A model generated the notes under the pieces. The model saw only the letters and a list, made by a program, of their open reading frames with translations. It did no database searches and was not told where the DNA came from. This document shows, one piece after another, positions 1 through 64,000 of a stretch of DNA of 64,000 bases. How positions within the stretch are numbered: the first letter of the stretch is position 1; every line of letters begins with the position of its first letter. The DNA is from a bacterium (GTDB lineage Bacteria > Zhuqueibacterota > QNDG01 > JABMRT01), in the NCBI GenBank assembly GCA_011046415.1, contig DSAP01000089.1, positions 4,064 to 68,063 of the forward strand, given 5' to 3'. The translations under genes and the position numbers were made by a program.

Positions 1-574
1 TGTCAAAAGTTCTTATGGAATAGCAACTCTTCGAGTGACTATCCTCCAATATTCCATCTTTCTTTTTCATCGATTCCAAAAGCTGCGGATAAGCTTTAAA
101 ATATTTCTCTGCGTAAAAGGAATCCAACTGTTTTTCTTTTCCGTATTTTGACAATAATATTAAAGAAAATCCATATCCAAGTTGCCCGATTTCATTATCA
201 CCGTATCCATCATTGTATGCCCAATTAAAATGGGTTGTGAAAGTCTTAAAAATGGTTTTTAGGCATTTTTCTTGATCGAAAACCGTTTTTTCTCCAGATT
301 TGGTCAAGGAGAGTTTGCCGTTCCTTTTTTTGGTGAATCCGGATAATTCAAGAAGAATCCGGGACAGATGAACGGTCAACGAATCGGTCTCTTTGTACAA
401 TTGATAATCAGAATCCGATAGTGTTTGCAATTGAACCGGACTCTTTGCGTCAAAGGTAAAATGTAAAATCTGATGCATCTCAGAAGGTGAATACCCTTCG
501 AAATCGGGTATCCCTTGATAATTATGTTCATGCATCACTTGGTTGATCTGTCTCTTTAAATCTTCTAGGTTCAT
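1..574 (-). CDS. Hypothetical protein encoded in a strongly AT-rich segment, probably horizontally acquired. The 3' end runs off the window edge, so the gene is partial.
   Basis: ATG at about 572-574 on the minus strand, preceded by GAGGAAAA 5 nt upstream. The frame stays open to position 1 and translates MNLEDLKRQINQVMHEHNYQGIPDFEGYSPSEMHQ...NWAYNDGYGDNEIGQLGYGFSLILL. GC is far below the flanking genome. No recognisable family. Absent from the ORF track because no stop lies inside the window. Confidence 0.5.
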   Translation of the reverse strand, partial: MNLEDLKRQINQVMHEHNYQGIPDFEGYSPSEMHQILHFTFDAKSPVQLQTLSDSDYQLYKETDSLTVHLSRILLELSGFTKKRNGKLSLTKSGEKTVFDQEKCLKTIFKTFTTHFNWAYNDGYGDNEIGQLGYGFSLILLSKYGKEKQLDSFYAEKYFKAYPQLLESMKKKDGILEDSHSKSCYSIRTFD

Positions 575-637
575 AACCGTTTTCCTCAAGGGTTCGTCGT
601 GTATGCGACACAACGGTTACGCATATGGCCAGTGGCG

Positions 638-657
638 CCTGCCTGCCGGCAGGCAGG
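638..657. repeat. Perfect 20-nt palindrome CCTGCCTGCCGGCAGGCAGG in the intergenic region beside the AT-rich gene
   Basis: Seen directly in the sequence, lying 60-80 nt upstream of the AT-rich gene start. Confidence 0.3.
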
Positions 658-768
658 GTTTGCGGGGCGCATCCCTGTCCGCCGAGACAAACTCTGATGC
701 GGTGTAAAACGTTTCAAGGTACCACTACGCCCGCCAGTGTCAATATGCGATGTTGTGAAGCGTGTTAA

Positions 769-972
769 TTAGAGCTCCAAATAAACGCTTTCCGGAGGCC
801 CAAGATAACCCGGTCTCAAACCGCCTGCATCGATCACAAATTTCTGAAAAACAATCCCGGAGTCGATCATCCATATTTTAAGCGTGTGCCTGCCCGGTTG
901 ATCAAACACTTTTTCATCGTACTGAATGTTGCCTTCAGCCTTTGACAATAGTAAAAACGGGCAGAATGTCAA
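769..972 (-). pseudogene. Short 67-aa ORF, possibly a C-terminal remnant of a degraded gene next to the AT-rich insertion.
   Basis: Only 67 aa (..HTLKIWMIDSGIVFQKFVIDAGGLRPGYLGPPESVYLEL). It has no N-terminal domain and lies between the AT-rich gene and the cupin gene. Weak call. Confidence 0.2.
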
Positions 973-1036
973 GCGAAGAACACGGCGGCTTATTTTTCCC
1001 CGTTCCCGGCATGCCGCCCGGAACGGGAACCGGCAT

Positions 1037-1342
1037 TCATCCGCCCGGTTCCTTGATCGCCAGGATTTCGAGGGGATGTCTCCCCGGGTTTTCCCACGCC
1101 CGTTCGACGCCGGGTTCCGCCGCGGCCAGATCGCCCGCGGACAAGGTCACCTTTTCCCCGCCCAGGGTCATGACGCCCGTCCCGCGGAGGATGTAAAAAA
1201 CGGCCTGAACCGGTAGCGCGTGGGGTGCGATACCGCATCCAGGCCGGATCTTCAGCACGACCAGTGCGGGTGTTTTCTCGATGCCGGTCGCGCCGTCTTT
1301 CCGGAAGATCACCGTCCCTTCGTCCTTTCGGAGAATGGTCAT
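1037..1342 (-). CDS. Cupin-domain protein
   Basis: A 101-aa ORF with a cupin_2-like core (IRPGCGIAPHALPVQAVFYILRGTGVMTLGGEKVTLSAGD). Confidence 0.55.
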   Translation of the reverse strand: MTILRKDEGTVIFRKDGATGIEKTPALVVLKIRPGCGIAPHALPVQAVFYILRGTGVMTLGGEKVTLSAGDLAAAEPGVERAWENPGRHPLEILAIKEPGG

Positions 1343-1366
1343 GTTCTTTCCCTCTCTTTCGCCCCC

Positions 1367-2428
1367 TCATTCCGGCTGCGGATACCGGTACGGCCTGCCG
1401 AGATAATTCCGGAACGTCCAGGCGGCCGCCTCTTTTTGGACGACGTAATCGGGACAGAGCGGCACCTTGCCGCCTCCGCCAGGCAGGTCCACCATCAGCG
1501 CGGGCAGGGCCAGCCCGGAAATCCGGCCGCGGAGCGCGCGCAGGATGCCGAGGCCGGTCTCGAGCGGCGTGCGGAAATGATCCGCGCCCCGGGCCAGGTC
1601 GCCCTGGAGCAGATAATAGGGGCGGATGCGCATGCCGATCAGTTCCGTGAACAGCCTTTCGAGGATCTCGGGCCGGTCGTTGATCCCGCGGAGGAGCACG
1701 GTCTGGCAGCCCAGGGGGATGCCCGCGTCCGCCAGTTTCTCCACTGCGGACCGCACCTCTTCCGTGATCTCTTCCGGATGGTTGAAATGCAGATTCATGA
1801 ACAGGGGATGCGCCTTTTTCAGCACCCGGATCAGCCCGGCCGTGATCCGCCGGGGGAGCACGCCGGGCATGCGCGTCCCGATCCGGATCACCCGGACGTG
1901 GGGAATCCGTCGGAGACTCTCGAGGATTCCGCCCAGTTTCGTGTCGGAGAGCATCAGGGGATCGCCGCCGGACACCAGCACGTCCCGGATTCCGGGATGC
2001 GCCGCGATGTAGGCGAGTCCGGCCCGGATCGTGTCATCCGTGACGCCGCCGGCCCGGCCGACCTTGCGCTTGCGGGTGCAGAACCGGCAGTACACCGCGC
2101 ATTCCAGCGTGACCACGAAGAGCACGCGGTCGGGATAGCGGTGCGTCAGATGCAGTACGGGGCTGTCTTTTTCCTCGCCCAGGGGATCTTCCAGTCCGGC
2201 CGTGTCGTCGAGTTCGCGGGGGTCGGGGATCACCTGGCGGGCGAGCGGTTCGCCCTTCTCAAGCAGGCGTTCCCAGAAATACCGGTTGATGCGCATCGGA
2301 TAGACGCGGGCCACTTCGCCCAGCGCATCGGGATCACCGGAAAATGAGGGGGGCAGATCGCCCGGATCGTGGATCCCGCTCCGGATGAGGCCGCGCCAGT
2401 CGCAGGGATGTAATTGCGTCGAAGCCAA
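1367..2428 (-). CDS. KamA-family radical SAM enzyme (lysine 2,3-aminomutase / EpmB-like)
   Basis: CAVYCRFCTRKRKVG radical-SAM CxxxCxxC motif, the VSGGDPL PLP-region motif, and length typical of EpmB-like proteins. The N-terminal start is uncertain and could be an internal Met. Confidence 0.85.
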   Translation of the reverse strand: MASTQLHPCDWRGLIRSGIHDPGDLPPSFSGDPDALGEVARVYPMRINRYFWERLLEKGEPLARQVIPDPRELDDTAGLEDPLGEEKDSPVLHLTHRYPDRVLFVVTLECAVYCRFCTRKRKVGRAGGVTDDTIRAGLAYIAAHPGIRDVLVSGGDPLMLSDTKLGGILESLRRIPHVRVIRIGTRMPGVLPRRITAGLIRVLKKAHPLFMNLHFNHPEEITEEVRSAVEKLADAGIPLGCQTVLLRGINDRPEILERLFTELIGMRIRPYYLLQGDLARGADHFRTPLETGLGILRALRGRISGLALPALMVDLPGGGGKVPLCPDYVVQKEAAAWTFRNYLGRPYRYPQPE

Positions 2429-2443
2429 GGCAATGGATTCGGA

Positions 2444-2758
2444 TCAAACCACCCGGTCCATGAAAGACACGATGACGCGTCCGGCCGAGGATTTGATCAG
2501 TTCAAAAACCGATTTGATCTGCGGGTCGTCGTGAATCAACCGGGTGATTTCATCCACGGATTTGTCCGTCAACAGCGTCTGAAGGAAACGGGTGCCCTGC
2601 GTTTTATCCTGATAGAGCGCGTAGGCGATGCCCTCGCGCTCCCAGAACGCCTTCAGGGTCTCGAGTTTCTGCACGAAAAGATCCTGATCCTCGCGATGGA
2701 CGTCGAATGTGAATGTCACCAGATGCATCTCGCTCCCGTTCCGTTGAATCGTGTTCAA
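2444..2758 (-). CDS. Small alpha/beta-barrel protein (ABM/Dabb-like), hypothetical
   Basis: A 104-aa ORF (MHLVTFTFDVHREDQDLFVQKLETLKAFWEREGI...) with a ferredoxin-like ABM pattern. The real start is probably at the internal MHLVTF. Confidence 0.35.
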   Translation of the reverse strand: MNTIQRNGSEMHLVTFTFDVHREDQDLFVQKLETLKAFWEREGIAYALYQDKTQGTRFLQTLLTDKSVDEITRLIHDDPQIKSVFELIKSSAGRVIVSFMDRVV

Positions 2759-2952
2759 TATATAAATTCGGAGAACAAATCAAAGGAAAAATTATATGTG
2801 ATCCAGCCTGGATTAATCATGAATTGCAGGAGGGAGGGTTCCAACGGATTTTAAAATAACGGCTTAGTTCACAAGGGCCGGCGGTTGGAGGCGAACGGCG
2901 AGAGGCAGCCGCCTTCCACCCGGTCCCGGTTCGTTCGAGGACATGGAATCCT

Positions 2953-4695
2953 TCAGTCCGATTCAAGAAACCGAACCACCCGCTCCGGGGGAAGGAATCC
3001 CTCGAACCGCCGCAATTCGCGTCGTTCCGCATCGAGCAGAACGACGGTCGGCATGCCGACGATCCGGTACCGCGCCTGGATCTCCCGGGAGCGGGCGTCG
3101 GTCCGGGTCAGGTCGATGCGCAAGGGGACGACGTCCTTCAGGGCGTCCCGGACGGCGGGATCCGGCCACGTTTTCTCGTCCAGCTCATGACAGGCCGCGC
3201 ACCAGTCCGCGAAGAAATCGATCAGCACGGGACGCCCCGTGGACCGGGCCGTCCCGAAGGCCGTCTCCTCGTCCGTCAGCCAGTCCCCGAAATCCGGCGA
3301 GGGGGGCGCGGTTATCGTCCCGGATCCGGGTGACGGGGATAATGGAAATGCCTTTTGGCCGAGGATGCCGAGCACCAGGCCCGTCGATCCGGCGAGGATC
3401 AGGAGGAATCCGGCCGCCTTGGCCAGCCGGTCCTTCCAGGACGCCTCCGCCGCGAGAGGGGAGAATCCTCCCCAGAACGTCCCGAGTATCACGAGGAAGA
3501 CGGACCAGGCCATCCCATAATGAAAGCCGGACAGCACAGGCTTGAGGAACAGGATCGCGAGGGCGATCAGGATCCATCCGAAAGCACGCTCGATGTGCTC
3601 CGTCCAGCCGCCCGATTTCGGCAGGGTCTTGAGCACGCCCGAGAAGGTCCCCAGCACGATGAAGAGGACGCCGATGCCCCAGGCGAACGCGAAGAGGAGT
3701 CCGAATCCGAGCAGGACGGAACCGGAACGGGCCACCCAGGTCAGGATGACGACGAGCAGCGGACTCACGCAGGGCGACACCACCAGCCCGGCCACGATCC
3801 CGGTCAGGACCGCGCCGATGAAACCGCCCCGACGCCGGCCGTGCAGTTTCATGCGCCATGCGGAAGGCAGCTGGATGACGAAGGCGCCGAGCATGGACAG
3901 CCCCATCAAAAGGAATATCGCGGCGATCACGGCCTGGATGACGGGATGCTGGGTGAACGCGCCGAACAGGGCGCCGGTCCTGGCGGCGATCACGCCGAGG
4001 GTGGAGAACGTGAGGGAGATGCCGAGCACATAGAACAGGGAGAGGACAAACCCCTTCAGCCGGCCGCCCGTGGCCTGCGCGCCGATCACGGCGATGGTGA
4101 TGGGGATCATCGGATACACGCAGGGCGTCAGGCTGGTGAGCAGCCCGCCGAGGAAGACGAAGAGGAAGGCCAGCGCCGAACCCCGTTCCAGCGCGGATGA
4201 GAGCCGGGCGGTCATCCCCCCGCCGTCCGGCGCGGGGGATGCCGGCGGGGCGGCATGGGATAGTTCGATGACGGTTTCCACCGTTTGAGTCGAGGGGGGA
4301 TAGCAGAGATCCCGGACCTCGTCACAGGGCTGCATCATGACGTCGAGCCGGACGGGATAGACGCCGGGTTTGGCATCCGGCTGCGTGCGGAAAGCGAGCG
4401 AAACGCTGATCCGGCCCCGGTACACCGACCCCCATTTGTCCCGCTCGCCCGGGGGATAGGCCGGCGCGCCGAAGGTGAACACCGGATCGTCCGGAGGCGT
4501 CACCGAGAACAGTCCTTCCGACGCGTCGCTGATGTGAAATCCATCCGGAACGGACACTGATACCCGGATCCGTCCCCCGTCGCCCGGCCGGACGGCGGAC
4601 GGACCGGCCGCAGCCTCGATCCGGATTCCCGTTTCCGTCCGGGCCGGACCGGCCGCGAAAAGAGTAAGAATCAGCAGAAATACGCGAATACGCAT
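2953..4695 (-). CDS. dsbD: Thiol:disulfide interchange protein DsbD (N-terminal periplasmic domain, TM core, C-terminal thioredoxin domain)
   Basis: Signal peptide MRIRVFLLILTLFAAGPART, a polytopic central region with paired Cys, and a C-terminal thioredoxin motif FADWCAACHELDEKTW. Confidence 0.85.
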   Translation of the reverse strand: MRIRVFLLILTLFAAGPARTETGIRIEAAAGPSAVRPGDGGRIRVSVSVPDGFHISDASEGLFSVTPPDDPVFTFGAPAYPPGERDKWGSVYRGRISVSLAFRTQPDAKPGVYPVRLDVMMQPCDEVRDLCYPPSTQTVETVIELSHAAPPASPAPDGGGMTARLSSALERGSALAFLFVFLGGLLTSLTPCVYPMIPITIAVIGAQATGGRLKGFVLSLFYVLGISLTFSTLGVIAARTGALFGAFTQHPVIQAVIAAIFLLMGLSMLGAFVIQLPSAWRMKLHGRRRGGFIGAVLTGIVAGLVVSPCVSPLLVVILTWVARSGSVLLGFGLLFAFAWGIGVLFIVLGTFSGVLKTLPKSGGWTEHIERAFGWILIALAILFLKPVLSGFHYGMAWSVFLVILGTFWGGFSPLAAEASWKDRLAKAAGFLLILAGSTGLVLGILGQKAFPLSPSPGSGTITAPPSPDFGDWLTDEETAFGTARSTGRPVLIDFFADWCAACHELDEKTWPDPAVRDALKDVVPLRIDLTRTDARSREIQARYRIVGMPTVVLLDAERRELRRFEGFLPPERVVRFLESD

Positions 4696-4753
4696 CGTAA
4701 CATCCTTTTTTTATTGGAAACAGGACTCTTCCTGAACGCGAATTGTGGAACGG

Positions 4754-5194
4754 TCAGGACGACATAAAACCCGTCCGGAGCGCGGTTTCCCAGTCCGGGC
4801 GCCCGTTCCTGCGGGCCTGTTCCGCCGATCTCTCGAAGTCGTAGGGGACGGCGATTCCTTCCGTCTGCCACTGATCGTTCATCTTCTCCAAAATCGCGTA
4901 CCGCGCATGAGGCGACCCGGTTTCCATCACATGATATTCCGGGAAATCATCCTCATAGGCCGGGAGCCCCACGCTGACCGGATTCACGATCAGCATGTCC
5001 CCGGACAGGTTCACCACCCTGGGGACATGCGTATGGCCGCACAGAACGACGTGGTTTTTTGTTTCTCCGAGCCGGTCCCGGATCTCTTCCGGTGTCGCGA
5101 GCCGCGCCCGGCCGTGCTCCACCGTTTCCAGAAAGAGACCGTGAAGTCCGGTTGACCCCTTGTCGTGCAAACGGATTCCGACACCCGTGATCAC
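4754..5194 (-). CDS. Metallophosphoesterase-family protein (YfcE-like), N-terminal metal motifs degenerate
   Basis: C-terminal motifs VLCGHTHVPRV and LIVNPVSVG are present. The N-terminal DxHG and GDxxD motifs are not recognisable (IRLHDKGSTG). It is 146 aa, against about 160-180 aa typical. Confidence 0.5.
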   Translation of the reverse strand: MITGVGIRLHDKGSTGLHGLFLETVEHGRARLATPEEIRDRLGETKNHVVLCGHTHVPRVVNLSGDMLIVNPVSVGLPAYEDDFPEYHVMETGSPHARYAILEKMNDQWQTEGIAVPYDFERSAEQARRNGRPDWETALRTGFMSS

Positions 5195-5237
5195 ACCGAC
5201 GGGAGGACAGGCACCGACTTTTTGGGTGAGATCCGGA

Positions 5238-8200
5238 TTAGAAATCCGCCCCCAAAGACCAGTAATGCATCGGCCTTTTTTGGGTGGACACCAGATCCGT
5301 CGGCCAGGCTATATCATACCGGAGCAGCAAAAACCCCATGTTGACCCGGGCGCCGAATCCGAGTCCGCCGCGCGCCTGGTTCAGCCGGGGGAGAAGACCC
5401 GGCCCGTCCGTGAACGGCCTCCATTGCCGGTTGCTGCTCCACGCCGAGCCGACGTCGAGGAACACCGAGCCGCGAATGTTCTGAAACCCGATGCCCAGGG
5501 GTCCGCCGAGAATCAGGTACCGGATCATCGGAAACCGGAGTTCCAGATTCATCAGTGCGAAACGGGTTCCGATCATCTCGTAGAACGGCGTCCCGCGGAG
5601 CGGCCCCTCGAACGAGGAGAAGAAAAACAGGTCCTCGTAGAGGATCTCGTCGAAGACATCACGATATTTGTAATTGATCCAGTTCGTCATGCCGCCGAGC
5701 AGGAAACGCTGGGGATTCCGGCCGTTCGAGAACCCGGTAGAAAGGCGAATGGCGAGGGTATGATCCCGGACGAGCCGCAGGTATTTGCGCCAGTCTGCCC
5801 GCGCGGAATAAAAGGAAAATCCGCGATCCTCGCTGATCAGCGGGCTGTAAGTCAGGGTGATATTGGAACGGCCGCCGTTGACCGGTCCGGTCATGCCCCA
5901 GAGTACGGTATCGGTCGTGTATCCCAGGCTGAAAAAGACCGTCCGTTTTTTATAGATGGAACCGAGACTGTAGGAATAATCGCCTCCGTAATAGGGATAA
6001 TACCAGTTCAGGGCTTCCAGGTCGCGGTCGATCGCGAGGCCCGTGGCCGAAAAATCGATTCGCCGGTACCGGCTCATCGGATGGGAGAGATACAGACTCA
6101 CCCCGTAATTCCGGTCCCGGAGATATCCGTAATACCACGAATTGTCATAAATGAAATAGGTGTAATACAAATAGGAATAGTGAAATAAAGAGATGCCGAT
6201 ATCCGTCTGCTTCGGAAGATAATAATATCCGGCCATGAAATTGGAGTTTTTCAGGCTGTAAAACAGATCCGTATACAGGTTGATCTGGTGATTTCCCAGG
6301 ATGTCCGAAAGCACGATCATGGAACTGCCCTGGAGCCCGAAAAACTGGCTGTATCCGGCGCCTCCCATGACCATGTCCGGGGTGAACCGGACTTTATATT
6401 TTTTGGAAATGTAATCTCCATCCTCCGTCTTGAATTCGCCGGAATCAGGAAACGCCCGGCTCCTCAGATCCTGACCCTCGATGCGTCCCTCCCTGAAATT
6501 GCGGTCGAAGACGAAATTCTGGAACCGGCCGGCGGGCTGTTCGGCGGACGGCGAGGGGGGGGGCTCTTCAGGGTCGGCTTCTTTCTTCTGTTGCATGAAC
6601 GCGGTGTCCACGACCCGGACTTCATCCGGACGGATGTCGAGCGGATTGTTGATCAGGTAGAGATCATAGCCGGCATTCGAAAAAGCGGAGAAAACCAGGC
6701 GCGATCCTTCGCGGGACCACGAAAGCTGTGAGATGCCGGTCATGAGGTTGGTGACCGGGTAATGCGTCCCCTGGTTTCGATCATAGAGATAGATGTTGTC
6801 CACGCCGCTTTGGTCGGAGATATAGGCGATATGGCGACCGTCTGGGGAAAAAGCCGGACTCTTTTCATCGGCAGACGTGGCCGTGATCCGCGTAATCTGG
6901 CGTGAGGCGACGTCCATCACGTAAACGTCATTCTGACTGTAATCATGGGTCTGCATCCGGAAGCCGTCCGGAACAGTGCCTAAATAATCCTGCCGGTCCG
7001 AAACGAACACCAGCTCGGTGCCGTCCGCGGACCACGACGGATCCATGTCGCTGAACAGATCGTCTGTCAGGCGTTCTGTTTTTTCGCTTTCGATCTCGAG
7101 CAGGTAGATATCGGACTGGATGCCCTTGACCCCCATGAAGGCGATATGGCGTCCGTCCGGAGACCACGACGGCGAGTAGATGCCGTCCAGGTCAGGCATA
7201 AACTGACGCACGATCCTGCGTCTGCCCACATCGAGAATATAGAGACGGTCACCCCTTCCGGCCTTGGCTGCGAAGGTGATCCGGCGGCCGTCGGGAGACC
7301 AGCTCATCCCCGGCCTCAGCCAGTGCATCTGTTCGAAAAGTTCGGAACGCTGACCCTTGACGATCCGTCCCTTGTCCTTTCCATCCACCGTGCTCATCAA
7401 CCGGATGTCCATGTAATCGGATCGGTCCGAAAGATAGACCAGCTTGTCTCCCTTCGGGGAAAGCGCCGGGGCGGCGTTGAAGAAATGGTTCCGTTTTGCG
7501 TGATCCGTGAGCCGTTTCGCGATCTCTTCGGGCTCATTCCGGTCCTGGATGTCGGGCCAGTAGGTCCTCCGCAGATGCTTGTGCCAGCGGTCGGAAAGCT
7601 CCTCCAGGTCGATTCCGAGTGACTGCTTGATGCCCGTGTCGACATTGCGGTTCAGACGGATTTTCCCGAGGATCTCCCCGATCTTTTCCTGACCGTACCG
7701 GTCTGCGATATAATTGAGCAACGACTGTCCGCCCTTGTAGACCATGAACCCCGACATGTATTCGATCGGCGGCACATACCCGTTGATGACCGCGTCGCGC
7801 ATAAACATGTCGCTTTTCGTGTCCCAGCCGAGACTCTCGTATTCGGCCAGCCCTTCGGCCAGCCAGAGCGGAATCTGAAACCGGGCCATCCCGGTCACCG
7901 CCGCTCCCACACCCCCCCCGTAAAACATCTGAAATGTCACGGCGTGCGTCAGTTCATGGTGGATGACATGGCGGAAATCCTCATAGCTGCCCTGGAAGGG
8001 AAGGGCGACGCGGTTCTTGAAGATTTCGGTGAATCCGCCGACGGATTCGCCGATATCGGACAGCGTGACATTGGTCTGCTGGAAATCGTTGGCGCCGTTG
8101 TAGATGATGATCGGGACCCGCGATTCCAGATCATATCGGAAATTTTTCTTCAGCGCCACATAGCTGGATTCCGCCACATCGGCCGCGAACTCCGCCAGCC

Positions 8201-8384
8201 CCTTGCTGTCGTCGTAATAGTAGACATCGAAGTGTTTGGTCTGGATATACCGCCAGTTAAATTCCCTGTACTGGACCTTGTTCTTTCCGAATCCCTGGGC
8301 AAGGCCATGCCCCGAAATCATGAAGACGGACATCAGGATGATCCCGCCGGATGAAAGACGCTTCAGTCGCTTTCGTGATGCCAT
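5238..8384 (-). CDS. Outer-membrane Omp85/D15-family beta-barrel fused to a TolB-like (PD40) beta-propeller and an N-terminal HExxH-containing domain
   Basis: Signal peptide MASRKRLKRLSSGGIILMSVFMISGHGLAQ, with the start trimmed from the track start at 8516. HELTHA motif. Repeated SPDGR/SWSPDG PD40 blades. C-terminal about 430 aa with Omp85 motifs (LELRFP..LGGPLGIGFQNIRGSVFLDVGSAWS..GGLGFGARVNMGFLLLRYDIAWP) ending in ..WSLGADF. Confidence 0.75.
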   Translation of the reverse strand: MASRKRLKRLSSGGIILMSVFMISGHGLAQGFGKNKVQYREFNWRYIQTKHFDVYYYDDSKGLAEFAADVAESSYVALKKNFRYDLESRVPIIIYNGANDFQQTNVTLSDIGESVGGFTEIFKNRVALPFQGSYEDFRHVIHHELTHAVTFQMFYGGGVGAAVTGMARFQIPLWLAEGLAEYESLGWDTKSDMFMRDAVINGYVPPIEYMSGFMVYKGGQSLLNYIADRYGQEKIGEILGKIRLNRNVDTGIKQSLGIDLEELSDRWHKHLRRTYWPDIQDRNEPEEIAKRLTDHAKRNHFFNAAPALSPKGDKLVYLSDRSDYMDIRLMSTVDGKDKGRIVKGQRSELFEQMHWLRPGMSWSPDGRRITFAAKAGRGDRLYILDVGRRRIVRQFMPDLDGIYSPSWSPDGRHIAFMGVKGIQSDIYLLEIESEKTERLTDDLFSDMDPSWSADGTELVFVSDRQDYLGTVPDGFRMQTHDYSQNDVYVMDVASRQITRITATSADEKSPAFSPDGRHIAYISDQSGVDNIYLYDRNQGTHYPVTNLMTGISQLSWSREGSRLVFSAFSNAGYDLYLINNPLDIRPDEVRVVDTAFMQQKKEADPEEPPPSPSAEQPAGRFQNFVFDRNFREGRIEGQDLRSRAFPDSGEFKTEDGDYISKKYKVRFTPDMVMGGAGYSQFFGLQGSSMIVLSDILGNHQINLYTDLFYSLKNSNFMAGYYYLPKQTDIGISLFHYSYLYYTYFIYDNSWYYGYLRDRNYGVSLYLSHPMSRYRRIDFSATGLAIDRDLEALNWYYPYYGGDYSYSLGSIYKKRTVFFSLGYTTDTVLWGMTGPVNGGRSNITLTYSPLISEDRGFSFYSARADWRKYLRLVRDHTLAIRLSTGFSNGRNPQRFLLGGMTNWINYKYRDVFDEILYEDLFFFSSFEGPLRGTPFYEMIGTRFALMNLELRFPMIRYLILGGPLGIGFQNIRGSVFLDVGSAWSSNRQWRPFTDGPGLLPRLNQARGGLGFGARVNMGFLLLRYDIAWPTDLVSTQKRPMHYWSLGADF

Positions 8385-8409
8385 GATGAACCCCGATCCC
8401 TGAGTGAAG

Positions 8410-8994
8410 TTACAAATCCGACTCATCTTTCCAACGCGTGATACGCCACTTTTGATCCTTGTTTTTTTTAAACGTGAATACAGCTCTGCCGGTGACGGTG
8501 TATCCGGTCTGCTCACCCACCAGGGTCAACCCGAATCCCCGGCTGATGTCGCTCGTTGTTTCGCCCGCGTTCTCATAAATGGTCTCATTCCAGACCAGAT
8601 CGATGACCTGGAAATGGCGGAACATCCGGCCCGTGGTGAGGAGGTCTTCGTGCCGTCCCCAGGATACGAACCGGCTCTCGTCCGGATTGAAGTAGACGAA
8701 AAGAAAGCCCGTATCGAGCACGTCGCTGTAGAGCAGGGAGTCGCGGAAGGTGTACGCGATCTTGAAATTCTGCAGCACCTCCTGCGGTGTCGCCTGGGAC
8801 GTGATGATCATGTCCGTCGCCTCCAGGTTGTCGGTCAGTCTGGGCGCGAAGGGGTTGAGACAGCCGGAAGAGAGGACGAGACCGGCGCAGACCGCAGCCA
8901 TCACCGCGAACCGGGTCGTGACGAACCGCATCCGTTTCTTTCGGCTCCCGGATGTCTTTCCGGGAACGATTTTATGGTTCCCACCCCGTTTCAT
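8410..8994 (-). CDS. Lipoprotein, hypothetical
   Basis: Lipobox LVLSSGC after a basic N-terminus. There is a 25-nt gap to the downstream Omp85-fusion gene. Confidence 0.5.
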   Translation of the reverse strand: MKRGGNHKIVPGKTSGSRKKRMRFVTTRFAVMAAVCAGLVLSSGCLNPFAPRLTDNLEATDMIITSQATPQEVLQNFKIAYTFRDSLLYSDVLDTGFLFVYFNPDESRFVSWGRHEDLLTTGRMFRHFQVIDLVWNETIYENAGETTSDISRGFGLTLVGEQTGYTVTGRAVFTFKKNKDQKWRITRWKDESDL

Positions 8995-9215
8995 CCTGTT
9001 TTCCTGCCCATTCCGCCATTCGGAAAGCCCTGGGGAACGGGGAAAAATGCGTCCAGGTTTTTACCCGGTCCGTGCGTTCCGCATATCGGACAGGACCGTA
9101 AAGCCATCATAATCATTTTCACGGACAAAGTCCAATGGTTCTTTTTGGGTGTCCCATGATTAGACAATTTGAATCGCGGATTCAATCCCGTCGCATCGAA
9201 ATCTCGCGTCGGCGA

Positions 9216-9906
9216 TCATGTCTCCGCGTCGGCATGCGCGAGCGCCGAGGGGGTGCGGCATCCGACGATGGCCGGAGCTTCGTGGATCAGCGCGTCGTTT
9301 TGGAGGGCCTCGACCATGAAGAGGGCGAAGTCGACTCGGCGTGTCCGGTTGCTCTTGAGTATGGGATCGCCCACATGACGGCTCCACACGGGCAGGCCCT
9401 GGCTTTCGCCCTCTTCGAGGTCGCTCCCCCGGACGACCGTCCACAATGCATCGCTGGCGAAGATGCGGCGGCAGGCTTCCACCTGGTCGTGGATGTCGAT
9501 CAACCGGGTCAGCCGACCGATCCATTCGGCCAATTTTTCCTGGACTTTCAAGGTGCGGGAATACCTGTCATGCCCGTCCCGCGTGATGTGCCAGCCGCAG
9601 GAAAAGATGAGGCGCGCGCCCGGACGCGCAAAGTCGAGAACCGCCTGCGCCGTTCCCGAAGAGTAATTCTTAACGCCCCAGGGGACCAAGACCGTGAGCA
9701 CGCCGTCGCATCCTTCGACCGCCTGTTGAATCACCCCGCGATCGTTCGTCGCGCCCGGGACGATCGTGATGCGTCCCTTGAACGCATTGAGCTTGCCGGC
9801 GCTCTTTTCCCGGCAGACCCCGACCACCTCGTACCCCCGATCCAGTGCGTGCCGCACCATGTACCGGCCGAGCTTTCCGGACGCCCCGATGATGCAGACT
9901 TTCATA
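9216..9906 (-). CDS. NAD(P)H-binding oxidoreductase (NmrA/SDR-a like)
   Basis: MKVCIIGASGKLGRYMV Rossmann GxxGxxG motif. Start trimmed to the MKV codon, which has AGAGGAAA 8 nt upstream. The track start at 9950 is less likely. Confidence 0.7.
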
Positions 9907-10097
9907 GAATCGTTTCCTCTTTTTAAAGGTTTGTGGCTATATAGTTCCATCCCGGACGGATGTCCGGAAAAAAATTATACCGTCTTAGAGCATACCCCGC
10001 ACCTGAAACATCCAAGGGACCGACAGCTATTAAAAAATAAGTGAGATTATGTTCTCTCCTGCCAAGTTCGAGGATCTCGCCGCACATGAAAAACCGC

Positions 10098-10337
10098 CTA
10101 TACCACGATTTGCGTCTCTTCGACAATATAGAAAACAACATAAGGAAAGCGACGTATCAAAGCCCGGCGTACGTTTTTGTAGACATGTTTATGGAAATCG
10201 GGATTACGCTGAATAGAACGAAATGCTTCGTCGATGCACGACAGAAAATCAGAACCCAATCCGGACAGACAATCGTTATACCATAAAACACTCTCTGTGA
10301 TATCTGCCTCTGGACGGACGACGATTTCTTTAATCAC
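10098..10337 (-). CDS. ParE/RelE-family type II toxin
   Basis: A 79-aa protein with a GTG start overlapping the upstream stop (GTGA). The C-terminal RRALIRRFPYVVFYIVEETQIVV is typical of ParE/RelE. The local GC is low. Confidence 0.65.
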   Translation of the reverse strand: MIKEIVVRPEADITESVLWYNDCLSGLGSDFLSCIDEAFRSIQRNPDFHKHVYKNVRRALIRRFPYVVFYIVEETQIVV

Positions 10338-10546
10338 AGATTTTTCCTGATTATCTCCCGGACCAACCCCCAGGGCGAACCGGCTTCGGGATTCCGATGA
10401 TATGAATCAAGCCGCCTGTCGAGTTCTGCTTTCTGAGATTCAGTCAAACAAGAAAAGGCAGACCGGGATCTGCCTTTTCTGTTGGATGTTTCGGAACGGA
10501 AACCTCTTACAGATTCTCGATAACCGCCTGCCCGAATTCGGAACAC
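10334..10546 (-). CDS. Putative addiction-module antitoxin (TIGR02574-like C-terminus). The N-terminus is uncertain and may be truncated.
   Basis: C-terminal [37 protein letters not shown] matches the addiction module component family. The N-terminal 30 aa of the track ORF overlap the icd 3' end and look unlike the family. Confidence 0.5.
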
Positions 10547-11856
10547 TTCAGCTTGGTCGCCCCTTCCATCTGGCGTTCGAGGTCATAGGTGACCCGCTTC
10601 TGGCCGATGGTCTTTCCCATCGCACGGATGATCCTCTCCGCCGCCTCGCCCCATCCCAGATGCTCCAGCATCATCGTACCGGAGAGAATCACGGAGCCGG
10701 GATTCACCTGATCCTTGCCCGTGTATTTCGGAGCCGTGCCGTGTGTCGCCTCGAACAGCGCGATCCGGTCGCTCATGTTGGCGCCCGGCGCGAGCCCCAG
10801 CCCGCCCACCTGGGCGGCGCAGGCGTCCGACAGATAATCCCCGTTGAGATTGGGAAGCGCGACCACATCGTACTCGTCCGGGCGAAGGAGTACCTGCTGG
10901 AACATCTGATCCGCGATCCGGTCCTTGATCACGATCCGGCCGGCCGGCTTCTTCCCGTCGTATTGATCCCACAACTCCTTTTCCGTCACGATCCGGTCCC
11001 GGAATTCCTCCCTGGCCAGCTCATATCCCCAGTCGCGGAAGGCGCCCTCGGTGAATTTCATGATGTTGCCCTTGTGGACGAGCGTCACGGACTCACGGTT
11101 GTGATCGAGCGCATACTGGATGGCCTTGCGCACCAGCCTTTTCGTGCCCGTGATGCTGATGGGTTTGATGCCCACGCCCGAATCCGGGCGGACCGTCTTG
11201 CCCATTTCCTCGGAGAGGAAGCGGATCATCTTTTTCGCCTCCGGGGTGCCCTGTTCGAATTCGATGCCGGAGTAGACGTCCTCCGTATTTTCCCGGAAAA
11301 TCACCACATCGAGCCTTTCCGGCTCCTTGACGGGACACGGCACGCCCTCGAACCAGCGTACAGGCCGGACGCAGGCATACAGATCGAGCTGCTGACGCAG
11401 CCCCACGTTCAGGCTGCGGAAGCGCCGGGTGACCCATTTCGAGCCGCATTTGACACAGGCCGCGGGCCGGGCGTCTCCCTCTCCGTTCTGTTCCGCCGCG
11501 CATTCCAGACAAACATAGTGGAAACCGCCGACCGGCGTGGTGAGCGGCCCCTTGATGGCTACGGCATATTCCCGGATGGCGGCCAGGGTGTCTCCGGGCA
11601 GGACGGTGTCGATTCCGTATTTCTGAATGGCCTTGAGTCCCGCGAAAATTTCGAACCAGACGATCTTCTTTTTGCCGCCGTAGGCCTTCGCGACCGCCGC
11701 ATCGAGCACGGGTTGTGTCGCGCGCCAGATATCGGGACCGGTCCCGTCTCCCTCGATGAAGGGGATGACGGGATGATCCGGAACCCGGATCTGATCGCCT
11801 TCGAATGAGATTTTTTCTCCCGCGGCCGGTGGGACCAGTTTTTCAAACGCCGCCAT
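10507..11856 (-). CDS. icd: NADP-dependent isocitrate dehydrogenase (prokaryotic homodimeric type) carrying a Cys4 insertion
   Basis: Alignable end to end with E. coli Icd ([57 protein letters not shown]), except for a 32-35 aa insertion. Confidence 0.9.
11419..11523 (-). other. In-frame insertion in icd encoding a CxxC-(N16)-CxxC zinc-ribbon-like knuckle immediately N-terminal to the conserved regulatory Ser (RSLN)
   Basis: PVGG-[[35 protein letters not shown]]-RSLNV here, against PVGG-GI-RSLNV in E. coli. The codons were read directly from the DNA. Confidence 0.8.
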
Positions 11857-11882
11857 AAAGACCTCCCGGAGTAATGGATATT

Positions 11883-13814
11883 TCAGTCGGTAATCTGCTG
11901 TTTCGCAAAAGCCAGTGCCCCGCCTGCCCGCAGGATCCGGACGTCCCGTCCGGACAAATTGTGAAGGACGCGAATGTCGGTTCCCTGTGTCTCGTTTCTC
12001 AGCATCATCCTGCCGGAATCCAGGCCGGAGGTGTCGATCGTCACGGTGTCGTCCTGTGCGATCGTTTCGTAGTCTCCCTCGTCCTCGAACACGAGAGGGA
12101 GGATACCGAAATTAATCAGATTGGCCAGATGGATCCGGGCGAATGATTTGACGACGACCGCCTTCACGCCGAGCGCCATGGGGGCCAGTGCCGCGTGTTC
12201 CCGGCTCGATCCCTGTCCGTAATTGGCGCCGCCCACGACGATGCCGCCTCCGGCTTCCCGTGCCCGTTTGGGGAAGGTGGGGTCCACCGCCTCGAACACA
12301 TATTCGGATATCGCGGGGATGTTGGACCGCAGCGGAAGGATTTTCGCCCCCGCGGGCATGATATGATCGGTCGTGATGTTGTCGCCGACCTTGAGGAGCA
12401 CCGTTCCCCGGACCGGATCGGACAGGGGTCCCTTGATCGGCAGCGGCTGGATATTCGGCCCGCGCTGGATGACGACCCTCTCCGGCGCATCAGACGGGAG
12501 GAGGATCATGGCATCGTCCACGGGAAAAGTTTCGGGGGTGCGGACCTGAACCGGCTCCATGCCCAGGTCGCGGGGATCCGTAATTTCACCGGTCAGGGCC
12601 GCCGCGGCCGCCGTCTCCGGGCTGCACAGATAAACCCTGGCGCTCTTGGTGCCGCTGCGTCCCGAGAAATTCCGGTTGAAGGTGCGCAGCGAAACCGAAT
12701 CGGTCGGGGGCGAGAACCCCATGCCGATACACGGGCCGCACGCGTTCTCAAGGATGCGGACGCCCGAGGCGACGATGTCTTTCCACTGACCGCCGTCGAT
12801 CAGGGCGGTCAGGACCTGCCGGGATCCGGGAGACAGCGCGGCCGAGACACCGGGATGGATTTTGCGTCCTTTCAGCATGGCGGCGATCATGGCCACGTCC
12901 CGGAAGCTTGAATTGGTACAGCTGCCCATGGCCACCTGATGAACCTTCGTCCCCTTGAGAGAATGCACAGGCACCACGTCATCCGGTGAATGCGGCCGGG
13001 CGATCAGGGGCTCCACGGCGGACAGATCGATTTCGAGTACCTCGTCATAGTCCGCATCCGGGTCCGCCCCCAGCGGGAGGTAATGTTCGTCCCGGCCCTG
13101 GGCCCTGAGAAAGATCCGCGTCATCTCGTCGCTCGGAAAAAGCGAGCTGGTGGCTCCGAGTTCGGCCCCCATGTTCGTGATCGTGGCGCGCTCGGGAACG
13201 GTCAGCGTCTCCACACCGGGGCCGGAATACTCCATCACTTTACCGACACCGCCTTTGACGGTGAGCCTCAGGAGGATTTCGAGGATGACGTCCTTGGCCG
13301 AAACGAACGGCCGGAGCCTGCCGGTCAGACGGACATTCACGATCTTGGGCATGACGAGGTGAAACGGCCGTCCGGCCATGGCCAGGGCGATGTCGAGTCC
13401 GCCCGCGCCGATCGCCAGCATGCCGAGTCCGCCGCAGGTCGGGGTGTGGCTGTCGGATCCGAGCAGCGTCTTTCCGGGAAGTCCGAACCGCTCGAGATGG
13501 ACCTGATGGCACACACCATTTCCGGGACGCGAAAAGCGTATCCCGTATCGGGATGCGATGGTCTGGAGGAACAGATGATCGTCCGCATTTTCGAATCCGG
13601 ACTGGAGGGTGTTGTGATCGACGTAGCTGACTGAAAGCTCTGTGCGTATCCGGTCGAGCCCCATGGCCTCGAACTGAAGATAAGCCATGGTGCCGGTCGC
13701 GTCCTGGGTCAGGGTCTGATCCACACGGATAGCAATCGGGGAACCCGCAATGGATTCCCCGCTTATCAGATGACCCGTGATGATTTTCTGTGTCAGATTC
13801 TGTGGTATCATCAT
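11883..13814 (-). CDS. Aconitase-family hydratase (fused catalytic and swivel domains, about 640 aa). It is probably an aconitate hydratase, given the adjacent icd.
   Basis: Motifs [33 protein letters not shown] and [17 protein letters not shown]. Start trimmed to MMIPQNL, where the ATG overlaps the upstream TGA as ATGA. Confidence 0.75.
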
Positions 13815-14482
13815 CCATTTCCGCGGCCTGCGATGGCCTCGCGTTGTTTTTGGGAATTCAGATGCATCTTGCGCAGCAGTTTCCAGATCGTCAGCTTCCC
13901 GACCCGGATAAATCCGTACCGGTCCGTGTCGAGTTCCCGGGCGATCTGGCCGTGTCCCCATGAAGGGTGATCCAGCGCGATCTTGCGGATTTTTTCTTCG
14001 AGTCCTTCAGGAACATCCTCATCGGCTCCCTCCGAAGTCCGGATTTCCGTTTCCGCGTTTTCGGGTTCCTCTTGAACGGAATCAAGCTCTGCGGACTCTT
14101 CCTCGATGAAAGTTCGTGCTCCGTCCGCGCGATTGAAATCCCGGATCGCCGCCTCGACCGAATCATAGGCTTTGAGTATATAATGGAATTCGAGGAGTTC
14201 GAATACTTCGTATACGTCCGGAATCATGTTGGCCAGCTTGAGGTCACCGCCGCGCTCCCGGATTCCTTTGATCTCGCTGATGAAGATTCCCCAGCCGGCG
14301 CTCGAAATATAATCCACGTTCCGGAGATCGATGATGACGCGGAAGACACCCGATTTGAGCAGAGAATCCAGAGCGCGTTCGAGCTCTGAGGATGTGGTGG
14401 TGTCGATGTATCCGCCCACCTTGATGATCGAAATATCCTTTTGGGTCCCCGTTTTCTCTACAGAAACTTGAATGCCTTCCAT
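13811..14482 (-). CDS. STAS-domain anti-sigma-factor antagonist (SpoIIAA/RsbV-like) with a C-terminal transposase-type HTH extension
   Basis: STAS core with the phosphorylatable-Ser motif NVDYISSAGWG. Then an acidic linker and ALDHPSWGHGQIARELDTDRYGFIRVGKLTIWKLLRKMHL, an HTH_32-like sequence. Start taken at MEGIQVSV. Confidence 0.75.
   Translation of the reverse strand: MEGIQVSVEKTGTQKDISIIKVGGYIDTTTSSELERALDSLLKSGVFRVIIDLRNVDYISSAGWGIFISEIKGIRERGGDLKLANMIPDVYEVFELLEFHYILKAYDSVEAAIRDFNRADGARTFIEEESAELDSVQEEPENAETEIRTSEGADEDVPEGLEEKIRKIALDHPSWGHGQIARELDTDRYGFIRVGKLTIWKLLRKMHLNSQKQREAIAGRGNG
13814..13993 (-). other. HTH_32-like (IS3/IS481 transposase N-terminal type) DNA-binding module appended to the STAS protein
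   Basis: About 45% identical over about 55 aa to the HTH segment of the neighbouring kinase/phosphatase protein (the HPxYG..I..EL..xKYGF signature). Confidence 0.6.
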
Positions 14483-14556
14483 TTTCATCTCCTTAAAAAA
14501 ATTATCATTATATAACATAATGACACAACGAAATTTAATAGAAAATCACACCATTG

Positions 14557-17500
14557 TCAACTTTTTTTCTGATAAACCGCCCTCTGCCGGATAAGCCGCT
14601 GCATCCGTTTAATGCGTTCCACGATATCGCCGCGCATGGGATCGCGCTTTAAAACCTCTCCCCACTGCCAAACCGCCCTCTTATAATCTCCCTGATTGGC
14701 GTAGATGACCCCCAGATTTTCGAGGATATGGACATTGTCCGGCATCAGCTCGCGGGCGGCCGTATACGCACGCTTGGCCTTTTCGAGCTGCCCCAGACGA
14801 AAATAGGCATCGCCCTGGGCATGGTAGGCTGCACCGAATTTCTGGTCGCATGCGATGGCCTTGTTGAACTCTTCGATGGCCCGAGCAAAGAGACCTTCCT
14901 GGTAAAACCACTGGCCGGATTCCAGAAACCGCATCCGGTTGAGCCGCCGGGCATTCTCCGGGTTGGCCTCCAGGATGGCCGGTTGCCGAGTCTCCAGATC
15001 CGACCCTTCACCGAGAAGGGAATCCGTCCATATCTCCATGTCCGTCTCGTCGAAAATCTCTCCGGTTATTCCGGATTCTTTCCGGCCCGAATCCTGGTTT
15101 TCCTCGCCGATCAATTCATCTATCAGAGATTCCTGCGAACCATCGGATAAAAACCCGGACATCAGGGGAAAAAACGCCGGATCATCCCCGGATTCTGTAA
15201 CCGCTTCCGGCAATACATCGCCACTGTCGTCTCCTGCGGCGAGCGGGTCGTCAAACGAGTCATCCATCCGTATCAGGAGACCGGAAGAATCATCAACGAG
15301 TGATTCAAACGAGAAGTCATCCCGGGGATCAGAGGACGGCTCACCCATCCTCTCAGTCAGCGCCTCGTCGATGTTTTCGGGGTGGGGCTGCTCGGATTCG
15401 GATTCGACGTCCAGTTCTTCCCAATCGGCTTCCATGGCTGAAATTTCCTCGTCATCGCCGGCGGACTCTCCGTCGTCTTCGGATGCGATGCCGGTGAAAT
15501 CGCGTTCGATCGCTTCCGCAAGGTCCTTGTCTCCGGGCGGCTGGACGGTCACTTCCGGTGTCTCCTGCACGGAAGGATGTTCTTCTGCTTCCTTATGTTC
15601 GGGTGGGGCGCCGCGTGAAACGGCGATCTCAGGTTGTTTTTCGGCCGGTTTTCCCTGGAGGTGATCCGTTTCGGGCGTCTTCTTTTCGGGCAGAGACGTT
15701 CCGGGCGACGGTTTCGAAGGGGCGGGCTTGCGGAGTGTCGGCGAAATAATAACCCGACCGTCCAGCGTCAGCATGGGCGTCCCCGGTGTTTTCATCCGTT
15801 TTCCGCGTCCGCCCCGCTCCACGAAGGCCATGCGGAGTTCCTTGGTATTGAGACGGTTTCGCACCAGTTCTTCGTATAACCGGGCTTCATCGATCTGGAA
15901 AAAGCCGTATTTTTCCGTGTTGAGCTCGTCACGGATCCGTTTCGGTCCGTACTCGGGATGGGTCTTGATTACATCAAAAATCTTGGCCTTGTCTTCGATG
16001 GCGATGTGTTTTTCTTCGATGAGGGAGCGGCCGACCCGGTCTTTCATTCCCTGCTCGCCGTTTTTTTCATAGAGTTTTTTATATTTATAATAAGTCGACG
16101 TGGAAACGCCCGCCTTCTCACAGGCCTCCTTGACTGTCATGCCTTCCTTCTGCACCATGCGAAGCAGATCCGTATGGATATTCAGAAACACCTCTTCCAC
16201 GCTCATCTTCTCGCGGATCGCAACCAGGGTGATGTCATCGCTCTGCGGCTCCCCGCCCGTAAAGGTATAGATCTCCTGTTTGATGCTCTCGACGAGGGGT
16301 TCCACCTTCTGATCGCCCGCCTTGCGGATCACGGACAAAAACCGCTCGTCTCCGAACCGGTTCCGGTTGATGTCCATCGCCTCGGTGATGCCGTCCGTAT
16401 AGACGATCAGCACATCATCCGGACGAAGCTGAAGCGTGTCCGACTCGATGGAATTTCTGAACAAAGTCTGGTCGGGCAGGTTGATTCCGATCGGAAAACC
16501 GCGCGGGTTCAGATAGTAGCTTTTCTGGCTTTGACCGCGGTAAAGAATCATGGGATTATGACCCGCGCTGGCATAGTTGATCGTCCTGCGTTTCGAGTCG
16601 AGGATGATGTAAAACACGGTGACGAACATGCCGCGCTTCATGTCGTTGATCACGAAATCATTGACTTTGGACAGCACATCGGCCGCATTCTTGTTGCCCC
16701 GCGCCTCCGTCCTGAGCGCCGTCCGAATCATGGTCATGACCAGTGATCCGGGCACCCCTTTGCCGGACACATCCGCGACCACGATTCCCAATGAATCCCT
16801 GTCCACCCTGAAAAAATCGAAATAGTCACCGCCCACCTCCTTGGCGGCCTCGTAGCAGGAGGCGATCTCATAGCCATCGATTTCAGGGAAGGTCGCCGGA
16901 AGCAGGGTGTGCTGGATTTCCTGGGCCACCTGCATTTCTTTCTGGAGCCGTTCCTGTTCCGCCAGATTTTCCTGGGATTTTCTGAATTTCTCCGTGATCT
17001 CGTTGAAGGCCTGGGCGATCTCGCCAATCTCGTCGTTCCCATCGAATTCCATCTCGTCCCGGACCTCGCCGTGGCCCAGATCGCGGACCCATTTGGAGAG
17101 TTTCTTGAAGGGACTCATGGTAAGATAGACGAGTCCGAATGTGAAGAGATATCCGAAAGCAAGCGCGAGAATCGCCTTGATAAGAGTAAATTGACGTTCC
17201 GATTTGATCGTTGCATCGATCATCTGTTTGTTCATCAACACATGGACGGTACCCAGGCGGATATTCCGGTTGTCCACCTGCTTGAGGGCCGGTTCGACGA
17301 CATCATACACCCTGACCCCGTCATGCTGAAACTGATACACATGATCACGGATCGGGTTCGCCCCGGCCGGCAAGATGAATTCATTGTGAAGCGCTTCGAG
17401 GTTGACGACTCCCTGAATTACGTTGATCGTATCCACGACGATGATCTCGACGATGCGGGGATGATATTCCCTGTGAATATCGGTCACGATCGTGGACAAG

Positions 17501-18153
17501 TCCCACCAGTTTGGGGGGTCGTAAGAAAGATACTCGATACTCTGGTGGCCGACGGACCTGGCCAGCGTTTCACCGGAAGCGAGCGCATCATTCCTGATTT
17601 TATTGTCAAGATGAAGATAGGTCCAGATGAACCAGATCAGCATCAACGCCGTCAGGAGCACCGAAGCGAGCGCGGAAAACCGGGTTTTCATGGAAAACGG
17701 AATCTCCGGAGTACGGAGCCGTTTCATGCCGGTCTTTCTCGATTTGGTGAGCCGGAGTTCATTGCCTTCCGGAAGTTTCCGGTAATCGATTTTGTCGATC
17801 ACACGCCGGATAATAAATATCCCGAGGCCGCCTTTCTTGCCGATATGCACGTAACGCTGGAGATCCGGGTCTTTCACCTGTCTGGGATCAAAGGAGTGCC
17901 CCTGGTCCACCAGCGACACCGTCACGTCCTTATCCCGGATTATCATCCGCATGGTGATCGCGCCTTCCCAGTCGCGGTAGGCGTGCCGGATGATGTTGGT
18001 GCCGGCCTCGTCGATTGCCAGTTTGAAGGCGTTGATCACCTGCTCTGAGATCCCGTGTTTCCGTCCGAAATGCATCACGGAATCGCGCATTTCACCCAGA
18101 TGATCGATCTCGGCAGGGAAGGTCCATTCTTCTTTGATGACGCGTTTGAACAT
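14557..18153 (-). CDS. Multidomain partner-switching regulator: RsbW-like GHKL Ser kinase, TM, periplasmic sensor, TM, HAMP, PP2C/SpoIIE phosphatase, transposase-type HTH (HTH_28 plus HTH_32), polyacidic region, TPR repeats
   Basis: Residues 1-145 are HATPase_c-like (AIDEAGTNIIRHAY, GGLGIFIIRRV). There are two hydrophobic helices. HAMP is NDEIGEIAQAFNEITEKF. PP2C is GGDYFDF..VADVSGKGVPGSLVMT..GHNPMILY..IVYTDGITEA. HTH is MTVKEACEKAGVSTSTYYKYKK followed by THPEYGPKRIRDELNTEKYGFFQ. A D/E-rich stretch of about 170 aa follows, then C-terminal TPRs. Confidence 0.8.
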   Translation of the reverse strand: MFKRVIKEEWTFPAEIDHLGEMRDSVMHFGRKHGISEQVINAFKLAIDEAGTNIIRHAYRDWEGAITMRMIIRDKDVTVSLVDQGHSFDPRQVKDPDLQRYVHIGKKGGLGIFIIRRVIDKIDYRKLPEGNELRLTKSRKTGMKRLRTPEIPFSMKTRFSALASVLLTALMLIWFIWTYLHLDNKIRNDALASGETLARSVGHQSIEYLSYDPPNWWDLSTIVTDIHREYHPRIVEIIVVDTINVIQGVVNLEALHNEFILPAGANPIRDHVYQFQHDGVRVYDVVEPALKQVDNRNIRLGTVHVLMNKQMIDATIKSERQFTLIKAILALAFGYLFTFGLVYLTMSPFKKLSKWVRDLGHGEVRDEMEFDGNDEIGEIAQAFNEITEKFRKSQENLAEQERLQKEMQVAQEIQHTLLPATFPEIDGYEIASCYEAAKEVGGDYFDFFRVDRDSLGIVVADVSGKGVPGSLVMTMIRTALRTEARGNKNAADVLSKVNDFVINDMKRGMFVTVFYIILDSKRRTINYASAGHNPMILYRGQSQKSYYLNPRGFPIGINLPDQTLFRNSIESDTLQLRPDDVLIVYTDGITEAMDINRNRFGDERFLSVIRKAGDQKVEPLVESIKQEIYTFTGGEPQSDDITLVAIREKMSVEEVFLNIHTDLLRMVQKEGMTVKEACEKAGVSTSTYYKYKKLYEKNGEQGMKDRVGRSLIEEKHIAIEDKAKIFDVIKTHPEYGPKRIRDELNTEKYGFFQIDEARLYEELVRNRLNTKELRMAFVERGGRGKRMKTPGTPMLTLDGRVIISPTLRKPAPSKPSPGTSLPEKKTPETDHLQGKPAEKQPEIAVSRGAPPEHKEAEEHPSVQETPEVTVQPPGDKDLAEAIERDFTGIASEDDGESAGDDEEISAMEADWEELDVESESEQPHPENIDEALTERMGEPSSDPRDDFSFESLVDDSSGLLIRMDDSFDDPLAAGDDSGDVLPEAVTESGDDPAFFPLMSGFLSDGSQESLIDELIGEENQDSGRKESGITGEIFDETDMEIWTDSLLGEGSDLETRQPAILEANPENARRLNRMRFLESGQWFYQEGLFARAIEEFNKAIACDQKFGAAYHAQGDAYFRLGQLEKAKRAYTAARELMPDNVHILENLGVIYANQGDYKRAVWQWGEVLKRDPMRGDIVERIKRMQRLIRQRAVYQKKS
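15814..16161 (-). other. Transposase-derived HTH_28 plus HTH_32 module embedded in the kinase/phosphatase protein
   Basis: Residues about 665-780 of the 1198-aa protein. No DDE catalytic domain follows. Confidence 0.6.
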
Positions 18154-18172
18154 GATTGCCCCGCGGCGATGA

Positions 18173-20092
18173 TTACGGTTTCCTGAACGTTTGCAGCTTC
18201 TGCTTGGCGCCTTCGATCGCCTGAATCAGATTCACGTTGTGAGGATCTAGGATTAACGCCTCCTCCCAGACCTGAAGCGCCTCTTCATACCGTCCGTCGC
18301 GATATAGCCGGAGGCCCTCGTTCATTTTTCCGCGCACCTCTCTTTGTTCTTCTTCTGAGAGCGGTCTTTCATCCTTCGCGGAACGGGCCATGGCATTGCG
18401 GTACAGAGTCAGGATCCTGTCATTGTCCGGCTGATACTCCAGCGCCCTCTTGAAGAACGGGACCGCCTCCTCAAACTGTCCCCTGTTGAATCTCTCGATA
18501 CCGGCCTGGACATTGGATACATAATCCACGGCCTGGGCAAGACGGCGGATTTCCTGGTTCAACAGGTTTTCAAGGGAAGGAATGCCGACCGCCTGAGACC
18601 GGGCCTGTTCGAGTACGTTCCTGGCTTCAGACAGGTTTTCCTGCTGTACGAGGTTTCGGGCCCGCGAGATCGCCCGGTTCACCTGGCGTTCGAGTTCACC
18701 CCGGGCCTGCTGAATATAACGGATCAGGATTGCATTTCCGGGATCCACGGCCAAGGCCTCACGCCATCTTTCTATGGCCCGCTGATAATCGCCCCGCTCC
18801 ATGGCCTGATTGCCCTCCTTGAGTCGGGCGTTGACCAGTTCAAGATTCTGCCTGATTTCCAGCCTTTCCCGTTCCTCCCGGAGGATGGAATCCTGGCGTG
18901 CCTGCTGCCATTCCAGTTCACGCTCTTCCGTTATCCGAAGGAATTCCTGAGCCCGGGTATTGTTCCGGTCTTCCCTGAGCACACGGTTGAATTCGATTCG
19001 CGCGTTAAAATAGTCGCCCTTGTGGAGGTACTCCTGTCCGGACTGCAGGGCGTCGCGGATCCGTTTCCGGCGGTCCTGTTCCATCTTTTCCTGCAATTGG
19101 ACTTGCATTTCTTCCTCATGCCGGAGGCGTAATTCCTCCCTCGTTTCGGGGAGGCTCTTTCCGATATGGACGCTGAGTGAAAACAGATGGCTTCGCCTGA
19201 AAAAATCGGATTCGGACATTTTTGCCGTGGCATAATCAAACTGAATCGCTCGGTACCGAATGCCTCCCCCGAATGAGAGGCTGCCCTGATCGACTCCCAT
19301 GCGGAAGAAAACCAGGTGGTCGAAGGCATATTCACCGCCGAGGTGATAATGCAGTTTGCGGTTTTTAAGCCAGTCGACATCAGAGAGGAATACCAGCCTG
19401 TCCTGTCCGTCCCTCAATGAAAAAGCCTTGGCGAGGCCGATACGGGTCACGGTCGGCAGGGTTTCCGTGCGTGTCCCGAGTTTCATGCGCGGATTCACGG
19501 CATGCACGAGATTCATACCCAGGTGCAGCCCGTCCAGAAATCCTCCATTCCCGGGGAATGTATAATGGATCCCCGTGTCCAGGCCAAAGCCGTTTGTCGC
19601 ATACTGGCTACCCATCACCTGTCTGTTGACCTCCAAATTGAGGCCGACGGCGAGCCCGCGATAAACCGGGAGGGCGTAAGCCAATGAAAGTTTTCCCCAC
19701 CAGTAATCAAAATCTCCCGTGGACACCGGGACGCCCTGGATCTCCTCATATCCCGGGATACCGTCCGTGCCGACCCGTGAGAATCCGAATCCGAAGACAC
19801 CCGCATTCAGGGTCGGATGGACATATCCGATAAAATGGTATTGAACTCCCTCGAACAGCGTGGTCTGACTGAACAGGGCGTTTTTGCTCTGAACCAGCAG
19901 CATCCCCGCCGGATTCCAGGAAAAAGCGGAGGCATCTTCAGGAAAGGCGACGGATGCTCCGCCCAGACCCAGGCCGCGGGCGCCGATCCCGATGGAAAAC
20001 GGGCTTTCCCTGCCGGCGTCTCCATTTACTTCGGCCTCGGAAACACCCGTCAGCAGCCCAAAAAGACAGACAAAGACAAGTTTCAAACGCAT
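18173..20092 (-). CDS. FadL/PorV-family outer-membrane beta-barrel (about 310 aa) fused to an about 330-aa TPR / coiled-coil C-terminal extension
   Basis: Signal peptide, then GARGLGLGGASVAFPEDASAFSWNPAGM, a FadL/PorV N-terminal hatch-like motif with NPAG. There are alternating-hydrophobic beta strands and the barrel ends ..GGIRYRAIQFDYA. The C-terminal half is rich in TPR-like and charged coiled-coil repeats. Confidence 0.55.
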   Translation of the reverse strand: MRLKLVFVCLFGLLTGVSEAEVNGDAGRESPFSIGIGARGLGLGGASVAFPEDASAFSWNPAGMLLVQSKNALFSQTTLFEGVQYHFIGYVHPTLNAGVFGFGFSRVGTDGIPGYEEIQGVPVSTGDFDYWWGKLSLAYALPVYRGLAVGLNLEVNRQVMGSQYATNGFGLDTGIHYTFPGNGGFLDGLHLGMNLVHAVNPRMKLGTRTETLPTVTRIGLAKAFSLRDGQDRLVFLSDVDWLKNRKLHYHLGGEYAFDHLVFFRMGVDQGSLSFGGGIRYRAIQFDYATAKMSESDFFRRSHLFSLSVHIGKSLPETREELRLRHEEEMQVQLQEKMEQDRRKRIRDALQSGQEYLHKGDYFNARIEFNRVLREDRNNTRAQEFLRITEERELEWQQARQDSILREERERLEIRQNLELVNARLKEGNQAMERGDYQRAIERWREALAVDPGNAILIRYIQQARGELERQVNRAISRARNLVQQENLSEARNVLEQARSQAVGIPSLENLLNQEIRRLAQAVDYVSNVQAGIERFNRGQFEEAVPFFKRALEYQPDNDRILTLYRNAMARSAKDERPLSEEEQREVRGKMNEGLRLYRDGRYEEALQVWEEALILDPHNVNLIQAIEGAKQKLQTFRKP

Positions 20093-20119
20093 GATCTCAC
20101 CCGGCCCTGTTCGGCTTTT

Positions 20120-20362
20120 TTATTTTACGAAAGCCATTTTGAATTTAAATATCTCTCCATTTCCGGTCTGCATGATCAGATGGTAGACGCCGTTCAAGAC
20201 CTCCCAGCCCCTGTCATTGCAGCCGTCCCATGTCCAGCGGTTCACCTGGCCGGCCGACACCTCCGATTCGGCGACGTCATATGACTTGACGAGCTGGCCG
20301 ACAAGGGTATAGATTCTAAAGGAAACGGAGGTCGGTTCCGGAATGTAGTAATAGATCGTGGC
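20120..20362 (-). other. Coding segment for the T9SS-type (Por_Secre_tail / FlgD-Ig-like) C-terminal sorting domain of the giant protein
   Basis: Matches the general TIGR04183-type pattern (NPF...I.Y.I..V..IY.L.GQLV....G...W.G.....G..GVY.......K...K). Confidence 0.55.
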
Positions 20363-23300
20363 GGTCTCCCTGCCCGGCTCACCGAACGGATTGGGACTGC
20401 TCCACAATCGGGCTTCTTCGTTTGGATTGAAAATCCGGAGTGGCGCCGAAGGAATGCTTTCCAGTTCGTCTCCTGTCGGACTCTTGACGAGTACGTCACG
20501 GTCTGAAGCGGCTTCTCTCGCCGAAATGGCCTGTCCGTCCGGCACGCTCACCCTGAAAAAGGGGACGGTCTGTGACTCCGCGATGCGTCCGCGAATCAGA
20601 ATTTTTTTGCTCTGATTGTAAGGAATTTCGAGACCGGACAGGGAAATCCGGACCGGGTTGGCCTCCGGAATCTGGGCCGTCGTTCCGTAAATGTCCGGCC
20701 CATTCATCTCGACCGCCTCGAGACGGGACACCGCCGACCGTGGCCCGATATCTTCGCCTTCCCGTCCCGTGAGGGTCAGCCAAATCTCGCGGATGATGAT
20801 GGGATAGGCACCGGTTTCTCCCCGGTTCTGAAACTCCAGGCCGAGCAGGGGGACGTTGCTTTGCCCGGGCGTCAGGGACTGATTTGCCCCGGACAAGACC
20901 AACGGCGTCACAGAGAGCCAGGTTGATTGTAACCGGACGGCGACGGCATGATAATCCCGTCCGACAAATGCAGGTTGATCGGTATTCTCATCAACGGGAA
21001 TCTTCGTGAGCCGGGATTCGATCTGGGCGGCCGCGGTGGAAGGTTGTGACGGGGCTTTAATCGTCCAGAAGGCCTCGCCGCCGGAGAGTGTTTGCGCCAG
21101 GACCTCCCGTGTGGTATATTGAGGTGGAAGCGCGAGGAGCGAGACTTCGATGTCACCGATGGTTTGGGCTTCCCCGGAATTCTGAACCGCGGCCCGGACC
21201 ACGAATTCCTGTCCCAAAGAAACCGTGCCGTATTGTGCAGCCTCCGGCGGACTGTCGATCGTCAAGAATAGCGCAAGATCGGCCTTGGAAACGGTGTTCA
21301 GGGGGAGTGCATTCGGTACTCCTCCGATGGGAACCGCGGGTTGCAATGCATCAACACCCCTTGCCGTAACGATGAGAGTGCCTTCGGATACAGGCGTCGT
21401 CGGAGCCGTGACCAGCCAGGTCACCGTATCTCCGCTCGCGCTCTGGGTCAGGTTGTTTTTGGTGTGATATCCGAAGGGGAGTTCGATCCGTGCCGTGATT
21501 TCCGTGACATTGTCGGAAATCATTTCTGTCCGGACCACGAAGGACTGTCCCGTGGACAGGATACCGTCCGAGGCGCCCGACGGTGCGGAAATGGACGTGA
21601 CGGATCTCAGCCGGCTGGCGATGGTGGTAATCGGCGCCTCGGCAAATTGATCTGTGACGACAACCCGGACATCCGTGTTTTTATCGATCGGATACTGGAT
21701 CAGATCGACGCGGACCTTGTCGTTTGTCGAAGGTTCATTCGGGGCCCTGAGTCGCCATTCTGCCGGAACCTCAGGAGTGATACCGGCCGAATCCGACGCC
21801 GAGATCAACTGGTATCGATCGGGCCAGCGTATCCTCACGCGTCCCTCATTCTTTAATGCGGAAGATCCCTGCTTGAGCAGTCTGCCCTTCACCTTGAATT
21901 CCTGATTGACAGAAACCACACCGTCGGCCGGTTCGGTTTCTATACTCAGAGAGAGAGAGGCTGGACTCTGGACAAATACCACGGCGGTGGGATCGCTGGC
22001 CTCTCCGATGGGTGCGTCATCCGTTCCGTTCTCCCGTTTAGCCCCCTGAATCCGGGACGTAAAGGTTTCTCCGGAGAGGTTTTCCTGATTTGCCGCCAGT
22101 ACGTCAAACCACACCGAGTCACGTCTGGAGGGTTCAAGGCGGGTTAACAGGACCTGCGGATTTTCGATGGCCGAAAGGCCATTGGATTCCATCCGGACGT
22201 CGATGTTGCGGATCGTGAAACTCAAACCGTTCTCGACGATCACCAAGACACGAAAAGCCTGTCCGGTATTCACGAAGCCGTTTTTTGACTCGGTGGTGTT
22301 TACTGTCGCGATTTCCGTCGAGATAATCCGGAAATCCGGTTTGGACTCGATAAAGACCTGCGCCTCGTTCTCTGCCCTGAGCGTCCGCAGGTCGTTGCGG
22401 TCTTTGCCCCCGGCCCGGACGCGGATCCGGACATCTCCTCCGTAGGTACCGGTCGTATTCACATGATAGATCAGCGAATCGGTCACCCCGGGGGCGAGGA
22501 TCAGGCCGCCTCCTTTCAATGCGTTCGGGGGAACGACTTTATAATCCGTCTGATAAATGCCGCCCACGAAGAAGGCGACGCTGTCGGCAGAGGGTCTCGA
22601 GAGTTCGATCGCCGACCCGCCTGTGTTGCGGACGGCGACCTTGATGTGCCACGGATCGGTTTGACCGCCGAGAAGAAGAGTCTGTGAAGTCGAGACGGAC
22701 AATACCTGAAAGACCGCAGGATTCTGGATGGTCGCCGTGGCCGTCTTGTCTGGAGAATTCCCGTCCTCCAGGAAAAGGGCCGTGTTTTCGGCAAATCCGC
22801 TTGCAGAAACGGTGAATGTCTCCGATCCGGGAAGGGTCGACGCCGTCACCGGAACGGTCAGAGAATGAACCTGCCCACCGGATAATGTTCCGATATAATG
22901 TGCCCTGACAAAAGATGAGGTGCCGGAACTTCCGATTTCCACCTCCACATCCCGCATGGCGTCTTCGCCGAGGTTTTCGACCTGGAGGAAGAGATCGAAA
23001 ACCTGCCCGCGGTTCACATACGGGCTGTTCGGGGCGCGGTTGGTGACTTGCCGGACGATCAGATTGGCCGGTGCTTCGATCAGGACTTGCCCGTGACCGC
23101 CGTCGCGCGTGTCTGTCTCGAGTCGCCGCCCTGTAGTCATTTCGAGGCCTGCAACATAGGCGTCGATCCTGCAAAGACCGGCGGCCTGATCGGTCGTCCG
23201 TGTCACTTCAAATATCAGACTGTCGGTTTCACCTCCCTCAAGAACCCAGTCACCGGTCCAGGAAGGCGGATAGGTCAACTCCCATGTCTGGGGAGCGCCC

Positions 23301-26300
23301 AGAGAAAATTCCAGATAGCTCGCGGTCGTACTCGAGTCGATCGCCGTCGCGCTTCCTCCGGTGTTGGTGGCCACGACGGCCACACGCCAGGGCATGACCT
23401 GGCCCCGAGAGACCTCGGCCTGGGACGGCTTGACCATATGGATCACCAGATTCGCCGGCGTCTGTACCAGGAGGTTGGTAAATGCATCATCCGACAGGGT
23501 GACCCCGGAGCCCAGCAGATACACGAAAAGCCGAATCGTGGCGCCCCCCGCATCGCTGCCGGTGTGAAGAACGGGAATCAGGAGCGAATCGATCCCGTTT
23601 CCGGGCAGCGTCTCCTCGGCGCTGCCCCAGAACGCCGTCGGCAGCTGGAGGGTGTAATCGTGGCGCACGATACCGGCCACATTGAATTGAAGCCGGACAC
23701 TGTCGAGACGGACCTCTGATCCGCTGAAATTGCGGACGGTACAACGGAGATACCAGACCGAATCCTGATCGGTTGTGACGGATTGAATGCCGGTGGCCCT
23801 GTCTTTCCCGACCGCCCTGAAATCGGAGACCAGAATGCCCGGAGAAAGCACCACATCGAACAAATTGGATTCCGAAAAAATAAAACCGCCTGTCTGAGTC
23901 ACTCGCATTCGGTTGGCCGTCCTGGCCTGATGCACCGTGACGCCGGTCGTCAACACGCCGTTGCTGAAATTCGGGCTGACATCGGGTCTGATCGTGCCTG
24001 TCAGATCCGAAATATCCACGGTTTGGGTGAAATTGGTCTTGACATTGCCGTAAGCGTCTTCTGCGGTAAGCGTGGTTGAAAAGGGAACCCCCACGATCTG
24101 ATCCCCGATATGCTGGATCGCAAATCGGTTCAACGCCGCGGGCAGCACGTTGAACAGATTGGAACTTCCCCTTTGCACGCCCCCCTGGTAAACCATGATT
24201 CTCACATCATTCCTGGCCCCTGTAATTCGAACCGTTTGTGTGAGGAGGCCGGCGCTGAACGATCCGGTCGCAGCCGGCGTCAGCGTGCCTGTGCTGTCGG
24301 AAAGGGAAACCTGTCCCGCAAACTGGGTCACGATATTCTGATATGTGTCGAGCGCGGTCAGGTATATCTGGAAGTCTGTACCCGCCATCTGCGGACTGGC
24401 CACCGGGGCCACAGAAATGGTCTGAACCGACCCCGGATTGACATTGAAGACCTCCGAGACGCCGCTTTTCCCGAGTCCGCTCACGGTAAGCCGGTTCTGT
24501 GACTGGCTCTTCGTGATGGTTACCGTGGCGGTCCCCACACCGGATGAGAAGGTGATCTGTTTCACATCATTGGTCCCGGTAAGGTCTGCGAGATTGACCG
24601 TTTCATTGAAGCCGGTGACGAGATTGTTGTTCACGTCATAGGCGCGGACGGTCACGGAGAATCCCTGACCCGCGGTCTGCGGCGTCGATATCGGATCAAA
24701 TGTGAAATGGTCCACGGTCGTCGGGATCACGTTGAAGGTATTCGAGATGGCGCTTTGCGTACCACCGTCCCGGACGACCGTGATCCGGTCATTCGTTTGG
24801 GTCTGGGTCACCGAAATCGTGCCAGACCAGATGCCGCTTTGAAAATCATCGCTCTGAGACCGTGAAAGCGATCCCGTGCCGGTATGGCCGATGTTGACCC
24901 GGTTTCCCGGTCCGCTAAACCCTGTCACGGTGTTGTCATACGCATCCTGCGCGGTCACGGTGAGGCTGAAGGGCACGCCCGGCGTCTGGGTGGCGATCTG
25001 TGCGATGGCGAAATGATCCAGTGTATTGGGCGCCACGTTGAAGGCGTTCGATGTCCCCGTATGGCCGGCGCCGTCGTCCGCCGTGACCCGGACATCGTTG
25101 ACCGCCTGTGTAATCGTCAGGGTGACCGTACGGGTGCCGTTCGAAAAGGCGCCGGAAACAGACGGCGAGATCACGACGGGAGAGGAACCCGACGCGGCTG
25201 AAAGCGGAACCGTGCCGTTAAACGACTGTGAGACATTTCCGAAGGCGTCGCGTGCCGTGATCGTGACCGGAAAACCGGTTCCCGCCGTTCGCGGACTGGG
25301 GACTGCCGAAAACTCAAACCGGCTGACGCCCGCTCCGGCCACATTGAATGGGTTGGAAGTCCCGCTTTTACCCAGCGCCGTCGCGGTCAGGACATTGCTG
25401 TTCATGGCTTGCGAGATCGAAATCGTACCCGTCCATGTCCCGTCGACGAGGGTGACCTGCTGCGGCGAATGCGTTCCCGTCTCATCACGGATATTCACCA
25501 CCTGGTTGGTGAAACCGGTCACAATATTGTTGTTGACATCTTCGGCGCGGATTGTTACGGAAAAACCGACGCCCGCCGTCTGGTTCACGGGAATCGCGGA
25601 AATCACGAAATGGTCGACCGTACTCGAAATCACATTGAAGGCGTTCGACTGGCCGGTGTGTCCGGACCCGTCGTTCACCGTAATCCGGTCATCCGTCTGG
25701 ATTTGATTGATACGCAGGTTTCCGGTCCAGACACCGCCAGTAAAATCGCCGCTCTGGGTGGGAATGAGGGTTCCCGTACCCGTATGGGAAATGTTGACCC
25801 GCCGGCCTGAGCCGGAGAAGGAAGCGGCCGTGTTATCGAAGGCATCCCTCGCCGTGATGGTCACCAGAAAAAATTCTCCCGCCGACTGGGTGCTGATGTT
25901 GGACAGGGTGAAATGATCCACGGCCGCGCCGTTGACATTGAAGGGACCGGATGTCCCGGTGCGGCCGCCTCCGGAAGCCTGGATATATATGTCCGTGTTC
26001 GCCTGGGTAATCCGGACATTCCCCGTCCAGACGCCCGAGGAGAAATTTTCTGTGCTCGCCGAAGATGTGGCATCAACCGTGACCGTACCCGTCTTCTCGC
26101 TGAGGGTCGCCGGATTCGTATAATCTGTCTTGATATTGTCGTAACCGTCATAGGCCGTGATGGTCAGGCTGAACGGAACACCGGCCGTCTGCGGACTGGA
26201 GATGGGGCCGAATACAAATTGATCCAGGGCTCCCGGTAACACATTGAATGCGGCGGATGATCCGGAACTCGTACCGGATGTCGCCAGGATCGCATTGGAA

Positions 26301-27025
26301 GCGGCCGTTTTCGTCACACGCACGTTACCGCTCCAGATGCCCGAAGAAAATGCGGTGGTCTGATTCGTCCCGGTCCCGGTCACGATGACCGTACCGGTTT
26401 GGTCCGATAGGGTCACGGCGCCGGAAAAGCCATCAGCCCGGTTGCCGAACGCATCCCGCGCTTCGATGTCGGCCTGAAAGTCCGTCCCGGCGACCGCGCC
26501 GGTCCCCGTAACCGAAGCCGGAAGCGAGACCTGAAATGTTTGTACGGGCCCCGGATCAAGCGTGGCGGACGCGGAGGTCCCCCGTTCAATGGGTGTATTA
26601 TCGGCCTCCCGGGTGGTGACGATTACCTGGAAATTACCCGAAGCGGCCCGGTTGGTCACCACCGCGAACTGGATCGTTTCTGCGCCGGCCGTCGCCGGAC
26701 TCCCTGTTCCGTTCCTCTGAGCGATCAGGGAGTCACCTGCGGATGTGACAGACAGGCCGCCATCCAGGGTAGCCGACGAAACGATGCTGACCGTCGAAAG
26801 ATCGAATCCTGATGGATAGCGGACGACAATCCGTCCGTCGGAGGGGATGGTGTCGGCATGGTTGAAAGAGACGGTGTGTATGCTCCGTTGACCCACCGTC
26901 GCATCATCGAGGGTGATCTGCACGGCTGTCAGTGTCTGGGCCAACACACCGACAGGAAACAGGAGGAGAAAGGTGGTTAAGGACAGCCCGATTTGTGTTT
27001 TCGCAGTCATTTTCATAAATGTCAA
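20120..27025 (-). CDS. Giant (2301 aa) secreted cell-surface protein with at least 9 tandem about 100-aa Ig-like repeats, further CARDB-like repeats and a T9SS-type C-terminal sorting domain
   Basis: TTG start, then a signal peptide (MTFMKMTAKTQIGLSLTTFLLLFPVGVLAQ). Repeat units end in ..FNV and share the pattern DHF..I..QTAG.PFS.T.TA.D..NN.VTGF. Later repeats read ..APANLIV..V.N.GG.A. The C-terminus reads PNPFGEPGRETATIYYYIPEPTSVSFRIYTLVGQLVKSYDV..WDGCNDRGWEVLNGVYHLIMQTGNGEIFKFKMAFVK. Confidence 0.8.
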   Translation of the reverse strand: MTFMKMTAKTQIGLSLTTFLLLFPVGVLAQTLTAVQITLDDATVGQRSIHTVSFNHADTIPSDGRIVVRYPSGFDLSTVSIVSSATLDGGLSVTSAGDSLIAQRNGTGSPATAGAETIQFAVVTNRAASGNFQVIVTTREADNTPIERGTSASATLDPGPVQTFQVSLPASVTGTGAVAGTDFQADIEARDAFGNRADGFSGAVTLSDQTGTVIVTGTGTNQTTAFSSGIWSGNVRVTKTAASNAILATSGTSSGSSAAFNVLPGALDQFVFGPISSPQTAGVPFSLTITAYDGYDNIKTDYTNPATLSEKTGTVTVDATSSASTENFSSGVWTGNVRITQANTDIYIQASGGGRTGTSGPFNVNGAAVDHFTLSNISTQSAGEFFLVTITARDAFDNTAASFSGSGRRVNISHTGTGTLIPTQSGDFTGGVWTGNLRINQIQTDDRITVNDGSGHTGQSNAFNVISSTVDHFVISAIPVNQTAGVGFSVTIRAEDVNNNIVTGFTNQVVNIRDETGTHSPQQVTLVDGTWTGTISISQAMNSNVLTATALGKSGTSNPFNVAGAGVSRFEFSAVPSPRTAGTGFPVTITARDAFGNVSQSFNGTVPLSAASGSSPVVISPSVSGAFSNGTRTVTLTITQAVNDVRVTADDGAGHTGTSNAFNVAPNTLDHFAIAQIATQTPGVPFSLTVTAQDAYDNTVTGFSGPGNRVNIGHTGTGSLSRSQSDDFQSGIWSGTISVTQTQTNDRITVVRDGGTQSAISNTFNVIPTTVDHFTFDPISTPQTAGQGFSVTVRAYDVNNNLVTGFNETVNLADLTGTNDVKQITFSSGVGTATVTITKSQSQNRLTVSGLGKSGVSEVFNVNPGSVQTISVAPVASPQMAGTDFQIYLTALDTYQNIVTQFAGQVSLSDSTGTLTPAATGSFSAGLLTQTVRITGARNDVRIMVYQGGVQRGSSNLFNVLPAALNRFAIQHIGDQIVGVPFSTTLTAEDAYGNVKTNFTQTVDISDLTGTIRPDVSPNFSNGVLTTGVTVHQARTANRMRVTQTGGFIFSESNLFDVVLSPGILVSDFRAVGKDRATGIQSVTTDQDSVWYLRCTVRNFSGSEVRLDSVRLQFNVAGIVRHDYTLQLPTAFWGSAEETLPGNGIDSLLIPVLHTGSDAGGATIRLFVYLLGSGVTLSDDAFTNLLVQTPANLVIHMVKPSQAEVSRGQVMPWRVAVVATNTGGSATAIDSSTTASYLEFSLGAPQTWELTYPPSWTGDWVLEGGETDSLIFEVTRTTDQAAGLCRIDAYVAGLEMTTGRRLETDTRDGGHGQVLIEAPANLIVRQVTNRAPNSPYVNRGQVFDLFLQVENLGEDAMRDVEVEIGSSGTSSFVRAHYIGTLSGGQVHSLTVPVTASTLPGSETFTVSASGFAENTALFLEDGNSPDKTATATIQNPAVFQVLSVSTSQTLLLGGQTDPWHIKVAVRNTGGSAIELSRPSADSVAFFVGGIYQTDYKVVPPNALKGGGLILAPGVTDSLIYHVNTTGTYGGDVRIRVRAGGKDRNDLRTLRAENEAQVFIESKPDFRIISTEIATVNTTESKNGFVNTGQAFRVLVIVENGLSFTIRNIDVRMESNGLSAIENPQVLLTRLEPSRRDSVWFDVLAANQENLSGETFTSRIQGAKRENGTDDAPIGEASDPTAVVFVQSPASLSLSIETEPADGVVSVNQEFKVKGRLLKQGSSALKNEGRVRIRWPDRYQLISASDSAGITPEVPAEWRLRAPNEPSTNDKVRVDLIQYPIDKNTDVRVVVTDQFAEAPITTIASRLRSVTSISAPSGASDGILSTGQSFVVRTEMISDNVTEITARIELPFGYHTKNNLTQSASGDTVTWLVTAPTTPVSEGTLIVTARGVDALQPAVPIGGVPNALPLNTVSKADLALFLTIDSPPEAAQYGTVSLGQEFVVRAAVQNSGEAQTIGDIEVSLLALPPQYTTREVLAQTLSGGEAFWTIKAPSQPSTAAAQIESRLTKIPVDENTDQPAFVGRDYHAVAVRLQSTWLSVTPLVLSGANQSLTPGQSNVPLLGLEFQNRGETGAYPIIIREIWLTLTGREGEDIGPRSAVSRLEAVEMNGPDIYGTTAQIPEANPVRISLSGLEIPYNQSKKILIRGRIAESQTVPFFRVSVPDGQAISAREAASDRDVLVKSPTGDELESIPSAPLRIFNPNEEARLWSSPNPFGEPGRETATIYYYIPEPTSVSFRIYTLVGQLVKSYDVAESEVSAGQVNRWTWDGCNDRGWEVLNGVYHLIMQTGNGEIFKFKMAFVK
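24030..26580 (-). repeat. Intragenic tandem array of diverged about 300-nt units encoding Ig-like repeats (protein identity about 35-50% between units)
   Basis: Repeats are evident in the translation. The DNA copies are diverged rather than exact. Confidence 0.55.
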
Positions 27026-27169
27026 CCTTCAATTTTGCGGATTGAATAAGCACTCGCAAATTAAGTACCAGCTAATCATAGGAAAGAACAAAAAGCCTTA
27101 AACCTTTAAAATACAATAACATAACAGATGCTTGTCCCTGTCATGAATCCTCCGGGCGATGGCCAGAAA

Positions 27170-28453
27170 TCAGCCACCCTGCTTGAAGTATTGCTTGATC
27201 AGATCGCCGGTTTTCATATAAATCTCTGCGACTTTCTCTTTCGAAAAAGGGAGGAGGAGACGTTTTCCCGAATCGTTTTCCGCGTCGTTCAGTATTTGCA
27301 TTACGGTTCTCAGGTTGTCATGCGCCCGGACGAGACCGGTCATCGCGGATTCGCTCAGCCGGTCAACTTGCCCCGGATTCCTGGCAAGTTCTTGGTTGAT
27401 CCATGCCTGAAAACGCCGCAACGACTCCCCGTCTCTTTTTCCCTCTCCGTACAGATAATTGAGAAAAAAGAAATCCGACTCCGCAGGTAATAAAAGGCGC
27501 GTTCTGTCGTACATCCCCTCGAGGATATTCAAAGCGGATCCATGATCACCGGCATCGATGCGTTGAAAAGCCTCTACGATGGTTTTACTGCGAAACTCCG
27601 GGGAGAGCGCGACGGCCTTTTTCAAGGCAGCCATCGTTTTTTCAGACCCTGTCTGGTCATTTTTTATCGCCTGTCCCCGCAACAGTTGTATTCCTAAAAA
27701 GAGATACGCCCGTGGAGAATCCGGGCGGAGACGCAACGCCTCTCGTATCGCATCCTCCGCCTGATCCGTTTCGGACATCCGATGGTAAATCCATCCGAGC
27801 TGCAGCCTGAGATCCGCATTTTCCGGGGCCTTCCCGACGGCCCTGCGGATGAGAGCCTCTGCCTCTGCGTACAGGCCCAGTCTGAGATATATCTCGGACA
27901 ACAGAAACGCATTGTCAGGGAGCAGAGGATGATTTCCGTCAACCGGTTCCAGAACGGCGCGGGCGTCATCGTAAAAATGCCAAGCCAGAAGCAGCCGACC
28001 GAGGCGGAAGAGGCTTGGGCCGTGGCGGAGCCGTATGATTTCTGCCAGGATCCGGTCGAGAAAAAGGATTTCCTGCTTCCGCGTATGGTGAACGGCCACG
28101 ACCGTGGAATGCACGATATCCGGCGAAGTATCGATGTCGATGTCCCGCTCCCTTCGGTCAATCACCCTGCCCCGGTCAAAAAGCGTCGAGACGATATGCT
28201 TTGCATCGCTCAGGGTGTGGGTTTGCAGATGCAGGATCCTGCCTGAGAAATGCACATTGTCGCTCAAATTGTGTTTTTTCATCGATGGCATCGGAATCCG
28301 GGGGGAACATCGCCGGACAAATAAAGGCATGTCGCCCGTGCATCCTGTTCGGATGCCGGGTCGTAAATAAGGCATGTTTTCCCCCAAGGCGTTCTTGATA
28401 TTACAAAAACACTCCCGTCTATTTTCCGAGGAGACAACAAATGGCCGCGACAT
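27170..28453 (-). CDS. TPR-repeat protein, hypothetical
   Basis: Multiple TPR-like helices (AYLFLGIQLLRGQA.., LRLQLGWIYHRMSE..). The real start may be the internal MKKHNL near 28282. Confidence 0.5.
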   Translation of the reverse strand: MSRPFVVSSENRRECFCNIKNALGENMPYLRPGIRTGCTGDMPLFVRRCSPRIPMPSMKKHNLSDNVHFSGRILHLQTHTLSDAKHIVSTLFDRGRVIDRRERDIDIDTSPDIVHSTVVAVHHTRKQEILFLDRILAEIIRLRHGPSLFRLGRLLLAWHFYDDARAVLEPVDGNHPLLPDNAFLLSEIYLRLGLYAEAEALIRRAVGKAPENADLRLQLGWIYHRMSETDQAEDAIREALRLRPDSPRAYLFLGIQLLRGQAIKNDQTGSEKTMAALKKAVALSPEFRSKTIVEAFQRIDAGDHGSALNILEGMYDRTRLLLPAESDFFFLNYLYGEGKRDGESLRRFQAWINQELARNPGQVDRLSESAMTGLVRAHDNLRTVMQILNDAENDSGKRLLLPFSKEKVAEIYMKTGDLIKQYFKQGG

Positions 28454-29399
28454 CCATGATGTCCTGCGCGGTGCATCCCCGCGAAAGATCCATGGCCGGT
28501 TTTTTTAATCCCTGAATCAAGGGTCCCAGTGCCGTGGCATTGGCCAGGCGTTGTGTCAGTTTATAGGCGATGTTCGCCGCGTCGAGATTGGGAAAAATCA
28601 GGACATTCGCATGTCCGGCAACCGGACTCTCCGGCGCCTTTTTCCGGCCCACGGACCGGACGAGCGCCGCATCACCCTGCAGCTCGCCGTCCACCTTGAG
28701 TCCGGGGGCCTGCTCTCTGATCCGGCGCGTCGCCTCCCTCACCTTGTCGACGAGAGGATGCTCGGCGCTGCCTTTCGTCGAGAAGGAAAGCATGGCTACG
28801 ACCGGTTCTTCTCCTGTCAGTTTATGATGTGTCTGCGCCGATGCGATGGCGATGCTCGCCAACTGTTCCGGGTTCGGATCGGGCACCACCCCGGCATCCG
28901 CGTAAGTCAGGGGACATGGCCATCCGGGGACAAGCATGAGGAAACAGCTCGAAACAACGGCCAACCCTTCGGCCATGCCGACACACTGGATGCCGGCGCG
29001 CAGGACGTCTCCGGTGGTGTGGACGGCGCCGGCCACGCTCCCGTCGGCATCACCGGAACGGATCATCATGGCGCCGAAATAGAGCGGCTGGCCCATCAGC
29101 CGAAAAGCCTCTTCGGGCGTCATTCCTTTTTGTTTTCGTAGTGCATAATAGGCCTGCGCGTAGGTCTCCCGCTTCGATGAGGCTTCGGGATCGATCATGT
29201 CGATCTGATCCAGAGACAATCCGAGCGAGGAGGCTTGCTCATGCATTCGCCCGGAATCGCCCAGCACCGTGATCCGGCATATTCCGTTTTGCGTCAAACC
29301 TGAAGCGGCTTCGAGGGTGCGAATATCCGACCCTTCTGGAAGGACGATTCGGCTTCGCCGTTTTGTCGCCTCATCCCGGATGCGTTCCAGTAGCGTCAT
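28419..29399 (-). CDS. pta: Phosphate acetyltransferase
   Basis: 326-aa PTA domain (RIVLPEG.D, GxxHTTGD). The start ATG overlaps the coaD stop (ATGA). Confidence 0.85.
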   Translation of the reverse strand: MTLLERIRDEATKRRSRIVLPEGSDIRTLEAASGLTQNGICRITVLGDSGRMHEQASSLGLSLDQIDMIDPEASSKRETYAQAYYALRKQKGMTPEEAFRLMGQPLYFGAMMIRSGDADGSVAGAVHTTGDVLRAGIQCVGMAEGLAVVSSCFLMLVPGWPCPLTYADAGVVPDPNPEQLASIAIASAQTHHKLTGEEPVVAMLSFSTKGSAEHPLVDKVREATRRIREQAPGLKVDGELQGDAALVRSVGRKKAPESPVAGHANVLIFPNLDAANIAYKLTQRLANATALGPLIQGLKKPAMDLSRGCTAQDIMDVAAICCLLGK

Positions 29400-29899
29400 C
29401 CGGGGTAAACTCCGGATTCACCGCGATTCAGTTTTTCCATCAGGGCGGTTGCCGCAGCGGCAGGCAGGAAACAACGGACCTCGCCTCCGAGCCGGGCCAC
29501 TTCCTTCACGATGGAGGAGTTGATATAGGTATATTCTTCGCTGGGCATCAAAAAAACGGTCTCCATATCGGGATTGAGTTTTCGGTTCATCAGCGCCATT
29601 TGAAATTCATATTCAAAATCGGAAACCGCACGCAGGCCGCGGATCACAGCCACCGCCTTCATCTTCCCGGCATAATTTGCCAGAAGCCCTTCAAAGACCC
29701 GGACTTCCACATTTTTCAAATCCAGTACGGTCTCCTCAAGCAGTCGCTTCCTTTCTTCCCGTGAAAACAGGGGGCGCTTGTTCTCGTTCTCGGCCACGGC
29801 CACCACGATACGATCAAACAGGCTGGCGGCCCGTTGAATGATGTCCACATGTCCCTTTGTGACCGGGTCAAAGGTTCCTGGGTAGATGGCCGTACGCAT
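29396..29899 (-). CDS. coaD: Phosphopantetheine adenylyltransferase
   Basis: MRTAIYPGTFDPVTKGHVDIIQRA.., the canonical CoaD N-terminus. The track ORF has an unlikely 24-aa N-terminal extension. Confidence 0.85.
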   Translation of the reverse strand: MRTAIYPGTFDPVTKGHVDIIQRAASLFDRIVVAVAENENKRPLFSREERKRLLEETVLDLKNVEVRVFEGLLANYAGKMKAVAVIRGLRAVSDFEYEFQMALMNRKLNPDMETVFLMPSEEYTYINSSIVKEVARLGGEVRCFLPAAAATALMEKLNRGESGVYPG

Positions 29900-29967
29900 C
29901 GGTTTGTATCTCTTCCGCTTCAGACAGAAGGAAGAAATCTCCTTTCCTCCCAAACAATCGTTTTTGT

Positions 29968-30546
29968 TCACGGCATGGAGCCGTTGCGTTCATCCTCGTC
30001 GATCCGATAAATGCTGATCACACAATGGCCGAACTTCCGTTCCCGGTGTTTTCTGAATCCCCGAGTATCGTCTGCCCGGTCATGGGCTTCATGCTCGATG
30101 AGCAGTTCGCCCGCGGCTTCCAAAACCGGATTGCGTTCGAAAACCTCAATAATCCGACCATGAAGCGCTTCACTGAAAGGGGGATCCGCTATGACATAAT
30201 CGTAACGGGAAGCCGAGTCCACGAGTCCCGCCAGTCTTGAAAACACATCCCCCCGTATGACCCTCGCCCTGTCCTGAAAGCCGCACAATCTCAGATTTTC
30301 CCGGATCAGTTGCGACTGGGTCCTCCCGATTTCGATGAAGGTCGCCTCGGCAGCCCCCCGGCTCAGGGCCTCGATACCCAGTGAGCCGCTGCCTGCAAAA
30401 CAATCGAGGACGCTGGAACCTGCGATATCCGGGCCGATATAGGAAAAAATAAACTCTTTAACCCGTCCTGTTGTCGGACGAAACACGCTTCCTTTCGGGC
30501 CGGGCAGTCTTCGTCCCTTGGCGGTGCCGCCGATGACGCGTATCAC
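29968..30546 (-). CDS. rsmD: 16S rRNA (guanine966-N2)-methyltransferase RsmD
   Basis: LDCFAGSGSLGIEALSRGA SAM motif, and a DPPF motif (IADPPFSE). Confidence 0.8.
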   Translation of the reverse strand: MIRVIGGTAKGRRLPGPKGSVFRPTTGRVKEFIFSYIGPDIAGSSVLDCFAGSGSLGIEALSRGAAEATFIEIGRTQSQLIRENLRLCGFQDRARVIRGDVFSRLAGLVDSASRYDYVIADPPFSEALHGRIIEVFERNPVLEAAGELLIEHEAHDRADDTRGFRKHRERKFGHCVISIYRIDEDERNGSMP

Positions 30547-30593
30547 TCATGCCTGCCCGTTAAAGTCATCTCCAAGGTTATCAAACGCCGCAT

Positions 30594-31673
30594 TCAGCCG
30601 ATTTCCACCCAGAAGGTGATGCCCATTTTAACCCGGGATGCATGGAAATCTGCAATATCGGCCGGAGCCAGGAGTAATTTACTCACGCCCCAATGGCCTT
30701 CGATTTGTTTCAGGTCATGCATGAAAGCAAACACATTTTTTTTCTCACCCTCGATGATCATGTGTCCCGATGAGTGCTGTTTCGGCTGCTGAACGATGCC
30801 CGCCGGCTTCGCAATGCTCTGTAAAGCAATTCCGTGTTGAGCGCAGAGGGTTTTGATCCGCCCATGAAAGCTTGTCATCGTGGGATAAGGATTGGCGCCC
30901 GGTGACGGTGCATGTGCACTGAAAGGGGGGAGGGTCCCTGAGACGACCCCCCAGTAGTTGTCCTGGCCTGCCGTCCTGTGTCTCTCTTCGGGAGATACCG
31001 CATAATTGTCCGCACCAAAAAGGGTCTGAATCCGCTGCCCCATGGCATCGGCGACACCGGGGGTCTTCGAGACATACTCAACCAGATACCGGTTATTGTT
31101 GATGATGACGACACCGGCCTGACCCTGGGCGCTCAGGTTTTCAAAAACCGTCCGGGTTCCTGCGAGAACGTCATAACGTCCCTCGACGGCCGGCCGGATC
31201 GTCTCCGGTGTTTGTTCCTGGTCCGTTGGCTGAGCGGGAGCCGTTTCTGCCGGTTGCACGGGACGCACCGCAACCGGTTTCGTTGCCGGAGGTTTGGGCT
31301 TCGGTAATTTGATTGCTACGGGCTTGTTCAATGTGGGATAGATGACATATATAAACAACACAGCGGCCACGGCAAACAACCCGACCCCGATGAGTAGCCA
31401 GGGAGGAGATTTCTTCGGTCCGGACCCTTCGAACGTATAATCATCATCCAGACCCTCTTCTTCCTCTTCGAAATCAGGAAGGGTTTCGTCACCATCCAGC
31501 AGTGTATCTCCCCCCAGCCCGGCATCGTCCGACAAATCATCCCCCAGGTTCAGATCGCCTGAGAAATCATCATTATCCCGTCTGCCAGCGTCCGATGACC
31601 CCGAAGGCCGTTGTTCAGGGGAACTGTCGCTTTGGTCTTCGAAGCCTTCGTCAAATAAATTAATATCTACCAT
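30594..31673 (-). CDS. Bitopic membrane protein with a polyacidic cytoplasmic N-terminus, one TM helix, a Pro-rich linker and a periplasmic domain (PilN/O/P-like role possible)
   Basis: D/E-rich N-terminus (DFEEEEEGLDDDY), TM helix PPWLLIGVGLFAVAAVLFIYVIY, linker LPKPKPPATKPVAVRPVQPAETAPAQP, and an about 180-aa C-terminal domain. Confidence 0.45.
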   Translation of the reverse strand: MVDINLFDEGFEDQSDSSPEQRPSGSSDAGRRDNDDFSGDLNLGDDLSDDAGLGGDTLLDGDETLPDFEEEEEGLDDDYTFEGSGPKKSPPWLLIGVGLFAVAAVLFIYVIYPTLNKPVAIKLPKPKPPATKPVAVRPVQPAETAPAQPTDQEQTPETIRPAVEGRYDVLAGTRTVFENLSAQGQAGVVIINNNRYLVEYVSKTPGVADAMGQRIQTLFGADNYAVSPEERHRTAGQDNYWGVVSGTLPPFSAHAPSPGANPYPTMTSFHGRIKTLCAQHGIALQSIAKPAGIVQQPKQHSSGHMIIEGEKKNVFAFMHDLKQIEGHWGVSKLLLAPADIADFHASRVKMGITFWVEIG

Positions 31674-31690
31674 GTGACGACTCCTCCATG

Positions 31691-32704
31691 CTATCGGTTT
31701 GGGTTAACCGTCATCTCCATAGAGAGAGAGGGCAGACGTTTCAAAGCCAACCCCATCGACGCCATATAACGTTCGGGACGATGGACAAAATCCTCGGTCC
31801 CGGTCAATGAATCGACAGTTCGTACCCGATAAAACGGATTTACTTTTTTTATGGGTACGGTCAAAGATGAAGATAACGCCTGAAGAACACCCTCCGGATC
31901 ATTCTCCCCGCAAAGAAATACAGCACTGAATGCCGCCATGTCATTTCCGAGACGGTGCGCGAAAACAAGACGCTTAACTTCTTTCTGGATTAATTCAGCC
32001 ATATCTTGCGCCGGCATCCGGTTGTTTGCCCTGTTTGCCGGTTTTTGTAGTGTTACACGATGGCAGAGAAAAAAGTCACGTCGTTTGATCACCGTCAATG
32101 AAAGGGCATCAGCCTCGATTTTGGCAAGCAATACCAGATCATTTTGGGAAATATCGTAATTACCGAGAACCGCATGGATTTGTGTGAATACATCCACGTC
32201 GATGTCGTTGAGCCGATAACCGGCCCTTTCGATAAGCCGTCGCGTCGCCGTAACGATCCACTTGCGCACGAGAACAGTCACATAGAGAGGGTCTCCTGAA
32301 GCCTGTTGTGCGGGCAATCGGCTGCTGACGCGGGTGTAACCGTCGATATCCGATATGCAGGCCTGTCTGGCCTCCCACTCAATCTGTTGTTCAAGGAAGG
32401 TCTTATCCATGCCCAGAGCTATGGGAAACCGTTTGATCTGGACCATCTCCTGGCCGAGAACGACTCCGACTTGCTTGCCGCTGCATTTGACCGTGTTGCA
32501 TAATTTCCGAACGACATCAACAAGATTGCCGAAAGCCACCTCCTCTGAACGGAGGGTGTCTATGCCGAAAGGATGCACCATTTCCTGTGAACCGATCGCG
32601 TGGACTTTACCGTTTTCAATCGACACCACGCTCGCCCGTTCTTTCTGAAATGTCAGGGCAAGAAACGATCTTCCTTCGTTCGTGGATGGCACAGGCATTC
32701 CCAA
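31691..32704 (-). CDS. PilM-like actin-fold protein (type IV pilus/competence inner-membrane platform component). The first ATP-binding motif is degenerate.
   Basis: VGVVLGQEMVQIKRFPIALGMDKTFLEQQIEWEARQ follows the PilM consensus (V.v.lp...v..k.i.lP.m...el..ai.fEA.q). Confidence 0.5.
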   Translation of the reverse strand: MGMPVPSTNEGRSFLALTFQKERASVVSIENGKVHAIGSQEMVHPFGIDTLRSEEVAFGNLVDVVRKLCNTVKCSGKQVGVVLGQEMVQIKRFPIALGMDKTFLEQQIEWEARQACISDIDGYTRVSSRLPAQQASGDPLYVTVLVRKWIVTATRRLIERAGYRLNDIDVDVFTQIHAVLGNYDISQNDLVLLAKIEADALSLTVIKRRDFFLCHRVTLQKPANRANNRMPAQDMAELIQKEVKRLVFAHRLGNDMAAFSAVFLCGENDPEGVLQALSSSLTVPIKKVNPFYRVRTVDSLTGTEDFVHRPERYMASMGLALKRLPSLSMEMTVNPNR

Positions 32705-32713
32705 TCAAAAACG

Positions 32714-34588
32714 TCAGCGGCCAATTTGTTCCCAGCTTTTCTTGCCGTCTTCATCGATCATGCCGTGCGATCGAATCGAGGCCCCTCCGAATATTTTCTG
32801 AAAAGCCGGGACATGGAGTTTGACTTTGCTCGTATCTTTCGTTGACGGATCAACGACCAGGGTAACGACATGGGTCTCCCTGGATTTCGGGATGTCTGTT
32901 TCCTCCTTTGGGGGTACAATCTCAAGGGTGTCTGCGACACCGGTCTCGCCCTCTATGAACTCGGGAATCGGAAATTTGTAGGGACTGATGGATAAATCAC
33001 GGGTCTCCTCGATCGGACATCGGATCGAAAACTTTTTGATTGCGGCCGTATCCACGATTTGAATCAGATAGGGGGTTTTCGCCACCGGGCAGAGATCCAG
33101 AGAATCGATCAGTTGTCCACGAAACAGACCGACGATTCCATACCGGTACAGGCCCGATCCTTTTTCATCGGTTTTCTCCGACACGTTTCGCCACACCGTG
33201 TCAGCCTCAGGCAGGGAAAGGCCGCGGACAATGGAAGCCGTGGCTTTCCGGCCCAGTACCGCATCCCATTTCACGGCGAGATCGAGCGCCCGGAGGCCGG
33301 CCTGTTTTTCTTCATTTTTTTCTTCTTCCTGTTTCCACAATTCGATCCATTCTGTGTTCCACAATTCTTCCTTCAGTTCCACCCACCTGGCGGCCTTGTT
33401 AATGCTTTTTTGTTCGTTCCATCGCCTGTGAGCGTCATCTTCCCATTCAACCCGTCTGTCAGACTGCCACAAAGCCTCGATGATATCTTCAATGTGCTTT
33501 TTGTTGTTTCGTTCCCAATCGGCGTATTCGACATGACGAATCGAATCGGAAACGGTACGCCAGAGCGAATCCCGGTTCGCCTTGAAAAAAACCAGGGCGC
33601 TGTCAGTCGGCTGGGATTTTTCCTGATTATCGATCCATTGTTTCTTGCGATCGAGCTCCCACTGCTGTGAAATATTCCGCCGCCATAAGGCTTCGTTCTC
33701 GGCCGGCCAGGTGTCTTTTTCCTTTTTCCACAGAGATCTGCTTTCCTGTCGCCAGACCACTTCCTTGGTTTTATCCCACAAAGTTTTTTCATGAATCATC
33801 CACAATGAATCGCGCTGGGCGGTACTCAGGGTGTCCATATCGGCTTCCCAGGCTGCCCGTTTCATTTTCTTCCAGGTATCCTGATCGGCTTTGTCCCAAA
33901 TATCGGAACGGGTGGCCGTTTCAATAATCTCGGAAAGTTTCTCATAAAAAAGAGGATAGAGTGCACCCCAATCACGAGTTCTGTGAACGGGGATCCCGCG
34001 CCTGAGCTCCTGTCGCATTCGGCTTTTTCGGTACATGGGAATGGGGGCGTTTTCCACAAGGCTCTGGAAAAGACGGTTGCCGAATAAAGCCGTCCATACG
34101 ATACCGGTATCGATTTCTGCGACGGCATCCGTGCCTGCCGAGTCCAGTTTTTCCTCAAGTGCGGCGATCAGTTTGTATCCCAGTGAATCCCAGCGTGTCA
34201 GGTTTCTCAGGGACCGGCTCTCCGTAAGCGTTGTTGTGATGAGGTTCCGCAAGGATTCAGGAAACGGGCGTGAGTAAACAATCGGCTTTAGATTCTTTTC
34301 AAGGGTCAGGCCGTTCCAGTTGATCGCGCTGTCGATCGCCACAATCGCCGCGTCATCGGCCAGGACCACCTCCTTGAGCCTGTCCAGGCTGTCCGTATAA
34401 TTTAAGACCAGGTTGATATACTGTAGTTCGAGATGGTTGATCGCATCCATACGTGCCCGGCAAACCGATTCGAGCGCGTTTTCTTTTTGCCAGACCGTTT
34501 TGGGATACAGGATGGTCCCGATCAGCGCGATCGCAAGGACGCAAATTGCAATTTTAAACAAGATGTTTCCCTTTGATTTCTCTGCCAT
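32714..34588 (-). CDS. Membrane-anchored protein with a long array of periodic Trp-containing charged helical repeats, hypothetical
   Basis: N-terminal TM helix (ILFKIAICVLAIALIGTILY), then more than 25 Trp residues spaced about 7-12 aa apart (..DTWKKMKRAAWEADMD..SLWMIHEKTLWDKTKEVVWRQESRSLWKKEKDTW..). Confidence 0.5.
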   Translation of the reverse strand: MAEKSKGNILFKIAICVLAIALIGTILYPKTVWQKENALESVCRARMDAINHLELQYINLVLNYTDSLDRLKEVVLADDAAIVAIDSAINWNGLTLEKNLKPIVYSRPFPESLRNLITTTLTESRSLRNLTRWDSLGYKLIAALEEKLDSAGTDAVAEIDTGIVWTALFGNRLFQSLVENAPIPMYRKSRMRQELRRGIPVHRTRDWGALYPLFYEKLSEIIETATRSDIWDKADQDTWKKMKRAAWEADMDTLSTAQRDSLWMIHEKTLWDKTKEVVWRQESRSLWKKEKDTWPAENEALWRRNISQQWELDRKKQWIDNQEKSQPTDSALVFFKANRDSLWRTVSDSIRHVEYADWERNNKKHIEDIIEALWQSDRRVEWEDDAHRRWNEQKSINKAARWVELKEELWNTEWIELWKQEEEKNEEKQAGLRALDLAVKWDAVLGRKATASIVRGLSLPEADTVWRNVSEKTDEKGSGLYRYGIVGLFRGQLIDSLDLCPVAKTPYLIQIVDTAAIKKFSIRCPIEETRDLSISPYKFPIPEFIEGETGVADTLEIVPPKEETDIPKSRETHVVTLVVDPSTKDTSKVKLHVPAFQKIFGGASIRSHGMIDEDGKKSWEQIGR

Positions 34589-34618
34589 TTTAAAACCTCC
34601 CGTTAATGCTTCTCTGTG

Positions 34619-35044
34619 TTATCTAGAGACTTCGCTCGATGAATGAATCTGGATGTGAGTCCTTATATGTTCTAATTTTTTTGAACCGATTCCCTGAACT
34701 TTCAATAAATCTTCCGGGTTTCTGAACGGTCCGTTCTCTGTCCGGAAATTGACAATCCGATGGGCCAGGACAGGCCCGATTCCGGGCAATCCGGCCAACT
34801 CATCCGCTCCTGCATGGTTGATCGACAGCACGCCGACCAATTGCGGGCGCTTCTGACTTTGTTCATCTCTTCTGTCCGGTTCTCCCGCAACGGTGGAATC
34901 CGGTGTCGCAAGAGCAGGCGAAAAACCCTCAGGCTCAGGCAACGCAGCAAATCGATTCTGATAAAACCGAATGCCCGATCCGACCAAAAAACAGACGATT
35001 AGAAACCAAAAGAACCGTTGCTCTCTCTCGGTGAATCCAAGCAT
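34619..35044 (-). CDS. comEA: ComEA-family helix-hairpin-helix DNA-binding (competence) protein
   Basis: N-terminal TM helix, then the C-terminal HhH pair INHAGADELAGLPGIGPVLAHRIVNFRTENGPFRNPEDLLKVQGIGSKKLE. Confidence 0.8.
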   Translation of the reverse strand: MLGFTEREQRFFWFLIVCFLVGSGIRFYQNRFAALPEPEGFSPALATPDSTVAGEPDRRDEQSQKRPQLVGVLSINHAGADELAGLPGIGPVLAHRIVNFRTENGPFRNPEDLLKVQGIGSKKLEHIRTHIQIHSSSEVSR

Positions 35045-35062
35045 ACGATACCGCCGTCCGGT

Positions 35063-36151
35063 TTAGTCGGGGAAAATCTCCGGATGTCCGGCCAGCTGCT
35101 TTAAAATCCCCTTGACCTCCCTGGATACATTGACCGGTGTCCAGACATGGACCCGGATCAGTTGGTCTCCCCGGCCGCTACCGTGAAGATGCGGGACACC
35201 CTTTCCTTTCATGCGCAGAATCTTGCCGGACTGGGTTCCCGGTTCGATGACCAGTTTTGCCTTCCCGTTGATCGTCGGGATCTGGATTTCATCACCCAAA
35301 ACGGCCTGGGTATATCCCACATTCAAATTGTAAAGGATGTCGTCGCCATGCCGTTCGAAACGTTCATCCGGGATCTCTTCGATCAGGACGACCACATCCC
35401 CGCACGCCCCGCCCTTGGGTCCCGCGTCACCTTCTCCGCGCAGGGTCAGGTAATTGCCCGTCGAAACACCCGCCGGGATTTTCACCTGCACGGTCGATTC
35501 CCCCTTTTTTCTGCCGCTGCCCGTGCACGACCGGCAGGGTTCCGTGATGACACGACCCGACCCCCCGCAACGCGGACAGGTCGTGATATTGACAAACTGG
35601 CCGAACAACGACCGGCTGACCTGTCTGACCTGTCCGGCGCCGCCGCAGTCCGGGCAGGATTTCAGGGCTTCCGCGTTGGCCGCCCCGGATCCCTGGCACG
35701 CCTCACAGGGAAGCCACCGTTTGATCTTGATCCGCTTTTCGACCCCGCCGGCGACCTCCTCAAGGGTCAATTTAAGCCGGACCTGGAGATCCTGACCGCG
35801 CTGGGGTCCCGTTTTCTGGCCGGATTCGCCGAAAATATCACCGAATCCGCCGAATCCGCTCATGAACGTGCGCAATGCGTCGGAAAGATCGAAATCGAAA
35901 CCGCCGAATCCGCCCATGCCGCCGCCTCTGACGCCCTCATGGCCGAACCGGTCGTACCGTTGCCGTTTTTCAGGATCGCTCAGCACCTCATAGGCTTCTG
36001 CGGCTTCCTTGAACTTGTCCTCGGCCTCCCGGTCGCCCGGGTTGCGGTCAGGATGGTATTTCATCGCAAGCTGGCGGTAGGATTTTTTAATCTCATCCGC
36101 CGACGCATCGCGAGAAATTCCGAGCACGTGATAATAATCCTCTTTCGGCAT
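35063..36151 (-). CDS. dnaJ: Chaperone DnaJ
   Basis: J domain ([32 protein letters not shown]), a G/F region, and four CxxCxGxG zinc-finger repeats. Confidence 0.9.
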
Positions 36152-36168
36152 CCGAAGTCATGTCCCCA

Positions 36169-36750
36169 TTACTTGCTGATCACTACCCTGGCATGCCTCA
36201 GGACACTACCGTGGAGGGTATACCCTTTTTCATGCTCCTGGACCACCACGCCGGAGGGCGTTTCCGGATCTTCGACCAGCATCAGCGCATCGTGTTTGGA
36301 TACATCGAAAGGCTTCCCCAGGGAATCCATGGGTTCCAGTCCGTTGCTCCTCAAAATACCCGTGAACTTCTGATAAATCAATTCGATTCCCTGGCGAAAC
36401 AATTCCGGATCATAATCCTGCTCCGATGATGTTTTCAATGAACGTTCCAGATCATCCACCACAGGCAGCAAATCGAGAATCAGCCTCTTGTTTGCCCCCA
36501 GGATGGTCTGAGTGCTTTCGCGCTCGGTTCTTTTCTTCGTATTATCAAGCTCCGCGGCCGTTCTGAGCAGCCGATCTTTCAGCGTCTCATTTTCGGTTTC
36601 GGCGTGTTGAAGCGCCTCCTTTAATACGATGACTTCCCTCGAAAGACACCGGTCTTTCTCTCCCTTCCGGGATTTTTCTTTTTTAGTTTGCGGTACGCCT
36701 TTGATCGAAGACTCCCTTGATGCATGCGGATTCATTTCTTTTCCGGACAT
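36169..36750 (-). CDS. grpE: Nucleotide exchange factor GrpE
   Basis: LLRTAAELDNTKKRTERE, and a C-terminal GrpE beta domain. Confidence 0.85.
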   Translation of the reverse strand: MSGKEMNPHASRESSIKGVPQTKKEKSRKGEKDRCLSREVIVLKEALQHAETENETLKDRLLRTAAELDNTKKRTERESTQTILGANKRLILDLLPVVDDLERSLKTSSEQDYDPELFRQGIELIYQKFTGILRSNGLEPMDSLGKPFDVSKHDALMLVEDPETPSGVVVQEHEKGYTLHGSVLRHARVVISK

Positions 36751-36773
36751 TTTTATAAGTGCTTACCCATGAA

Positions 36774-37793
36774 TTACCGGCCGAGATGGGTGCTCATGAT
36801 TGCGGCCATGTGTTCGACAAGGGGGACGATCCGGCGATAGGGCATGCGAATGGGCCCGATGACCCCGATCGACCCCGTCTCTTTTCCCACGGAATAGGTC
36901 GCCTTGACGACACTGAAAGCCTGCAGTCGTTCGGTCGGGTTCTCGCGGCCGATCGAGATGCCGGGCGAAGGCGTAACGTCCTTCAATGCTTCGAGCAGGT
37001 CTTGTCGCTCTTCGACGAGTAAAAGCACTTCCCGCATCATACTCGGGTTTGCAAATTCCGGCTGCATGAGCATGTTTTGTGTGCCGCTCGTATGCACATC
37101 GAGCGGTTCGGCAAAATTAAAAAGGTCTTCGGCCGCCCCGACCATCCTGCGGATCAGTTCCGGGTGGCCGCCCGCGACTTCCTTCATCCGCTCCGAAATG
37201 GAATTTCGGATTTCCTCCAGCCGCAGTCCGTTCAGACGTTCGTTTAAAAGCGCCGCGGTTTTATCGAGATCCTCCTGCTTCAATTCGGATTCGATTTCAA
37301 GAATGACCGTCTTCGCCTGCCTGCTTTCCGCTCGAATCACGACGAGGACCTTGTTGTCGGACAGGGCGACAAATTCGAGCCGGTCGAACACCCAGTTACA
37401 CATCCAGGGGGTCAGCACCACCCCAAGCTCCCTCGAGATCTCTCCGAGTATCCGGGAGGCTTCTCCGAAAAGGCGTCTCAGGTTTCCCTGCTCCCGGCGG
37501 ATTCTCTCTTCGATCCGGATGCGTTCCTCCGGGCTCAACGCTTCACGCCGCATGAGCGACGTCACGTATGCACGGTATCCAAGATCGCTCGGTATCCGTG
37601 CGGAAGAGGTGTGCGGCTGTTTCAGATATCCCGTCTCTTCCAGGGCCATCATATCGTTCCGGACCGTGGCCGAACTGTAACCGAGGCGGTATTGTTTAAC
37701 GAGTTGGTCGGAGCCGATCGGCGTGGCCGTCTCGATATAATTCCGCACGATACAGCGCAACAATGTCTTATGCCGTCCTGAGAGTTCTTGCAT
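36774..37793 (-). CDS. hrcA: Heat-inducible transcription repressor HrcA
   Basis: N-terminal winged-HTH LLRCIVRNYIETATPIGSDQLVK, and HrcA-like overall length. Confidence 0.85.
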   Translation of the reverse strand: MQELSGRHKTLLRCIVRNYIETATPIGSDQLVKQYRLGYSSATVRNDMMALEETGYLKQPHTSSARIPSDLGYRAYVTSLMRREALSPEERIRIEERIRREQGNLRRLFGEASRILGEISRELGVVLTPWMCNWVFDRLEFVALSDNKVLVVIRAESRQAKTVILEIESELKQEDLDKTAALLNERLNGLRLEEIRNSISERMKEVAGGHPELIRRMVGAAEDLFNFAEPLDVHTSGTQNMLMQPEFANPSMMREVLLLVEERQDLLEALKDVTPSPGISIGRENPTERLQAFSVVKATYSVGKETGSIGVIGPIRMPYRRIVPLVEHMAAIMSTHLGR

Positions 37794-37824
37794 AACCTTA
37801 CAAAATTATCACAATAAACCGAAT

Positions 37825-37846
37825 AAATGTAAAGATTTTTACATTT
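37825..37846. promoter_or_regulatory. AT-rich inverted repeat (AAATGTAA-N6-TTACATTT) about 35 nt upstream of hrcA. It is not a canonical CIRCE.
   Basis: Seen directly in the sequence. No TTAGCACTC-N9-GAGTGCTAA element is present in the hrcA upstream region. Confidence 0.25.
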
Positions 37847-37871
37847 TGTGTCAAGCTAAAACATTTATGTA

Positions 37872-38732
37872 TCAGGATTTAAAAAAATACTTGAGCGCCC
37901 ACCGGCTTCCCGCATAACCCAGGAACAACGAAAAAACGAGCGGCAGAGGCCAGACCGGCAAAGAAAAGGTGAACAGACCCGGGAAGCGGGACTTCAGGAA
38001 AACATGCGCAATCAGGAGGATTCCCGTGGCGATGGCTCCCCCGATCCCGCCCTCAAGGAAACCCTGGATGAGATACGGACGCCGTATGAACGCCTTCGTG
38101 GCGCCGACGAGTTTCATGACTTCGATGTTGCGTGTCTGCGCATGGATGGTGAGACGGATGGTATTTGCGATCAGGAACACGGAAGAAAACAGGAGCAGAA
38201 TGAAAAGGCCGAGACCCACGGCCAGGATGATCAGGCCGTATTCACGAACGAGCCGAATGAGATTCTTGTGATAGACCACCTCGTCGACCCCATCCATAAT
38301 CTGTACGGCTGCGGCTATTTTCTCGATTTCTTCCACAGAGCCTTTCTGTGTATGTATCCGGATCTGAAGAGACGCGGGCAACGGATTTTCCCCGATCAGC
38401 TCCTGGATGTCCTCCCCGAATTCTTCCTGAAACCGCTGAAGTGCGGCCTCTTTCGAAATATAAAGGATGGATTCCACGGCGCTGTCCCGCCGGATTTTTT
38501 CCTCGAGGGACCTGACCGCTTCCGCAGCGAGCCCGTCGTTCAGAAACGCTTCCAGATAGATCCGGCTCCTGAGGTTGCCTAGAGTCTGACCGATATTCAC
38601 CATGAGGAAGAAAAAGAGTCCGGCCAGGGTCAGCGTCACGGCCACCGTGGAGACGGTGATGACCGTAGCCACACGGGCGCGGGACAGACCCCGGTATCCT
38701 TCCCGGAAGGCATATTTCAGATTGAGACTCAT
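37872..38732 (-). CDS. ftsX: Cell division permease FtsX
   Basis: Four TM helices with a large periplasmic loop, and an FtsX-like C-terminus. Confidence 0.85.
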   Translation of the reverse strand: MSLNLKYAFREGYRGLSRARVATVITVSTVAVTLTLAGLFFFLMVNIGQTLGNLRSRIYLEAFLNDGLAAEAVRSLEEKIRRDSAVESILYISKEAALQRFQEEFGEDIQELIGENPLPASLQIRIHTQKGSVEEIEKIAAAVQIMDGVDEVVYHKNLIRLVREYGLIILAVGLGLFILLLFSSVFLIANTIRLTIHAQTRNIEVMKLVGATKAFIRRPYLIQGFLEGGIGGAIATGILLIAHVFLKSRFPGLFTFSLPVWPLPLVFSLFLGYAGSRWALKYFFKS

Positions 38733-39379
38733 GGCAGAATCTTTCCTTCAAGCAGCCGGATCAGACGTGCGTCTTTCCGGTCGATTTCATATTCCTTGTG
38801 GGTGGCCATGAGTATGGCCGTACCGCGGCGGTGTATACGCCCGAGAAGCGTCATGAGCTCACGGCTCGACTCCTGATCGAGATTGCCGGTCGGCTCGTCC
38901 GCCAACAGGATAAAAGGTTCGTTGGCCAGGGCACGCGCCATGGCGACGCGTTGTTTCTCTCCGCCCGAGAGTTCGGGTATCGGGGTATACCGCTTGTGGC
39001 TCAGCCCCACATCCGCCAGGACCTGGAACACCCGTTTCTTGATTTTCCGGCCGGGGACGCCGGTCGCCCAGAGCGCGAAGGCCACGTTTTCATAGACATC
39101 ACGGTCTTCAAGCAGTTTGAAATCCTGGAAGACCATGCCCACCTTACGCCGGAGAAAGGGAATATCCTTCGGTTTGATACCGGAGGAGTCGAAATCGGCC
39201 ACCCGGATTCTTCCCCGTGTCGGCAGGATCGCCATATGCACCAGATTGAGCAGCGTGCTCTTTCCGGCGCCGCTCGGACCGACGACAAATACAAATTCTC
39301 CCCGTCCGATTTTGAGACGGATGTCGCACAAAATCGGCCTGCCGCCCGCGAGGTACCAGACGTCCTGAATGTCGATCAT
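38729..39379 (-). CDS. ftsE: Cell division ATP-binding protein FtsE
   Basis: Walker [13 protein letters not shown] signature [14 protein letters not shown], Walker [13 protein letters not shown]. Confidence 0.9.
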
Positions 39380-40143
39380 ACGGCCTCCGCCCTGAAGACG
39401 AAGTGGATCCGGTCGGCATCCTCCCCCGGCGGTTCATATGTGAATTCCCCGAACCGTCCGGCAAGGGAAAACCGGTTGTGTTCCGCGATTTCAGGAATCA
39501 TGTCGAGTTCAAAAAGCCACTGCCTGTGATGTTCCGTATAGGTACGGTCTTGTGAATCGTTATGCACCCGGATTTCCGTGTGCTGGCACCGGTTCGCAGG
39601 GTCAAACCAGCTTCGCCGGGAATAGTCATATTCTTTCACCCGGTCCCATTCGGAGAAGTCGGCCCAGTAACCCCTGAGAAAGCCCTCGGTAATGACATCG
39701 AAAATCAGGACGCCTCCCGGGTTGAGGAGGTTTCGGGCCGTCTGAAAAAAAACACCGAGTTCCCCGGGTTCGAGATAGTGAAGGGTGTCGTACAGGCAGA
39801 CGACTGCATCCGCCGGCCGGCGCAGGGCCATGTTTCGGATGTCTCCCTGCCAGACGCCGTCGTCTCCGCGCCGCCTGCATTCGGCGAGCATGTCGAAGGA
39901 AATATCCGTGCCGAACGCCCTGTAGCCTCTTTGGCGTAGGGCCCGGAGAAACCGGCCCGTCCCGCATCCGGCATCGACCAGACGGCGTCCGCCGTTCCCG
40001 AATTTCGCGATCAAAGACGCGATGTATTCCGCCCACGCCTCATAATCGACGTGAGACATCATGTGATCATATACCGGGGCGAGACACGAATATGGGTCCC
40101 GTTGCCCCGATTTTCGCAACGCTTTCATGGAAAACGTCCTCAT
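39376..40143 (-). CDS. Class I SAM-dependent methyltransferase
   Basis: LVDAGCGTGRF motif I. Start trimmed to MRTFSM, where ATG overlaps the thiL stop as ATGA. Confidence 0.7.
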   Translation of the reverse strand: MRTFSMKALRKSGQRDPYSCLAPVYDHMMSHVDYEAWAEYIASLIAKFGNGGRRLVDAGCGTGRFLRALRQRGYRAFGTDISFDMLAECRRRGDDGVWQGDIRNMALRRPADAVVCLYDTLHYLEPGELGVFFQTARNLLNPGGVLIFDVITEGFLRGYWADFSEWDRVKEYDYSRRSWFDPANRCQHTEIRVHNDSQDRTYTEHHRQWLFELDMIPEIAEHNRFSLAGRFGEFTYEPPGEDADRIHFVFRAEAV

Positions 40144-41135
40144 TCCCGAAAATGATCCCATCCCAAGACGGAAAGCGGCTTCTCACCCTGCGGCGTCCTC
40201 CGTTTCTGTCCCTCGGAGGCGGGCCGCATCTCGCCGATCACGGCGAGGGGACATGCTTCGGCCTGCAGGGCGGCGATCCGGCCTTCCCGATCCCGGGGGA
40301 CCGTGAACAGCAACTCGTATTCTTCGCCGCTTCCGAGGATGAAATCTTCGGGATCCTGATGTGTCCGGGTCATCCACCGGACTGCCTCGGGATGGATGGG
40401 GAGGGCCGACCCGTCGATCCGGCATCCCAGCCCCCCGGCCCGGCAGAGATGGCCCAGATCCGCGGCCAGACCGTCGCTGATGTCGATCATCGCCGTGACG
40501 GACAGTTTCGATACGACTTGCTTTGCCAGATCGAGCCGCGGCTCAGGCCGGAGAAAATGTCGGACCGATTCCGGGTATGCGTCCCGCTCCGATCCGGCGG
40601 ACAAGACCTCGAATCCCGTCCTGGCCCGTCCGAGCCGGCCGGTGACGCAGATCAGGTCGTCCTGCCCCGCCCCTGATCGGAGGACGGCTTTTCCCTCCGG
40701 GGCCTCGCCGACCACGGTGAGAGAAATGAAGCCCGCGCCCGGTGACCGTGCCGTATCGCCTCCTGCGACGGGACACCCGTGGGTCTCGCCGCAGGCATGA
40801 AGACCCTGACAGAGGGCCTCGATATCTTCGACGGTCCATCCGTCCGGGAAAGCCATGGAGACCACCGCGCAAACCGGATCCGCCGCCATGGCCGCCAGGT
40901 CGCTCAGATTGACGGCGAGGGCCTTCCACCCCAGGGCGTCCAGGGGTGTATAATTGAAATCAAAATGGACGCCTTCGACCAGCGCGTCCGTGGACAGGAC
41001 CGTTTCATGACCCGGCCGCACGGAAAACACGGCGGCATCGTCTCCGATACCGACACGGATGCGTCCTGTCTGAGGCTGGAGAATGTTCCGAATCCGTTCG
41101 ATCAGCCCGAATTCACCCAGCTGCCCGATTCTCAT
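40140..41135 (-). CDS. thiL: Thiamine-monophosphate kinase
   Basis: GEFGLIERI, GIGDDAAV, and the AIR-synthase-related fold pattern. Confidence 0.85.
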   Translation of the reverse strand: MRIGQLGEFGLIERIRNILQPQTGRIRVGIGDDAAVFSVRPGHETVLSTDALVEGVHFDFNYTPLDALGWKALAVNLSDLAAMAADPVCAVVSMAFPDGWTVEDIEALCQGLHACGETHGCPVAGGDTARSPGAGFISLTVVGEAPEGKAVLRSGAGQDDLICVTGRLGRARTGFEVLSAGSERDAYPESVRHFLRPEPRLDLAKQVVSKLSVTAMIDISDGLAADLGHLCRAGGLGCRIDGSALPIHPEAVRWMTRTHQDPEDFILGSGEEYELLFTVPRDREGRIAALQAEACPLAVIGEMRPASEGQKRRTPQGEKPLSVLGWDHFRE

Positions 41136-41534
41136 CTATCCCTCGAGGACTTTCATCAGCAGCCTGCGCCGCCGGGGTCCGTCGAATTCGCAGAAATAGA
41201 TGGATTGCCAGGTTCCCAGCACGGGCCGGCCGCCGCAAATGATGAGGGTGAGTGACGGACCGAAAAGGCTGGATTTGATATGGGCCGCGGAGTTTCCTTC
41301 CATGTGATGGTATCCGTCTTCGAAAGGAATGATTTTTCCGGTCTCGTGGAGGATGTCCCGCACCACGTCGGGATCGGCGTTCTCGTTGATCGTCAGGGCC
41401 GCGGTGGTGTGCGGCACCCACAATACACAAAGGCCTTCTTCGATACCGCTTTCTTGGATCGCCCCCCGGACTTCGGAGTCGATGAGGACGAGCTGGGTCC
41501 GGACTTCGGTCTGGACTGTCATTTCTTTAAACAT
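41136..41534 (-). CDS. yjbQ: YjbQ/UPF0047-family protein (secondary thiamine-phosphate synthase-like)
   Basis: 132-aa protein with TINENADPDVVRDI.., a YjbQ signature. Directly abuts thiL. Confidence 0.8.
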   Translation of the reverse strand: MFKEMTVQTEVRTQLVLIDSEVRGAIQESGIEEGLCVLWVPHTTAALTINENADPDVVRDILHETGKIIPFEDGYHHMEGNSAAHIKSSLFGPSLTLIICGGRPVLGTWQSIYFCEFDGPRRRRLLMKVLEG

Positions 41535-41551
41535 GCAATGAATTTAACCAG

Positions 41552-41595
41552 CCCCCCCCTGATTTCCAAATTTTTTTTGGGGACTTCAAAAAAAA
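41552..41595. promoter_or_regulatory. Divergent promoter spacer containing C8, T8 and A8 homopolymer tracts (potential slipped-strand sites)
   Basis: gCCCCCCCCt..aaaTTTTTTTTgggg..tcAAAAAAAAtg seen directly, lying between yjbQ (minus) and the abgT-family gene (plus). Confidence 0.3.
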
Positions 41596-41646
41596 TGCGT
41601 ATACTTAAATTTTAGACATTATAACCCTTTAATAAGGATGTAATCG

Positions 41647-43377
41647 ATGGATAAATTTCTTGCCTGGATCGAACGTGTCGGAAACAGATTGCCCCATCCC
41701 TTCTGGCTTTTTACCTATTTGGCGGTCATCATCCTGTTCGCATCCCTGGTGTCCGGACTGACGGGGGTCTCCGTCACCCACCCCGTGACAGGGGAGACCG
41801 TCGTGGCGGAAAACCTCCTTTCCCAACAGGGGCTGCAGCGGTTTGTGCTGGAAATGGTCGACACGTTCGCCCATTTCCCGCCCCTGGGCCTGGTCCTTGT
41901 CATGCTGATGGGCGTGTCCCTGTCCGTCCATTCCGGACTCATGGAAACGGTGCTCGGACGCCTCATCCGCGTGCCTGAATTTCTGATCCTGCCTGTTATT
42001 GTCGTGGCGGGCATCATGGGAAACCTCGCCTCGGACGCCGGCATCGTCGTGGTGCCGCCTTTGGCGGCCGTCGCCTTTAAAAAAGCCGGCAAGAATCCGC
42101 TGGCGGGCATCATCCTGGCTTACGGCGCGTGCACGGCGGGTTTCACGGCCACCCTGATCCCCCGGGGTACGGATGTGCTTCTTGCGGGCTTCACCAACGC
42201 CGCCCTGGAAGATCCCCGGCTCTATGTGGGCGCTTCGGCCAATCTGTATTTCATGATCGCCTCCGTATTCCTGCTGGCCGTTGTCATGTCCTGGGTCGGC
42301 AAGCGTTTCACCCTGCCGGCGTGCGGCGATATCGAAGCCGTCCCGCAGGAAGAGGAAGAAACGATCGATGGCAGGGCTCAGAAAAAAGGGCTGATCGGTG
42401 CGGGAATCGCGATGGTTTTGTACACCCTCCTCGCGCTGATGACCGTGCTGCCGGAAAACGGACTTTTGCGATATGACACCGGCGACATTCAAACCCTGAT
42501 CCTGAACGAAAAACCCGGTCCGGTCAAAACGACCCGCAGGATCGGCAGAACCGTTTCGGAAGAGGAGCAGGATCGCAGGAGATATGCCGTGACCCTGAAC
42601 GGACAACAAATCGTCCTGGATTCCGTCGATGAATCCCGGTGGATGGACGGCGCCACGGCCCGCATCTATCTGCCTGAAGGCGAGACCCGGATGGATCGAG
42701 ACCGGGTATTGCGGATCGAACTGATGCCGAGCGTCGTCCGCGGCCCCTTTTTCCGGGGCATGGTGGCCATCCTTTTCTTTTTCTTCGCCATTCCGGGGAT
42801 CGTGTTCGGCATCTCTGTCGGCAGGATCCGGGGGTTGTCGGATATCCCCGCCATGATGGTCAAGAGCGTGAAGGGCATTTCCGGCATGGTCGTGCTGGTT
42901 CTGGTCATCGCGCATTTTATCGCGTTCTTCCAGTGGTCGAACCTGGACCGTATCGTGGCCATCTCCGGGGCCAATCTGTTGAATCAACTCCGGTTTCAGG
43001 GGCCGATCCTGATGGTGACCACGGTACTCATCGTCATGGTGCTCAACCTCTTCCTGGGTTCCAGTGCGGCCAAATGGGGCATGCTGGCGCCGATCATCGT
43101 GCCCATGTTCTTGTATCTCGACTCACCCATTTCACCTGCGGTTTCACAGCTTGTCTACCGGATCGGCGATTCCACCACCAACGGCATTTCGCCTCTCTAT
43201 CCCTATTTCCCGCTGGCCCTGGGCTGGCTTCGGGAATATAGAAAGGATGCCGGCATCGGCACGCTGATCCGGCTGCTTTTGCCCTATGCCCTTTTTACCG
43301 GCATCGCCTGGATTCTGCTGCTGCTGGTATGGTATTTTATCGGCATTCCCGTGGGACCCGCAGAAGCCATCCGGTGA
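41647..43377 (+). CDS. AbgT-family transporter (p-aminobenzoyl-glutamate transporter family) with an about 90-aa charged central insertion
   Basis: WLFTYLAVIIL, GNLASDAGIVVVPPLAAVAFK and other AbgT-like hairpin regions. The insert spans about residues 275-365. Confidence 0.8.
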   Translation: MDKFLAWIERVGNRLPHPFWLFTYLAVIILFASLVSGLTGVSVTHPVTGETVVAENLLSQQGLQRFVLEMVDTFAHFPPLGLVLVMLMGVSLSVHSGLMETVLGRLIRVPEFLILPVIVVAGIMGNLASDAGIVVVPPLAAVAFKKAGKNPLAGIILAYGACTAGFTATLIPRGTDVLLAGFTNAALEDPRLYVGASANLYFMIASVFLLAVVMSWVGKRFTLPACGDIEAVPQEEEETIDGRAQKKGLIGAGIAMVLYTLLALMTVLPENGLLRYDTGDIQTLILNEKPGPVKTTRRIGRTVSEEEQDRRRYAVTLNGQQIVLDSVDESRWMDGATARIYLPEGETRMDRDRVLRIELMPSVVRGPFFRGMVAILFFFFAIPGIVFGISVGRIRGLSDIPAMMVKSVKGISGMVVLVLVIAHFIAFFQWSNLDRIVAISGANLLNQLRFQGPILMVTTVLIVMVLNLFLGSSAAKWGMLAPIIVPMFLYLDSPISPAVSQLVYRIGDSTTNGISPLYPYFPLALGWLREYRKDAGIGTLIRLLLPYALFTGIAWILLLLVWYFIGIPVGPAEAIR

Positions 43378-43579
43378 CTTCCGGTCGGCAGGCGGGTCTA
43401 CTCCCGGACGTATCCGGCGGGATGAGACCGTGGAAAGACCGTCTTTCCGGGAGTCGGCGCGGAAACCCGGAGAAGTCGGGGAATTCCAGAGATTTTCCTT
43501 GCCTTTCTTGTCGATTCACTGTATGTTCGTAAAGGTTTCTTTCTCGGATACCGTCGCATAATCAATCCGTGGAGGAAAG

Positions 43580-44779
43580 ATGGAAAATCATGAACCGGTC
43601 CGGATCGGTCACAGCCAGCTTCCCGACTCTGTGCACGCGGCCGCGGAGGCCGCAGGGATGATCCTGGAGCAGATGGGCCCATCCGGAAAAGCGGGCTGGG
43701 CCCTGGTCTTTTGCGGCGGGAGACACGACCGGAACCGGATCCTGCAGACGCTCCGCGCCGAACTCGGCGATATCGACATGATCGGCGGCGCGGCGGTCGG
43801 CACCATCACCCGTGACTCCCTCGGCTACGGCGGATACGAATGCGCCGTGGCCGCTTTTCCGGCGACATTTCCGACCCCCCGGGTAATCGCGGATCATGGG
43901 CTGGATGCGGGTGAATTTGAGGCGGGATGCCGGCTGGGTGAGCGGATCGGGGATGCCGCGAGGGACGGAGATACGGTTCTGCTCTTCTACGATTCGGTCC
44001 GGGGAGGACCGCCTCCCGTTCTCTATATCGGCAGCCGGCTCGTGGACGGAATACATCGGGGTCTCGGGAATAAAACCGTCACCCTGATCGGCGCCGGCAC
44101 CGTCGCTGATTTTCATCTCTCGGACAGTTTTGTGTTTGACGGCCGGGATGTCGCAAAACACGCCGCCGTTGCCGTCGTACTGCCCTCCAATTTTCTAAGC
44201 CGCACCACGATCATGCACGGGTGTATCCCCCTGAGCGCTTTTCTAGAGATCACCCGGATCGACGGGGCCGTCCTCTATGAACTGGAAGGGCGTCCCGCCC
44301 GCGATCTGCTCCTCGAAATGGCCGGCACGGACGACGTGTCGATGTCCCTCACCATCGGAGAAAAACACGGGGATCCGTTCGCCCCGTATGACGAATCCGC
44401 TTACGCCAACCGGCTCATCCTGCGCACCGATCCGGAAAACGGATCGGCGACCCTTTTCGAGGCGGATTTCAGGGAGGGAACGCGCGTGCAAATCATGGCG
44501 CGCGACAACCGCCTGATGCTCGAATCGGCCGCGAAACGGACCCGGGAGTTACTGGACGCGCTGCAGGGCACGAATCCTGTCTTTGCCCTTTATATTGATT
44601 GTGCGGGGCGGTCCCGCGCATTCAGCGGCGCGGAGAGCGAAGAGGCCGGTATTGTGCGGAACGAAATCGGCGGCCGAATCCCCCTTTTGGGATTCTATTC
44701 CGGGGTCGAGATCGCCCCGCTTTTGGGGAAAAGCCGCCCCCTCGACTGGACCGGCGTATTGACGGTATTCACGGTATAG
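43580..44779 (+). CDS. FIST-domain sensor protein (FIST_N plus FIST_C)
   Basis: ALVFCGGRHD, IGGAAVGTIT, and C-terminal FYSGVEIAP, a FIST_C-like sequence. Confidence 0.7.
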   Translation: MENHEPVRIGHSQLPDSVHAAAEAAGMILEQMGPSGKAGWALVFCGGRHDRNRILQTLRAELGDIDMIGGAAVGTITRDSLGYGGYECAVAAFPATFPTPRVIADHGLDAGEFEAGCRLGERIGDAARDGDTVLLFYDSVRGGPPPVLYIGSRLVDGIHRGLGNKTVTLIGAGTVADFHLSDSFVFDGRDVAKHAAVAVVLPSNFLSRTTIMHGCIPLSAFLEITRIDGAVLYELEGRPARDLLLEMAGTDDVSMSLTIGEKHGDPFAPYDESAYANRLILRTDPENGSATLFEADFREGTRVQIMARDNRLMLESAAKRTRELLDALQGTNPVFALYIDCAGRSRAFSGAESEEAGIVRNEIGGRIPLLGFYSGVEIAPLLGKSRPLDWTGVLTVFTV

Positions 44780-44785
44780 GACACA

Positions 44786-47011
44786 GTGGAAGCATCCCTT
44801 CAAGACGAACGCGATTTTTATCGCGGACAATGCAATGAACTGGGAACGCGTCTTTTCCGTCTTCAGGACGAGCAGACGCAGGCCCGGCGCGATATCCGGC
44901 GCTGCCGGGTGATCGCCACGATGGTCCGCGAGGTGTATCGCCGGACCGATGCCACGGTATCGCTCGACGAAATCGGAAGGCGATTCCTCTATGTGCTGCT
45001 GGAAACGCTTCATGTAGATCGTACCGCGCTTCTGGAATACGAACCGGAAAAAAACCAATTTCTCGTCCGTCAGCACCTGGGGTACACCCGTTCCGTTCCG
45101 CAAACCTTTCACCTGCCGGAACCTCCCATGGATTTTTTGTATGCGAACACAGACACTGATTCGACGCCTCAGCTGAACAGTCTGCGCCGAATCGCCGGGG
45201 GGGGCGCGCTACTCTGGGCATTCCGCCGGGAGGCTGGACTGGCCCTGCTGTTGAGCAACAGCACGCAGGATCCACATCTGCATCGGCCGTTCGAGGAAGG
45301 GGACCGGGAAATCATCGAAGCCGCCCTGAGCATATTCATCGAAATCAGCGCACGGGAAAAAACGCAGAAACTCGCCGCCCTGGGACGTCTGGCCCTCAGG
45401 CTCTCGGAGGCGGAACCGGAGGGCGATCTGCCCGATCTGATCGCCGAAGAAGTGAGACATCTCACGGGCGCCGTGGCCGCATGCCTATCCATATTCGACC
45501 CCGGAAACAGCGAGATCATCATCTCGCATATCGCGTGCGACCCCCCGGCCATGGACATCTTCAGGCGGTATCTCGGACGGGACCCCGTCGGGATGCGCAT
45601 CCCGGTGAATCCCGACATGCGGGAACGCATGTTGCACGACGTGATCAGCGATCTTTCCAGCCTTTCGGAGGCTTCCCTGGGGGTGCTTTCGGAAAAGGCG
45701 GCGTCCCTGATCCAGGAGGAGCTGGGCATCGCCCATATCAAAGGGCTGACACTCCGCTACGGCGGCGAGCTGATCGGCGTATCCGGCGTTTTCCTGCCCC
45801 GGAGAAGTTCTCCGCTTTCCGACGAGCTGATGAAAATTTTCGTTCACATCGCCTCCGTGGCGCTGATGCGGAAAAGGGCGGAGGACGCGCTCAGGAAGAA
45901 CGAATTACGGTATCGGACACTGGTCGAAAATTTCCCGAACGGCGCGGTGATCCTGTTCGACCATACCCTGCGCCATACCATCGTCGACGGCGCCGGCCTC
46001 GAAACTTTCGGCCTCTCCAGGGCGATACAGGGAAAAACCCTGGCGGAGAGTTTCCCGCCCGAAATCGGTGTCCTGCTGAAGCCGCAGTATGAAGCGGCCC
46101 TCTCCGGAAAGTCCAGTGTATTCGAGATGCAGTTCGGCGAACTGATCTGCGAAATCCGGCTCACCCCCATACGGGATGAAGAAGGCCGGGAGGCGGCCGG
46201 CGTGATGATGATGCAGAACATCACGGACCGGAAGCGGGCGGAAGAAGCCCTCTGGAGGGCATATGACGAAATGGAAATCCGGGTGCGTGAACGAACGGCC
46301 GAACTCAAACAAATCAACCTGGCGCTCCAGCAGGAAATCTCCGACCGCAGGCAGGCGGAAGAACGGCTCACGGCCTCGTTGAATGAGAAAGAGGTGTTGT
46401 TGCGTGAGCTGTATCACAGGACCAAGAACAACATGCAGGTCATCCGGTCGATGCTCGCGCTGCAGGCCCATTATTCGAACGATCAGACGGTTCGGAAGAT
46501 TTTCCGGGATACGCAAAACAGGATCGACGCGATGGCCCTGGTGCACCAGAAACTGTATCAGTCTCAAAACCTGTCGCGCATCGACCTGAAGGAATACATC
46601 CTGGAGCTCACCGGCCTCCTGGTACAGAGTTTCGGCGTGCTGTCCACGCGAATCACGCCTGTTCTGGAACTCGAACCCATCCATGTTCTCATCGACACGG
46701 CCATTCCATGCGGGCTGATCCTCAACGAGCTGTTGTCGAATGCGCTGAAGCATGCATTTCCGGGAGACAGACAAGGCGAAATCCGGATCCGGCTTTCGAG
46801 GACGGGTGAGGACGGAATCGCACTCGATTTTTCGGACAACGGCGTGGGTGCGCCGAAAGGATTCGATCCGAGGAACCAGGAAACCCTCGGCCTCCAGAGT
46901 GTCTTCACCCTCGTGGAACATCAGCTCCAGGGCGAGGCTGAATTCCGTAATGAAAACGGACTCGCCTTCCATTTCCGGTTCAGGGAAGCGTTGTATTCAT
47001 CCCGGGTATGA
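44786..47011 (+). CDS. Cytoplasmic sensor histidine kinase with GAF/PAS-like domains, a HisKA_2-type dimerisation domain and HATPase_c
   Basis: LLRELYHRTKNNMQVIRSMLALQA (HisKA_2 H-box), LNELLSNALKHAF (N-box), PAS-like LVENFPNGAVILFD, and coiled-coil linkers. Confidence 0.8.
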   Translation: MEASLQDERDFYRGQCNELGTRLFRLQDEQTQARRDIRRCRVIATMVREVYRRTDATVSLDEIGRRFLYVLLETLHVDRTALLEYEPEKNQFLVRQHLGYTRSVPQTFHLPEPPMDFLYANTDTDSTPQLNSLRRIAGGGALLWAFRREAGLALLLSNSTQDPHLHRPFEEGDREIIEAALSIFIEISAREKTQKLAALGRLALRLSEAEPEGDLPDLIAEEVRHLTGAVAACLSIFDPGNSEIIISHIACDPPAMDIFRRYLGRDPVGMRIPVNPDMRERMLHDVISDLSSLSEASLGVLSEKAASLIQEELGIAHIKGLTLRYGGELIGVSGVFLPRRSSPLSDELMKIFVHIASVALMRKRAEDALRKNELRYRTLVENFPNGAVILFDHTLRHTIVDGAGLETFGLSRAIQGKTLAESFPPEIGVLLKPQYEAALSGKSSVFEMQFGELICEIRLTPIRDEEGREAAGVMMMQNITDRKRAEEALWRAYDEMEIRVRERTAELKQINLALQQEISDRRQAEERLTASLNEKEVLLRELYHRTKNNMQVIRSMLALQAHYSNDQTVRKIFRDTQNRIDAMALVHQKLYQSQNLSRIDLKEYILELTGLLVQSFGVLSTRITPVLELEPIHVLIDTAIPCGLILNELLSNALKHAFPGDRQGEIRIRLSRTGEDGIALDFSDNGVGAPKGFDPRNQETLGLQSVFTLVEHQLQGEAEFRNENGLAFHFRFREALYSSRV

Positions 47012-47409
47012 CCATGACACGGCCACTCGACATCCTTTTGGTCGAAGACGAAGCCATCACCGTGATGGCCCTCAGAATCGAACTCAGACAGGCCGGTTTC
47101 AATGTGCTCAGATCCGTCGCCACCGGCGAAGATGCGGTCGGGAGTCTGGAGGACGCCGTTCCGGATGTGATCCTCATGGACATGAGGCTGGCCGGCCGCT
47201 TGACCGGGATGGACACCGCCGTCCTGATCCGTGAAAAGCATCCCATTCCGATCGTTTTCATGACCGGGTATCCGGATGCGGCGCTCCTCGAGAAGGCGAA
47301 ACGGATGGATTCGGTCGGGTATGTGGTGAAGCCCGTCAGCGCCTCTTCCATCAAGGCCGCGGTGGAGGGCGTGCTGGGCTCCGGACCGGATTCAAAGAGT
47401 ACCGGATGA
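47008..47409 (+). CDS. Single-domain response regulator (CheY-like receiver)
   Basis: ILLVEDE, a phospho-acceptor D in VILMDMRL, and T/K motifs. The ATG overlaps the kinase stop (ATGA). Confidence 0.8.
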   Translation: MTMTRPLDILLVEDEAITVMALRIELRQAGFNVLRSVATGEDAVGSLEDAVPDVILMDMRLAGRLTGMDTAVLIREKHPIPIVFMTGYPDAALLEKAKRMDSVGYVVKPVSASSIKAAVEGVLGSGPDSKSTG

Positions 47410-47618
47410 TCCGCACCGGTGATTTTTGCCCGCCCGTCCGGCCGGAAAGGGATCCCGCGGCCGGGGGGTGGGGGATTCCCTGTAATTTCCAACCTGTCGA
47501 AAGGGGGTGATTTCCGGGACAAAAAAATGGCGGTTTCATTCCGCTTTATTTTAATCCATTCCTGCGCTGACGACTCCGGGCTTGCATCCGTGTGGAAAAC
47601 AAAGAAAGGAGTACACGG

Positions 47619-50210
47619 ATGAGTCGGAAACACACCTTCAAACCCCTGACGATCCTGACCTTCATCATGCTGGCGTTCCTCGTCGGGAGGACATTTTCAC
47701 AGGTCCTGATCAATGAACTCGATTCGGATACGCCTGGCACGGACACCCTCGAATTCATCGAATTGTACGACGGCGGGACGGGCAATACCCCGCTCGACGG
47801 TCTGGTGTTGGTCTTCTTTAACGGAAGCGGGGATGTCTCATACCGCACGATCGGTCTGGACGGCCACGCCACGGATCCGGACGGGTATTTCGTGGTGGGC
47901 AACCCGGATGTGGCGGAAGCCGGTCTGCACTTTCCGGCCGGCGGGCTTCAGAACGGTCCCGATGCGGTTGCCCTCTACCGGAGGAATGTGCCGGACTTTC
48001 CGAACGGCACGGCGCCGACGACGGAGGGGTTGATCGACGCCCTGGTCTACGGCACAAACGATCCCGAGGCCGCGGGCCTGATGGGGCTCCTCAATCCGGG
48101 GCAGAGCCAGGCCGATGAGCAGGGTCTCGGCGACAAAGACAACCATTCGCTCCAGCGCTTCCCGAACGGAAGCGGCGGTTTGCGCAACACCGCGACATTC
48201 ATGCCGCGTCCGCCCACGCCCGGTCGGTCGAACGGCGGGGAAACGCAGCACCTCGAAATCCACGACGTGCAGGGCAACGGACTGGTTTCACCGAAAACCG
48301 GCGGGCGGGCCCTGCTCGCCGGGAACATCGTCACCGGGGTGGCTGCAAACGGTTTTTTCATCCAGACGCCGGACGACCGGCAGGACGACGATCCGGAAAC
48401 CTCGCAGGGTGTTTTTGTCTATACGAACGCCACGCCGTCTGTCCGAATCGGGGATCTGGTCGACATCGAGGGAGAGGTGCGGGAATATCATGGCCTGACG
48501 GAGATCATCGCCGCCGCCCCGCCTTCTGTGCTGTCCTCGGATCATCGGCTTCCCGCGCCGGTGTTGTTCGACGGGACGTTTCCGCCTCCGGAACCCGGCT
48601 GGCCGGAAAGCCTGCTCGAACGATTCGAAGGGATGCGCGTCCTGATCCGGGACGGCGTGGTGTGCCAGCCCTCCGATGCCCGCGGTGAGGCCTGGATCTC
48701 AGCCTCGTACCGCCGCATTTTCAGGGAACCGGGAATCACCCATCCGGGCCGGGCCGGGTTGCCGGTCTGGGACGGGAATCCCGAACGTCTCGTCCTCGAT
48801 CCGGATGGCCTGGGCCTGGATGTCCCGCCGCTCTGCGCCGGCACCCGGATCGATTCGCTGGCGGGCGTGCTGACCTGGCGTTTCGGACAATACCAGATCC
48901 AGCCGACCCATCTGTCCGTTTCGGGAAACTCTTGCCTGTCACCCGTGCGCAGCCGCGCCGGGGACGAATTCACCGTCGGCACACTCAATCTTCACCGGCT
49001 GATGGACGATGCGGACGACCCGCTCATCGAGGAGGTGGTGGTGGACGCGTCGGTTTTTCGACGGCATCTCAGGAAACTGTCCCGGTACATCCGTGAAGCG
49101 ATGGACTGCCCGGACATCCTGGCCGTCCAGGAGGTGGAAAACGAGTCGGCGCTCGCGGCGCTGGCCGCACAGATTCAGGACGATGATTCGTCCGTCCGGT
49201 ACACGGCCTTTCTCCGCGAGGGCAATGACATATCAGGCATCGATGTCGGGTATCTGGTACGCGGGACCATCGATGTCGATTCGGTCGTCCAGAGAGGAAA
49301 GACGGACCGGTTTGAGTTTGGAGGCGCGATGCACACCCTGCATGACCGGCCGCCGTTTTATTTGTATTTTCGTTACGGCGGGCGGGCGTTTGCCGCACTC
49401 AACGTCCACATGCGCTCCCTGTCGGGAATGGACGGACCCGATTCGCTGCGCATCCGGCAGAAGCGGCACGCACAGGCTGAAGACGTCGCCCGTAGGATCC
49501 GGGACATGCGGCTCCGGGACCCGGACATCCGGCTCCTCGTCCTCGGCGATTTCAACGCCTTCCAATTCACGGACGGATATGTGGACGTGCTGGGCCAGAT
49601 CACGGGCAGTCCGGATCCGGCGGGATCGCTCATCCCGGTGACGCCGATCGTGGATCCCCCCCTCCTTAATCCGGTTTTTTCTCTCGATCCGGAAGAACGC
49701 TATTCCTATGTCTATGAGGGATCGGCCCAGGTGCTGGATCACATCCTGATCACGGAGGGCACGGCGCGGGTCATGCAGGATTTTGCCTTCGCGCGCGGCA
49801 ACGCGGATGCGCCTTTTACTTTCGGGGAGGATGAGGACAGCCCGCTCAGGGCGAGCGACCACGACGGACTGGTCCTGTTCCTTGATTCCGAACGGCTCGA
49901 CGGCGTCGGCGCGAATTCCGGGCGCATGCCGTCCGAAATCGTCCTGTACGGCAACTTTCCGAATCCCTTCAATCCCGCCACGCAGATCGATTTTTTCCTG
50001 CCCTGCGGCGGAATGGCGGTCCTTTCGGTTTACAATGTCCTGGGCCGGAAAGTGAAGACGCTTTATTCCGGGTTCATCACGGCGGGTTCGCACGCGATCC
50101 GCTGGGAAGGCCGGGATGAAACCGGACGCGACGTTCCTTCCGGGATCTATGTGATGTGTCTGGAATCGGAATCCGGGACCCGCGTCCGAAAAATGGTCTT
50201 GCAGAGATAA
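47619..50210 (+). CDS. Secreted ExeM/NucH-like extracellular nuclease: lamin-tail domain, endonuclease/exonuclease/phosphatase (EEP) domain and a T9SS-type C-terminal sorting domain
   Basis: RBS AAAGGAG before the MSRKHTF start. LTD: LINELDSDTPGTDTLEFIELYDGG..DGYFVVG. EEP: TLNLHRL..DILAVQEVEN..VLGDFNAF..SDHDGLVLF. CTD: YGNFPNPFNPATQIDFFLP..LSVYNVLGRKVKTLYSG..SGIYVMCLES. Confidence 0.75.
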   Translation: MSRKHTFKPLTILTFIMLAFLVGRTFSQVLINELDSDTPGTDTLEFIELYDGGTGNTPLDGLVLVFFNGSGDVSYRTIGLDGHATDPDGYFVVGNPDVAEAGLHFPAGGLQNGPDAVALYRRNVPDFPNGTAPTTEGLIDALVYGTNDPEAAGLMGLLNPGQSQADEQGLGDKDNHSLQRFPNGSGGLRNTATFMPRPPTPGRSNGGETQHLEIHDVQGNGLVSPKTGGRALLAGNIVTGVAANGFFIQTPDDRQDDDPETSQGVFVYTNATPSVRIGDLVDIEGEVREYHGLTEIIAAAPPSVLSSDHRLPAPVLFDGTFPPPEPGWPESLLERFEGMRVLIRDGVVCQPSDARGEAWISASYRRIFREPGITHPGRAGLPVWDGNPERLVLDPDGLGLDVPPLCAGTRIDSLAGVLTWRFGQYQIQPTHLSVSGNSCLSPVRSRAGDEFTVGTLNLHRLMDDADDPLIEEVVVDASVFRRHLRKLSRYIREAMDCPDILAVQEVENESALAALAAQIQDDDSSVRYTAFLREGNDISGIDVGYLVRGTIDVDSVVQRGKTDRFEFGGAMHTLHDRPPFYLYFRYGGRAFAALNVHMRSLSGMDGPDSLRIRQKRHAQAEDVARRIRDMRLRDPDIRLLVLGDFNAFQFTDGYVDVLGQITGSPDPAGSLIPVTPIVDPPLLNPVFSLDPEERYSYVYEGSAQVLDHILITEGTARVMQDFAFARGNADAPFTFGEDEDSPLRASDHDGLVLFLDSERLDGVGANSGRMPSEIVLYGNFPNPFNPATQIDFFLPCGGMAVLSVYNVLGRKVKTLYSGFITAGSHAIRWEGRDETGRDVPSGIYVMCLESESGTRVRKMVLQR
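49953..50210 (+). other. Coding segment for the T9SS-type C-terminal sorting domain of the nuclease
   Basis: Strong Por_Secre_tail / FlgD-Ig-like pattern. Confidence 0.6.
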
Positions 50211-50235
50211 AAACGGAATCCTATATTGTCGTATA

Positions 50236-50318
50236 GACCGCCTCAGGCGGTCAGGGGCCTGATTCCAGTCCCCGGGGTGTTCATTCCGGGACGAAATTTC
50301 CCGGAACGGACACCCCGG
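50236..50318 (+). other. Two GC-rich hairpins downstream of the nuclease gene: a 7-bp stem GACCGCC-TCA-GGCGGTC, and a nested hairpin with a 9-bp outer stem (CCGGGGTGT..ACACCCCGG) and an 8-bp inner stem (TTCCGGGA-cgaaatt-TCCCGGAA)
   Basis: Seen directly in the sequence. No U-tract follows, so it is not a classical intrinsic terminator. Confidence 0.35.
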
Positions 50319-50442
50319 ATTTCAGCAAGCTGCAGGAGATTTGCGAAAATCCTGCGCGACGGAAAACGGGGTCACGCAAAAACACCTGTCAGGAATGTCC
50401 CGTGAGACATGAATCCCCATCACGCATCCAGGGAGCGGCCGC

Positions 50443-50742
50443 ATGGAAATCCACCTGTTTTGTCATGCCTGCGGAAAGGAAATTACCTTCCGGGACAGGG
50501 TATACCGTCAGGAAACCTGCGCCCGTTGCGGACGGCCCGTACACTGCTGTAAGAACTGCCGGTTTTACGACACCGGCGCCCATCAGCAGTGCCGTGAGCC
50601 CCAGGCCGAATGGGTTAATGACAAGGAGGCTGCGAATTTCTGCGATGAGTTTTTCCCGGCCGCAGGCGGGGCATCCGGGGCGCGCCTGGAAAGGGAGGCG
50701 GCGGCCCGGAAAAAACTTGACGAATTATTCAAAAAGCGATAG
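50443..50742 (+). CDS. Small Cys-rich (zinc-ribbon-like) protein, hypothetical
   Basis: CHACG..(15)..CARCG..CCKNC pattern. GGGAG is 7 nt upstream of the ATG. Confidence 0.5.
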   Translation: MEIHLFCHACGKEITFRDRVYRQETCARCGRPVHCCKNCRFYDTGAHQQCREPQAEWVNDKEAANFCDEFFPAAGGASGARLEREAAARKKLDELFKKR

Positions 50743-50797
50743 ACTCTGATCACCCAGATTGTCGATTTCCGGGAATTCCTGCAGAAGGAGGTCGGGG

Positions 50798-51151
50798 ATG
50801 CGGGACATTCAGAAGGTTTACCTGAAGATTTTGCGGATTGAACTCGGAGACCTCGAGGAAGATCTGGCGTTGCTTATCCGGCAGTGCGATGAGGCCCGGC
50901 ACGCACACAGGGCGACCGAACGGGTTTCACTGAGCAACCGGATGGTGTATGAAAACGAGCTTCTGGGCATCCGTGATTTCCGCCGGCTTCTCCGGGTTTT
51001 CCGGCCGAACCGGTACGGAACCCTGGAGGAGATGATCGCCCGGTTGAAATCCGATTTTTCAGGCGTCGTCCGGAGTCACGGGCTGGCCGAGGCCATTACC
51101 ATCTGCGTCAACCGCAAGATCGACAAGGTCGCTCGGTACGTGACGCAATGA
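50798..51151 (+). CDS. Hypothetical protein
   Basis: A 117-aa ORF from the internal MRDIQKVY start. No recognisable family. Confidence 0.35.
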   Translation: MRDIQKVYLKILRIELGDLEEDLALLIRQCDEARHAHRATERVSLSNRMVYENELLGIRDFRRLLRVFRPNRYGTLEEMIARLKSDFSGVVRSHGLAEAITICVNRKIDKVARYVTQ

Positions 51152-51283
51152 TTGGGGGCCGTGCCGGGATGTGTGATTTTCCGGACGGATGTCCTTGCAC
51201 GTCCCGGAGACATTCATCATGATCCGTTCGTTCTGCAGGATCATCCCATTATTTCAGGAGTTCCTATCTCTGACGGAGCACGC

Positions 51284-52459
51284 ATGCACAGATACCCGCT
51301 GAATACGACGCGGTTGAAAAAACTGCTTTCCGATCTCATCCGGATCAATTCGGTCAACCCCTCCCTCGCTATCAACCGACAGGGTGAATCGGGAATCGCC
51401 CGCTATGTGGGGAATTATCTCAAGGACCTCGGTGTCTCCGTCAACTACCAGACGCTGAAGACCAACCGCGTCAATGTCATCGCGAAAATTCCCGGACAGG
51501 GGGGCGGTCCCTCCCTGCTCCTCAACGGCCATACCGATACGGTCGGCGTGGACCGCATGGCCATCGATCCCTTCGAACCCAAATTCGAAAACGGGAAAAT
51601 GTACGGCCGCGGATCGCTCGACATGAAGTCCGGGATCGCGGCACAGATCATGGCGGTCGAGACGCTTCTCGAATCGGGGATTACTTTGAAAGGCGACCTG
51701 ATTTTGACGTTTGTCTGTGATGAGGAATATGCCAGCATCGGCACGGAGGAGACGCTGAAGACCCTCCGGGTGGATGCGGCCATCATCTGCGAACCCACCC
51801 ATCTCGAACTCATGATCGCCCATAAAGGGTTTGCCTGGGCGCGGATCGAGGTGTTCGGCCGGGCCGCCCACGGCAGCCTCCCGGAAGAAGGGATCGACGC
51901 CATCGTGAAGGCGGGCAGGCTGTTGACCCGGCTGGAGACGCTCTCGAGGAGAAAATTAAGCACCAAACAACACCCTCTCCTGGGATCGCCCTCACTCCAC
52001 GCCTCATTGATTCAGGGCGGGACCGAACTGAGCACCTATCCGGATTATTGCAAGATCGAACTCGAACGGCGCACACTGCCCGGCGAAGACAGGTCCACGG
52101 TCGAACGCGAACTGCAGAAACTGATCCATGCGGCCGGGAAAAACGACCCCTGTTTCCATGCGGACCTGGATGTTTTTTTCTACAGGCCGGCGTATGAGAT
52201 TTCCAGAGATCAGCCGATTGTCCGTTCGATGAGCCGGGCCGTCCGGGAAACAGGCAAGTGTCCCCTCAAGTACAGCGGCATGGGAGGCTGGATCGAATCG
52301 GCCCTGCTGGCCGGGGCCGGCATTCCGACCGTGATTTTCGGCCCCTCCGGCGAGGGATTGCACGCCGCGGTGGAATATGTGGATTTCGATTCGGTCGTGA
52401 CCACGGCCGAAATCCTGATCCGGACCCTGTGCGATTATTGCGGTGTGGTTGGACAATAA
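51284..52459 (+). CDS. M20-family metallopeptidase (ArgE/DapE-like deacylase)
   Basis: LLLNGHTDTVGVD, GRGSLDMKSGIAAQ, DEEYASIGTE, EPT metal-ligand motifs. Start trimmed to MHRYPLN. Confidence 0.75.
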   Translation: MHRYPLNTTRLKKLLSDLIRINSVNPSLAINRQGESGIARYVGNYLKDLGVSVNYQTLKTNRVNVIAKIPGQGGGPSLLLNGHTDTVGVDRMAIDPFEPKFENGKMYGRGSLDMKSGIAAQIMAVETLLESGITLKGDLILTFVCDEEYASIGTEETLKTLRVDAAIICEPTHLELMIAHKGFAWARIEVFGRAAHGSLPEEGIDAIVKAGRLLTRLETLSRRKLSTKQHPLLGSPSLHASLIQGGTELSTYPDYCKIELERRTLPGEDRSTVERELQKLIHAAGKNDPCFHADLDVFFYRPAYEISRDQPIVRSMSRAVRETGKCPLKYSGMGGWIESALLAGAGIPTVIFGPSGEGLHAAVEYVDFDSVVTTAEILIRTLCDYCGVVGQ

Positions 52460-52612
52460 CCGGCTGACCGCCCGCCGGACGACCGCATCCCCCCGGCATG
52501 TAAAGACGGACGCATCTCTTTATCGGAATGGAAAGACGCCGAAGACGGCATCCCGGAGACGAGATAAAACGGGATAAAGACCGGATACCGGCAAATCGGA
52601 TGGACACAGCCC

Positions 52613-54175
52613 ATGGCGCATCAGGAACCGTATGACAACATGACCGTACAGGCCCGGTACATGCCCCCCTGTGGCCGGAAAGAGGATGAAGTCCCACCCC
52701 CTTTTATCCTCGTGATTTTCGGCGGGGCGGGCGACCTCGGCCTGCGCAAGCTGCTGCCCGCCCTGTATCACCTGTTTATCGATGAACGCCTTCCCGACAC
52801 ATTCTGCATCCTCGGACTCGGACGCCGAGAAAAGACGGATGTGATTTTCCGTAAAGAGGTGAGGGCGGCCCTGAAACAGTTTGCCTCCACGTTTTACGAG
52901 AGCAGCAAGGCGGAAACGTTCATCCGGCGGCTTCACTATCTTTCCATGGATGCCGGGGATGCAAACGCCTATACGGAGTTGCGCAGCCGGATCCGGGATC
53001 TGAACCCGGCCGGATGTGACAATTTCCTCTTTTATCTTTCCGTGCCGCCTCATGTTCTGCCTGCGATCGTGCAAAATTTGCATCAGGCCGGTCTTTCCCG
53101 GGGTGAAGGTGCGCGAAAAATCGTGGTGGAAAAACCCTTCGGCCGGGACCGGGAATCCGCCCGGGAGCTCAACCGGATGCTTCTCGATGCGTTCGATGAA
53201 AACCAGATCTGTCGAATCGACCATTATCTGGGACGGGAGACCGTCCAGAATATCCTGTTTTTCCGGTTCGGAAACAGCATCTTCGAACCGCTCTGGAACC
53301 GGCGCTATGTCGATCACGTACAGATCATGGTGTCCGAAGAACTGGGCATCGGAACGCGGGCCGACTTTTACGAACAGGCCGGCGTGGTCCGGGATATCGT
53401 TCAGAATCACGCGCTTGAGCTGCTGGCCCTGGTGGCCATGGAACCGCCGGTGGGATTCGATCCGGACCTCATCCGGGATGAAAAAGTCAAGGTCTTCCGT
53501 ACTTTGCGCATCCTCGAACCGAAGGAAATCGACCGGTGGATGGTGCGCGGACAGTACGGGCCGGGGGTCGTCCGCGGTGAAAAGGTTCCGGGTTACCGCG
53601 GAGAGGAAGGGGTCGATCCCGGATCGAACACCCCCACGTTTTTCGCCGGCCGGTTCATGATCGACAACTGGCGATGGGCCGGGGTGCCGTTTTATATCCG
53701 AACCGGCAAGCGGATGTCGAGGCGGCAGAGCGAGATCTATGCCGAATTCCGTCAGCCCCCGTTGCGCCTTTTCGGGCGCACCTGCGATAGGATCGCGCCG
53801 AACGGCCTCGTCTTCGGGATTCAGCCGGACGAAGAAATCTCGCTCCGCCTCAGCGTCAAGACGCCCGGGATGGGGAACATTCCGCGCGCCGTGGACATGG
53901 ATTTCAATTACGAAGAAACGTTCTCCGTGAAACAGGACGCGCCCTATGAGCGACTCCTGCTCGATGCCATCCGCGGCGACCTGACGCTGTTCGCACGGCA
54001 GGACGGCGTCGAGGCCATGTGGGATGTGGTCGATCCGGTCACCCGTCACTGGGAGACACACCCTGCGCGGGATTTTCCAAATTATCCGGCCGGTTCCTGG
54101 GGTCCCGGCGCAGCGGAGGAACTACTCCGGAACGAAGGCAGAGTCTGGCGATATTCTTCCGAAGGAGTTGAATGA
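52613..54175 (+). CDS. zwf: Glucose-6-phosphate 1-dehydrogenase
   Basis: VIFGGAGDLGLRKLLPALY, RIDHYLGRE, EKPFGRD. Confidence 0.9.
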   Translation: MAHQEPYDNMTVQARYMPPCGRKEDEVPPPFILVIFGGAGDLGLRKLLPALYHLFIDERLPDTFCILGLGRREKTDVIFRKEVRAALKQFASTFYESSKAETFIRRLHYLSMDAGDANAYTELRSRIRDLNPAGCDNFLFYLSVPPHVLPAIVQNLHQAGLSRGEGARKIVVEKPFGRDRESARELNRMLLDAFDENQICRIDHYLGRETVQNILFFRFGNSIFEPLWNRRYVDHVQIMVSEELGIGTRADFYEQAGVVRDIVQNHALELLALVAMEPPVGFDPDLIRDEKVKVFRTLRILEPKEIDRWMVRGQYGPGVVRGEKVPGYRGEEGVDPGSNTPTFFAGRFMIDNWRWAGVPFYIRTGKRMSRRQSEIYAEFRQPPLRLFGRTCDRIAPNGLVFGIQPDEEISLRLSVKTPGMGNIPRAVDMDFNYEETFSVKQDAPYERLLLDAIRGDLTLFARQDGVEAMWDVVDPVTRHWETHPARDFPNYPAGSWGPGAAEELLRNEGRVWRYSSEGVE

Positions 54176-54924
54176 TGGCGAAGAAGAACGGGGTTCCATC
54201 GAGACATCAGGAGATCGTTGTCTTCGACGATGCGGATCTCATGATCCGCGCCTTCGTGGAGCGGTGGATCGCATCCGCCAGAAAGGCCCTCATCCGGGAA
54301 GGGAAATTCACGGCCGCCCTGTCTGGAGGCCATACGCCCGTCCCGTTTTACCGGGCGCTGGGCCGGTCCGTCGCGGAGATCATCTGGCAGAATTCCCATC
54401 TGTTCCTGGCCGATGAACGGCATGTCGCCCCGGATCATCCGGACAGCAACTGGGGCATGATTCGGCGAGAAATCCTCACGTCCGTCTTCCTCGACGAAGG
54501 CCACCAACATCCCGTGTCCATCGGTGAAACGGCTGAGGCCTCCGCGTCGCAATATGAAAAGGAATTGAAGCGGTTTTTTTCTCATGTCTCCGGTTTTCCC
54601 GCAATCGACCTGCTTGTCCTCGGCCTCGGCACGGACGGCCATGTCGCTTCCCTCTTTCCGGGCGATGCGGCGCTCGCGGAAAAGAGACGCTGGTGTGTCG
54701 CCGCCGGGACTCAGGACGTGAAGCACCGCCGGATTTCCCTGACCTTTCCCGTGATCCGGCATGCGAGGGAAATCCTGTATCTCATCCGCGGGGAAGAGAA
54801 GGCCGGGCGGGTCAGGCAGATCCTCGTCGATCGCGACCGCGGACTTCCGGCGACCAGGGCGCAGTCCCGAAAAGGCCAGACCGTGTATTTGCTCGACCGG
54901 GCGGCGGCGTCCCGGCTTCCCTGA
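54172..54924 (+). CDS. pgl: 6-phosphogluconolactonase
   Basis: ALSGGHTP, LVLGLGTDGHVASLFPG. ATGA overlap with zwf. Confidence 0.85.
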   Translation: MMAKKNGVPSRHQEIVVFDDADLMIRAFVERWIASARKALIREGKFTAALSGGHTPVPFYRALGRSVAEIIWQNSHLFLADERHVAPDHPDSNWGMIRREILTSVFLDEGHQHPVSIGETAEASASQYEKELKRFFSHVSGFPAIDLLVLGLGTDGHVASLFPGDAALAEKRRWCVAAGTQDVKHRRISLTFPVIRHAREILYLIRGEEKAGRVRQILVDRDRGLPATRAQSRKGQTVYLLDRAAASRLP

Positions 54925-54968
54925 AGCGATGCATCGGGCAGGCGGTCATTGAAACAGGTTGATTGTCG

Positions 54969-55000
54969 GAGACCGCGGAGTTCTCGCGCCTTTTTTTCTT
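54969..55000 (+). terminator. Putative intrinsic terminator after pgl (imperfect GC hairpin followed by T7)
   Basis: GACCGCGGAGTTCTCGCGCC followed by TTTTTTTCTTCTTTT. Confidence 0.45.
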
Positions 55001-55330
55001 CTTTTCAACCGATCCTTTTTCGTGTTTTCCGTGTCTTTCGCGGGAGTTATTTTTTCAGCCTCCCCGGACGCCGTGTTCCCAGGTTTTTTATGCCATTCGC
55101 AATGTGCCCCCTTCCTGAATGATCCGGGTTGATATTTTTATATTCTCCTCATCCTCTCTTGGAAATTTATTAAAATTGTTTATATTTTGTTTATTCCGGA
55201 CACTTCGATCGGATGATTTTCCAACCGGGATCTTTTCCATGTCACGAAACAAACGGCATGACATAAAATCACGTTTTTATTTTGTAACCGGAAGAGTCAT
55301 CCGGGATTCCATTCATTCTCAGCGAGGGAA

Positions 55331-57616
55331 ATGACTCTCATGTCCTCTTTGATCACCCGCATTCTGCTTGCGCTTTTTTTTCTTTCGGGATTCGCCGGCC
55401 TGATCTATGAGATTCTCTGGATCAAGACCTTTTCCTTTGTCCTGGGCAATACGGTTTATACCCTCTCGACCGTGCTCGCGGCCTATATGGCCGGCCTGGC
55501 TCTCGGCAGTTACCTGATCGGGCGATGGACGCTGAGAAACCGGAACCCCCTCCTTCTTTTCTCGGGACTCCAGCTTGGAATCGGTCTGGCCTGTTATGTG
55601 TTGCATGAAATTTTCCAGGTCCACTTGAAAAATCTCGGGGCCATCGGCGTGCTGGATCCCTCACAGACGGGTGCGATCCTGATCCGTTTTTTGCTTTCTT
55701 TCGCGCTGCTTTTACCGCCGACATTTCTCATGGGCGGCACGCTTCCGGTCCTTTCGAAATTCCTTGCACGGCGAAGGGAAACCCTGGGAAAGACAATCGG
55801 CATGCTCTACGGGTTCAACACACTCGGAGCGGCCTGCGGCAGTTTCGTCACGGGTTTTTTTCTCATCCGTCTGTTCGGGCTGAACGCGACCAACGGGATC
55901 GCCGTGGCGATGAACGGCGTGGTCGCCGCGGGCGGACTCGTCCTGGCCGTTCTCGTTCCGAAACAGGAGGACGGGCCGGTGGAACGGCCGTCTTCCCCGG
56001 CCCGCACCCCGGGGTTGCCCGGGCGCGTCCGGCTTCTCTTGATCCTCCTGATGTTCTCTGGATTCACGGCGTTCTCATACGAAGTCGTTTACGCGCGTCT
56101 CGCTTCTTTTCTCCTCGGAGATCGGATTTTCGCGGCCACGACCATGGTCACCGCCTTCATACTCGGCATCGGACTGGGCAGTCTGCTTATCGCCCGATGG
56201 ATCGACAGGGACGGGAAGGAATGGCTCTGGTTTTCCGGGCTCCAGGCGCTCATCGGACTCTCCGCCGCGATAACCATGATCTTTTTTTCTGATTACCTCG
56301 CCGCGTTGTCCCGGTTTGAATCCCGGTTTGTCTTCGGGACACCCTGGCACATCGTGACTTTCCGTTTTATCCAGACCCTCATTTTAATCGGCCTGCCCGC
56401 AGCCGCCTTCGGTGCGATAATCCCCTGCGTGGTAAAATATATCTCTTCGGTACGCGGAACGGTGTCGATGGATGTGGGGCTGACCTATGCATTAAACACC
56501 GTCGGCTGTGTATCGGGCGCCCTCGTGACCGGTTTTGTCTTCATCCCGGTTTTTGGGACCTACGACAGCATGATCGGAACCGCTTTGTTGTCCCTGTTAT
56601 TGTCGGGTATCGCGATTGCGATCTGGGCATGCCATCGTCCGGTCCGGATCCGTGCCGTCTTCGCCGCGGGATGGGCTTGCGCTTTTGCGGCGGTAATGCT
56701 CTGTTCGATCCACTTCAAAACCTATCCATGGCCACGCGAGGGGAAACGGCTGATCTTTTCCGAAGAGGACGCCTCGGCCCTGATCACGGTTTATGAAGGG
56801 CCCGCCGGTTTTTATCTCTACGGCGGCAATTCCATGCTTTCCTTTCCCATCGGGCGAACCACCGCGGAATCGGTGCAGCGGTTTCAGGCGCATCTGCCGC
56901 TTATGCTCCATCCGAATCCGAAAGATGTGCTCGTGATCGGACTGGGTTTCGGAGTGACATCGGGGGCGTTTACCACGTACGACGCCATCGAGTCGGTCGA
57001 ATCGGTCGAACTCTTCCCCGGCGTCGTGAACGCAACACCCCTATTCCATGCCTTCAACAACGATCTGGCGCGTCAGCCCGCATCCACCCTCTATGTGGCC
57101 GATGGACGTTATTTTTTGAAACAGACGCCCAAACGGTATGACATCATCGTCTCAAATGTCTGCCAGTCCGACGTGCCCGGCAGCGCCGGATGCTATACGC
57201 TTGAATATTTCGAGCTGGCGCGAAGCCGGCTGAAACCGGACGGCATTTTTCTCGTCCACCTTTTCGGGGCCGGCGGCCGGATGCTTTTCAAGACATTGCG
57301 GGAAGTTTATCCTTTTGTCGAAGGATTCCTCGGATACCGCGGCACGGTGTTCATGGCCGCCTCGCAGCGCACGATCCGGCCGGATGCAGTCCGGATCGCG
57401 GAAAAGCTGGCGGCTTATCCGGAGTTCCGTGCAGACCTAGAGCACGGACTCGTCCGGAATTATGAGGAACTGGCGGCCCATCATGTGTTTGATCAAAATT
57501 ATGTGGATCGTTTGCACGCGGATCCGGCGATCCGTCTGCTGACCGACGATCATCCGATCCTGGAATACGCCCTTCAATCCAGCGGCCCGGATATGTATCG
57601 ATCGGCCTTTGAATGA
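55331..57616 (+). CDS. Polytopic membrane protein fused to a spermidine-synthase-like (PABS-fold) domain
   Basis: About 12 TM helices (FFLSGFAGLIYEILWIK..), then VLVIGLGFGVTSG..YDIIVSN..LKPDGIF, a SpdS-like Rossmann fold. GAGGG is upstream of the ATG. Confidence 0.7.
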   Translation: MTLMSSLITRILLALFFLSGFAGLIYEILWIKTFSFVLGNTVYTLSTVLAAYMAGLALGSYLIGRWTLRNRNPLLLFSGLQLGIGLACYVLHEIFQVHLKNLGAIGVLDPSQTGAILIRFLLSFALLLPPTFLMGGTLPVLSKFLARRRETLGKTIGMLYGFNTLGAACGSFVTGFFLIRLFGLNATNGIAVAMNGVVAAGGLVLAVLVPKQEDGPVERPSSPARTPGLPGRVRLLLILLMFSGFTAFSYEVVYARLASFLLGDRIFAATTMVTAFILGIGLGSLLIARWIDRDGKEWLWFSGLQALIGLSAAITMIFFSDYLAALSRFESRFVFGTPWHIVTFRFIQTLILIGLPAAAFGAIIPCVVKYISSVRGTVSMDVGLTYALNTVGCVSGALVTGFVFIPVFGTYDSMIGTALLSLLLSGIAIAIWACHRPVRIRAVFAAGWACAFAAVMLCSIHFKTYPWPREGKRLIFSEEDASALITVYEGPAGFYLYGGNSMLSFPIGRTTAESVQRFQAHLPLMLHPNPKDVLVIGLGFGVTSGAFTTYDAIESVESVELFPGVVNATPLFHAFNNDLARQPASTLYVADGRYFLKQTPKRYDIIVSNVCQSDVPGSAGCYTLEYFELARSRLKPDGIFLVHLFGAGGRMLFKTLREVYPFVEGFLGYRGTVFMAASQRTIRPDAVRIAEKLAAYPEFRADLEHGLVRNYEELAAHHVFDQNYVDRLHADPAIRLLTDDHPILEYALQSSGPDMYRSAFE

Positions 57617-60600
57617 CGGATCCCTTCATGGTCGGCAAAACACCCCAATCCGTCCCTGACACCCTTTCTTCGCGCATGGCAGGGGGATTGCACCTGATTT
57701 TTTTCCTGTCCGGTGCGGCGGTGCTCATCTATCAGCTGGTCTGGCTCCGCATTCTCGAGCTGGTCTTCGGCGTCACCGTGTATGCGGTCGGCACCGTGCT
57801 GGCGGCCTTCATGGCCGGCATGGCGCTGGGCAGCCTCATATTCGGACAACTCGCCGACCGCATGCGCAGACCCCTCCTGCTACTCGTGCTTTTCGAGACG
57901 GGACTGATGCTGTACGCGCTGGCATTCCCGTCCTGGCTCCGTCTCATCATGACGCTTCTTACCGACATCATGCCGGATCCGGCCACGCCGTTTTTTGGAC
58001 GGAATATCTTCCGGTTCGGGCTGGGCTTTTGCCTGTTGCTGCCTCCGGCCGCACTGGCCGGAGGCGGCCTGCCCGTTGTGGGCAAGACACTCATCCGCAG
58101 CCGCAGCCGTCTGGGCGGCCAGGTCGGAGGCCTGTACGCCGCATGCAACGCCGGGGCGTTTCTGGGATGCGTTTTGACGGGATTTTTCCTCGTCCGTATG
58201 CTCGGTGCGCGGGGCGCGACCCTCGTCGGGGCGGCGCTGAACGGCGTGAATCTCGTCCTGCTCGTTTTCTGGATTCTTCGCAAACATCCGGCGATTTCGC
58301 CTCAAGAAACCGTTGCCGCCGTCCCATATGATGGCGGCGACCATGCCGCGGGAACGCGGCGCGGGATACCGGCCTGGATCGGGGTGATCCTGGCCGCCCT
58401 GGTCTTCGAGGGATTCTGCGCCGCCGCATACGAACTCGTCTGGATGCGGATGCTCAATCATTTCTCCGCGGACAAGAGTCTGGCGCTGACGGGAACTGTA
58501 TTCGCCGCCTTTCTTTTCGGTCTCTCCGCCGGGAGCCTGGCCGTCCGGAGGTGGATCGACCGAACCGGCCGTCCGCTGGCGGTCCTGGGTGTCATCGAAA
58601 TGGCGATCGGGCTGGCCGGACTGGCCGTGCCGTTCGTCCTCCGGCATCTGGGAGGGCGGTTCATGCAGCTCAGGGCCGGCTATTCGGAGAACTGGTGGAA
58701 TACGATCGGGGCCGAATATGCCGTTTTCTTTCTGATTCTCGCGGCGCCGGCCACGCTGATGGGCATGACCTTCCCGATATTCGGGCGGCTGCTCTGTGAT
58801 TCGATCCCGCATCTGGGCGGACGGCTCGGACGGCTCGGGTTTCTGGACACGGCGGGATCCATCCTGGGCGCATTCGCGGCGGGATTTTTCCTGATTCCCG
58901 CCTTCGGGCTGATCCGGACCGGGACGGCGACGGCCGTGATCAGCCTCGCCGTCGGCGCGGCGTTGATCCTGATTCAGCCGGACCTGCGGCCCAAAACCCG
59001 GACGGCCTTCCTCATCGCTTTCTTCCTCGCGGGCACCGGACTGGCCTGCGTTCTGCCCGTTTCGTCCGCAATGACCGGGTGGCAGGGCCGCAGACCGGAA
59101 GACCGGGTGGTTTTTCATGCCGAGGGCCCCTCGGCGACCGTGACGGTGTTCGAGACGCTGGAAGGCGAACGCCGCATGGCCATCAACGGTTCGATTTCGG
59201 CCTTCGGCGAGAGCGACCTGGAGATCGACAAAATGCGGGGACTGGTTCCGGCGCTGCTTCATCCCGGCCCGAAAACGGCGCTGGCGGTCGGTCTCGGCAT
59301 GGGCGTGGCCGCCCGGTCTCTCCTGACACCCGGACTCACCCGGCTCGACTGCGTCGAACTCAGCGAAACCGTCGCCCTGGCTTCCGATTCCTGTTACGGC
59401 GGGGTCAACGGCCGGGTCATGCGCGATCCGCGGTTTCATCTGATCGTCGAAGACGGCCGCAACTTTCTCCTTCTCACCCCCGACACCTATGACGTCATTT
59501 CCTCCAATTCCATCCATGCCCGGCTGAGTGGTTTTCTCTACACGCGCGAGTTCTATGCGCTCTGCAGGAGCCGTCTCAATCCCGGCGGCGTCGTATGCCA
59601 GTGGCTGACCACCAACTGGCTGACGGAAGAGGAGTTCAAGCGCCTCGTGGCCGCTTTCCTGGTGGAATTTCCCCATACCCGGCTCTGGGCGAGCGGCGTG
59701 TCGAATCTGATTCTGGTCGGATCCGAAACGCCCCTGAAGGTCGATGTCGCGCGGCTGGAATTCCTTTTCCGACACCCGGAGGTGACACCGCTTCTCACGG
59801 ATCCGTTGCTCATGGATCCGCTGGACGAACTGCCGCGTTTTCTGTCCCGTTTTGTCTGCGCGGAAGACGCCCTTCGGGATTATGTCCGGGGAACGCCGCC
59901 CGAGACGGACGACCGGACGGCCGCGGAATTCAGCCGGGTGGTGAAACCGGCCTGCAATCCGGCGATTATCGGGGCGCTCGCCGCGATGAAGACCGACATC
60001 GGCCCGTGGCTGATCGTCGAGGACGGCGCGGACCGGGACGGATTTCGGCGGGACATCCTCGCCTCCGCCGCAGCGGAAAAAGCCTGCATGGAGGGCATCC
60101 TGGCGTTCAACTATCTGGACGACCGGGAAAGGGGTGCGGGTCTCCTGAACGAGGCGGTGAAACGGGACAGCCTCTCTTTCCGTTACCGCGACCTGCTTTC
60201 CAGTTTTTACCGGTTCGACGGACGACCGGATGACGCGATCGGGACGCTCCTGCCCCTCATGTCCGTCCGGCCCGGGGATATCCGGCTCCTTCGCCGTCTG
60301 GGCATGCTCTATCTCGAAAACGGAGAGACGGACCGTGCCGTTCAAATGTTAACCTTTCCGGCGGACCGGGGGGACGTGCTGAGCCTGTATTTTCTCGGGC
60401 TGGCCTGGATGCAGGCCGGCCGGCCGGACCGGGCGCTCGACCGGATGTCCCGCGTGGTCTCGCACCGGCCCGAATTCCTGGACGCCCGGATGCAGCTCGG
60501 ACTCCTCCTGACCGTATTCGGCCGGTACGGGGAAGCGGCCGTCCATCTGCAGTACTGCCGGGATCGGGGTTACGGGACGGAAGAGATTCGCCGGATCGCG

Positions 60601-60630
60601 GCGCAATTCCCGGAACTCCGGATCCGGTGA
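57613..60630 (+). CDS. Paralogous polytopic membrane / spermidine-synthase-like fusion protein with an about 250-aa C-terminal TPR extension
   Basis: Same architecture as the upstream gene (FFLSGAAVLIYQLVWLR.., ALAVGLGMGVAA.., YDVISSN.., LNPGGVV), plus TPR helices (LGMLYLENGETDRAVQML.., LGLAWMQAGRPDRALDRM..). ATGA overlap with the upstream gene. Confidence 0.7.
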   Translation: MTDPFMVGKTPQSVPDTLSSRMAGGLHLIFFLSGAAVLIYQLVWLRILELVFGVTVYAVGTVLAAFMAGMALGSLIFGQLADRMRRPLLLLVLFETGLMLYALAFPSWLRLIMTLLTDIMPDPATPFFGRNIFRFGLGFCLLLPPAALAGGGLPVVGKTLIRSRSRLGGQVGGLYAACNAGAFLGCVLTGFFLVRMLGARGATLVGAALNGVNLVLLVFWILRKHPAISPQETVAAVPYDGGDHAAGTRRGIPAWIGVILAALVFEGFCAAAYELVWMRMLNHFSADKSLALTGTVFAAFLFGLSAGSLAVRRWIDRTGRPLAVLGVIEMAIGLAGLAVPFVLRHLGGRFMQLRAGYSENWWNTIGAEYAVFFLILAAPATLMGMTFPIFGRLLCDSIPHLGGRLGRLGFLDTAGSILGAFAAGFFLIPAFGLIRTGTATAVISLAVGAALILIQPDLRPKTRTAFLIAFFLAGTGLACVLPVSSAMTGWQGRRPEDRVVFHAEGPSATVTVFETLEGERRMAINGSISAFGESDLEIDKMRGLVPALLHPGPKTALAVGLGMGVAARSLLTPGLTRLDCVELSETVALASDSCYGGVNGRVMRDPRFHLIVEDGRNFLLLTPDTYDVISSNSIHARLSGFLYTREFYALCRSRLNPGGVVCQWLTTNWLTEEEFKRLVAAFLVEFPHTRLWASGVSNLILVGSETPLKVDVARLEFLFRHPEVTPLLTDPLLMDPLDELPRFLSRFVCAEDALRDYVRGTPPETDDRTAAEFSRVVKPACNPAIIGALAAMKTDIGPWLIVEDGADRDGFRRDILASAAAEKACMEGILAFNYLDDRERGAGLLNEAVKRDSLSFRYRDLLSSFYRFDGRPDDAIGTLLPLMSVRPGDIRLLRRLGMLYLENGETDRAVQMLTFPADRGDVLSLYFLGLAWMQAGRPDRALDRMSRVVSHRPEFLDARMQLGLLLTVFGRYGEAAVHLQYCRDRGYGTEEIRRIAAQFPELRIR

Positions 60631-60717
60631 GTCGCGAAAGGGGGGAGATTCCGGTCTTCCGGATCGGAAGGATGGTCGTGGACAAATATCTTTTATCATA
60701 GGAATGGATGAGGTCAT

Positions 60718-61932
60718 ATGGCGCCTGAAACCCTGAAAAACCTGCGTGACGAACTCCGCCGCGAATTGACGGAAAACATCCTGCCTTTCTGGATGGAGAA
60801 GACCCTGGACGAGACAAACGGCGGATTCATCGGCGAGATGTCGAACGACCTGACGGTCAAACCGGACGCGCCGAAAAGCCTCGTGGTGACCACGCGCATC
60901 CTGTGGACCTTTTCCGCGGCCGCGCGCATCCTCCGGGACGGCCGGTATCTCGGGATGGCGGAACGCGCACTGGATTTTCTGAAGACCCGTTTCGCGGATC
61001 CCGAATACGGCGGGTATTTCTGGTGGCTGGATTCCAGAGGTGAGCCGCTCGAGACGGACAAGAAAATCTACGGCCAGGTGTTCACGGTGTACGCCCTAGC
61101 CCAACATCATCGGACGACGGGACGGAAAGAGAGCCTGGACGCGGCGCGATCCCTGTCCGGTCTGATCGAAGAAAAGGCGCTGGACCGGGAAGGCGTCGGA
61201 TATCACGATTTCTGCGGCCGGGACTGGTCTTTATTGGGAAATTTCGCCCTAGGCGATGGGGAGATCCCGGCGGAGAAGACCATGAACACGCATCTTCACG
61301 TACTCGAGGCCTACACGAACCTCTATCGGGTCTCCCCCTCGGAGAAGCTGGCCCGCCGGCTGAGGATGCTGATCGAAATCCATCTGGACCGCATCCTCGA
61401 TGTCCGGACCGGCCACCTGAACCTGTTTTTCGATCGGGAGTGGAAGGCCTTGACGGACGAGGTTTCCTACGGCCATGACATCGAGGGATCCTGGCTCCTG
61501 TGCGAAGCCGCGGATCTCCTCGGGGATCCGGGCCTTTCGGACCGCGCGCGCGACACCGCCGTACGGATGGCCGGGGCCGTGCTCGCCGACGGCGTCGATC
61601 CGGACGGCGGGATGATCTATCATGCGAACCCGCGCGGCGTGGTCGATCCGAACAAGCACTGGTGGCCGCAGGCCGAGGCGGTCGTGGGCTTCCTGAACGC
61701 ATGGCAGATCGGCGGCGATCCCAGATTCCTGGACGCCTCCCTGAATGCGTGGCGTTTCATCCAAAAGAAGCTCATCGACCGGCGCCACGGCGAATGGTTC
61801 TGGTCTGTGACCCGGGACGGCCGGGTCAATGCGCATGAACCCAAGGTCTCGCCCTGGAAATGTCCCTATCACAACGGACGGATGTGCATGGAGGTGATCG
61901 AACGGGTGGATCGGCTGGAAAAAGAGGGATAG
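60718..61932 (+). CDS. AGE-family (N-acylglucosamine 2-epimerase / cellobiose 2-epimerase-like) sugar epimerase/isomerase
   Basis: (alpha/alpha)6-barrel pattern, with GGF, YGQVFTVYALAQ and HLHVLEAYTNLY. Confidence 0.8.
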   Translation: MAPETLKNLRDELRRELTENILPFWMEKTLDETNGGFIGEMSNDLTVKPDAPKSLVVTTRILWTFSAAARILRDGRYLGMAERALDFLKTRFADPEYGGYFWWLDSRGEPLETDKKIYGQVFTVYALAQHHRTTGRKESLDAARSLSGLIEEKALDREGVGYHDFCGRDWSLLGNFALGDGEIPAEKTMNTHLHVLEAYTNLYRVSPSEKLARRLRMLIEIHLDRILDVRTGHLNLFFDREWKALTDEVSYGHDIEGSWLLCEAADLLGDPGLSDRARDTAVRMAGAVLADGVDPDGGMIYHANPRGVVDPNKHWWPQAEAVVGFLNAWQIGGDPRFLDASLNAWRFIQKKLIDRRHGEWFWSVTRDGRVNAHEPKVSPWKCPYHNGRMCMEVIERVDRLEKEG

Positions 61933-62030
61933 AAGATGATTCCGATGGGGAGGGATCTCTCGAATCCCCATAAATTGAGGAAAGATTCAGAAAGGTGGAG
62001 TCAAAAAGATCCTTCGGATCGGGGGGAACC

Positions 62031-62591
62031 ATGAACCGGAAAACGTTCTTCAAAAATTTCGTTCACGGCGGGGTATGGGCCGCCCTTCCGGGCGGATGGA
62101 ACATACCCGTTTCATTCGCGCAAGACGGCGGAGATGCGTCTTCGCCGTCCAGGGACGACCGGTTCCTCCACCGTTGGATCGGGTCGCTGCTGGAGAACTT
62201 CAGGAAAATGAAAAACCCCGAGGAAGCCGTTTCTCTGCTCGAATCGTGCGGGCGGGACTGCGCCAAACGCGGATCCATTCAAATGGCGCATGAGGCCGGA
62301 GAAAATGTGGATAACTTGTTGAAGGCGCTCGAAACCCATCTCGGGGCAGGAAACGCGGTGCGTGACGGGGATCGGATCACCCTCCGGTATCCGGAATGCT
62401 ATTGTCCGCTCGTTTCGGGCATGCCGCCGCAGAAAGACAGCGCCTGGTGCGATTGCTCGCGCGGCTGGCTGCTCGAGATGTTCGAAACGGTGACCGGAGA
62501 AGCCGTCCAGGTCCGGCTGGAACAATCCATTCTGCGCGGGGATCCGCAATGCCGTTTCACGATCCGGATCCCGCCCGGGTCGGTGCCGTGA
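62031..62591 (+). CDS. Secreted Cys-rich protein, possibly ATC-hydrolase-like (PF14196-like)
   Basis: Signal-like N-terminus MNRKTFFKNFVHGGVWAALPGGWNIPVSFA. Cys pattern C..C..CYC..C.C..C. The family assignment is tentative. Confidence 0.4.
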   Translation: MNRKTFFKNFVHGGVWAALPGGWNIPVSFAQDGGDASSPSRDDRFLHRWIGSLLENFRKMKNPEEAVSLLESCGRDCAKRGSIQMAHEAGENVDNLLKALETHLGAGNAVRDGDRITLRYPECYCPLVSGMPPQKDSAWCDCSRGWLLEMFETVTGEAVQVRLEQSILRGDPQCRFTIRIPPGSVP

Positions 62592-62673
62592 AGAGATAAG
62601 CTCAATATTTTGAAAGAAATAGGAATAGAATTGTCCGCCCGGCCGATGGGATGATCTCCCGAAAGGAAGCGCC

Positions 62674-63996
62674 ATGAAAACCTTTGCCGTCTATCTCGGC
62701 ACCTGTTCCGCATATGACCCCACGGGAATCGCCGGACTCATCCGGCGGGCGCTTGAGGTTATCCCGCTTTCAAGACCCATGACCGGCCGGATTGTCGTCA
62801 AGCCCAATCTCGTGATGGCGCATCCGAAAATCGCGACCGAAAGCTTTACGCGAAAAGAGGTTATCGAGGGAATTCTCCGGACCGTCGCCGAAAAAGGCGC
62901 GGCCGTGGAATGTGTACAACTTGTGGAAAAGTCCGGCCTGGGCGTGACGACCGCCTCGATGTTCCGGTGGGCCGGATACAACACCCTGGCGCGGGAATAC
63001 GGCGTCCGGCTGTGGGCGATGGAAGAAAATCCGCGCGTCCGGGTGGTGCTGGAAAACGGCAGAATCCACCGCCATGTTTCCGTGGCACGGCCCATGGCCG
63101 AACGGGATTTCCTGATCTTCGCGCCGAAACTCAAGACCAACGTGCTGACCCAGGGATTTTCCGGCGCCCTGAAACTGAATGTCGGCACCATCGATTCCCG
63201 GGAGCGGCTCCATCATCATGACCGCGACCTGCCGGTCAAGATCGTGGACCTGCTCGGGGCCGCAGATCCGGATCTGATCGTGACGGACGGGATCCGCTTC
63301 GCATTCGGCGGCAATCAGATGACCCAGGGCGGAACGGATCTCGGCGTCGTGATCGTGGCGAACGACGCCGTGGCCCACGACATGGTCGCGGCCCGCCTCC
63401 TCAACCTCGACCCGCTCCGGATCGACCACATCCGCGAAGCCGTGGACCGCGGCTACGGCCCGGCCCGCCCGGAGCAAATCCGGATCCTGGGCGACTATCC
63501 GGTCGAACGGGCGCAGGCCGTCACCTCCCGCCTCGATTTCGGATACATGCCGGTCGAAAAATTCCCCTGTAACTTCCGGATCCGAAGCGGCACGCCGTAC
63601 TGCACCGGAGGCTGCCAGGGCATTTTCCTCGACTGGCTGCACATGATCCGGGACCGCAAACCGGGCGTCCTCGGACGCTTCCCCCGGATCCCGGTGCTGA
63701 TCGGCAAGGTGACGGACCGGGTCGAAGCGAAGAGGATCCTTTTGGTCGGAGACTGTGCGGCGGCCTCGCCGGACCTCCGCGCCGGGCGCATCGTCCGGAT
63801 CCCGGGCTGCCCGCCGACCCACAAGCGGATCATTTTGTCGATGATGCTGCGATTTTTCCTCATCGCCCCGCTGGTGCGTCCTTCCCTGATCTGGGACGGC
63901 TTCGTCCTCTATCCGGTCAAATGGCTCAAAGGCCGGCTCGTGAATCTTAAATTCCGTCCTTCCCGGTGGTTTCCAATTCCTGATTCGGGAGAGTGA
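62674..63996 (+). CDS. DUF362-domain protein with C-terminal Cys clusters
   Basis: IVVKPNLV, FAPKLKTN and VVIVANDAVAHDMVAARL are typical of DUF362. C-terminal CTGGCQG and GDCAAASPD..IPGCPP. Confidence 0.65.
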   Translation: MKTFAVYLGTCSAYDPTGIAGLIRRALEVIPLSRPMTGRIVVKPNLVMAHPKIATESFTRKEVIEGILRTVAEKGAAVECVQLVEKSGLGVTTASMFRWAGYNTLAREYGVRLWAMEENPRVRVVLENGRIHRHVSVARPMAERDFLIFAPKLKTNVLTQGFSGALKLNVGTIDSRERLHHHDRDLPVKIVDLLGAADPDLIVTDGIRFAFGGNQMTQGGTDLGVVIVANDAVAHDMVAARLLNLDPLRIDHIREAVDRGYGPARPEQIRILGDYPVERAQAVTSRLDFGYMPVEKFPCNFRIRSGTPYCTGGCQGIFLDWLHMIRDRKPGVLGRFPRIPVLIGKVTDRVEAKRILLVGDCAAASPDLRAGRIVRIPGCPPTHKRIILSMMLRFFLIAPLVRPSLIWDGFVLYPVKWLKGRLVNLKFRPSRWFPIPDSGE

Positions 63997-64000
63997 CCCA

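Follow-up and report, generated by a model that had tools for sequence, protein, structure and literature searches.

A transposase-type helix-turn-helix domain on both members of a STAS/sensor pair conserved in KSB1 and Calditrichota

Organization and conservation of the gene cluster

In the window (the whole 64 kb stretch of DNA that was analysed), a STAS gene lies beside the gene of a large membrane sensor; with the genes of a PorV-like protein and a giant T9SS-type surface protein, they form a four-gene cluster conserved in KSB1 and Calditrichota (Table 1). The longest open reading frame of the STAS gene reaches 14518; the actual start is Met13 ('MEGIQVSV', 14482), backed by the database protein P0001 (223 aa, 100% identity) and by a MEGIQVSV start with a GGAG ribosome-binding site (80 loci). 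In its product, an acidic disordered linker connects a STAS domain to a C-terminal HTH-like domain. The 1198-aa sensor, identical to the database protein P0121, comprises in order an RsbW-type kinase, a transmembrane segment, a sensor region, a second transmembrane segment, HAMP, PP2C, an IS481-type HTH module, an acidic region and TPR repeats.

Table 1. Coordinates of genes, domains and predicted promoter elements in the cluster
Feature	Position	Strand	Basis or remark
STAS-plus-HTH gene	CDS 13811..14482	-	223 aa, stop codon included; ORF list and homologue P0001
STAS C-terminal HTH_21/HTH_32-like domain, residues 157-223	13814..14014	-	Four helices, strongly basic
Acidic disordered linker, residues 121-156	14015..14122	-	pLDDT < 50 at 121-156
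STAS domain, residues 1-120	14123..14482	-	Pfam STAS E=2.7e-18; NCBIfam ant_ant_sig
Sigma-70-type promoter of STAS gene, TTGACA-N17-TAAATT	14532..14560	-	Predicted from sequence
Large membrane sensor gene	14557..18153	-	1198 aa; ORF list, Pfam and NCBIfam domain calls
C-terminal TPR repeats, residues about 1075-1190	14584..14931	-	Pfam TPR_2, TPR_16, TPR_11
Long acidic low-complexity region, residues 801-1065	14959..15753	-	Between module and C-terminal TPR
Conserved basic tail RGGRGKRMK(P/T)PGTPxL after second HTH, residues 780-795	15769..15816	-	Mean net charge +5.1
Second HTH of module, residues 718-782, homologue of STAS tail	15808..16002	-	BLASTP, hhalign, transpos_IS481 match
First HTH of module, residues 664-712, HTH_28/HTH_Tnp_1 type	16018..16164	-	Pfam above cut-off
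PP2C/SpoIIE phosphatase domain, residues 452-647	16213..16800	-	Pfam SpoIIE E=9.7e-51
HATPase_c_2 domain, residues 12-137, RsbW/SpoIIAB-type serine kinase	17743..18120	-	Pfam E=4.3e-27; NCBIfam RsbW E=2.7e-18
PorV/PorQ-family outer-membrane protein fused to TPR repeats	18173..20092	-	Conserved upstream neighbour
Giant protein, ~2300 aa, weak T9SS-type C-terminal sorting domain	20120..27025	-	Conserved upstream neighbour
Sigma-54-type -24/-12 element, TGGTACTTAATTTGC	27056..27070	-	31 nt upstream of giant gene

The STAS family occurs in at least 506 species genomes, and hundreds of KSB1 and Calditrichota bacteria have kept the pair. Of 80 loci, 66 have the two genes side by side with the module covered; in some genomes (L025, L038, L055, L091) the genes lie apart. 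Upstream, the PorV-like gene (NCBIfam PorV_fam 95.7 bits, cut-off 90) is present in 53 of the 56 loci having enough flank, and the giant gene (FlgD_ig E=5.6e-5; Por_Secre_tail E=0.009) in 45 of 50. Neither a sigma factor nor a separate anti-sigma factor is encoded near the pair.

In 62 of 79 loci, the 200 nt preceding the STAS start contain a sigma-70-type motif that matches the promoter of the STAS gene. This promoter is the only conserved DNA upstream of the gene, and no candidate operator for the HTH was found. The sigma-54-type element is the sole match in the window (0.05 expected by chance) and occupies the same position in 6/6 further loci. Promoters of this type require an AAA+ activator, and one serving the giant gene is absent from this system.

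A helix-turn-helix domain shared by both proteins

The AF2 model of the STAS domain resembles, with TM 0.85, the anti-sigma antagonists 4hyl, SpoIIAA (1th8_B) and RsbV (6m36). Its conserved motif VDYISSAGWG contains Ser61, and both S60 and S61 are invariant (38 sequences). According to a manual alignment to the 'DSSGLG' of SpoIIAA, Ser61 is the likely phospho-acceptor. In the sensor, two hydrophobic segments precede the PP2C domain (about 157-181 and 325-347, hydropathy peaks), together with a HAMP domain at 344-388 (Pfam E=4.5e-8). With a SpoIIAA/RsbV-like STAS fold, the invariant SS motif and strong HATPase_c_2 and SpoIIE scores, the predicted parts of a partner switch are intact. Phosphorylation of Ser61, and the kinase-substrate relationship itself, are predictions from homology and gene adjacency only.

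The linker-spanning stretch of 40 residues (119-158) of the STAS protein holds 15 D/E and 2 K/R. The tail that follows is modelled as four helices (161-171, 177-184, 196-205 and 211-220; pLDDT about 90). Its mean net charge in the family is +5.7, of which the third helix has +3.0, and K201, R204 and K205 in that helix are each at least 80% conserved. The Pfam HTH_21 score is borderline (26.8-28.8 bits, cut-off 28.1). HTH_32 is also matched, as are positions 130-186 of NCBIfam transpos_IS3 (E=1.5e-4); among 38 relatives, HTH_32 matches 22 and HTH_21 matches 18. This confident helical HTH fold, its basic charge and the acidic disordered linker before it make the modelled tail look like a DNA-binding domain.

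The first-pass annotation had described the STAS C-terminus and sensor residues of about 720-780 as alike. The segments concerned, 'ALDHPSWGHG...QKQRE' (STAS residues 169-215 of 223, nt 13838-13978) and 'VIKTHPEYGP...TKELR' (sensor residues 728-774, nt 15832-15972), both on the minus strand, are indeed homologous. BLASTP of the STAS tail against the second HTH of the sensor aligned 58 aa without gaps at 33% identity (E=2e-11). A phmmer search with the 73-aa tail picked up the corresponding part of the large protein in 65 orthologues from other genomes, and the reverse search with the sensor segment reached 41 STAS proteins. Finally, hhalign of the two family alignments gave a probability of 98.8% (E=1.3e-16, 67 columns). 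The pairwise and profile comparison that had been proposed as a check places the similarity well beyond chance.

The helix MTVKEACEKAGVSTSTYYKYKK (sensor residues 672-693, nt 16075-16140), said to be HTH_28-like and to precede the sensor copy, lies in the first HTH, which scores 34.6 bits with HTH_28 (cut-off 25) and 28.7 bits with HTH_Tnp_1 (above cut-off). Its AF2 helices span 28-35 and 39-66 of the 149-aa sensor segment; this HTH contains the conserved recognition helix VSTSTYYKYKK and continues into a long helix. The charge pattern of the module is that of a basic first HTH (mean +3.2), a neutral second HTH (-0.75) and a basic tail, in which K142, G145, T146 and P147 (segment numbering) are invariant in alignment A2. 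Beyond it, the acidic region 801-1065 has 72 D/E and 17 K/R across 265 residues and no Pfam domain.

As proposed from the first reading, the segments resemble the N-terminal DNA-binding part of IS3/IS481 transposases. Sensor residues 663-771 are colinear with positions 5-111 of 284 of NCBIfam transpos_IS481 (E=4.4e-17), a match found in 31/31 sensor orthologues (best E=1.5e-19), and LZ_Tnp_IS481 and HTH_Tnp_1 also match. By sequence, the sensor carries a complete IS481-type N-terminal module, in which a long helix joins the first HTH to the second. The STAS tail corresponds to the second HTH sub-domain alone and matches nothing of the first. Foldseek matches of the module were non-significant; the best (E=0.087) were to the DNA-binding domains at the N-terminus of the transposase TnsB, and the Pax paired domain ranked lower.

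Among the best 150 of 1331 module-profile matches, the nearest non-orthologous relatives are mainly rve-less proteins rather than transposases. These are GT2 glycosyltransferases of Patescibacteria that begin with a tandem pair of modules (P0326, P0345, P0372 and others), and an rve domain is lacking in all 19 that were scanned. Their module aligns by hhalign with the sensor module at E=1.3e-26 and with the STAS tail at E=1.6e-17. Since the sensor copy (1.3e-16) is no nearer to the STAS tail than these modules are, direct duplication within the operon does not follow.

Origin and possible role of the module

Our results support an ancient, fixed exaptation of the module rather than a mobile element or a recent insertion. 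Pfam and NCBIfam found no DDE/rve domain in either protein, no IS-like terminal inverted repeats surround the two genes, and the module occurs nowhere else in the window; the absence of a catalytic domain and of IS ends had been noted in the first-pass annotation. The module is kept in 120/120 orthologues, with dN/dS of 0.01-0.15 over all three HTH parts (0.01-0.14 for the STAS tail, 0.02-0.15 for the second HTH of the sensor). Single-copy, syntenic genes under purifying selection across the lineage are what the earlier proposal of a transposase HTH exapted into signalling predicts. That a transposase gave rise to the host gene, and not the reverse, we infer from abundance and colinearity rather than from a tree.

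For its function we favour, tentatively, a SypE/SypA-like phospho-switch with the basic STAS tail as nucleic-acid-binding output. The sensor kinase would phosphorylate Ser61 and the PP2C domain would take the phosphate off, with periplasmic sensor/HAMP input setting the balance. With no gene for a sigma factor or separate anti-sigma factor in the vicinity, the basic HTH tail is taken as the putative output arm. Depending on the phospho-state of the STAS domain, this tail would be released from the sensor, its own acidic linker or both, and would then most likely bind nucleic acid (DNA). The sensor module may either hold the same DNA at the membrane or keep the STAS protein docked on a matching surface. 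Against DNA binding stand the neutral to acidic second HTH of the sensor, unusual for a DNA-binding surface, the lack of a candidate operator, the non-significance of the Foldseek matches, and the missing activator of the giant gene's sigma-54-type promoter.

The main rival, which we consider somewhat unlikely, is that the shared fold is a protein-protein module acting without DNA. The STAS tail would pair with the second HTH of the sensor, or with the first HTH and long helix, tethering the substrate to the kinase/phosphatase or competing with an intramolecular contact. One domain is common to both partners throughout the lineage. At an exposed site on helix 3, the STAS tail has a conserved Lys where the sensor copy has a conserved Glu/Asp, and the net charges of the two copies are +5.7 and -0.75. 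The sensor copy is also the better conserved (mean pairwise distance 0.38 vs 0.58 for the STAS tail). In IS911, a multimerisation (M) region lies between the leucine zipper and the catalytic core (PMC2909936); we infer that HTH_21 maps approximately to this stretch of IS3-family proteins, so that a homologous domain could act by protein-protein contact. However, over 59 gene pairs, in an exploratory and rate-confounded analysis, the distance matrix of the STAS tail correlates least with the second HTH of the sensor (r=0.42; partial r=0.04 with the kinase/PP2C signal removed) and most with the first HTH (r=0.71, partial 0.54). The genomes in which the two genes are not adjacent also speak against docking.

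'Domesticated transposase' would name the wrong direction of descent if a generic bipartite HTH had been inherited by hosts and IS481/IS3 transposases alike, or taken by transposases from hosts. The mainly rve-less best 150 matches beyond orthologues and fragments, namely the tandem GT2 proteins, would fit this view, as would the equal nearness of the STAS tail to the Patescibacteria modules and to the sensor copy, and the breadth of the Pfam families HTH_28, HTH_23 and HTH_32. True transposases may nevertheless rank just below the 150 inspected. We judge such an origin improbable, given the colinearity of the curated IS481 model over both sub-domains and the linker helix in 31/31 sensor orthologues, and the matches to LZ_Tnp_IS481 and HTH_Tnp_1. 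Moreover, IS481/IS3 transposases have a far wider distribution than such fusions, which are confined to particular lineages. A recent IS remnant, a decaying or active IS, or chance similarity of helical segments has only the transposase-family names in Pfam and NCBIfam in its favour and is already refuted by the data. DDE domain, inverted repeats and extra copies are all lacking, the HTH parts are under purifying selection, the same architecture and synteny recur in dozens of genomes at 50-70% protein identity, and the BLASTP and hhalign E-values exclude chance.

Relation to known systems

We found no paper describing this architecture in the literature searched, and the STAS/sensor pair with its transposase-type HTH is an undescribed variant of partner-switching signalling. 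As in SypE/SypA of Vibrio fischeri (also HsbR/HsbA and CrsR/CrsA), one polypeptide joins an RsbW-type kinase to a PP2C phosphatase and has a single STAS protein as its substrate, here a predicted one. In both systems the genes adjoin cell-surface or biofilm genes, and the syp locus is reportedly sigma-54-dependent through SypG. The input of SypE is a receiver domain, whereas the sensor described here has a two-TM periplasmic sensor with HAMP, and adds the IS481-type HTH module, TPR repeats and, between them, the long acidic region. An extra HTH domain is present on the STAS protein, and genes for a giant T9SS-type protein and a PorV-like protein lie next to the pair in place of a polysaccharide locus. 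SypE phosphorylates SypA on one serine, and the target of SypA is no known sigma factor (PMC8256260; PMC3610818).

With RsbU/RsbW/RsbV and SpoIIE/SpoIIAB/SpoIIAA of Bacillus, the pair has in common the STAS fold, the phospho-serine motif, the HATPase_c_2 kinase and the PP2C. It differs in that no sigma or free anti-sigma factor is encoded nearby, in its fused, membrane-anchored kinase and phosphatase, and in the HTH on both partners. The uncharacterised Patescibacteria GT2 proteins belong to the same rve-less module family but to a different phylum, and carry two tandem copies fused to a membrane glycosyltransferase, with no STAS, kinase or phosphatase. At the N-terminus of IS481/IS3 transposases, the two HTHs and the long helix between them are ordered and spaced as in the sensor module, with HTH_28, HTH_Tnp_1, LZ_Tnp_IS481, HTH_32 and HTH_21 matches; here, the module is single-copy and syntenic inside signalling proteins, with neither an rve/DDE core nor inverted repeats. 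In eukaryotes, the Pax paired domain and CENP-B are transposase-derived DNA-binding domains reused by host proteins. The likeness, a bipartite transposase-type HTH put to new use, draws on this general knowledge and on the non-significant fold match; the present case is bacterial, concerns a phospho-signalling pair, and has one sub-domain placed separately on the partner.

The shared helix-turn-helix segment and its transposase likeness

The first-pass annotation had proposed that the C-terminal tail of the STAS protein and an internal part of the large kinase/phosphatase protein (the sensor) are paralogous. Both peptides that it quoted, and the HTH_28-like helix preceding the second, were located in the predicted proteins (Table). 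BLASTP aligned the two segments at 33% identity over 58 ungapped residues (E=2e-11), and a profile comparison with hhalign, using alignments of 194 and 173 sequences, gave 98.8% probability over 67 columns (E=1.3e-16), both in agreement with the proposed paralogy. With the 73-aa STAS tail as query, phmmer retrieved the equivalent region of 65 sensor orthologues from the ORFs of 80 other genomes, and the reverse query with the sensor copy retrieved 41 STAS proteins. At the sequence level, the similarity between the STAS tail and the sensor copy is real.

Features of the signalling pair, its neighbours and related loci
Feature	Position	Strand	Details
STAS gene	longest ORF 13811-14518	-	start used Met13 (MEGIQVSV, nt 14482), giving 223 aa
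STAS domain	14123-14482	-	Pfam STAS E=2.7e-18; NCBIfam ant_ant_sig 63.3 bits vs cut-off 53.45
Acidic linker of STAS protein	14015-14122	-	residues 121-156, pLDDT <50
Quoted peptide, STAS tail	13838-13978		STAS protein residues 169-215
Sigma-70-type promoter of STAS gene	14532-14560	-	TTGACA-N17-TAAATT
Sensor gene	14557-18153	-	1198 aa; domains by Pfam and NCBIfam
RsbW/SpoIIAB-type kinase (HATPase_c_2)	sensor residues 12-137		Pfam E=4e-27
Two hydrophobic segments around ~140-aa variable region	sensor, between kinase and HAMP
HAMP	sensor residues 344-388
PP2C/SpoIIE	sensor residues 452-647		E=1e-50
HTH region	sensor residues about 660-795
Quoted HTH_28-like helix	16075-16140		sensor residues 672-693
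Quoted peptide, sensor copy	15832-15972		sensor residues 728-774
Basic tail RGGRGKRMKPPGTP	15769-15816	-	RGGRGKRMK(P/T)PGTPxL; after sensor second HTH; mean net charge +5.1
Acidic low-complexity stretch of sensor	14959-15753	-	265 residues; 72 D/E vs 17 K/R
TPR repeats	sensor C-terminal end, after acidic stretch
PorV-like gene	18173-20092	-	PorV/PorQ-family outer-membrane protein with C-terminal TPR; 95.7 bits vs cut-off 90; 53/56 loci
Giant gene	20120-27025	-	~2300-aa protein, weak T9SS-type C-terminal sorting domain; kept in 45/50 loci
Sigma-54-type -24/-12 element TGGTACTTAATTTGC	27056-27070	-	TGGYAY-N4-TTTGC; just upstream of giant gene
Sigma-54-type element, other loci	L086 939-953; L087 1015-1029; L088 1052-1066; L089 1613-1627; L090 1086-1100; L091 1003-1017
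Tandem-module proteins	one at locus L085 6001-9423		proteins P0326, P0329, P0330, P0334, P0335, P0345, P0359, P0365, P0372

The start used for the STAS gene matches an identical database protein (P0001) and 80 of 80 related loci, each with a GGAG ribosome-binding site. AlphaFold2 models the protein as a STAS domain, a disordered acidic linker and a four-helix tail with a pLDDT of about 90; the modelled STAS domain superposes on 4hyl, 1th8_B and 6m36 (SpoIIAA, RsbV and other antagonists) with TM scores of 0.82-0.85. This domain is the best-conserved part of the whole system (mean pairwise distance 0.22 vs 0.29 for PP2C and 0.33 for the kinase), which would be consistent with two or more binding partners. 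Residues 119-158, a stretch of 40 that spans the linker, hold 15 D/E vs 2 K/R. A strongly acidic low-complexity stretch adjoins the HTH domains in both proteins, and these stretches could be auto-inhibitory or DNA-mimicking segments.

The shared segments had also been likened to the DNA-binding part of IS3/IS481 transposases. For the sensor this is borne out by Pfam, since residues 664-709 score 34.6-35.9 bits with HTH_28 (PF13518; gathering threshold 25); they also score 28.7 bits with HTH_Tnp_1, above the cut-off, and LZ_Tnp_IS481 and HTH_32 match the protein more weakly. The 149-aa module segment (residues 647-795), consisting of the first HTH, a long helix and the second HTH, is colinear with NCBIfam transpos_IS481 (E=4.4e-17), as expected from the proposed IS481 likeness. 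Its positions 17-126 pair with positions 5-111 of the 284-position model, and the match ends where the rve/DDE core would start. Every one of 31 sampled orthologous modules matches transpos_IS481 (best E=1.5e-19) and likewise transpos_IS3; scores of 57-62 bits are far under the family cut-off of 224 that a whole protein would have to reach. HTH_21 (PF13276; gathering threshold 28.1 bits) scores 26.8 with the whole STAS protein and 28.8 with its isolated tail, which also matches HTH_32 and, in NCBIfam, positions 130-186 of transpos_IS3 (E=1.5e-4) and 42-114 of transpos_IS481 (E=0.018). Among 38 STAS relatives, 22 match HTH_32 and 18 match HTH_21 at E<=0.01. Taken together, these profiles argue for transposase likeness in the sensor, and the STAS tail appears borderline but consistent.

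The link between the module and transposases is visible at the profile level only. A tblastn search of 72,556 plasmids with the 136-aa module gave no match at E<=1e-3, and a profile search of PDB sequences returned acetyltransferase matches only, which are spurious. In the AlphaFold2 model of the 149-aa module, a long helix joins two helical HTH units. Foldseek of this model against the PDB gave no significant match; the top, non-significant ones were N-terminal DNA-binding domains of TnsB transposase (probability 0.75-0.85), and the Pax paired domain ranked below them. Annotation pipelines already flag the transposase part, some JGI names being "RsbU/TPR/transposase".

Conservation, selection and relatives of the module

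The absence of a DDE domain and of IS ends, both stated in the first-pass annotation, was confirmed: neither protein has an rve match in Pfam or NCBIfam, and no IS-like inverted repeats flank the genes. When run against all six frames of the window, the module profile matched two ORFs only, and each of the two genes occurs once there. The same genomic context is found in dozens of genomes. With one genome taken per species, a pattern scan detected a relative of the STAS protein in at least 506 genomes, mostly titled candidate division KSB1 and Calditrichota/Caldithrix, and the best 80 of these relatives all align through the tail. At 66 of these 80 loci, a sensor orthologue with its HTH region covered lies 4-263 nt upstream of the STAS gene; most of the remaining loci are short of flank. 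The two genes are separated in a few genomes. In one sub-clade (loci L025, L038 and L055), the STAS-HTH gene keeps its promoter and lies downstream of unrelated genes, with no sensor gene upstream, and at locus L058 the sensor gene is 3.1 kb upstream. The module is kept in all 120 of the 120 closest database orthologues of the sensor, including those too diverged for a Pfam flag. Values of dN/dS (Nei-Gojobori, six close genome pairs) were 0.01-0.14 for the STAS tail, 0.06-0.13 for the first HTH, 0.02-0.15 for the second HTH and 0.01-0.06 for the enzymatic domains. The STAS-HTH/sensor pair is old, fixed and under selection; it is not a mobile element.

Searched with the module profile in HMMER, 1.84 billion representative proteins yielded 1331 matches at E<=1e-3. 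The best 150 of these comprise 77 orthologues, about 25 orthologue fragments and about 40 proteins with two tandem N-terminal module copies. Many tandem-module proteins carry a family-2 glycosyltransferase fusion and are as long as about 1500 aa. An rve domain is absent from all 19 that were scanned. Judging by their names, the proteins come from Patescibacteria, with one from a Bathyarchaeia MAG. At locus L085, the tandem-module gene lies within a polysaccharide-type gene cluster. In profile-profile comparison, the STAS tail is as close to the tandem-module proteins (E=1.6e-17) as to the sensor copy (E=1.3e-16). Both copies in the operon are therefore members of one rve-less module family; these similar scores do not demonstrate a direct duplication within the operon. 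The tandem-module glycosyltransferases are apparently undescribed. A role of the STAS protein as regulator of HTH-bearing GT2 glycosyltransferases was rejected because those proteins come from the lineages just named and not from KSB1.

Gene neighbourhood and proposed output

The conserved unit consists of four genes, encoding the giant protein, the PorV-like protein, the sensor and the STAS protein. The giant and PorV-like genes stay beside the two signalling genes, which makes a link of the switch to a type IX secreted surface protein probable. In the window, the immediate neighbours of the pair are the PorV-like gene and aconitase; aconitase/IDH lies beside the STAS gene in 11 of 70 loci, an adjacency that is not conserved. 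In this genome the aconitase start overlaps the STAS stop codon (ATGA, 13811-13814, minus strand). At locus L091, rho follows the sensor gene.

The sigma-54-type element preceding the giant gene has no second match in the 64 kb window, where chance would give 0.05, and it recurs at the same place in 6/6 further loci. Screening of the window for the GAFTGA and Walker motifs of a sigma-54 activator found none. Of 79 loci, 62 have a motif matching the sigma-70-type promoter of the STAS gene, with conservation of a spacer segment (tttctat) as well. Some Calditrichia loci have no such motif; the gap between the two genes in these loci is only some 30 nt. A search for inverted repeats that might serve as binding sites gave no convincing site and no conserved operator. 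Two candidates were rejected: a 7-bp inverted repeat downstream of the STAS promoter, present in the window and not conserved in other loci, and hairpin-like palindromes 3' of the upstream TPR gene, which are terminator-like and only loosely shared in sequence.

The gene adjoining the STAS gene encodes both the cognate RsbW-type kinase and the PP2C phosphatase domains. In the STAS motif VDYISSAGWG, S60 and S61 are invariant in 38 sequences; by manual alignment S61 is equated with SpoIIAA Ser58, as the putative phospho-acceptor in the loop before helix 2. The enzyme logic would be that of SypE/SypA, where one protein with kinase and PP2C domains acts on one STAS protein. Since scanning of the genes flanking the pair revealed neither a sigma factor nor a free anti-sigma factor, the extra STAS tail would be the obvious candidate for the output. 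It may bind nucleic acid, and the acidic disordered linker could mask it. Such a role is supported by the mean net charge of the tail (+5.7), by the conserved K201, R204 and K205 of its third helix and by the acidic linker. In the sensor, the first HTH (mean net charge +3.2) and the basic tail motif look nucleic-acid-friendly. The motif has invariant K, G, T and P across the KSB1 clade and falls in a stretch that is modelled with low confidence and is probably disordered. Orthologues that match the module profile only to about position 135 are without the basic motif. On the charge features of the tail, linker and sensor module, we favour a phospho-gated DNA-binding output, with somewhat less than even confidence.

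In the second HTH of the sensor, which is neutral (-0.75), conserved acidic residues take the place of the lysine seen in the STAS tail. This charge complementarity speaks for the main rival, in which the shared fold would be a docking surface between the STAS protein and the sensor; the multimerisation region of IS911, between its leucine zipper and catalytic core, is a precedent (PMC2909936). However, a mirror-tree test on 59 pairs gave a partial r of 0.04 for the STAS tail and the second HTH, which does not support co-evolution, and an unexpected 0.54 for the tail and the first HTH. We regard this test as exploratory: it is confounded by evolutionary rate, as regions that evolve fast show mutual correlation. 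We consider docking somewhat less likely than the DNA-binding output. Returning to DNA binding, a bipartite binding unit might be split over two polypeptides, made up of the sensor's first HTH and the STAS protein's lone second HTH. In its fullest version, the system would be a partner switch without a sigma factor and with an exapted transposase HTH as output: the STAS protein would be a phosphorylation-gated DNA-binding regulator, the kinase/phosphatase would carry a matching module, and both would assemble or compete on the same DNA. Taken as a whole, we judge this version improbable.

Significance and comparison with known systems

Partner switching is usually described as a STAS protein, a kinase/anti-sigma factor, a phosphatase and a sigma factor, and several "orphan" systems, such as SypA/SypE, have an output that is still unknown. 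To our knowledge, few bacterial host genes have clearly taken over a transposase domain. In the literature searched, neither a STAS-HTH fusion nor this system nor the tandem-module glycosyltransferases were found described. A recent review of STAS-only proteins makes no mention of HTH fusions, and the downstream target of SypA is still unknown (PMC8256260).

The anatomy of the system is clear and widespread, and its function is proposed from sequence and models. This lineage-wide variant has a DNA-binding-type domain on the STAS protein and the same domain on the kinase/phosphatase, which provides a concrete and testable output candidate. The reused part is the DNA-binding module rather than the catalytic domain, under purifying selection and in hundreds of species, and a wider DDE-less family of the same module is flagged in Patescibacteria glycosyltransferases. 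If true, the sigma-free reading would represent a new coupling of serine phospho-signalling to DNA, by which two poorly known phyla would regulate a T9SS surface-protein cluster.

Judged by its domains, the system appears to be a variant of partner switching, a known mode of signalling. With SpoIIAA/RsbV-type antagonists, the STAS protein shares the fold, the conserved serine motif and the kinase/phosphatase partner domains. The sensor shares the N-terminal HTH region of IS481/IS3 transposases, without the rve core, inverted repeats or mobility. Like SypE, it combines an N-terminal RsbW-like kinase and a C-terminal PP2C in one protein; whereas SypE has a central receiver (REC) domain as input, the sensor gives no Response_reg match and has two hydrophobic segments and a HAMP domain instead.

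Follow-up and report, generated by a model that had tools for sequence, protein, structure and literature searches.

A large protein with a T9SS-type sorting domain (CTD), a PorV-family outer-membrane barrel with a TPR tail, an RsbW-kinase/HAMP/PP2C sensor and a STAS protein are encoded in this order at ~25 loci. These loci come from KSB1, Calditrichales, Zixibacteria and unclassified metagenome-assembled genomes (MAGs), and identity falls to 24–30%. The gene set is common to several related phyla, and we found no description of it in the searched literature. On balance, we favour the view that the four genes form a conserved envelope module that belongs to FCB-group bacteria outside Bacteroidota. 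A sequence-only reading had proposed a non-Bacteroidetes lineage, and the named relatives agree: candidate division KSB1 (Zhuqueibacterota, FCB group), Calditrichales and Zixibacteria.

The relevant features of the window (the whole 64-kb stretch of DNA that was analysed) are as follows.

20120..27025, minus strand: gene for the giant secreted surface protein (2301 aa, TTG start)
26939..27025, minus strand: Sec-type signal peptide of the giant protein, aa 1–29 (sequence reading and hydropathy)
23858..26560, minus strand: nine tandem class A Ig-like repeats of ~100 aa, aa 156–1056 (iterated HMM and alignment)
20852..23812, minus strand: ~8 class B beta-sandwich units of ~120 aa, aa ~1072–2058 (HMM)
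20123..20437, minus strand: T9SS-type sorting domain (CTD), aa ~2197–2301, PNPFGEPG...WDG...NGVY...KMAFVK (profiles and AF2)
18173..20092, minus strand: gene for the PorV-family barrel with a TPR tail, 639 aa (ORF, profiles and homologues)
20033..20092, minus strand: signal peptide of the 639-aa protein, aa 1–20
19157..20014, minus strand: PorV-like domain (aa 27–312), with an N-terminal hatch (aa 27–66) and a 14-stranded beta-barrel (aa 70–310)
18176..19153, minus strand: all-helical tail, aa 314–637, of long helices and TPR hairpins, predicted to be periplasmic
14557..18153, minus strand: membrane sensor/partner-switching enzyme, 1198 aa (domain profiles and hydropathy)
13811..14518, minus strand: STAS-domain (RsbV-like) protein with a C-terminal HTH_21-like segment (domain profiles and synteny)
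47592..50210, plus strand: ExeM/NucH-type nuclease with a T9SS type A sorting domain, a second CTD cargo, for context only (TIGR04183)

Domain composition of the four proteins

The giant ORF and the 639-aa ORF each have dozens of full-length homologues and are therefore real genes. Both lie on the minus strand, and the ORF coordinates confirm that a 27-nt gap separates the giant gene from the 639-aa gene downstream. Full-length orthologues of the giant protein are 2254–2342 aa long, with 38–54% identity; the database copy (P0065) takes Met4 (ATG, codon 4) as the start and has 2298 aa. The signal peptide, the Ig-like repeats (at least nine) and the second repeat class seen in the sequence-only reading were all recovered. 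The N-terminus is hydrophobic, with a hydropathy peak at aa 10–39, and cleavage is predicted between VGVLA and QT. The nine class A repeats found by HMM are intimin/invasin (Big_1)-like: the repeat profile matches the FdeC adhesin (4e9l_A, E 7e-8), and homologues with these repeats have Big_1 or Invasin_D3 Pfam matches. The class B units, whose E-values are too favourable since the HMM had been built from this very sequence, are weakly CARDB/DUF11-like (one unit scores 20.5 bits for CARDB, cutoff 22.7, and 18.5 bits for DUF11), and the last unit is a beta-sandwich in the AF2 model.

The giant protein ends in a T9SS-type sorting domain, with scores that are marginal in the full-length protein (FlgD_ig 23.5 bits and TIGR04183 16 bits, both under cutoff). 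When the CTD is scanned alone, both models pass (31 bits, cutoff 27, and 23.3 bits, cutoff 23), in line with the Por_Secre_tail/FlgD-Ig-like end proposed earlier. All 21 aligned CTDs match TIGR04183 as well as the CTD part of the PorU model. The giant CTD is a beta-sandwich in the AF2 model (pLDDT ~90), and PorU (6za2) is the PDB structure that the C-terminal model resembles most. The CTD looks type A-like and matches type A/FlgD_ig models and not CHU_C; the CHU_C (type B) model is weakly matched by the CTDs of 15 of 21 relatives, so the CTD class is not clean. Among all ORFs in the window, a CTD profile scan matched only the nuclease (TIGR04183 28.6 bits, cutoff 23) and the giant protein.

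In the case of the 639-aa protein, residues 33–309 match NF033709 (NCBIfam PorV_fam) at 95.7 bits (cutoff 90). The AF2 model of the barrel has 14 strands (pLDDT 84), and its top Foldseek matches are PorV chains in structures of the T9SS translocon (8gl6_F and 6h3i_F), with FadL and TodX structures as a second tier. A barrel-only profile matches Flavobacterium johnsoniae PorV (6h3i_F) at E 2.3e-24 and FadL-type chains no better than E 0.04. The hatch motif, GLGLGGASVAFPEDASAFSWNPAG (aa 41–64), has several residues that are invariant family-wide. An N-terminal half resembling FadL/PorV had been suggested, and PorV ranks first by both profile and fold; PorV is itself a member of the FadL superfamily. 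By sequence and modelled fold, the barrel is a member of the PorV/PorQ family rather than of PorP/SprF. It scores below the equivalog cutoffs (PorV 17.5 bits, cutoff 250; PorQ 35 bits, cutoff 220), and it is ~80–100 residues shorter than F. johnsoniae PorV, which makes docking to SprA uncertain.

The tail matches many TPR models at aa ~335–635 (TPR_2 81 bits) and, as noticed earlier, lacks a counterpart in characterised PorV, PorQ, PorP and FadL. It is helical in AF2 secondary structure and carries the conserved motif GDYFNARxEFxRVLxED. The even strand number of the barrel and the precedent of PorV/FadL place it, by prediction, in the periplasm.

The partner-switching regulator lies, as had been read, directly downstream on the same strand, 19 nt from the barrel gene, and this position is conserved in relatives. 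Its N-terminal part contains an RsbW-like kinase (12–137), TM1 (157–183), an extracytoplasmic domain (184–321) and TM2 (322–347); HAMP, PP2C/SpoIIE (452–647), HTH (664–709), an acidic linker and TPR (1078–1172) follow. The STAS protein is its presumed kinase/phosphatase substrate.

Conservation of the gene set

Cargo-plus-barrel pairing is kept in 27 of 28 evaluable places. The large CTD protein, which ranges from 977 to >3300 aa, ends directly upstream of the tailed barrel (L001–L003, L005–L019, L029–L035, L037–L039), in many cases with a 4-nt overlap between the two genes. In one branch, an sCache-HAMP-HD-GYP protein takes the place of the sensor downstream of the barrel. One tailed member (P0237, L036) has neither cargo nor sensor adjoining. 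Plain PorV-like barrels have no sensor/STAS-type signalling genes adjoining in the loci compared. PorV-like barrels with such a tail constitute a large family in metagenomic data, with lengths of 500 aa or more in ~114 of the top 150 cluster representatives.

In close relatives, the module sits within housekeeping synteny (pta, coaD, acn, idh). Cargo–barrel adjacency persists at 24–30% identity, where these neighbours have changed. Since close relatives share the synteny, it is the deep comparisons, and not the close ones, that argue for functional linkage of the module genes.

Known relatives and a proposed mechanism

The pair had been likened to SprB/SprF. The pairing of cargo and barrel stands; the type of barrel does not. 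We rejected a PorP/SprF-type barrel: no PorP or SprF model matched in the profile search, and PorV_fam scored above cutoff. SprB-SprF and PG1035-PorP-PorE combine type B CTD cargo with anchoring by PorP-like barrels, and in P. gingivalis the TPR-containing periplasmic protein PorE is a further partner that PorP binds (PMC9143113). The likeness is that a giant adhesin or dedicated cargo is encoded beside its own anchoring outer-membrane barrel, and the barrel-plus-TPR fusion resembles PorP plus PorE in a single polypeptide. However, our barrel is PorV/PorQ, the CTD matches type A/FlgD_ig models rather than CHU_C, and the tail, unlike PorE, has no WD40 or OmpA_C domains. Hence, SprB/SprF would be only a functional analogy.

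With a PorV/PorQ barrel and a type A-like CTD, the pair therefore has its nearest precedent in gene order in porU-porV (or PorZ-PorQ), from the T9SS attachment complex of Porphyromonas gingivalis and F. johnsoniae. PorU, PorZ and PorA retain their CTDs, and in the PorU-PorV and PorZ-PorQ pairs the retained CTD tethers the protein to the barrel (PMC11285876). Here too, a CTD protein is encoded directly upstream of a PorV/PorQ-family 14-stranded barrel. In contrast to those pairs, the cargo is neither a sortase nor an A-LPS carrier (no module cargo has a peptidase match) but an Ig-like fibre; the barrel is shorter, falls below both equivalog cutoffs and has a predicted periplasmic TPR tail of ~325 aa; the module includes a signalling system; and the host is KSB1-like, not Bacteroidota.

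What might such a module do? With moderate confidence, we propose the following path. The giant protein would be exported by Sec and then cross the outer membrane by means of its CTD, presumably through a T9SS. By analogy with PorU held by PorV (and PorZ by PorQ), the CTD would stay on the dedicated barrel rather than being released onto lipopolysaccharide. This would display a fibre of ~20 Ig-like/beta-sandwich domains at the cell surface. The tail would hang in the periplasm as a built-in PorE-like partner and dock the pair to a periplasmic component, most likely the extracytoplasmic domain of the HAMP sensor; it probably links cargo and barrel to this sensor. Using the RsbW-type kinase and PP2C phosphatase fused within it, the sensor may in turn control whether the STAS protein is phosphorylated. 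One point against T9SS export is that the 64-kb window has none of the core genes (SprA/Sov, PorK/L/M/N, PorU); the evidence for such a system is the second CTD cargo in the window and the PorU-like/PorV-like pair of a related MAG.

In P. gingivalis, the CTD of PorA binds the PorY sensor in the periplasm, and a PorV-bound CTD protein informs a cytoplasmic-membrane sensor and links T9SS cargo status to gene regulation (PMC12152298). There, it is the CTD that makes contact with a histidine kinase, and the genes do not form a module, whereas the candidate link here is the barrel tail, with a HAMP sensor as transducer that is fused to RsbW kinase and PP2C and presumed to act on a STAS protein (HD-GYP replacing RsbW/PP2C in one branch). 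Partner switching with non-sigma outputs is known from SypE-SypA of Vibrio fischeri and BtrU/V/W of Bordetella. In these, a single STAS protein is the target of both an RsbW-type kinase and a PP2C phosphatase, as we propose here; SypE fuses both enzymes. They control surface or secretion phenotypes and not a neighbouring sigma factor. The regulator here differs in its input, a two-TM extracytoplasmic domain with HAMP rather than a receiver domain, in its additional HTH and TPR, and in having a T9SS-type cargo–barrel pair as its genetic partner.

Alternative explanations

A very improbable reading makes the barrel a FadL-like channel that takes up hydrophobic molecules, bears its TPR tail as a periplasmic scaffold and has no functional tie to the giant protein. 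The second-tier fold matches and the membership of PorV in the FadL superfamily fit such a channel, but the sequence profile favours PorV by ~20 orders of magnitude, the pairing with CTD proteins is conserved, and no lipid or aromatic catabolism genes adjoin. Quite unlikely, too, is a self-sufficient exporter of the Slam (type XI secretion) or usher type, in which the TPR would capture the giant protein in the periplasm and the barrel, with BAM, would export it to the surface independently of T9SS. Slam likewise combines a TPR domain with a 14-stranded barrel and is encoded beside the surface protein it serves; TPR_Slam matches weakly (13.9 bits in the 639-aa protein, with precomputed PF24575 matches in many homologues); and no T9SS core genes (SprA/Sov, PorK/L/M/N, PorU) were found in the window. 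However, the domain order is the reverse of that in Slam, whose barrel belongs to the unrelated family DUF560 (no DUF560/Slam barrel match in our profile search) and whose substrates are lipoproteins. Our barrel is PorV by sequence and fold, the cargo bears a T9SS-type CTD and not a lipobox, and a related MAG encodes a PorU-like sortase. A hatch-plugged 14-stranded barrel would also be an unlikely conduit for a 2300-aa multidomain protein.

An alternative explanation, also unlikely, is that the 639-aa protein is the general PorV shuttle of the organism with a TPR extension, and the giant protein a type A cargo of the usual sort, cut by PorU and coupled to lipopolysaccharide, their adjacency reflecting collinearity. 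Membership of PorV_fam and the collinearity of the whole KSB1-type neighbourhood are consistent with this, and the second CTD cargo in the window would likewise need a PorV. Against it, the adjacency outlasts the housekeeping neighbours, and the cargo CTDs form their own subclass, to which the nuclease CTD scores 31.6 bits, versus 65–133 bits among orthologues. Furthermore, PorU-like then plain PorV-like gene order occurs in L020–L024, and one related MAG (JAFGGN01) has both the giant/barrel-TPR cluster (L007) and a PorU-like sortase adjoining a plain 347-aa PorV-like barrel (L022). The tailed barrel is therefore probably an extra, cargo-dedicated paralogue.

Cargo and barrel in the window

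Four genes follow one another on the reverse strand, with a fifth lying upstream of them.

Genes of the giant-protein neighbourhood, in window coordinates
27170..28453 (-): 427-aa TPR protein without evident signal peptide; 144 nt upstream of the giant gene
20120..27025 (-): giant protein, ORF of 2301 aa with a TTG start; the identical database copy, P0065, begins at Met4 and has 2298 aa
18173..20092 (-): barrel-TPR protein, 639 aa; starts 27 nt past the stop codon of the giant gene
14557..18153 (-): sensor/regulator, 1198 aa; 19 nt after the barrel-TPR gene
13811..14518 (-): STAS protein, 235 aa; 38 nt after the sensor gene

We found no convincing terminator in the short gaps of the four-gene set, and a scan for sigma-70 promoters and terminators gave nothing decisive between the genes; such a consensus scan fits FCB-group promoters poorly and has little value for this organism. 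The 427-aa TPR protein keeps its position in most KSB1-type relatives (24–31% identity) but not in deep homologous loci. We rejected it as a member of the module because of this absence and its lack of a signal peptide.

The sequence-only reading had described the 639-aa protein as a FadL/PorV-family barrel with a TPR tail, and profile searches and modelling agree with this description. Behind a signal peptide (aa 1–20), the barrel matches the NCBIfam PorV_fam model NF033709 at 95.7 bits (cutoff 90; aa 33–309, model positions 8–325 of 326). A barrel-only profile of 16 family members (A6) matches PorV of Flavobacterium johnsoniae (6h3i_F; E 2.3e-24) in two segments that span the profile; FadL-type chains come next, at only E 0.04. 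In the AF2 model (31 sequences, pLDDT 84.3), short helices at aa 31–66 form an N-terminal hatch and are followed by 14 long strands (aa 70–310) in a FadL-type barrel, and then, at aa 314–637, by helices only, some of them long (45 and 54 residues) and some in TPR hairpins. The top Foldseek matches of this model are the PorV chains of T9SS translocon complexes (8gl6_F and 6h3i_F; E 1.5e-10, target TM 0.64–0.67), with FadL and TodX, and then TPR proteins, below them. An even strand count and PorV/FadL topology would place the tail in the periplasm. The tail sequence is conserved, as in the motif GDYFNARxEFxRVLxED at aa 358–376. The barrel is not PorV, PorQ or PorV2 proper, since it falls far under the equivalog cutoffs (17.5 bits on NF033710, cutoff 250; 35.4 on NF033711, cutoff 220; 71.7 on PorVQ2, NF052325, cutoff 325). 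To judge from its sequence, the tailed barrel is a divergent paralogue in the PorV/PorQ family and an orthologue of no named component.

The giant protein starts with a hydrophobic signal sequence, seen in both sequence and hydropathy, of the AXA type. Residues 156–1056 are nine tandem repeats of ~100 aa, identified by iterated HMM searches and alignment; a BLASTP of the protein against itself gave no off-diagonal matches. The nine-repeat profile matches the intimin/invasin-type adhesin FdeC (4e9l_A, E 7e-8), and other giant proteins with the same ~100-aa repeats have Big_1 or Invasin_D3 matches in Pfam. Approximately eight units of a second kind, each of ~120 aa, occupy aa ~1072–2058; piecewise Pfam scans of these gave only sub-threshold similarity to CARDB/DUF11. 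An AF2 model of aa 1930–2301 (18 orthologues, pLDDT 86) has three beta-sandwich domains, the terminal one at pLDDT ~90. Among PDB entries this model matches PorU of P. gingivalis best (6za2, E 1.3e-7), and the remaining matches are generic Ig or macroglobulin-domain arrays. Homology of the giant protein to PorU was considered and rejected: there is no sortase/peptidase match, and the likeness to PorU is confined to the C-terminal sorting domain (CTD). The protein has two of the features expected of T9SS type A cargo, a Sec signal peptide and a terminal beta-sandwich of ~90 aa.

The CTD covers the last ~105 residues, with the pattern PNPFG..T.I.Y.L....V.F.IYTL.G.LV...WDG.ND.G..VLNGVY......G....K.KIA.VK. 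The TIGR04183 profile (cutoff 23), named as a check on the T9SS-type tail proposed from sequence alone, gives 16 bits for the full-length protein and 23.3 bits for its last 110 aa by themselves; the corresponding scores for FlgD_ig (cutoff 27) are 23.5 and 31 bits. Across the related loci, every one of the 21 CTDs in the alignment, orthologous or analogous, matches TIGR04183 at E<=0.01 (best 3.7e-8), and all 21 also match the CTD portion of the PorU model. Matches to other models are FlgD_ig in 19/21, PorZ in 17/21, type B CHU_C in 15/21 (weakly) and PF18962 in 7/21. A homologue search restricted to the C-terminal 212 aa of the giant protein returned no matches; the full-length query found the homologues. 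CTDs of orthologues score 65–133 bits against one another, and the giant CTD scores 31.6 bits against that of the nuclease, the window's other CTD cargo. A specific grouping with the retained, PorU-type CTDs was rejected, the difference being small (42–49 bits versus 31.6 bits to the nuclease CTD). From these profile comparisons we conclude that the giant C-terminus is a T9SS-type sorting domain that is closest to type A and forms a distinct subclass.

The pair had also been likened to SprB/SprF. This survives as a functional analogy and in the cargo-then-barrel gene order, the only feature in common; it does not extend to the barrel, which has no PorP/SprF model among its profile matches, or to a type B CTD, FlgD_ig being the sole Pfam match of the window giant's CTD at E<=0.01.

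No core T9SS genes (SprA/Sov, PorK/L/M/N, PorU) were found among the ORFs of the 64-kb window. A CTD-profile scan of the window revealed one CTD protein besides the giant: the nuclease (47592..50210 (+), 872 aa, ExeM/NucH family), whose type A sorting domain reaches 28.6 bits on TIGR04183 (cutoff 23). Five more distantly matching genome loci (L020–L024) encode PorU-like sortases of ~1570–1610 aa that, if the gene is sufficiently complete, score 257–410 bits on NF033707, just under the PorU equivalog cutoff, and that have long extra segments before the CTD. Directly after the sortase is a plain PorV_fam barrel of 341–347 aa, which is the classical porU-porV arrangement. Such loci suggest that FCB lineages outside Bacteroidota have a divergent attachment complex of the T9SS. 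In one of them (L022; JAFGGN010000043.1; 1737..7470, 10691..14326), the sortase scores 370 bits (cutoff 420) and there is also a 1211-aa TPR protein with sub-threshold similarity to PorW/SprE. The same MAG, JAFGGN01, carries a giant/barrel-TPR cluster (L007). On this evidence, T9SS components of the attachment type exist in the lineage, and the tailed barrel is a further paralogue.

Conservation of the family and of the surrounding genes

The 639-aa protein belongs to a family of ~60 homologous clusters with the same length and architecture, from sources listed as "bacterium", candidate division KSB1 (Candidatus Zhuqueibacterota, in the FCB group) and Zixibacteria. Annotation pipelines have already named the family: at NCBI its members are called "PorV/PorQ family protein" or "tetratricopeptide repeat protein". 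When the barrel alone (aa 1–320) was searched against 1.84 billion representatives, there were 1337 matches at E<=1e-10; among the best 150 of these, ~114 are at least 500 aa long with the barrel N-terminal. All 10 of the distant members sampled carry TPR tails, two of them longer than 1000 aa. P0226 (locus L039), which is preceded by a CTD protein, and P0278 are PorV-like barrels with TPR tails of >1000 residues, in proteins of 1442 and 1361 aa, respectively.

Related loci were retrieved with an alignment of 14 closer barrel-TPR sequences. Comparison of gene order in related MAGs, as suggested by the sequence-only reading, showed that the cargo-then-barrel order is retained down to 24–31% identity. 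Nineteen genome loci (38–52% identity, plus a Calditrichales chromosome at 29%) have the giant, the barrel-TPR gene, the RsbW/PP2C regulator and, where the flank reaches, the STAS gene, in this order. Closer relatives are also collinear in pta, coaD, rsmD, acn and idh; in Calditrichales the four-gene core alone is kept. At 24–31% identity the core is kept in six loci (L029, from Zixibacteria, L032, L033, L035, L037 and L038). All of the upstream proteins tested bear the same CTD, on bodies of 977 to >3300 aa. One tailed member, P0237 (L036), stands alone. Plain PorV-like barrels have no adjoining partner-switching genes.

The partner-switching regulator anticipated downstream on the same strand was borne out as the 1198-aa gene, with the STAS gene next, and this order is conserved across loci. 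The regulator matches SpoIIE (172.9 bits), HATPase_c_2 (95.1 bits) and HAMP (33.7 bits); the STAS domain scores 66.1 bits. A PP2C phosphatase, a HATPase_c_2 serine kinase and a STAS substrate encoded together constitute a partner-switching module of the RsbU/RsbW/RsbV type. Neither the window nor the related loci have a sigma factor gene next to the module. After its PP2C domain, the regulator has an IS481/IS3-type HTH (aa 664–770), and the C-terminus of the STAS protein has an HTH_21-like segment (IS3-transposase type); the STAS tail (aa 176–233) also matches within the regulator genes of four related loci (L002, L004, L008 and L010). The switch may have its output in these domesticated transposase HTH modules, which the regulator and the STAS protein both carry.

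The sensor gene varies between loci. In L033 it has a recognisable sCache_3_2 domain, and in L037 the HAMP-PP2C protein, the RsbW kinase and the STAS protein are three separate genes. In L030/L031 (CAZLUL010000042.1, ERZ25083858), an sCache_3_2-HAMP-HD-GYP protein stands in place of the partner-switching gene, with the CTD cargo and the barrel unmoved. A swap of output domain at a fixed position is a pattern typical of physical or functional partnership.

Possible function of the module

What might a giant CTD protein, a tailed barrel and a membrane sensor do together? The giant protein would cross the outer membrane via the T9SS, and its CTD would stay bound to the dedicated barrel, much as the uncleaved CTDs of PorU, PorZ and PorA stay with PorV and PorQ (PMC11285876). 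The conserved adjacency of tailed barrels to CTD proteins is an indirect hint that the barrel may bind the cargo CTD, dock on the SprA translocon, or both. The fused tail could take the role of PorE, a separate TPR-containing protein that serves PorP and its type B cargo (PMC9143113). Furthermore, the tail may contact the sensor, because the next gene always encodes two TM segments, an extracytoplasmic domain and HAMP despite the changed output domain. In that case, information on the surface fibre's state would pass through the module to the kinase/phosphatase switch that acts on the STAS protein; there is a precedent in PorA-PorY, where a membrane sensor receives the status of CTD cargo (PMC12152298). 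We tentatively suggest that the module is a trans-envelope surface sensor, in which the fibre is the antenna, the CTD sits in the barrel, and load, ligand, presence or export status is relayed via the TPR tail to the HAMP sensor, flipping the partner switch (or, with HD-GYP, c-di-GMP hydrolysis).

Alternatively, the 639-aa protein could be a general PorV whose tail is incidental; this is unlikely, as one related MAG encodes a plain PorV separately and the cargo-barrel pairing is conserved even among distant loci. We also think it rather improbable that the barrel-TPR protein is an autonomous exporter like Slam. The overall logic is alike, but domain order, barrel family and substrate type are all wrong: Slam (type XI) proteins have an N-terminal TPR, a DUF560 barrel and a lipoprotein substrate, whereas here the TPR is C-terminal and the cargo has an AXA signal peptide and a CTD. 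The barrel-TPR protein has no DUF560 match, and its TPR_Slam score is 13.9 bits (cutoff 35.2). A FadL-like uptake channel is very hard to reconcile with a profile that prefers PorV and with the contradicting synteny.

In the literature searched, we found nothing on PorV-type barrels that have a periplasmic TPR domain, or on how they pair with giant CTD proteins and with partner-switching sensors. A search on KSB1 and Calditrichota also yielded no paper on T9SS in either group, and the paper describing Zhuqueibacterota makes no mention of secretion or motility. To our knowledge, T9SS biology is known almost entirely from Bacteroidota, and dedicated anchoring barrels for type B cargo only (PorP/SprF). 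Bacteroidota PorV is a ~400-aa shuttle without a periplasmic domain; the PorV family gains a large, undescribed branch with a fused, probably periplasmic TPR domain. The pairing of each tailed barrel with its own giant CTD protein would extend the principle of a retained CTD on a cognate barrel from PorU/PorZ to structural surface proteins. There is also a genetic link between the pair and a membrane sensor, which has exchanged its output domain in evolution while keeping its position, and the module spans KSB1/Zhuqueibacterota, Calditrichota and Zixibacteria, lineages that are mostly uncultured. If anchoring and signalling by the module are both true, they lead to testable predictions on the positioning and monitoring of T9SS-type surface structures, and supply a set of genes by which a major cell-surface structure of these uncultured phyla can be recognised. 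If the sensing reading holds, the module would parallel TonB-dependent cell-surface signalling on a PorV basis and would be the first link of T9SS-type anchoring to partner-switching regulation.

Other genes in the window

Three further regions of the window drew our attention. At 5238..8516 (-), a protein of 1092 aa has a Peptidase_MA_2 domain together with PD40/WD40-like beta-propeller repeats; the CTD profile detected no CTD in it. Upstream of rsmD-coaD-pta, 30594..34588 (-) contains three consecutive genes. The first product (624 aa) has an N-terminal TM segment and no family match, the second (337 aa) is weakly PilM-like (PF11104, 36 bits), and the third (359 aa) is a single-TM protein without family or PDB match whose position is kept in several related MAGs. 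These three genes may encode an uncharacterised envelope machine. Lastly, two tandem, overlapping genes at 55331..60630 (+) encode proteins of 761 and 1005 aa in which MFS-like membrane domains are fused to spermidine-synthase-like domains, and the 1005-aa protein has C-terminal TPRs as well.
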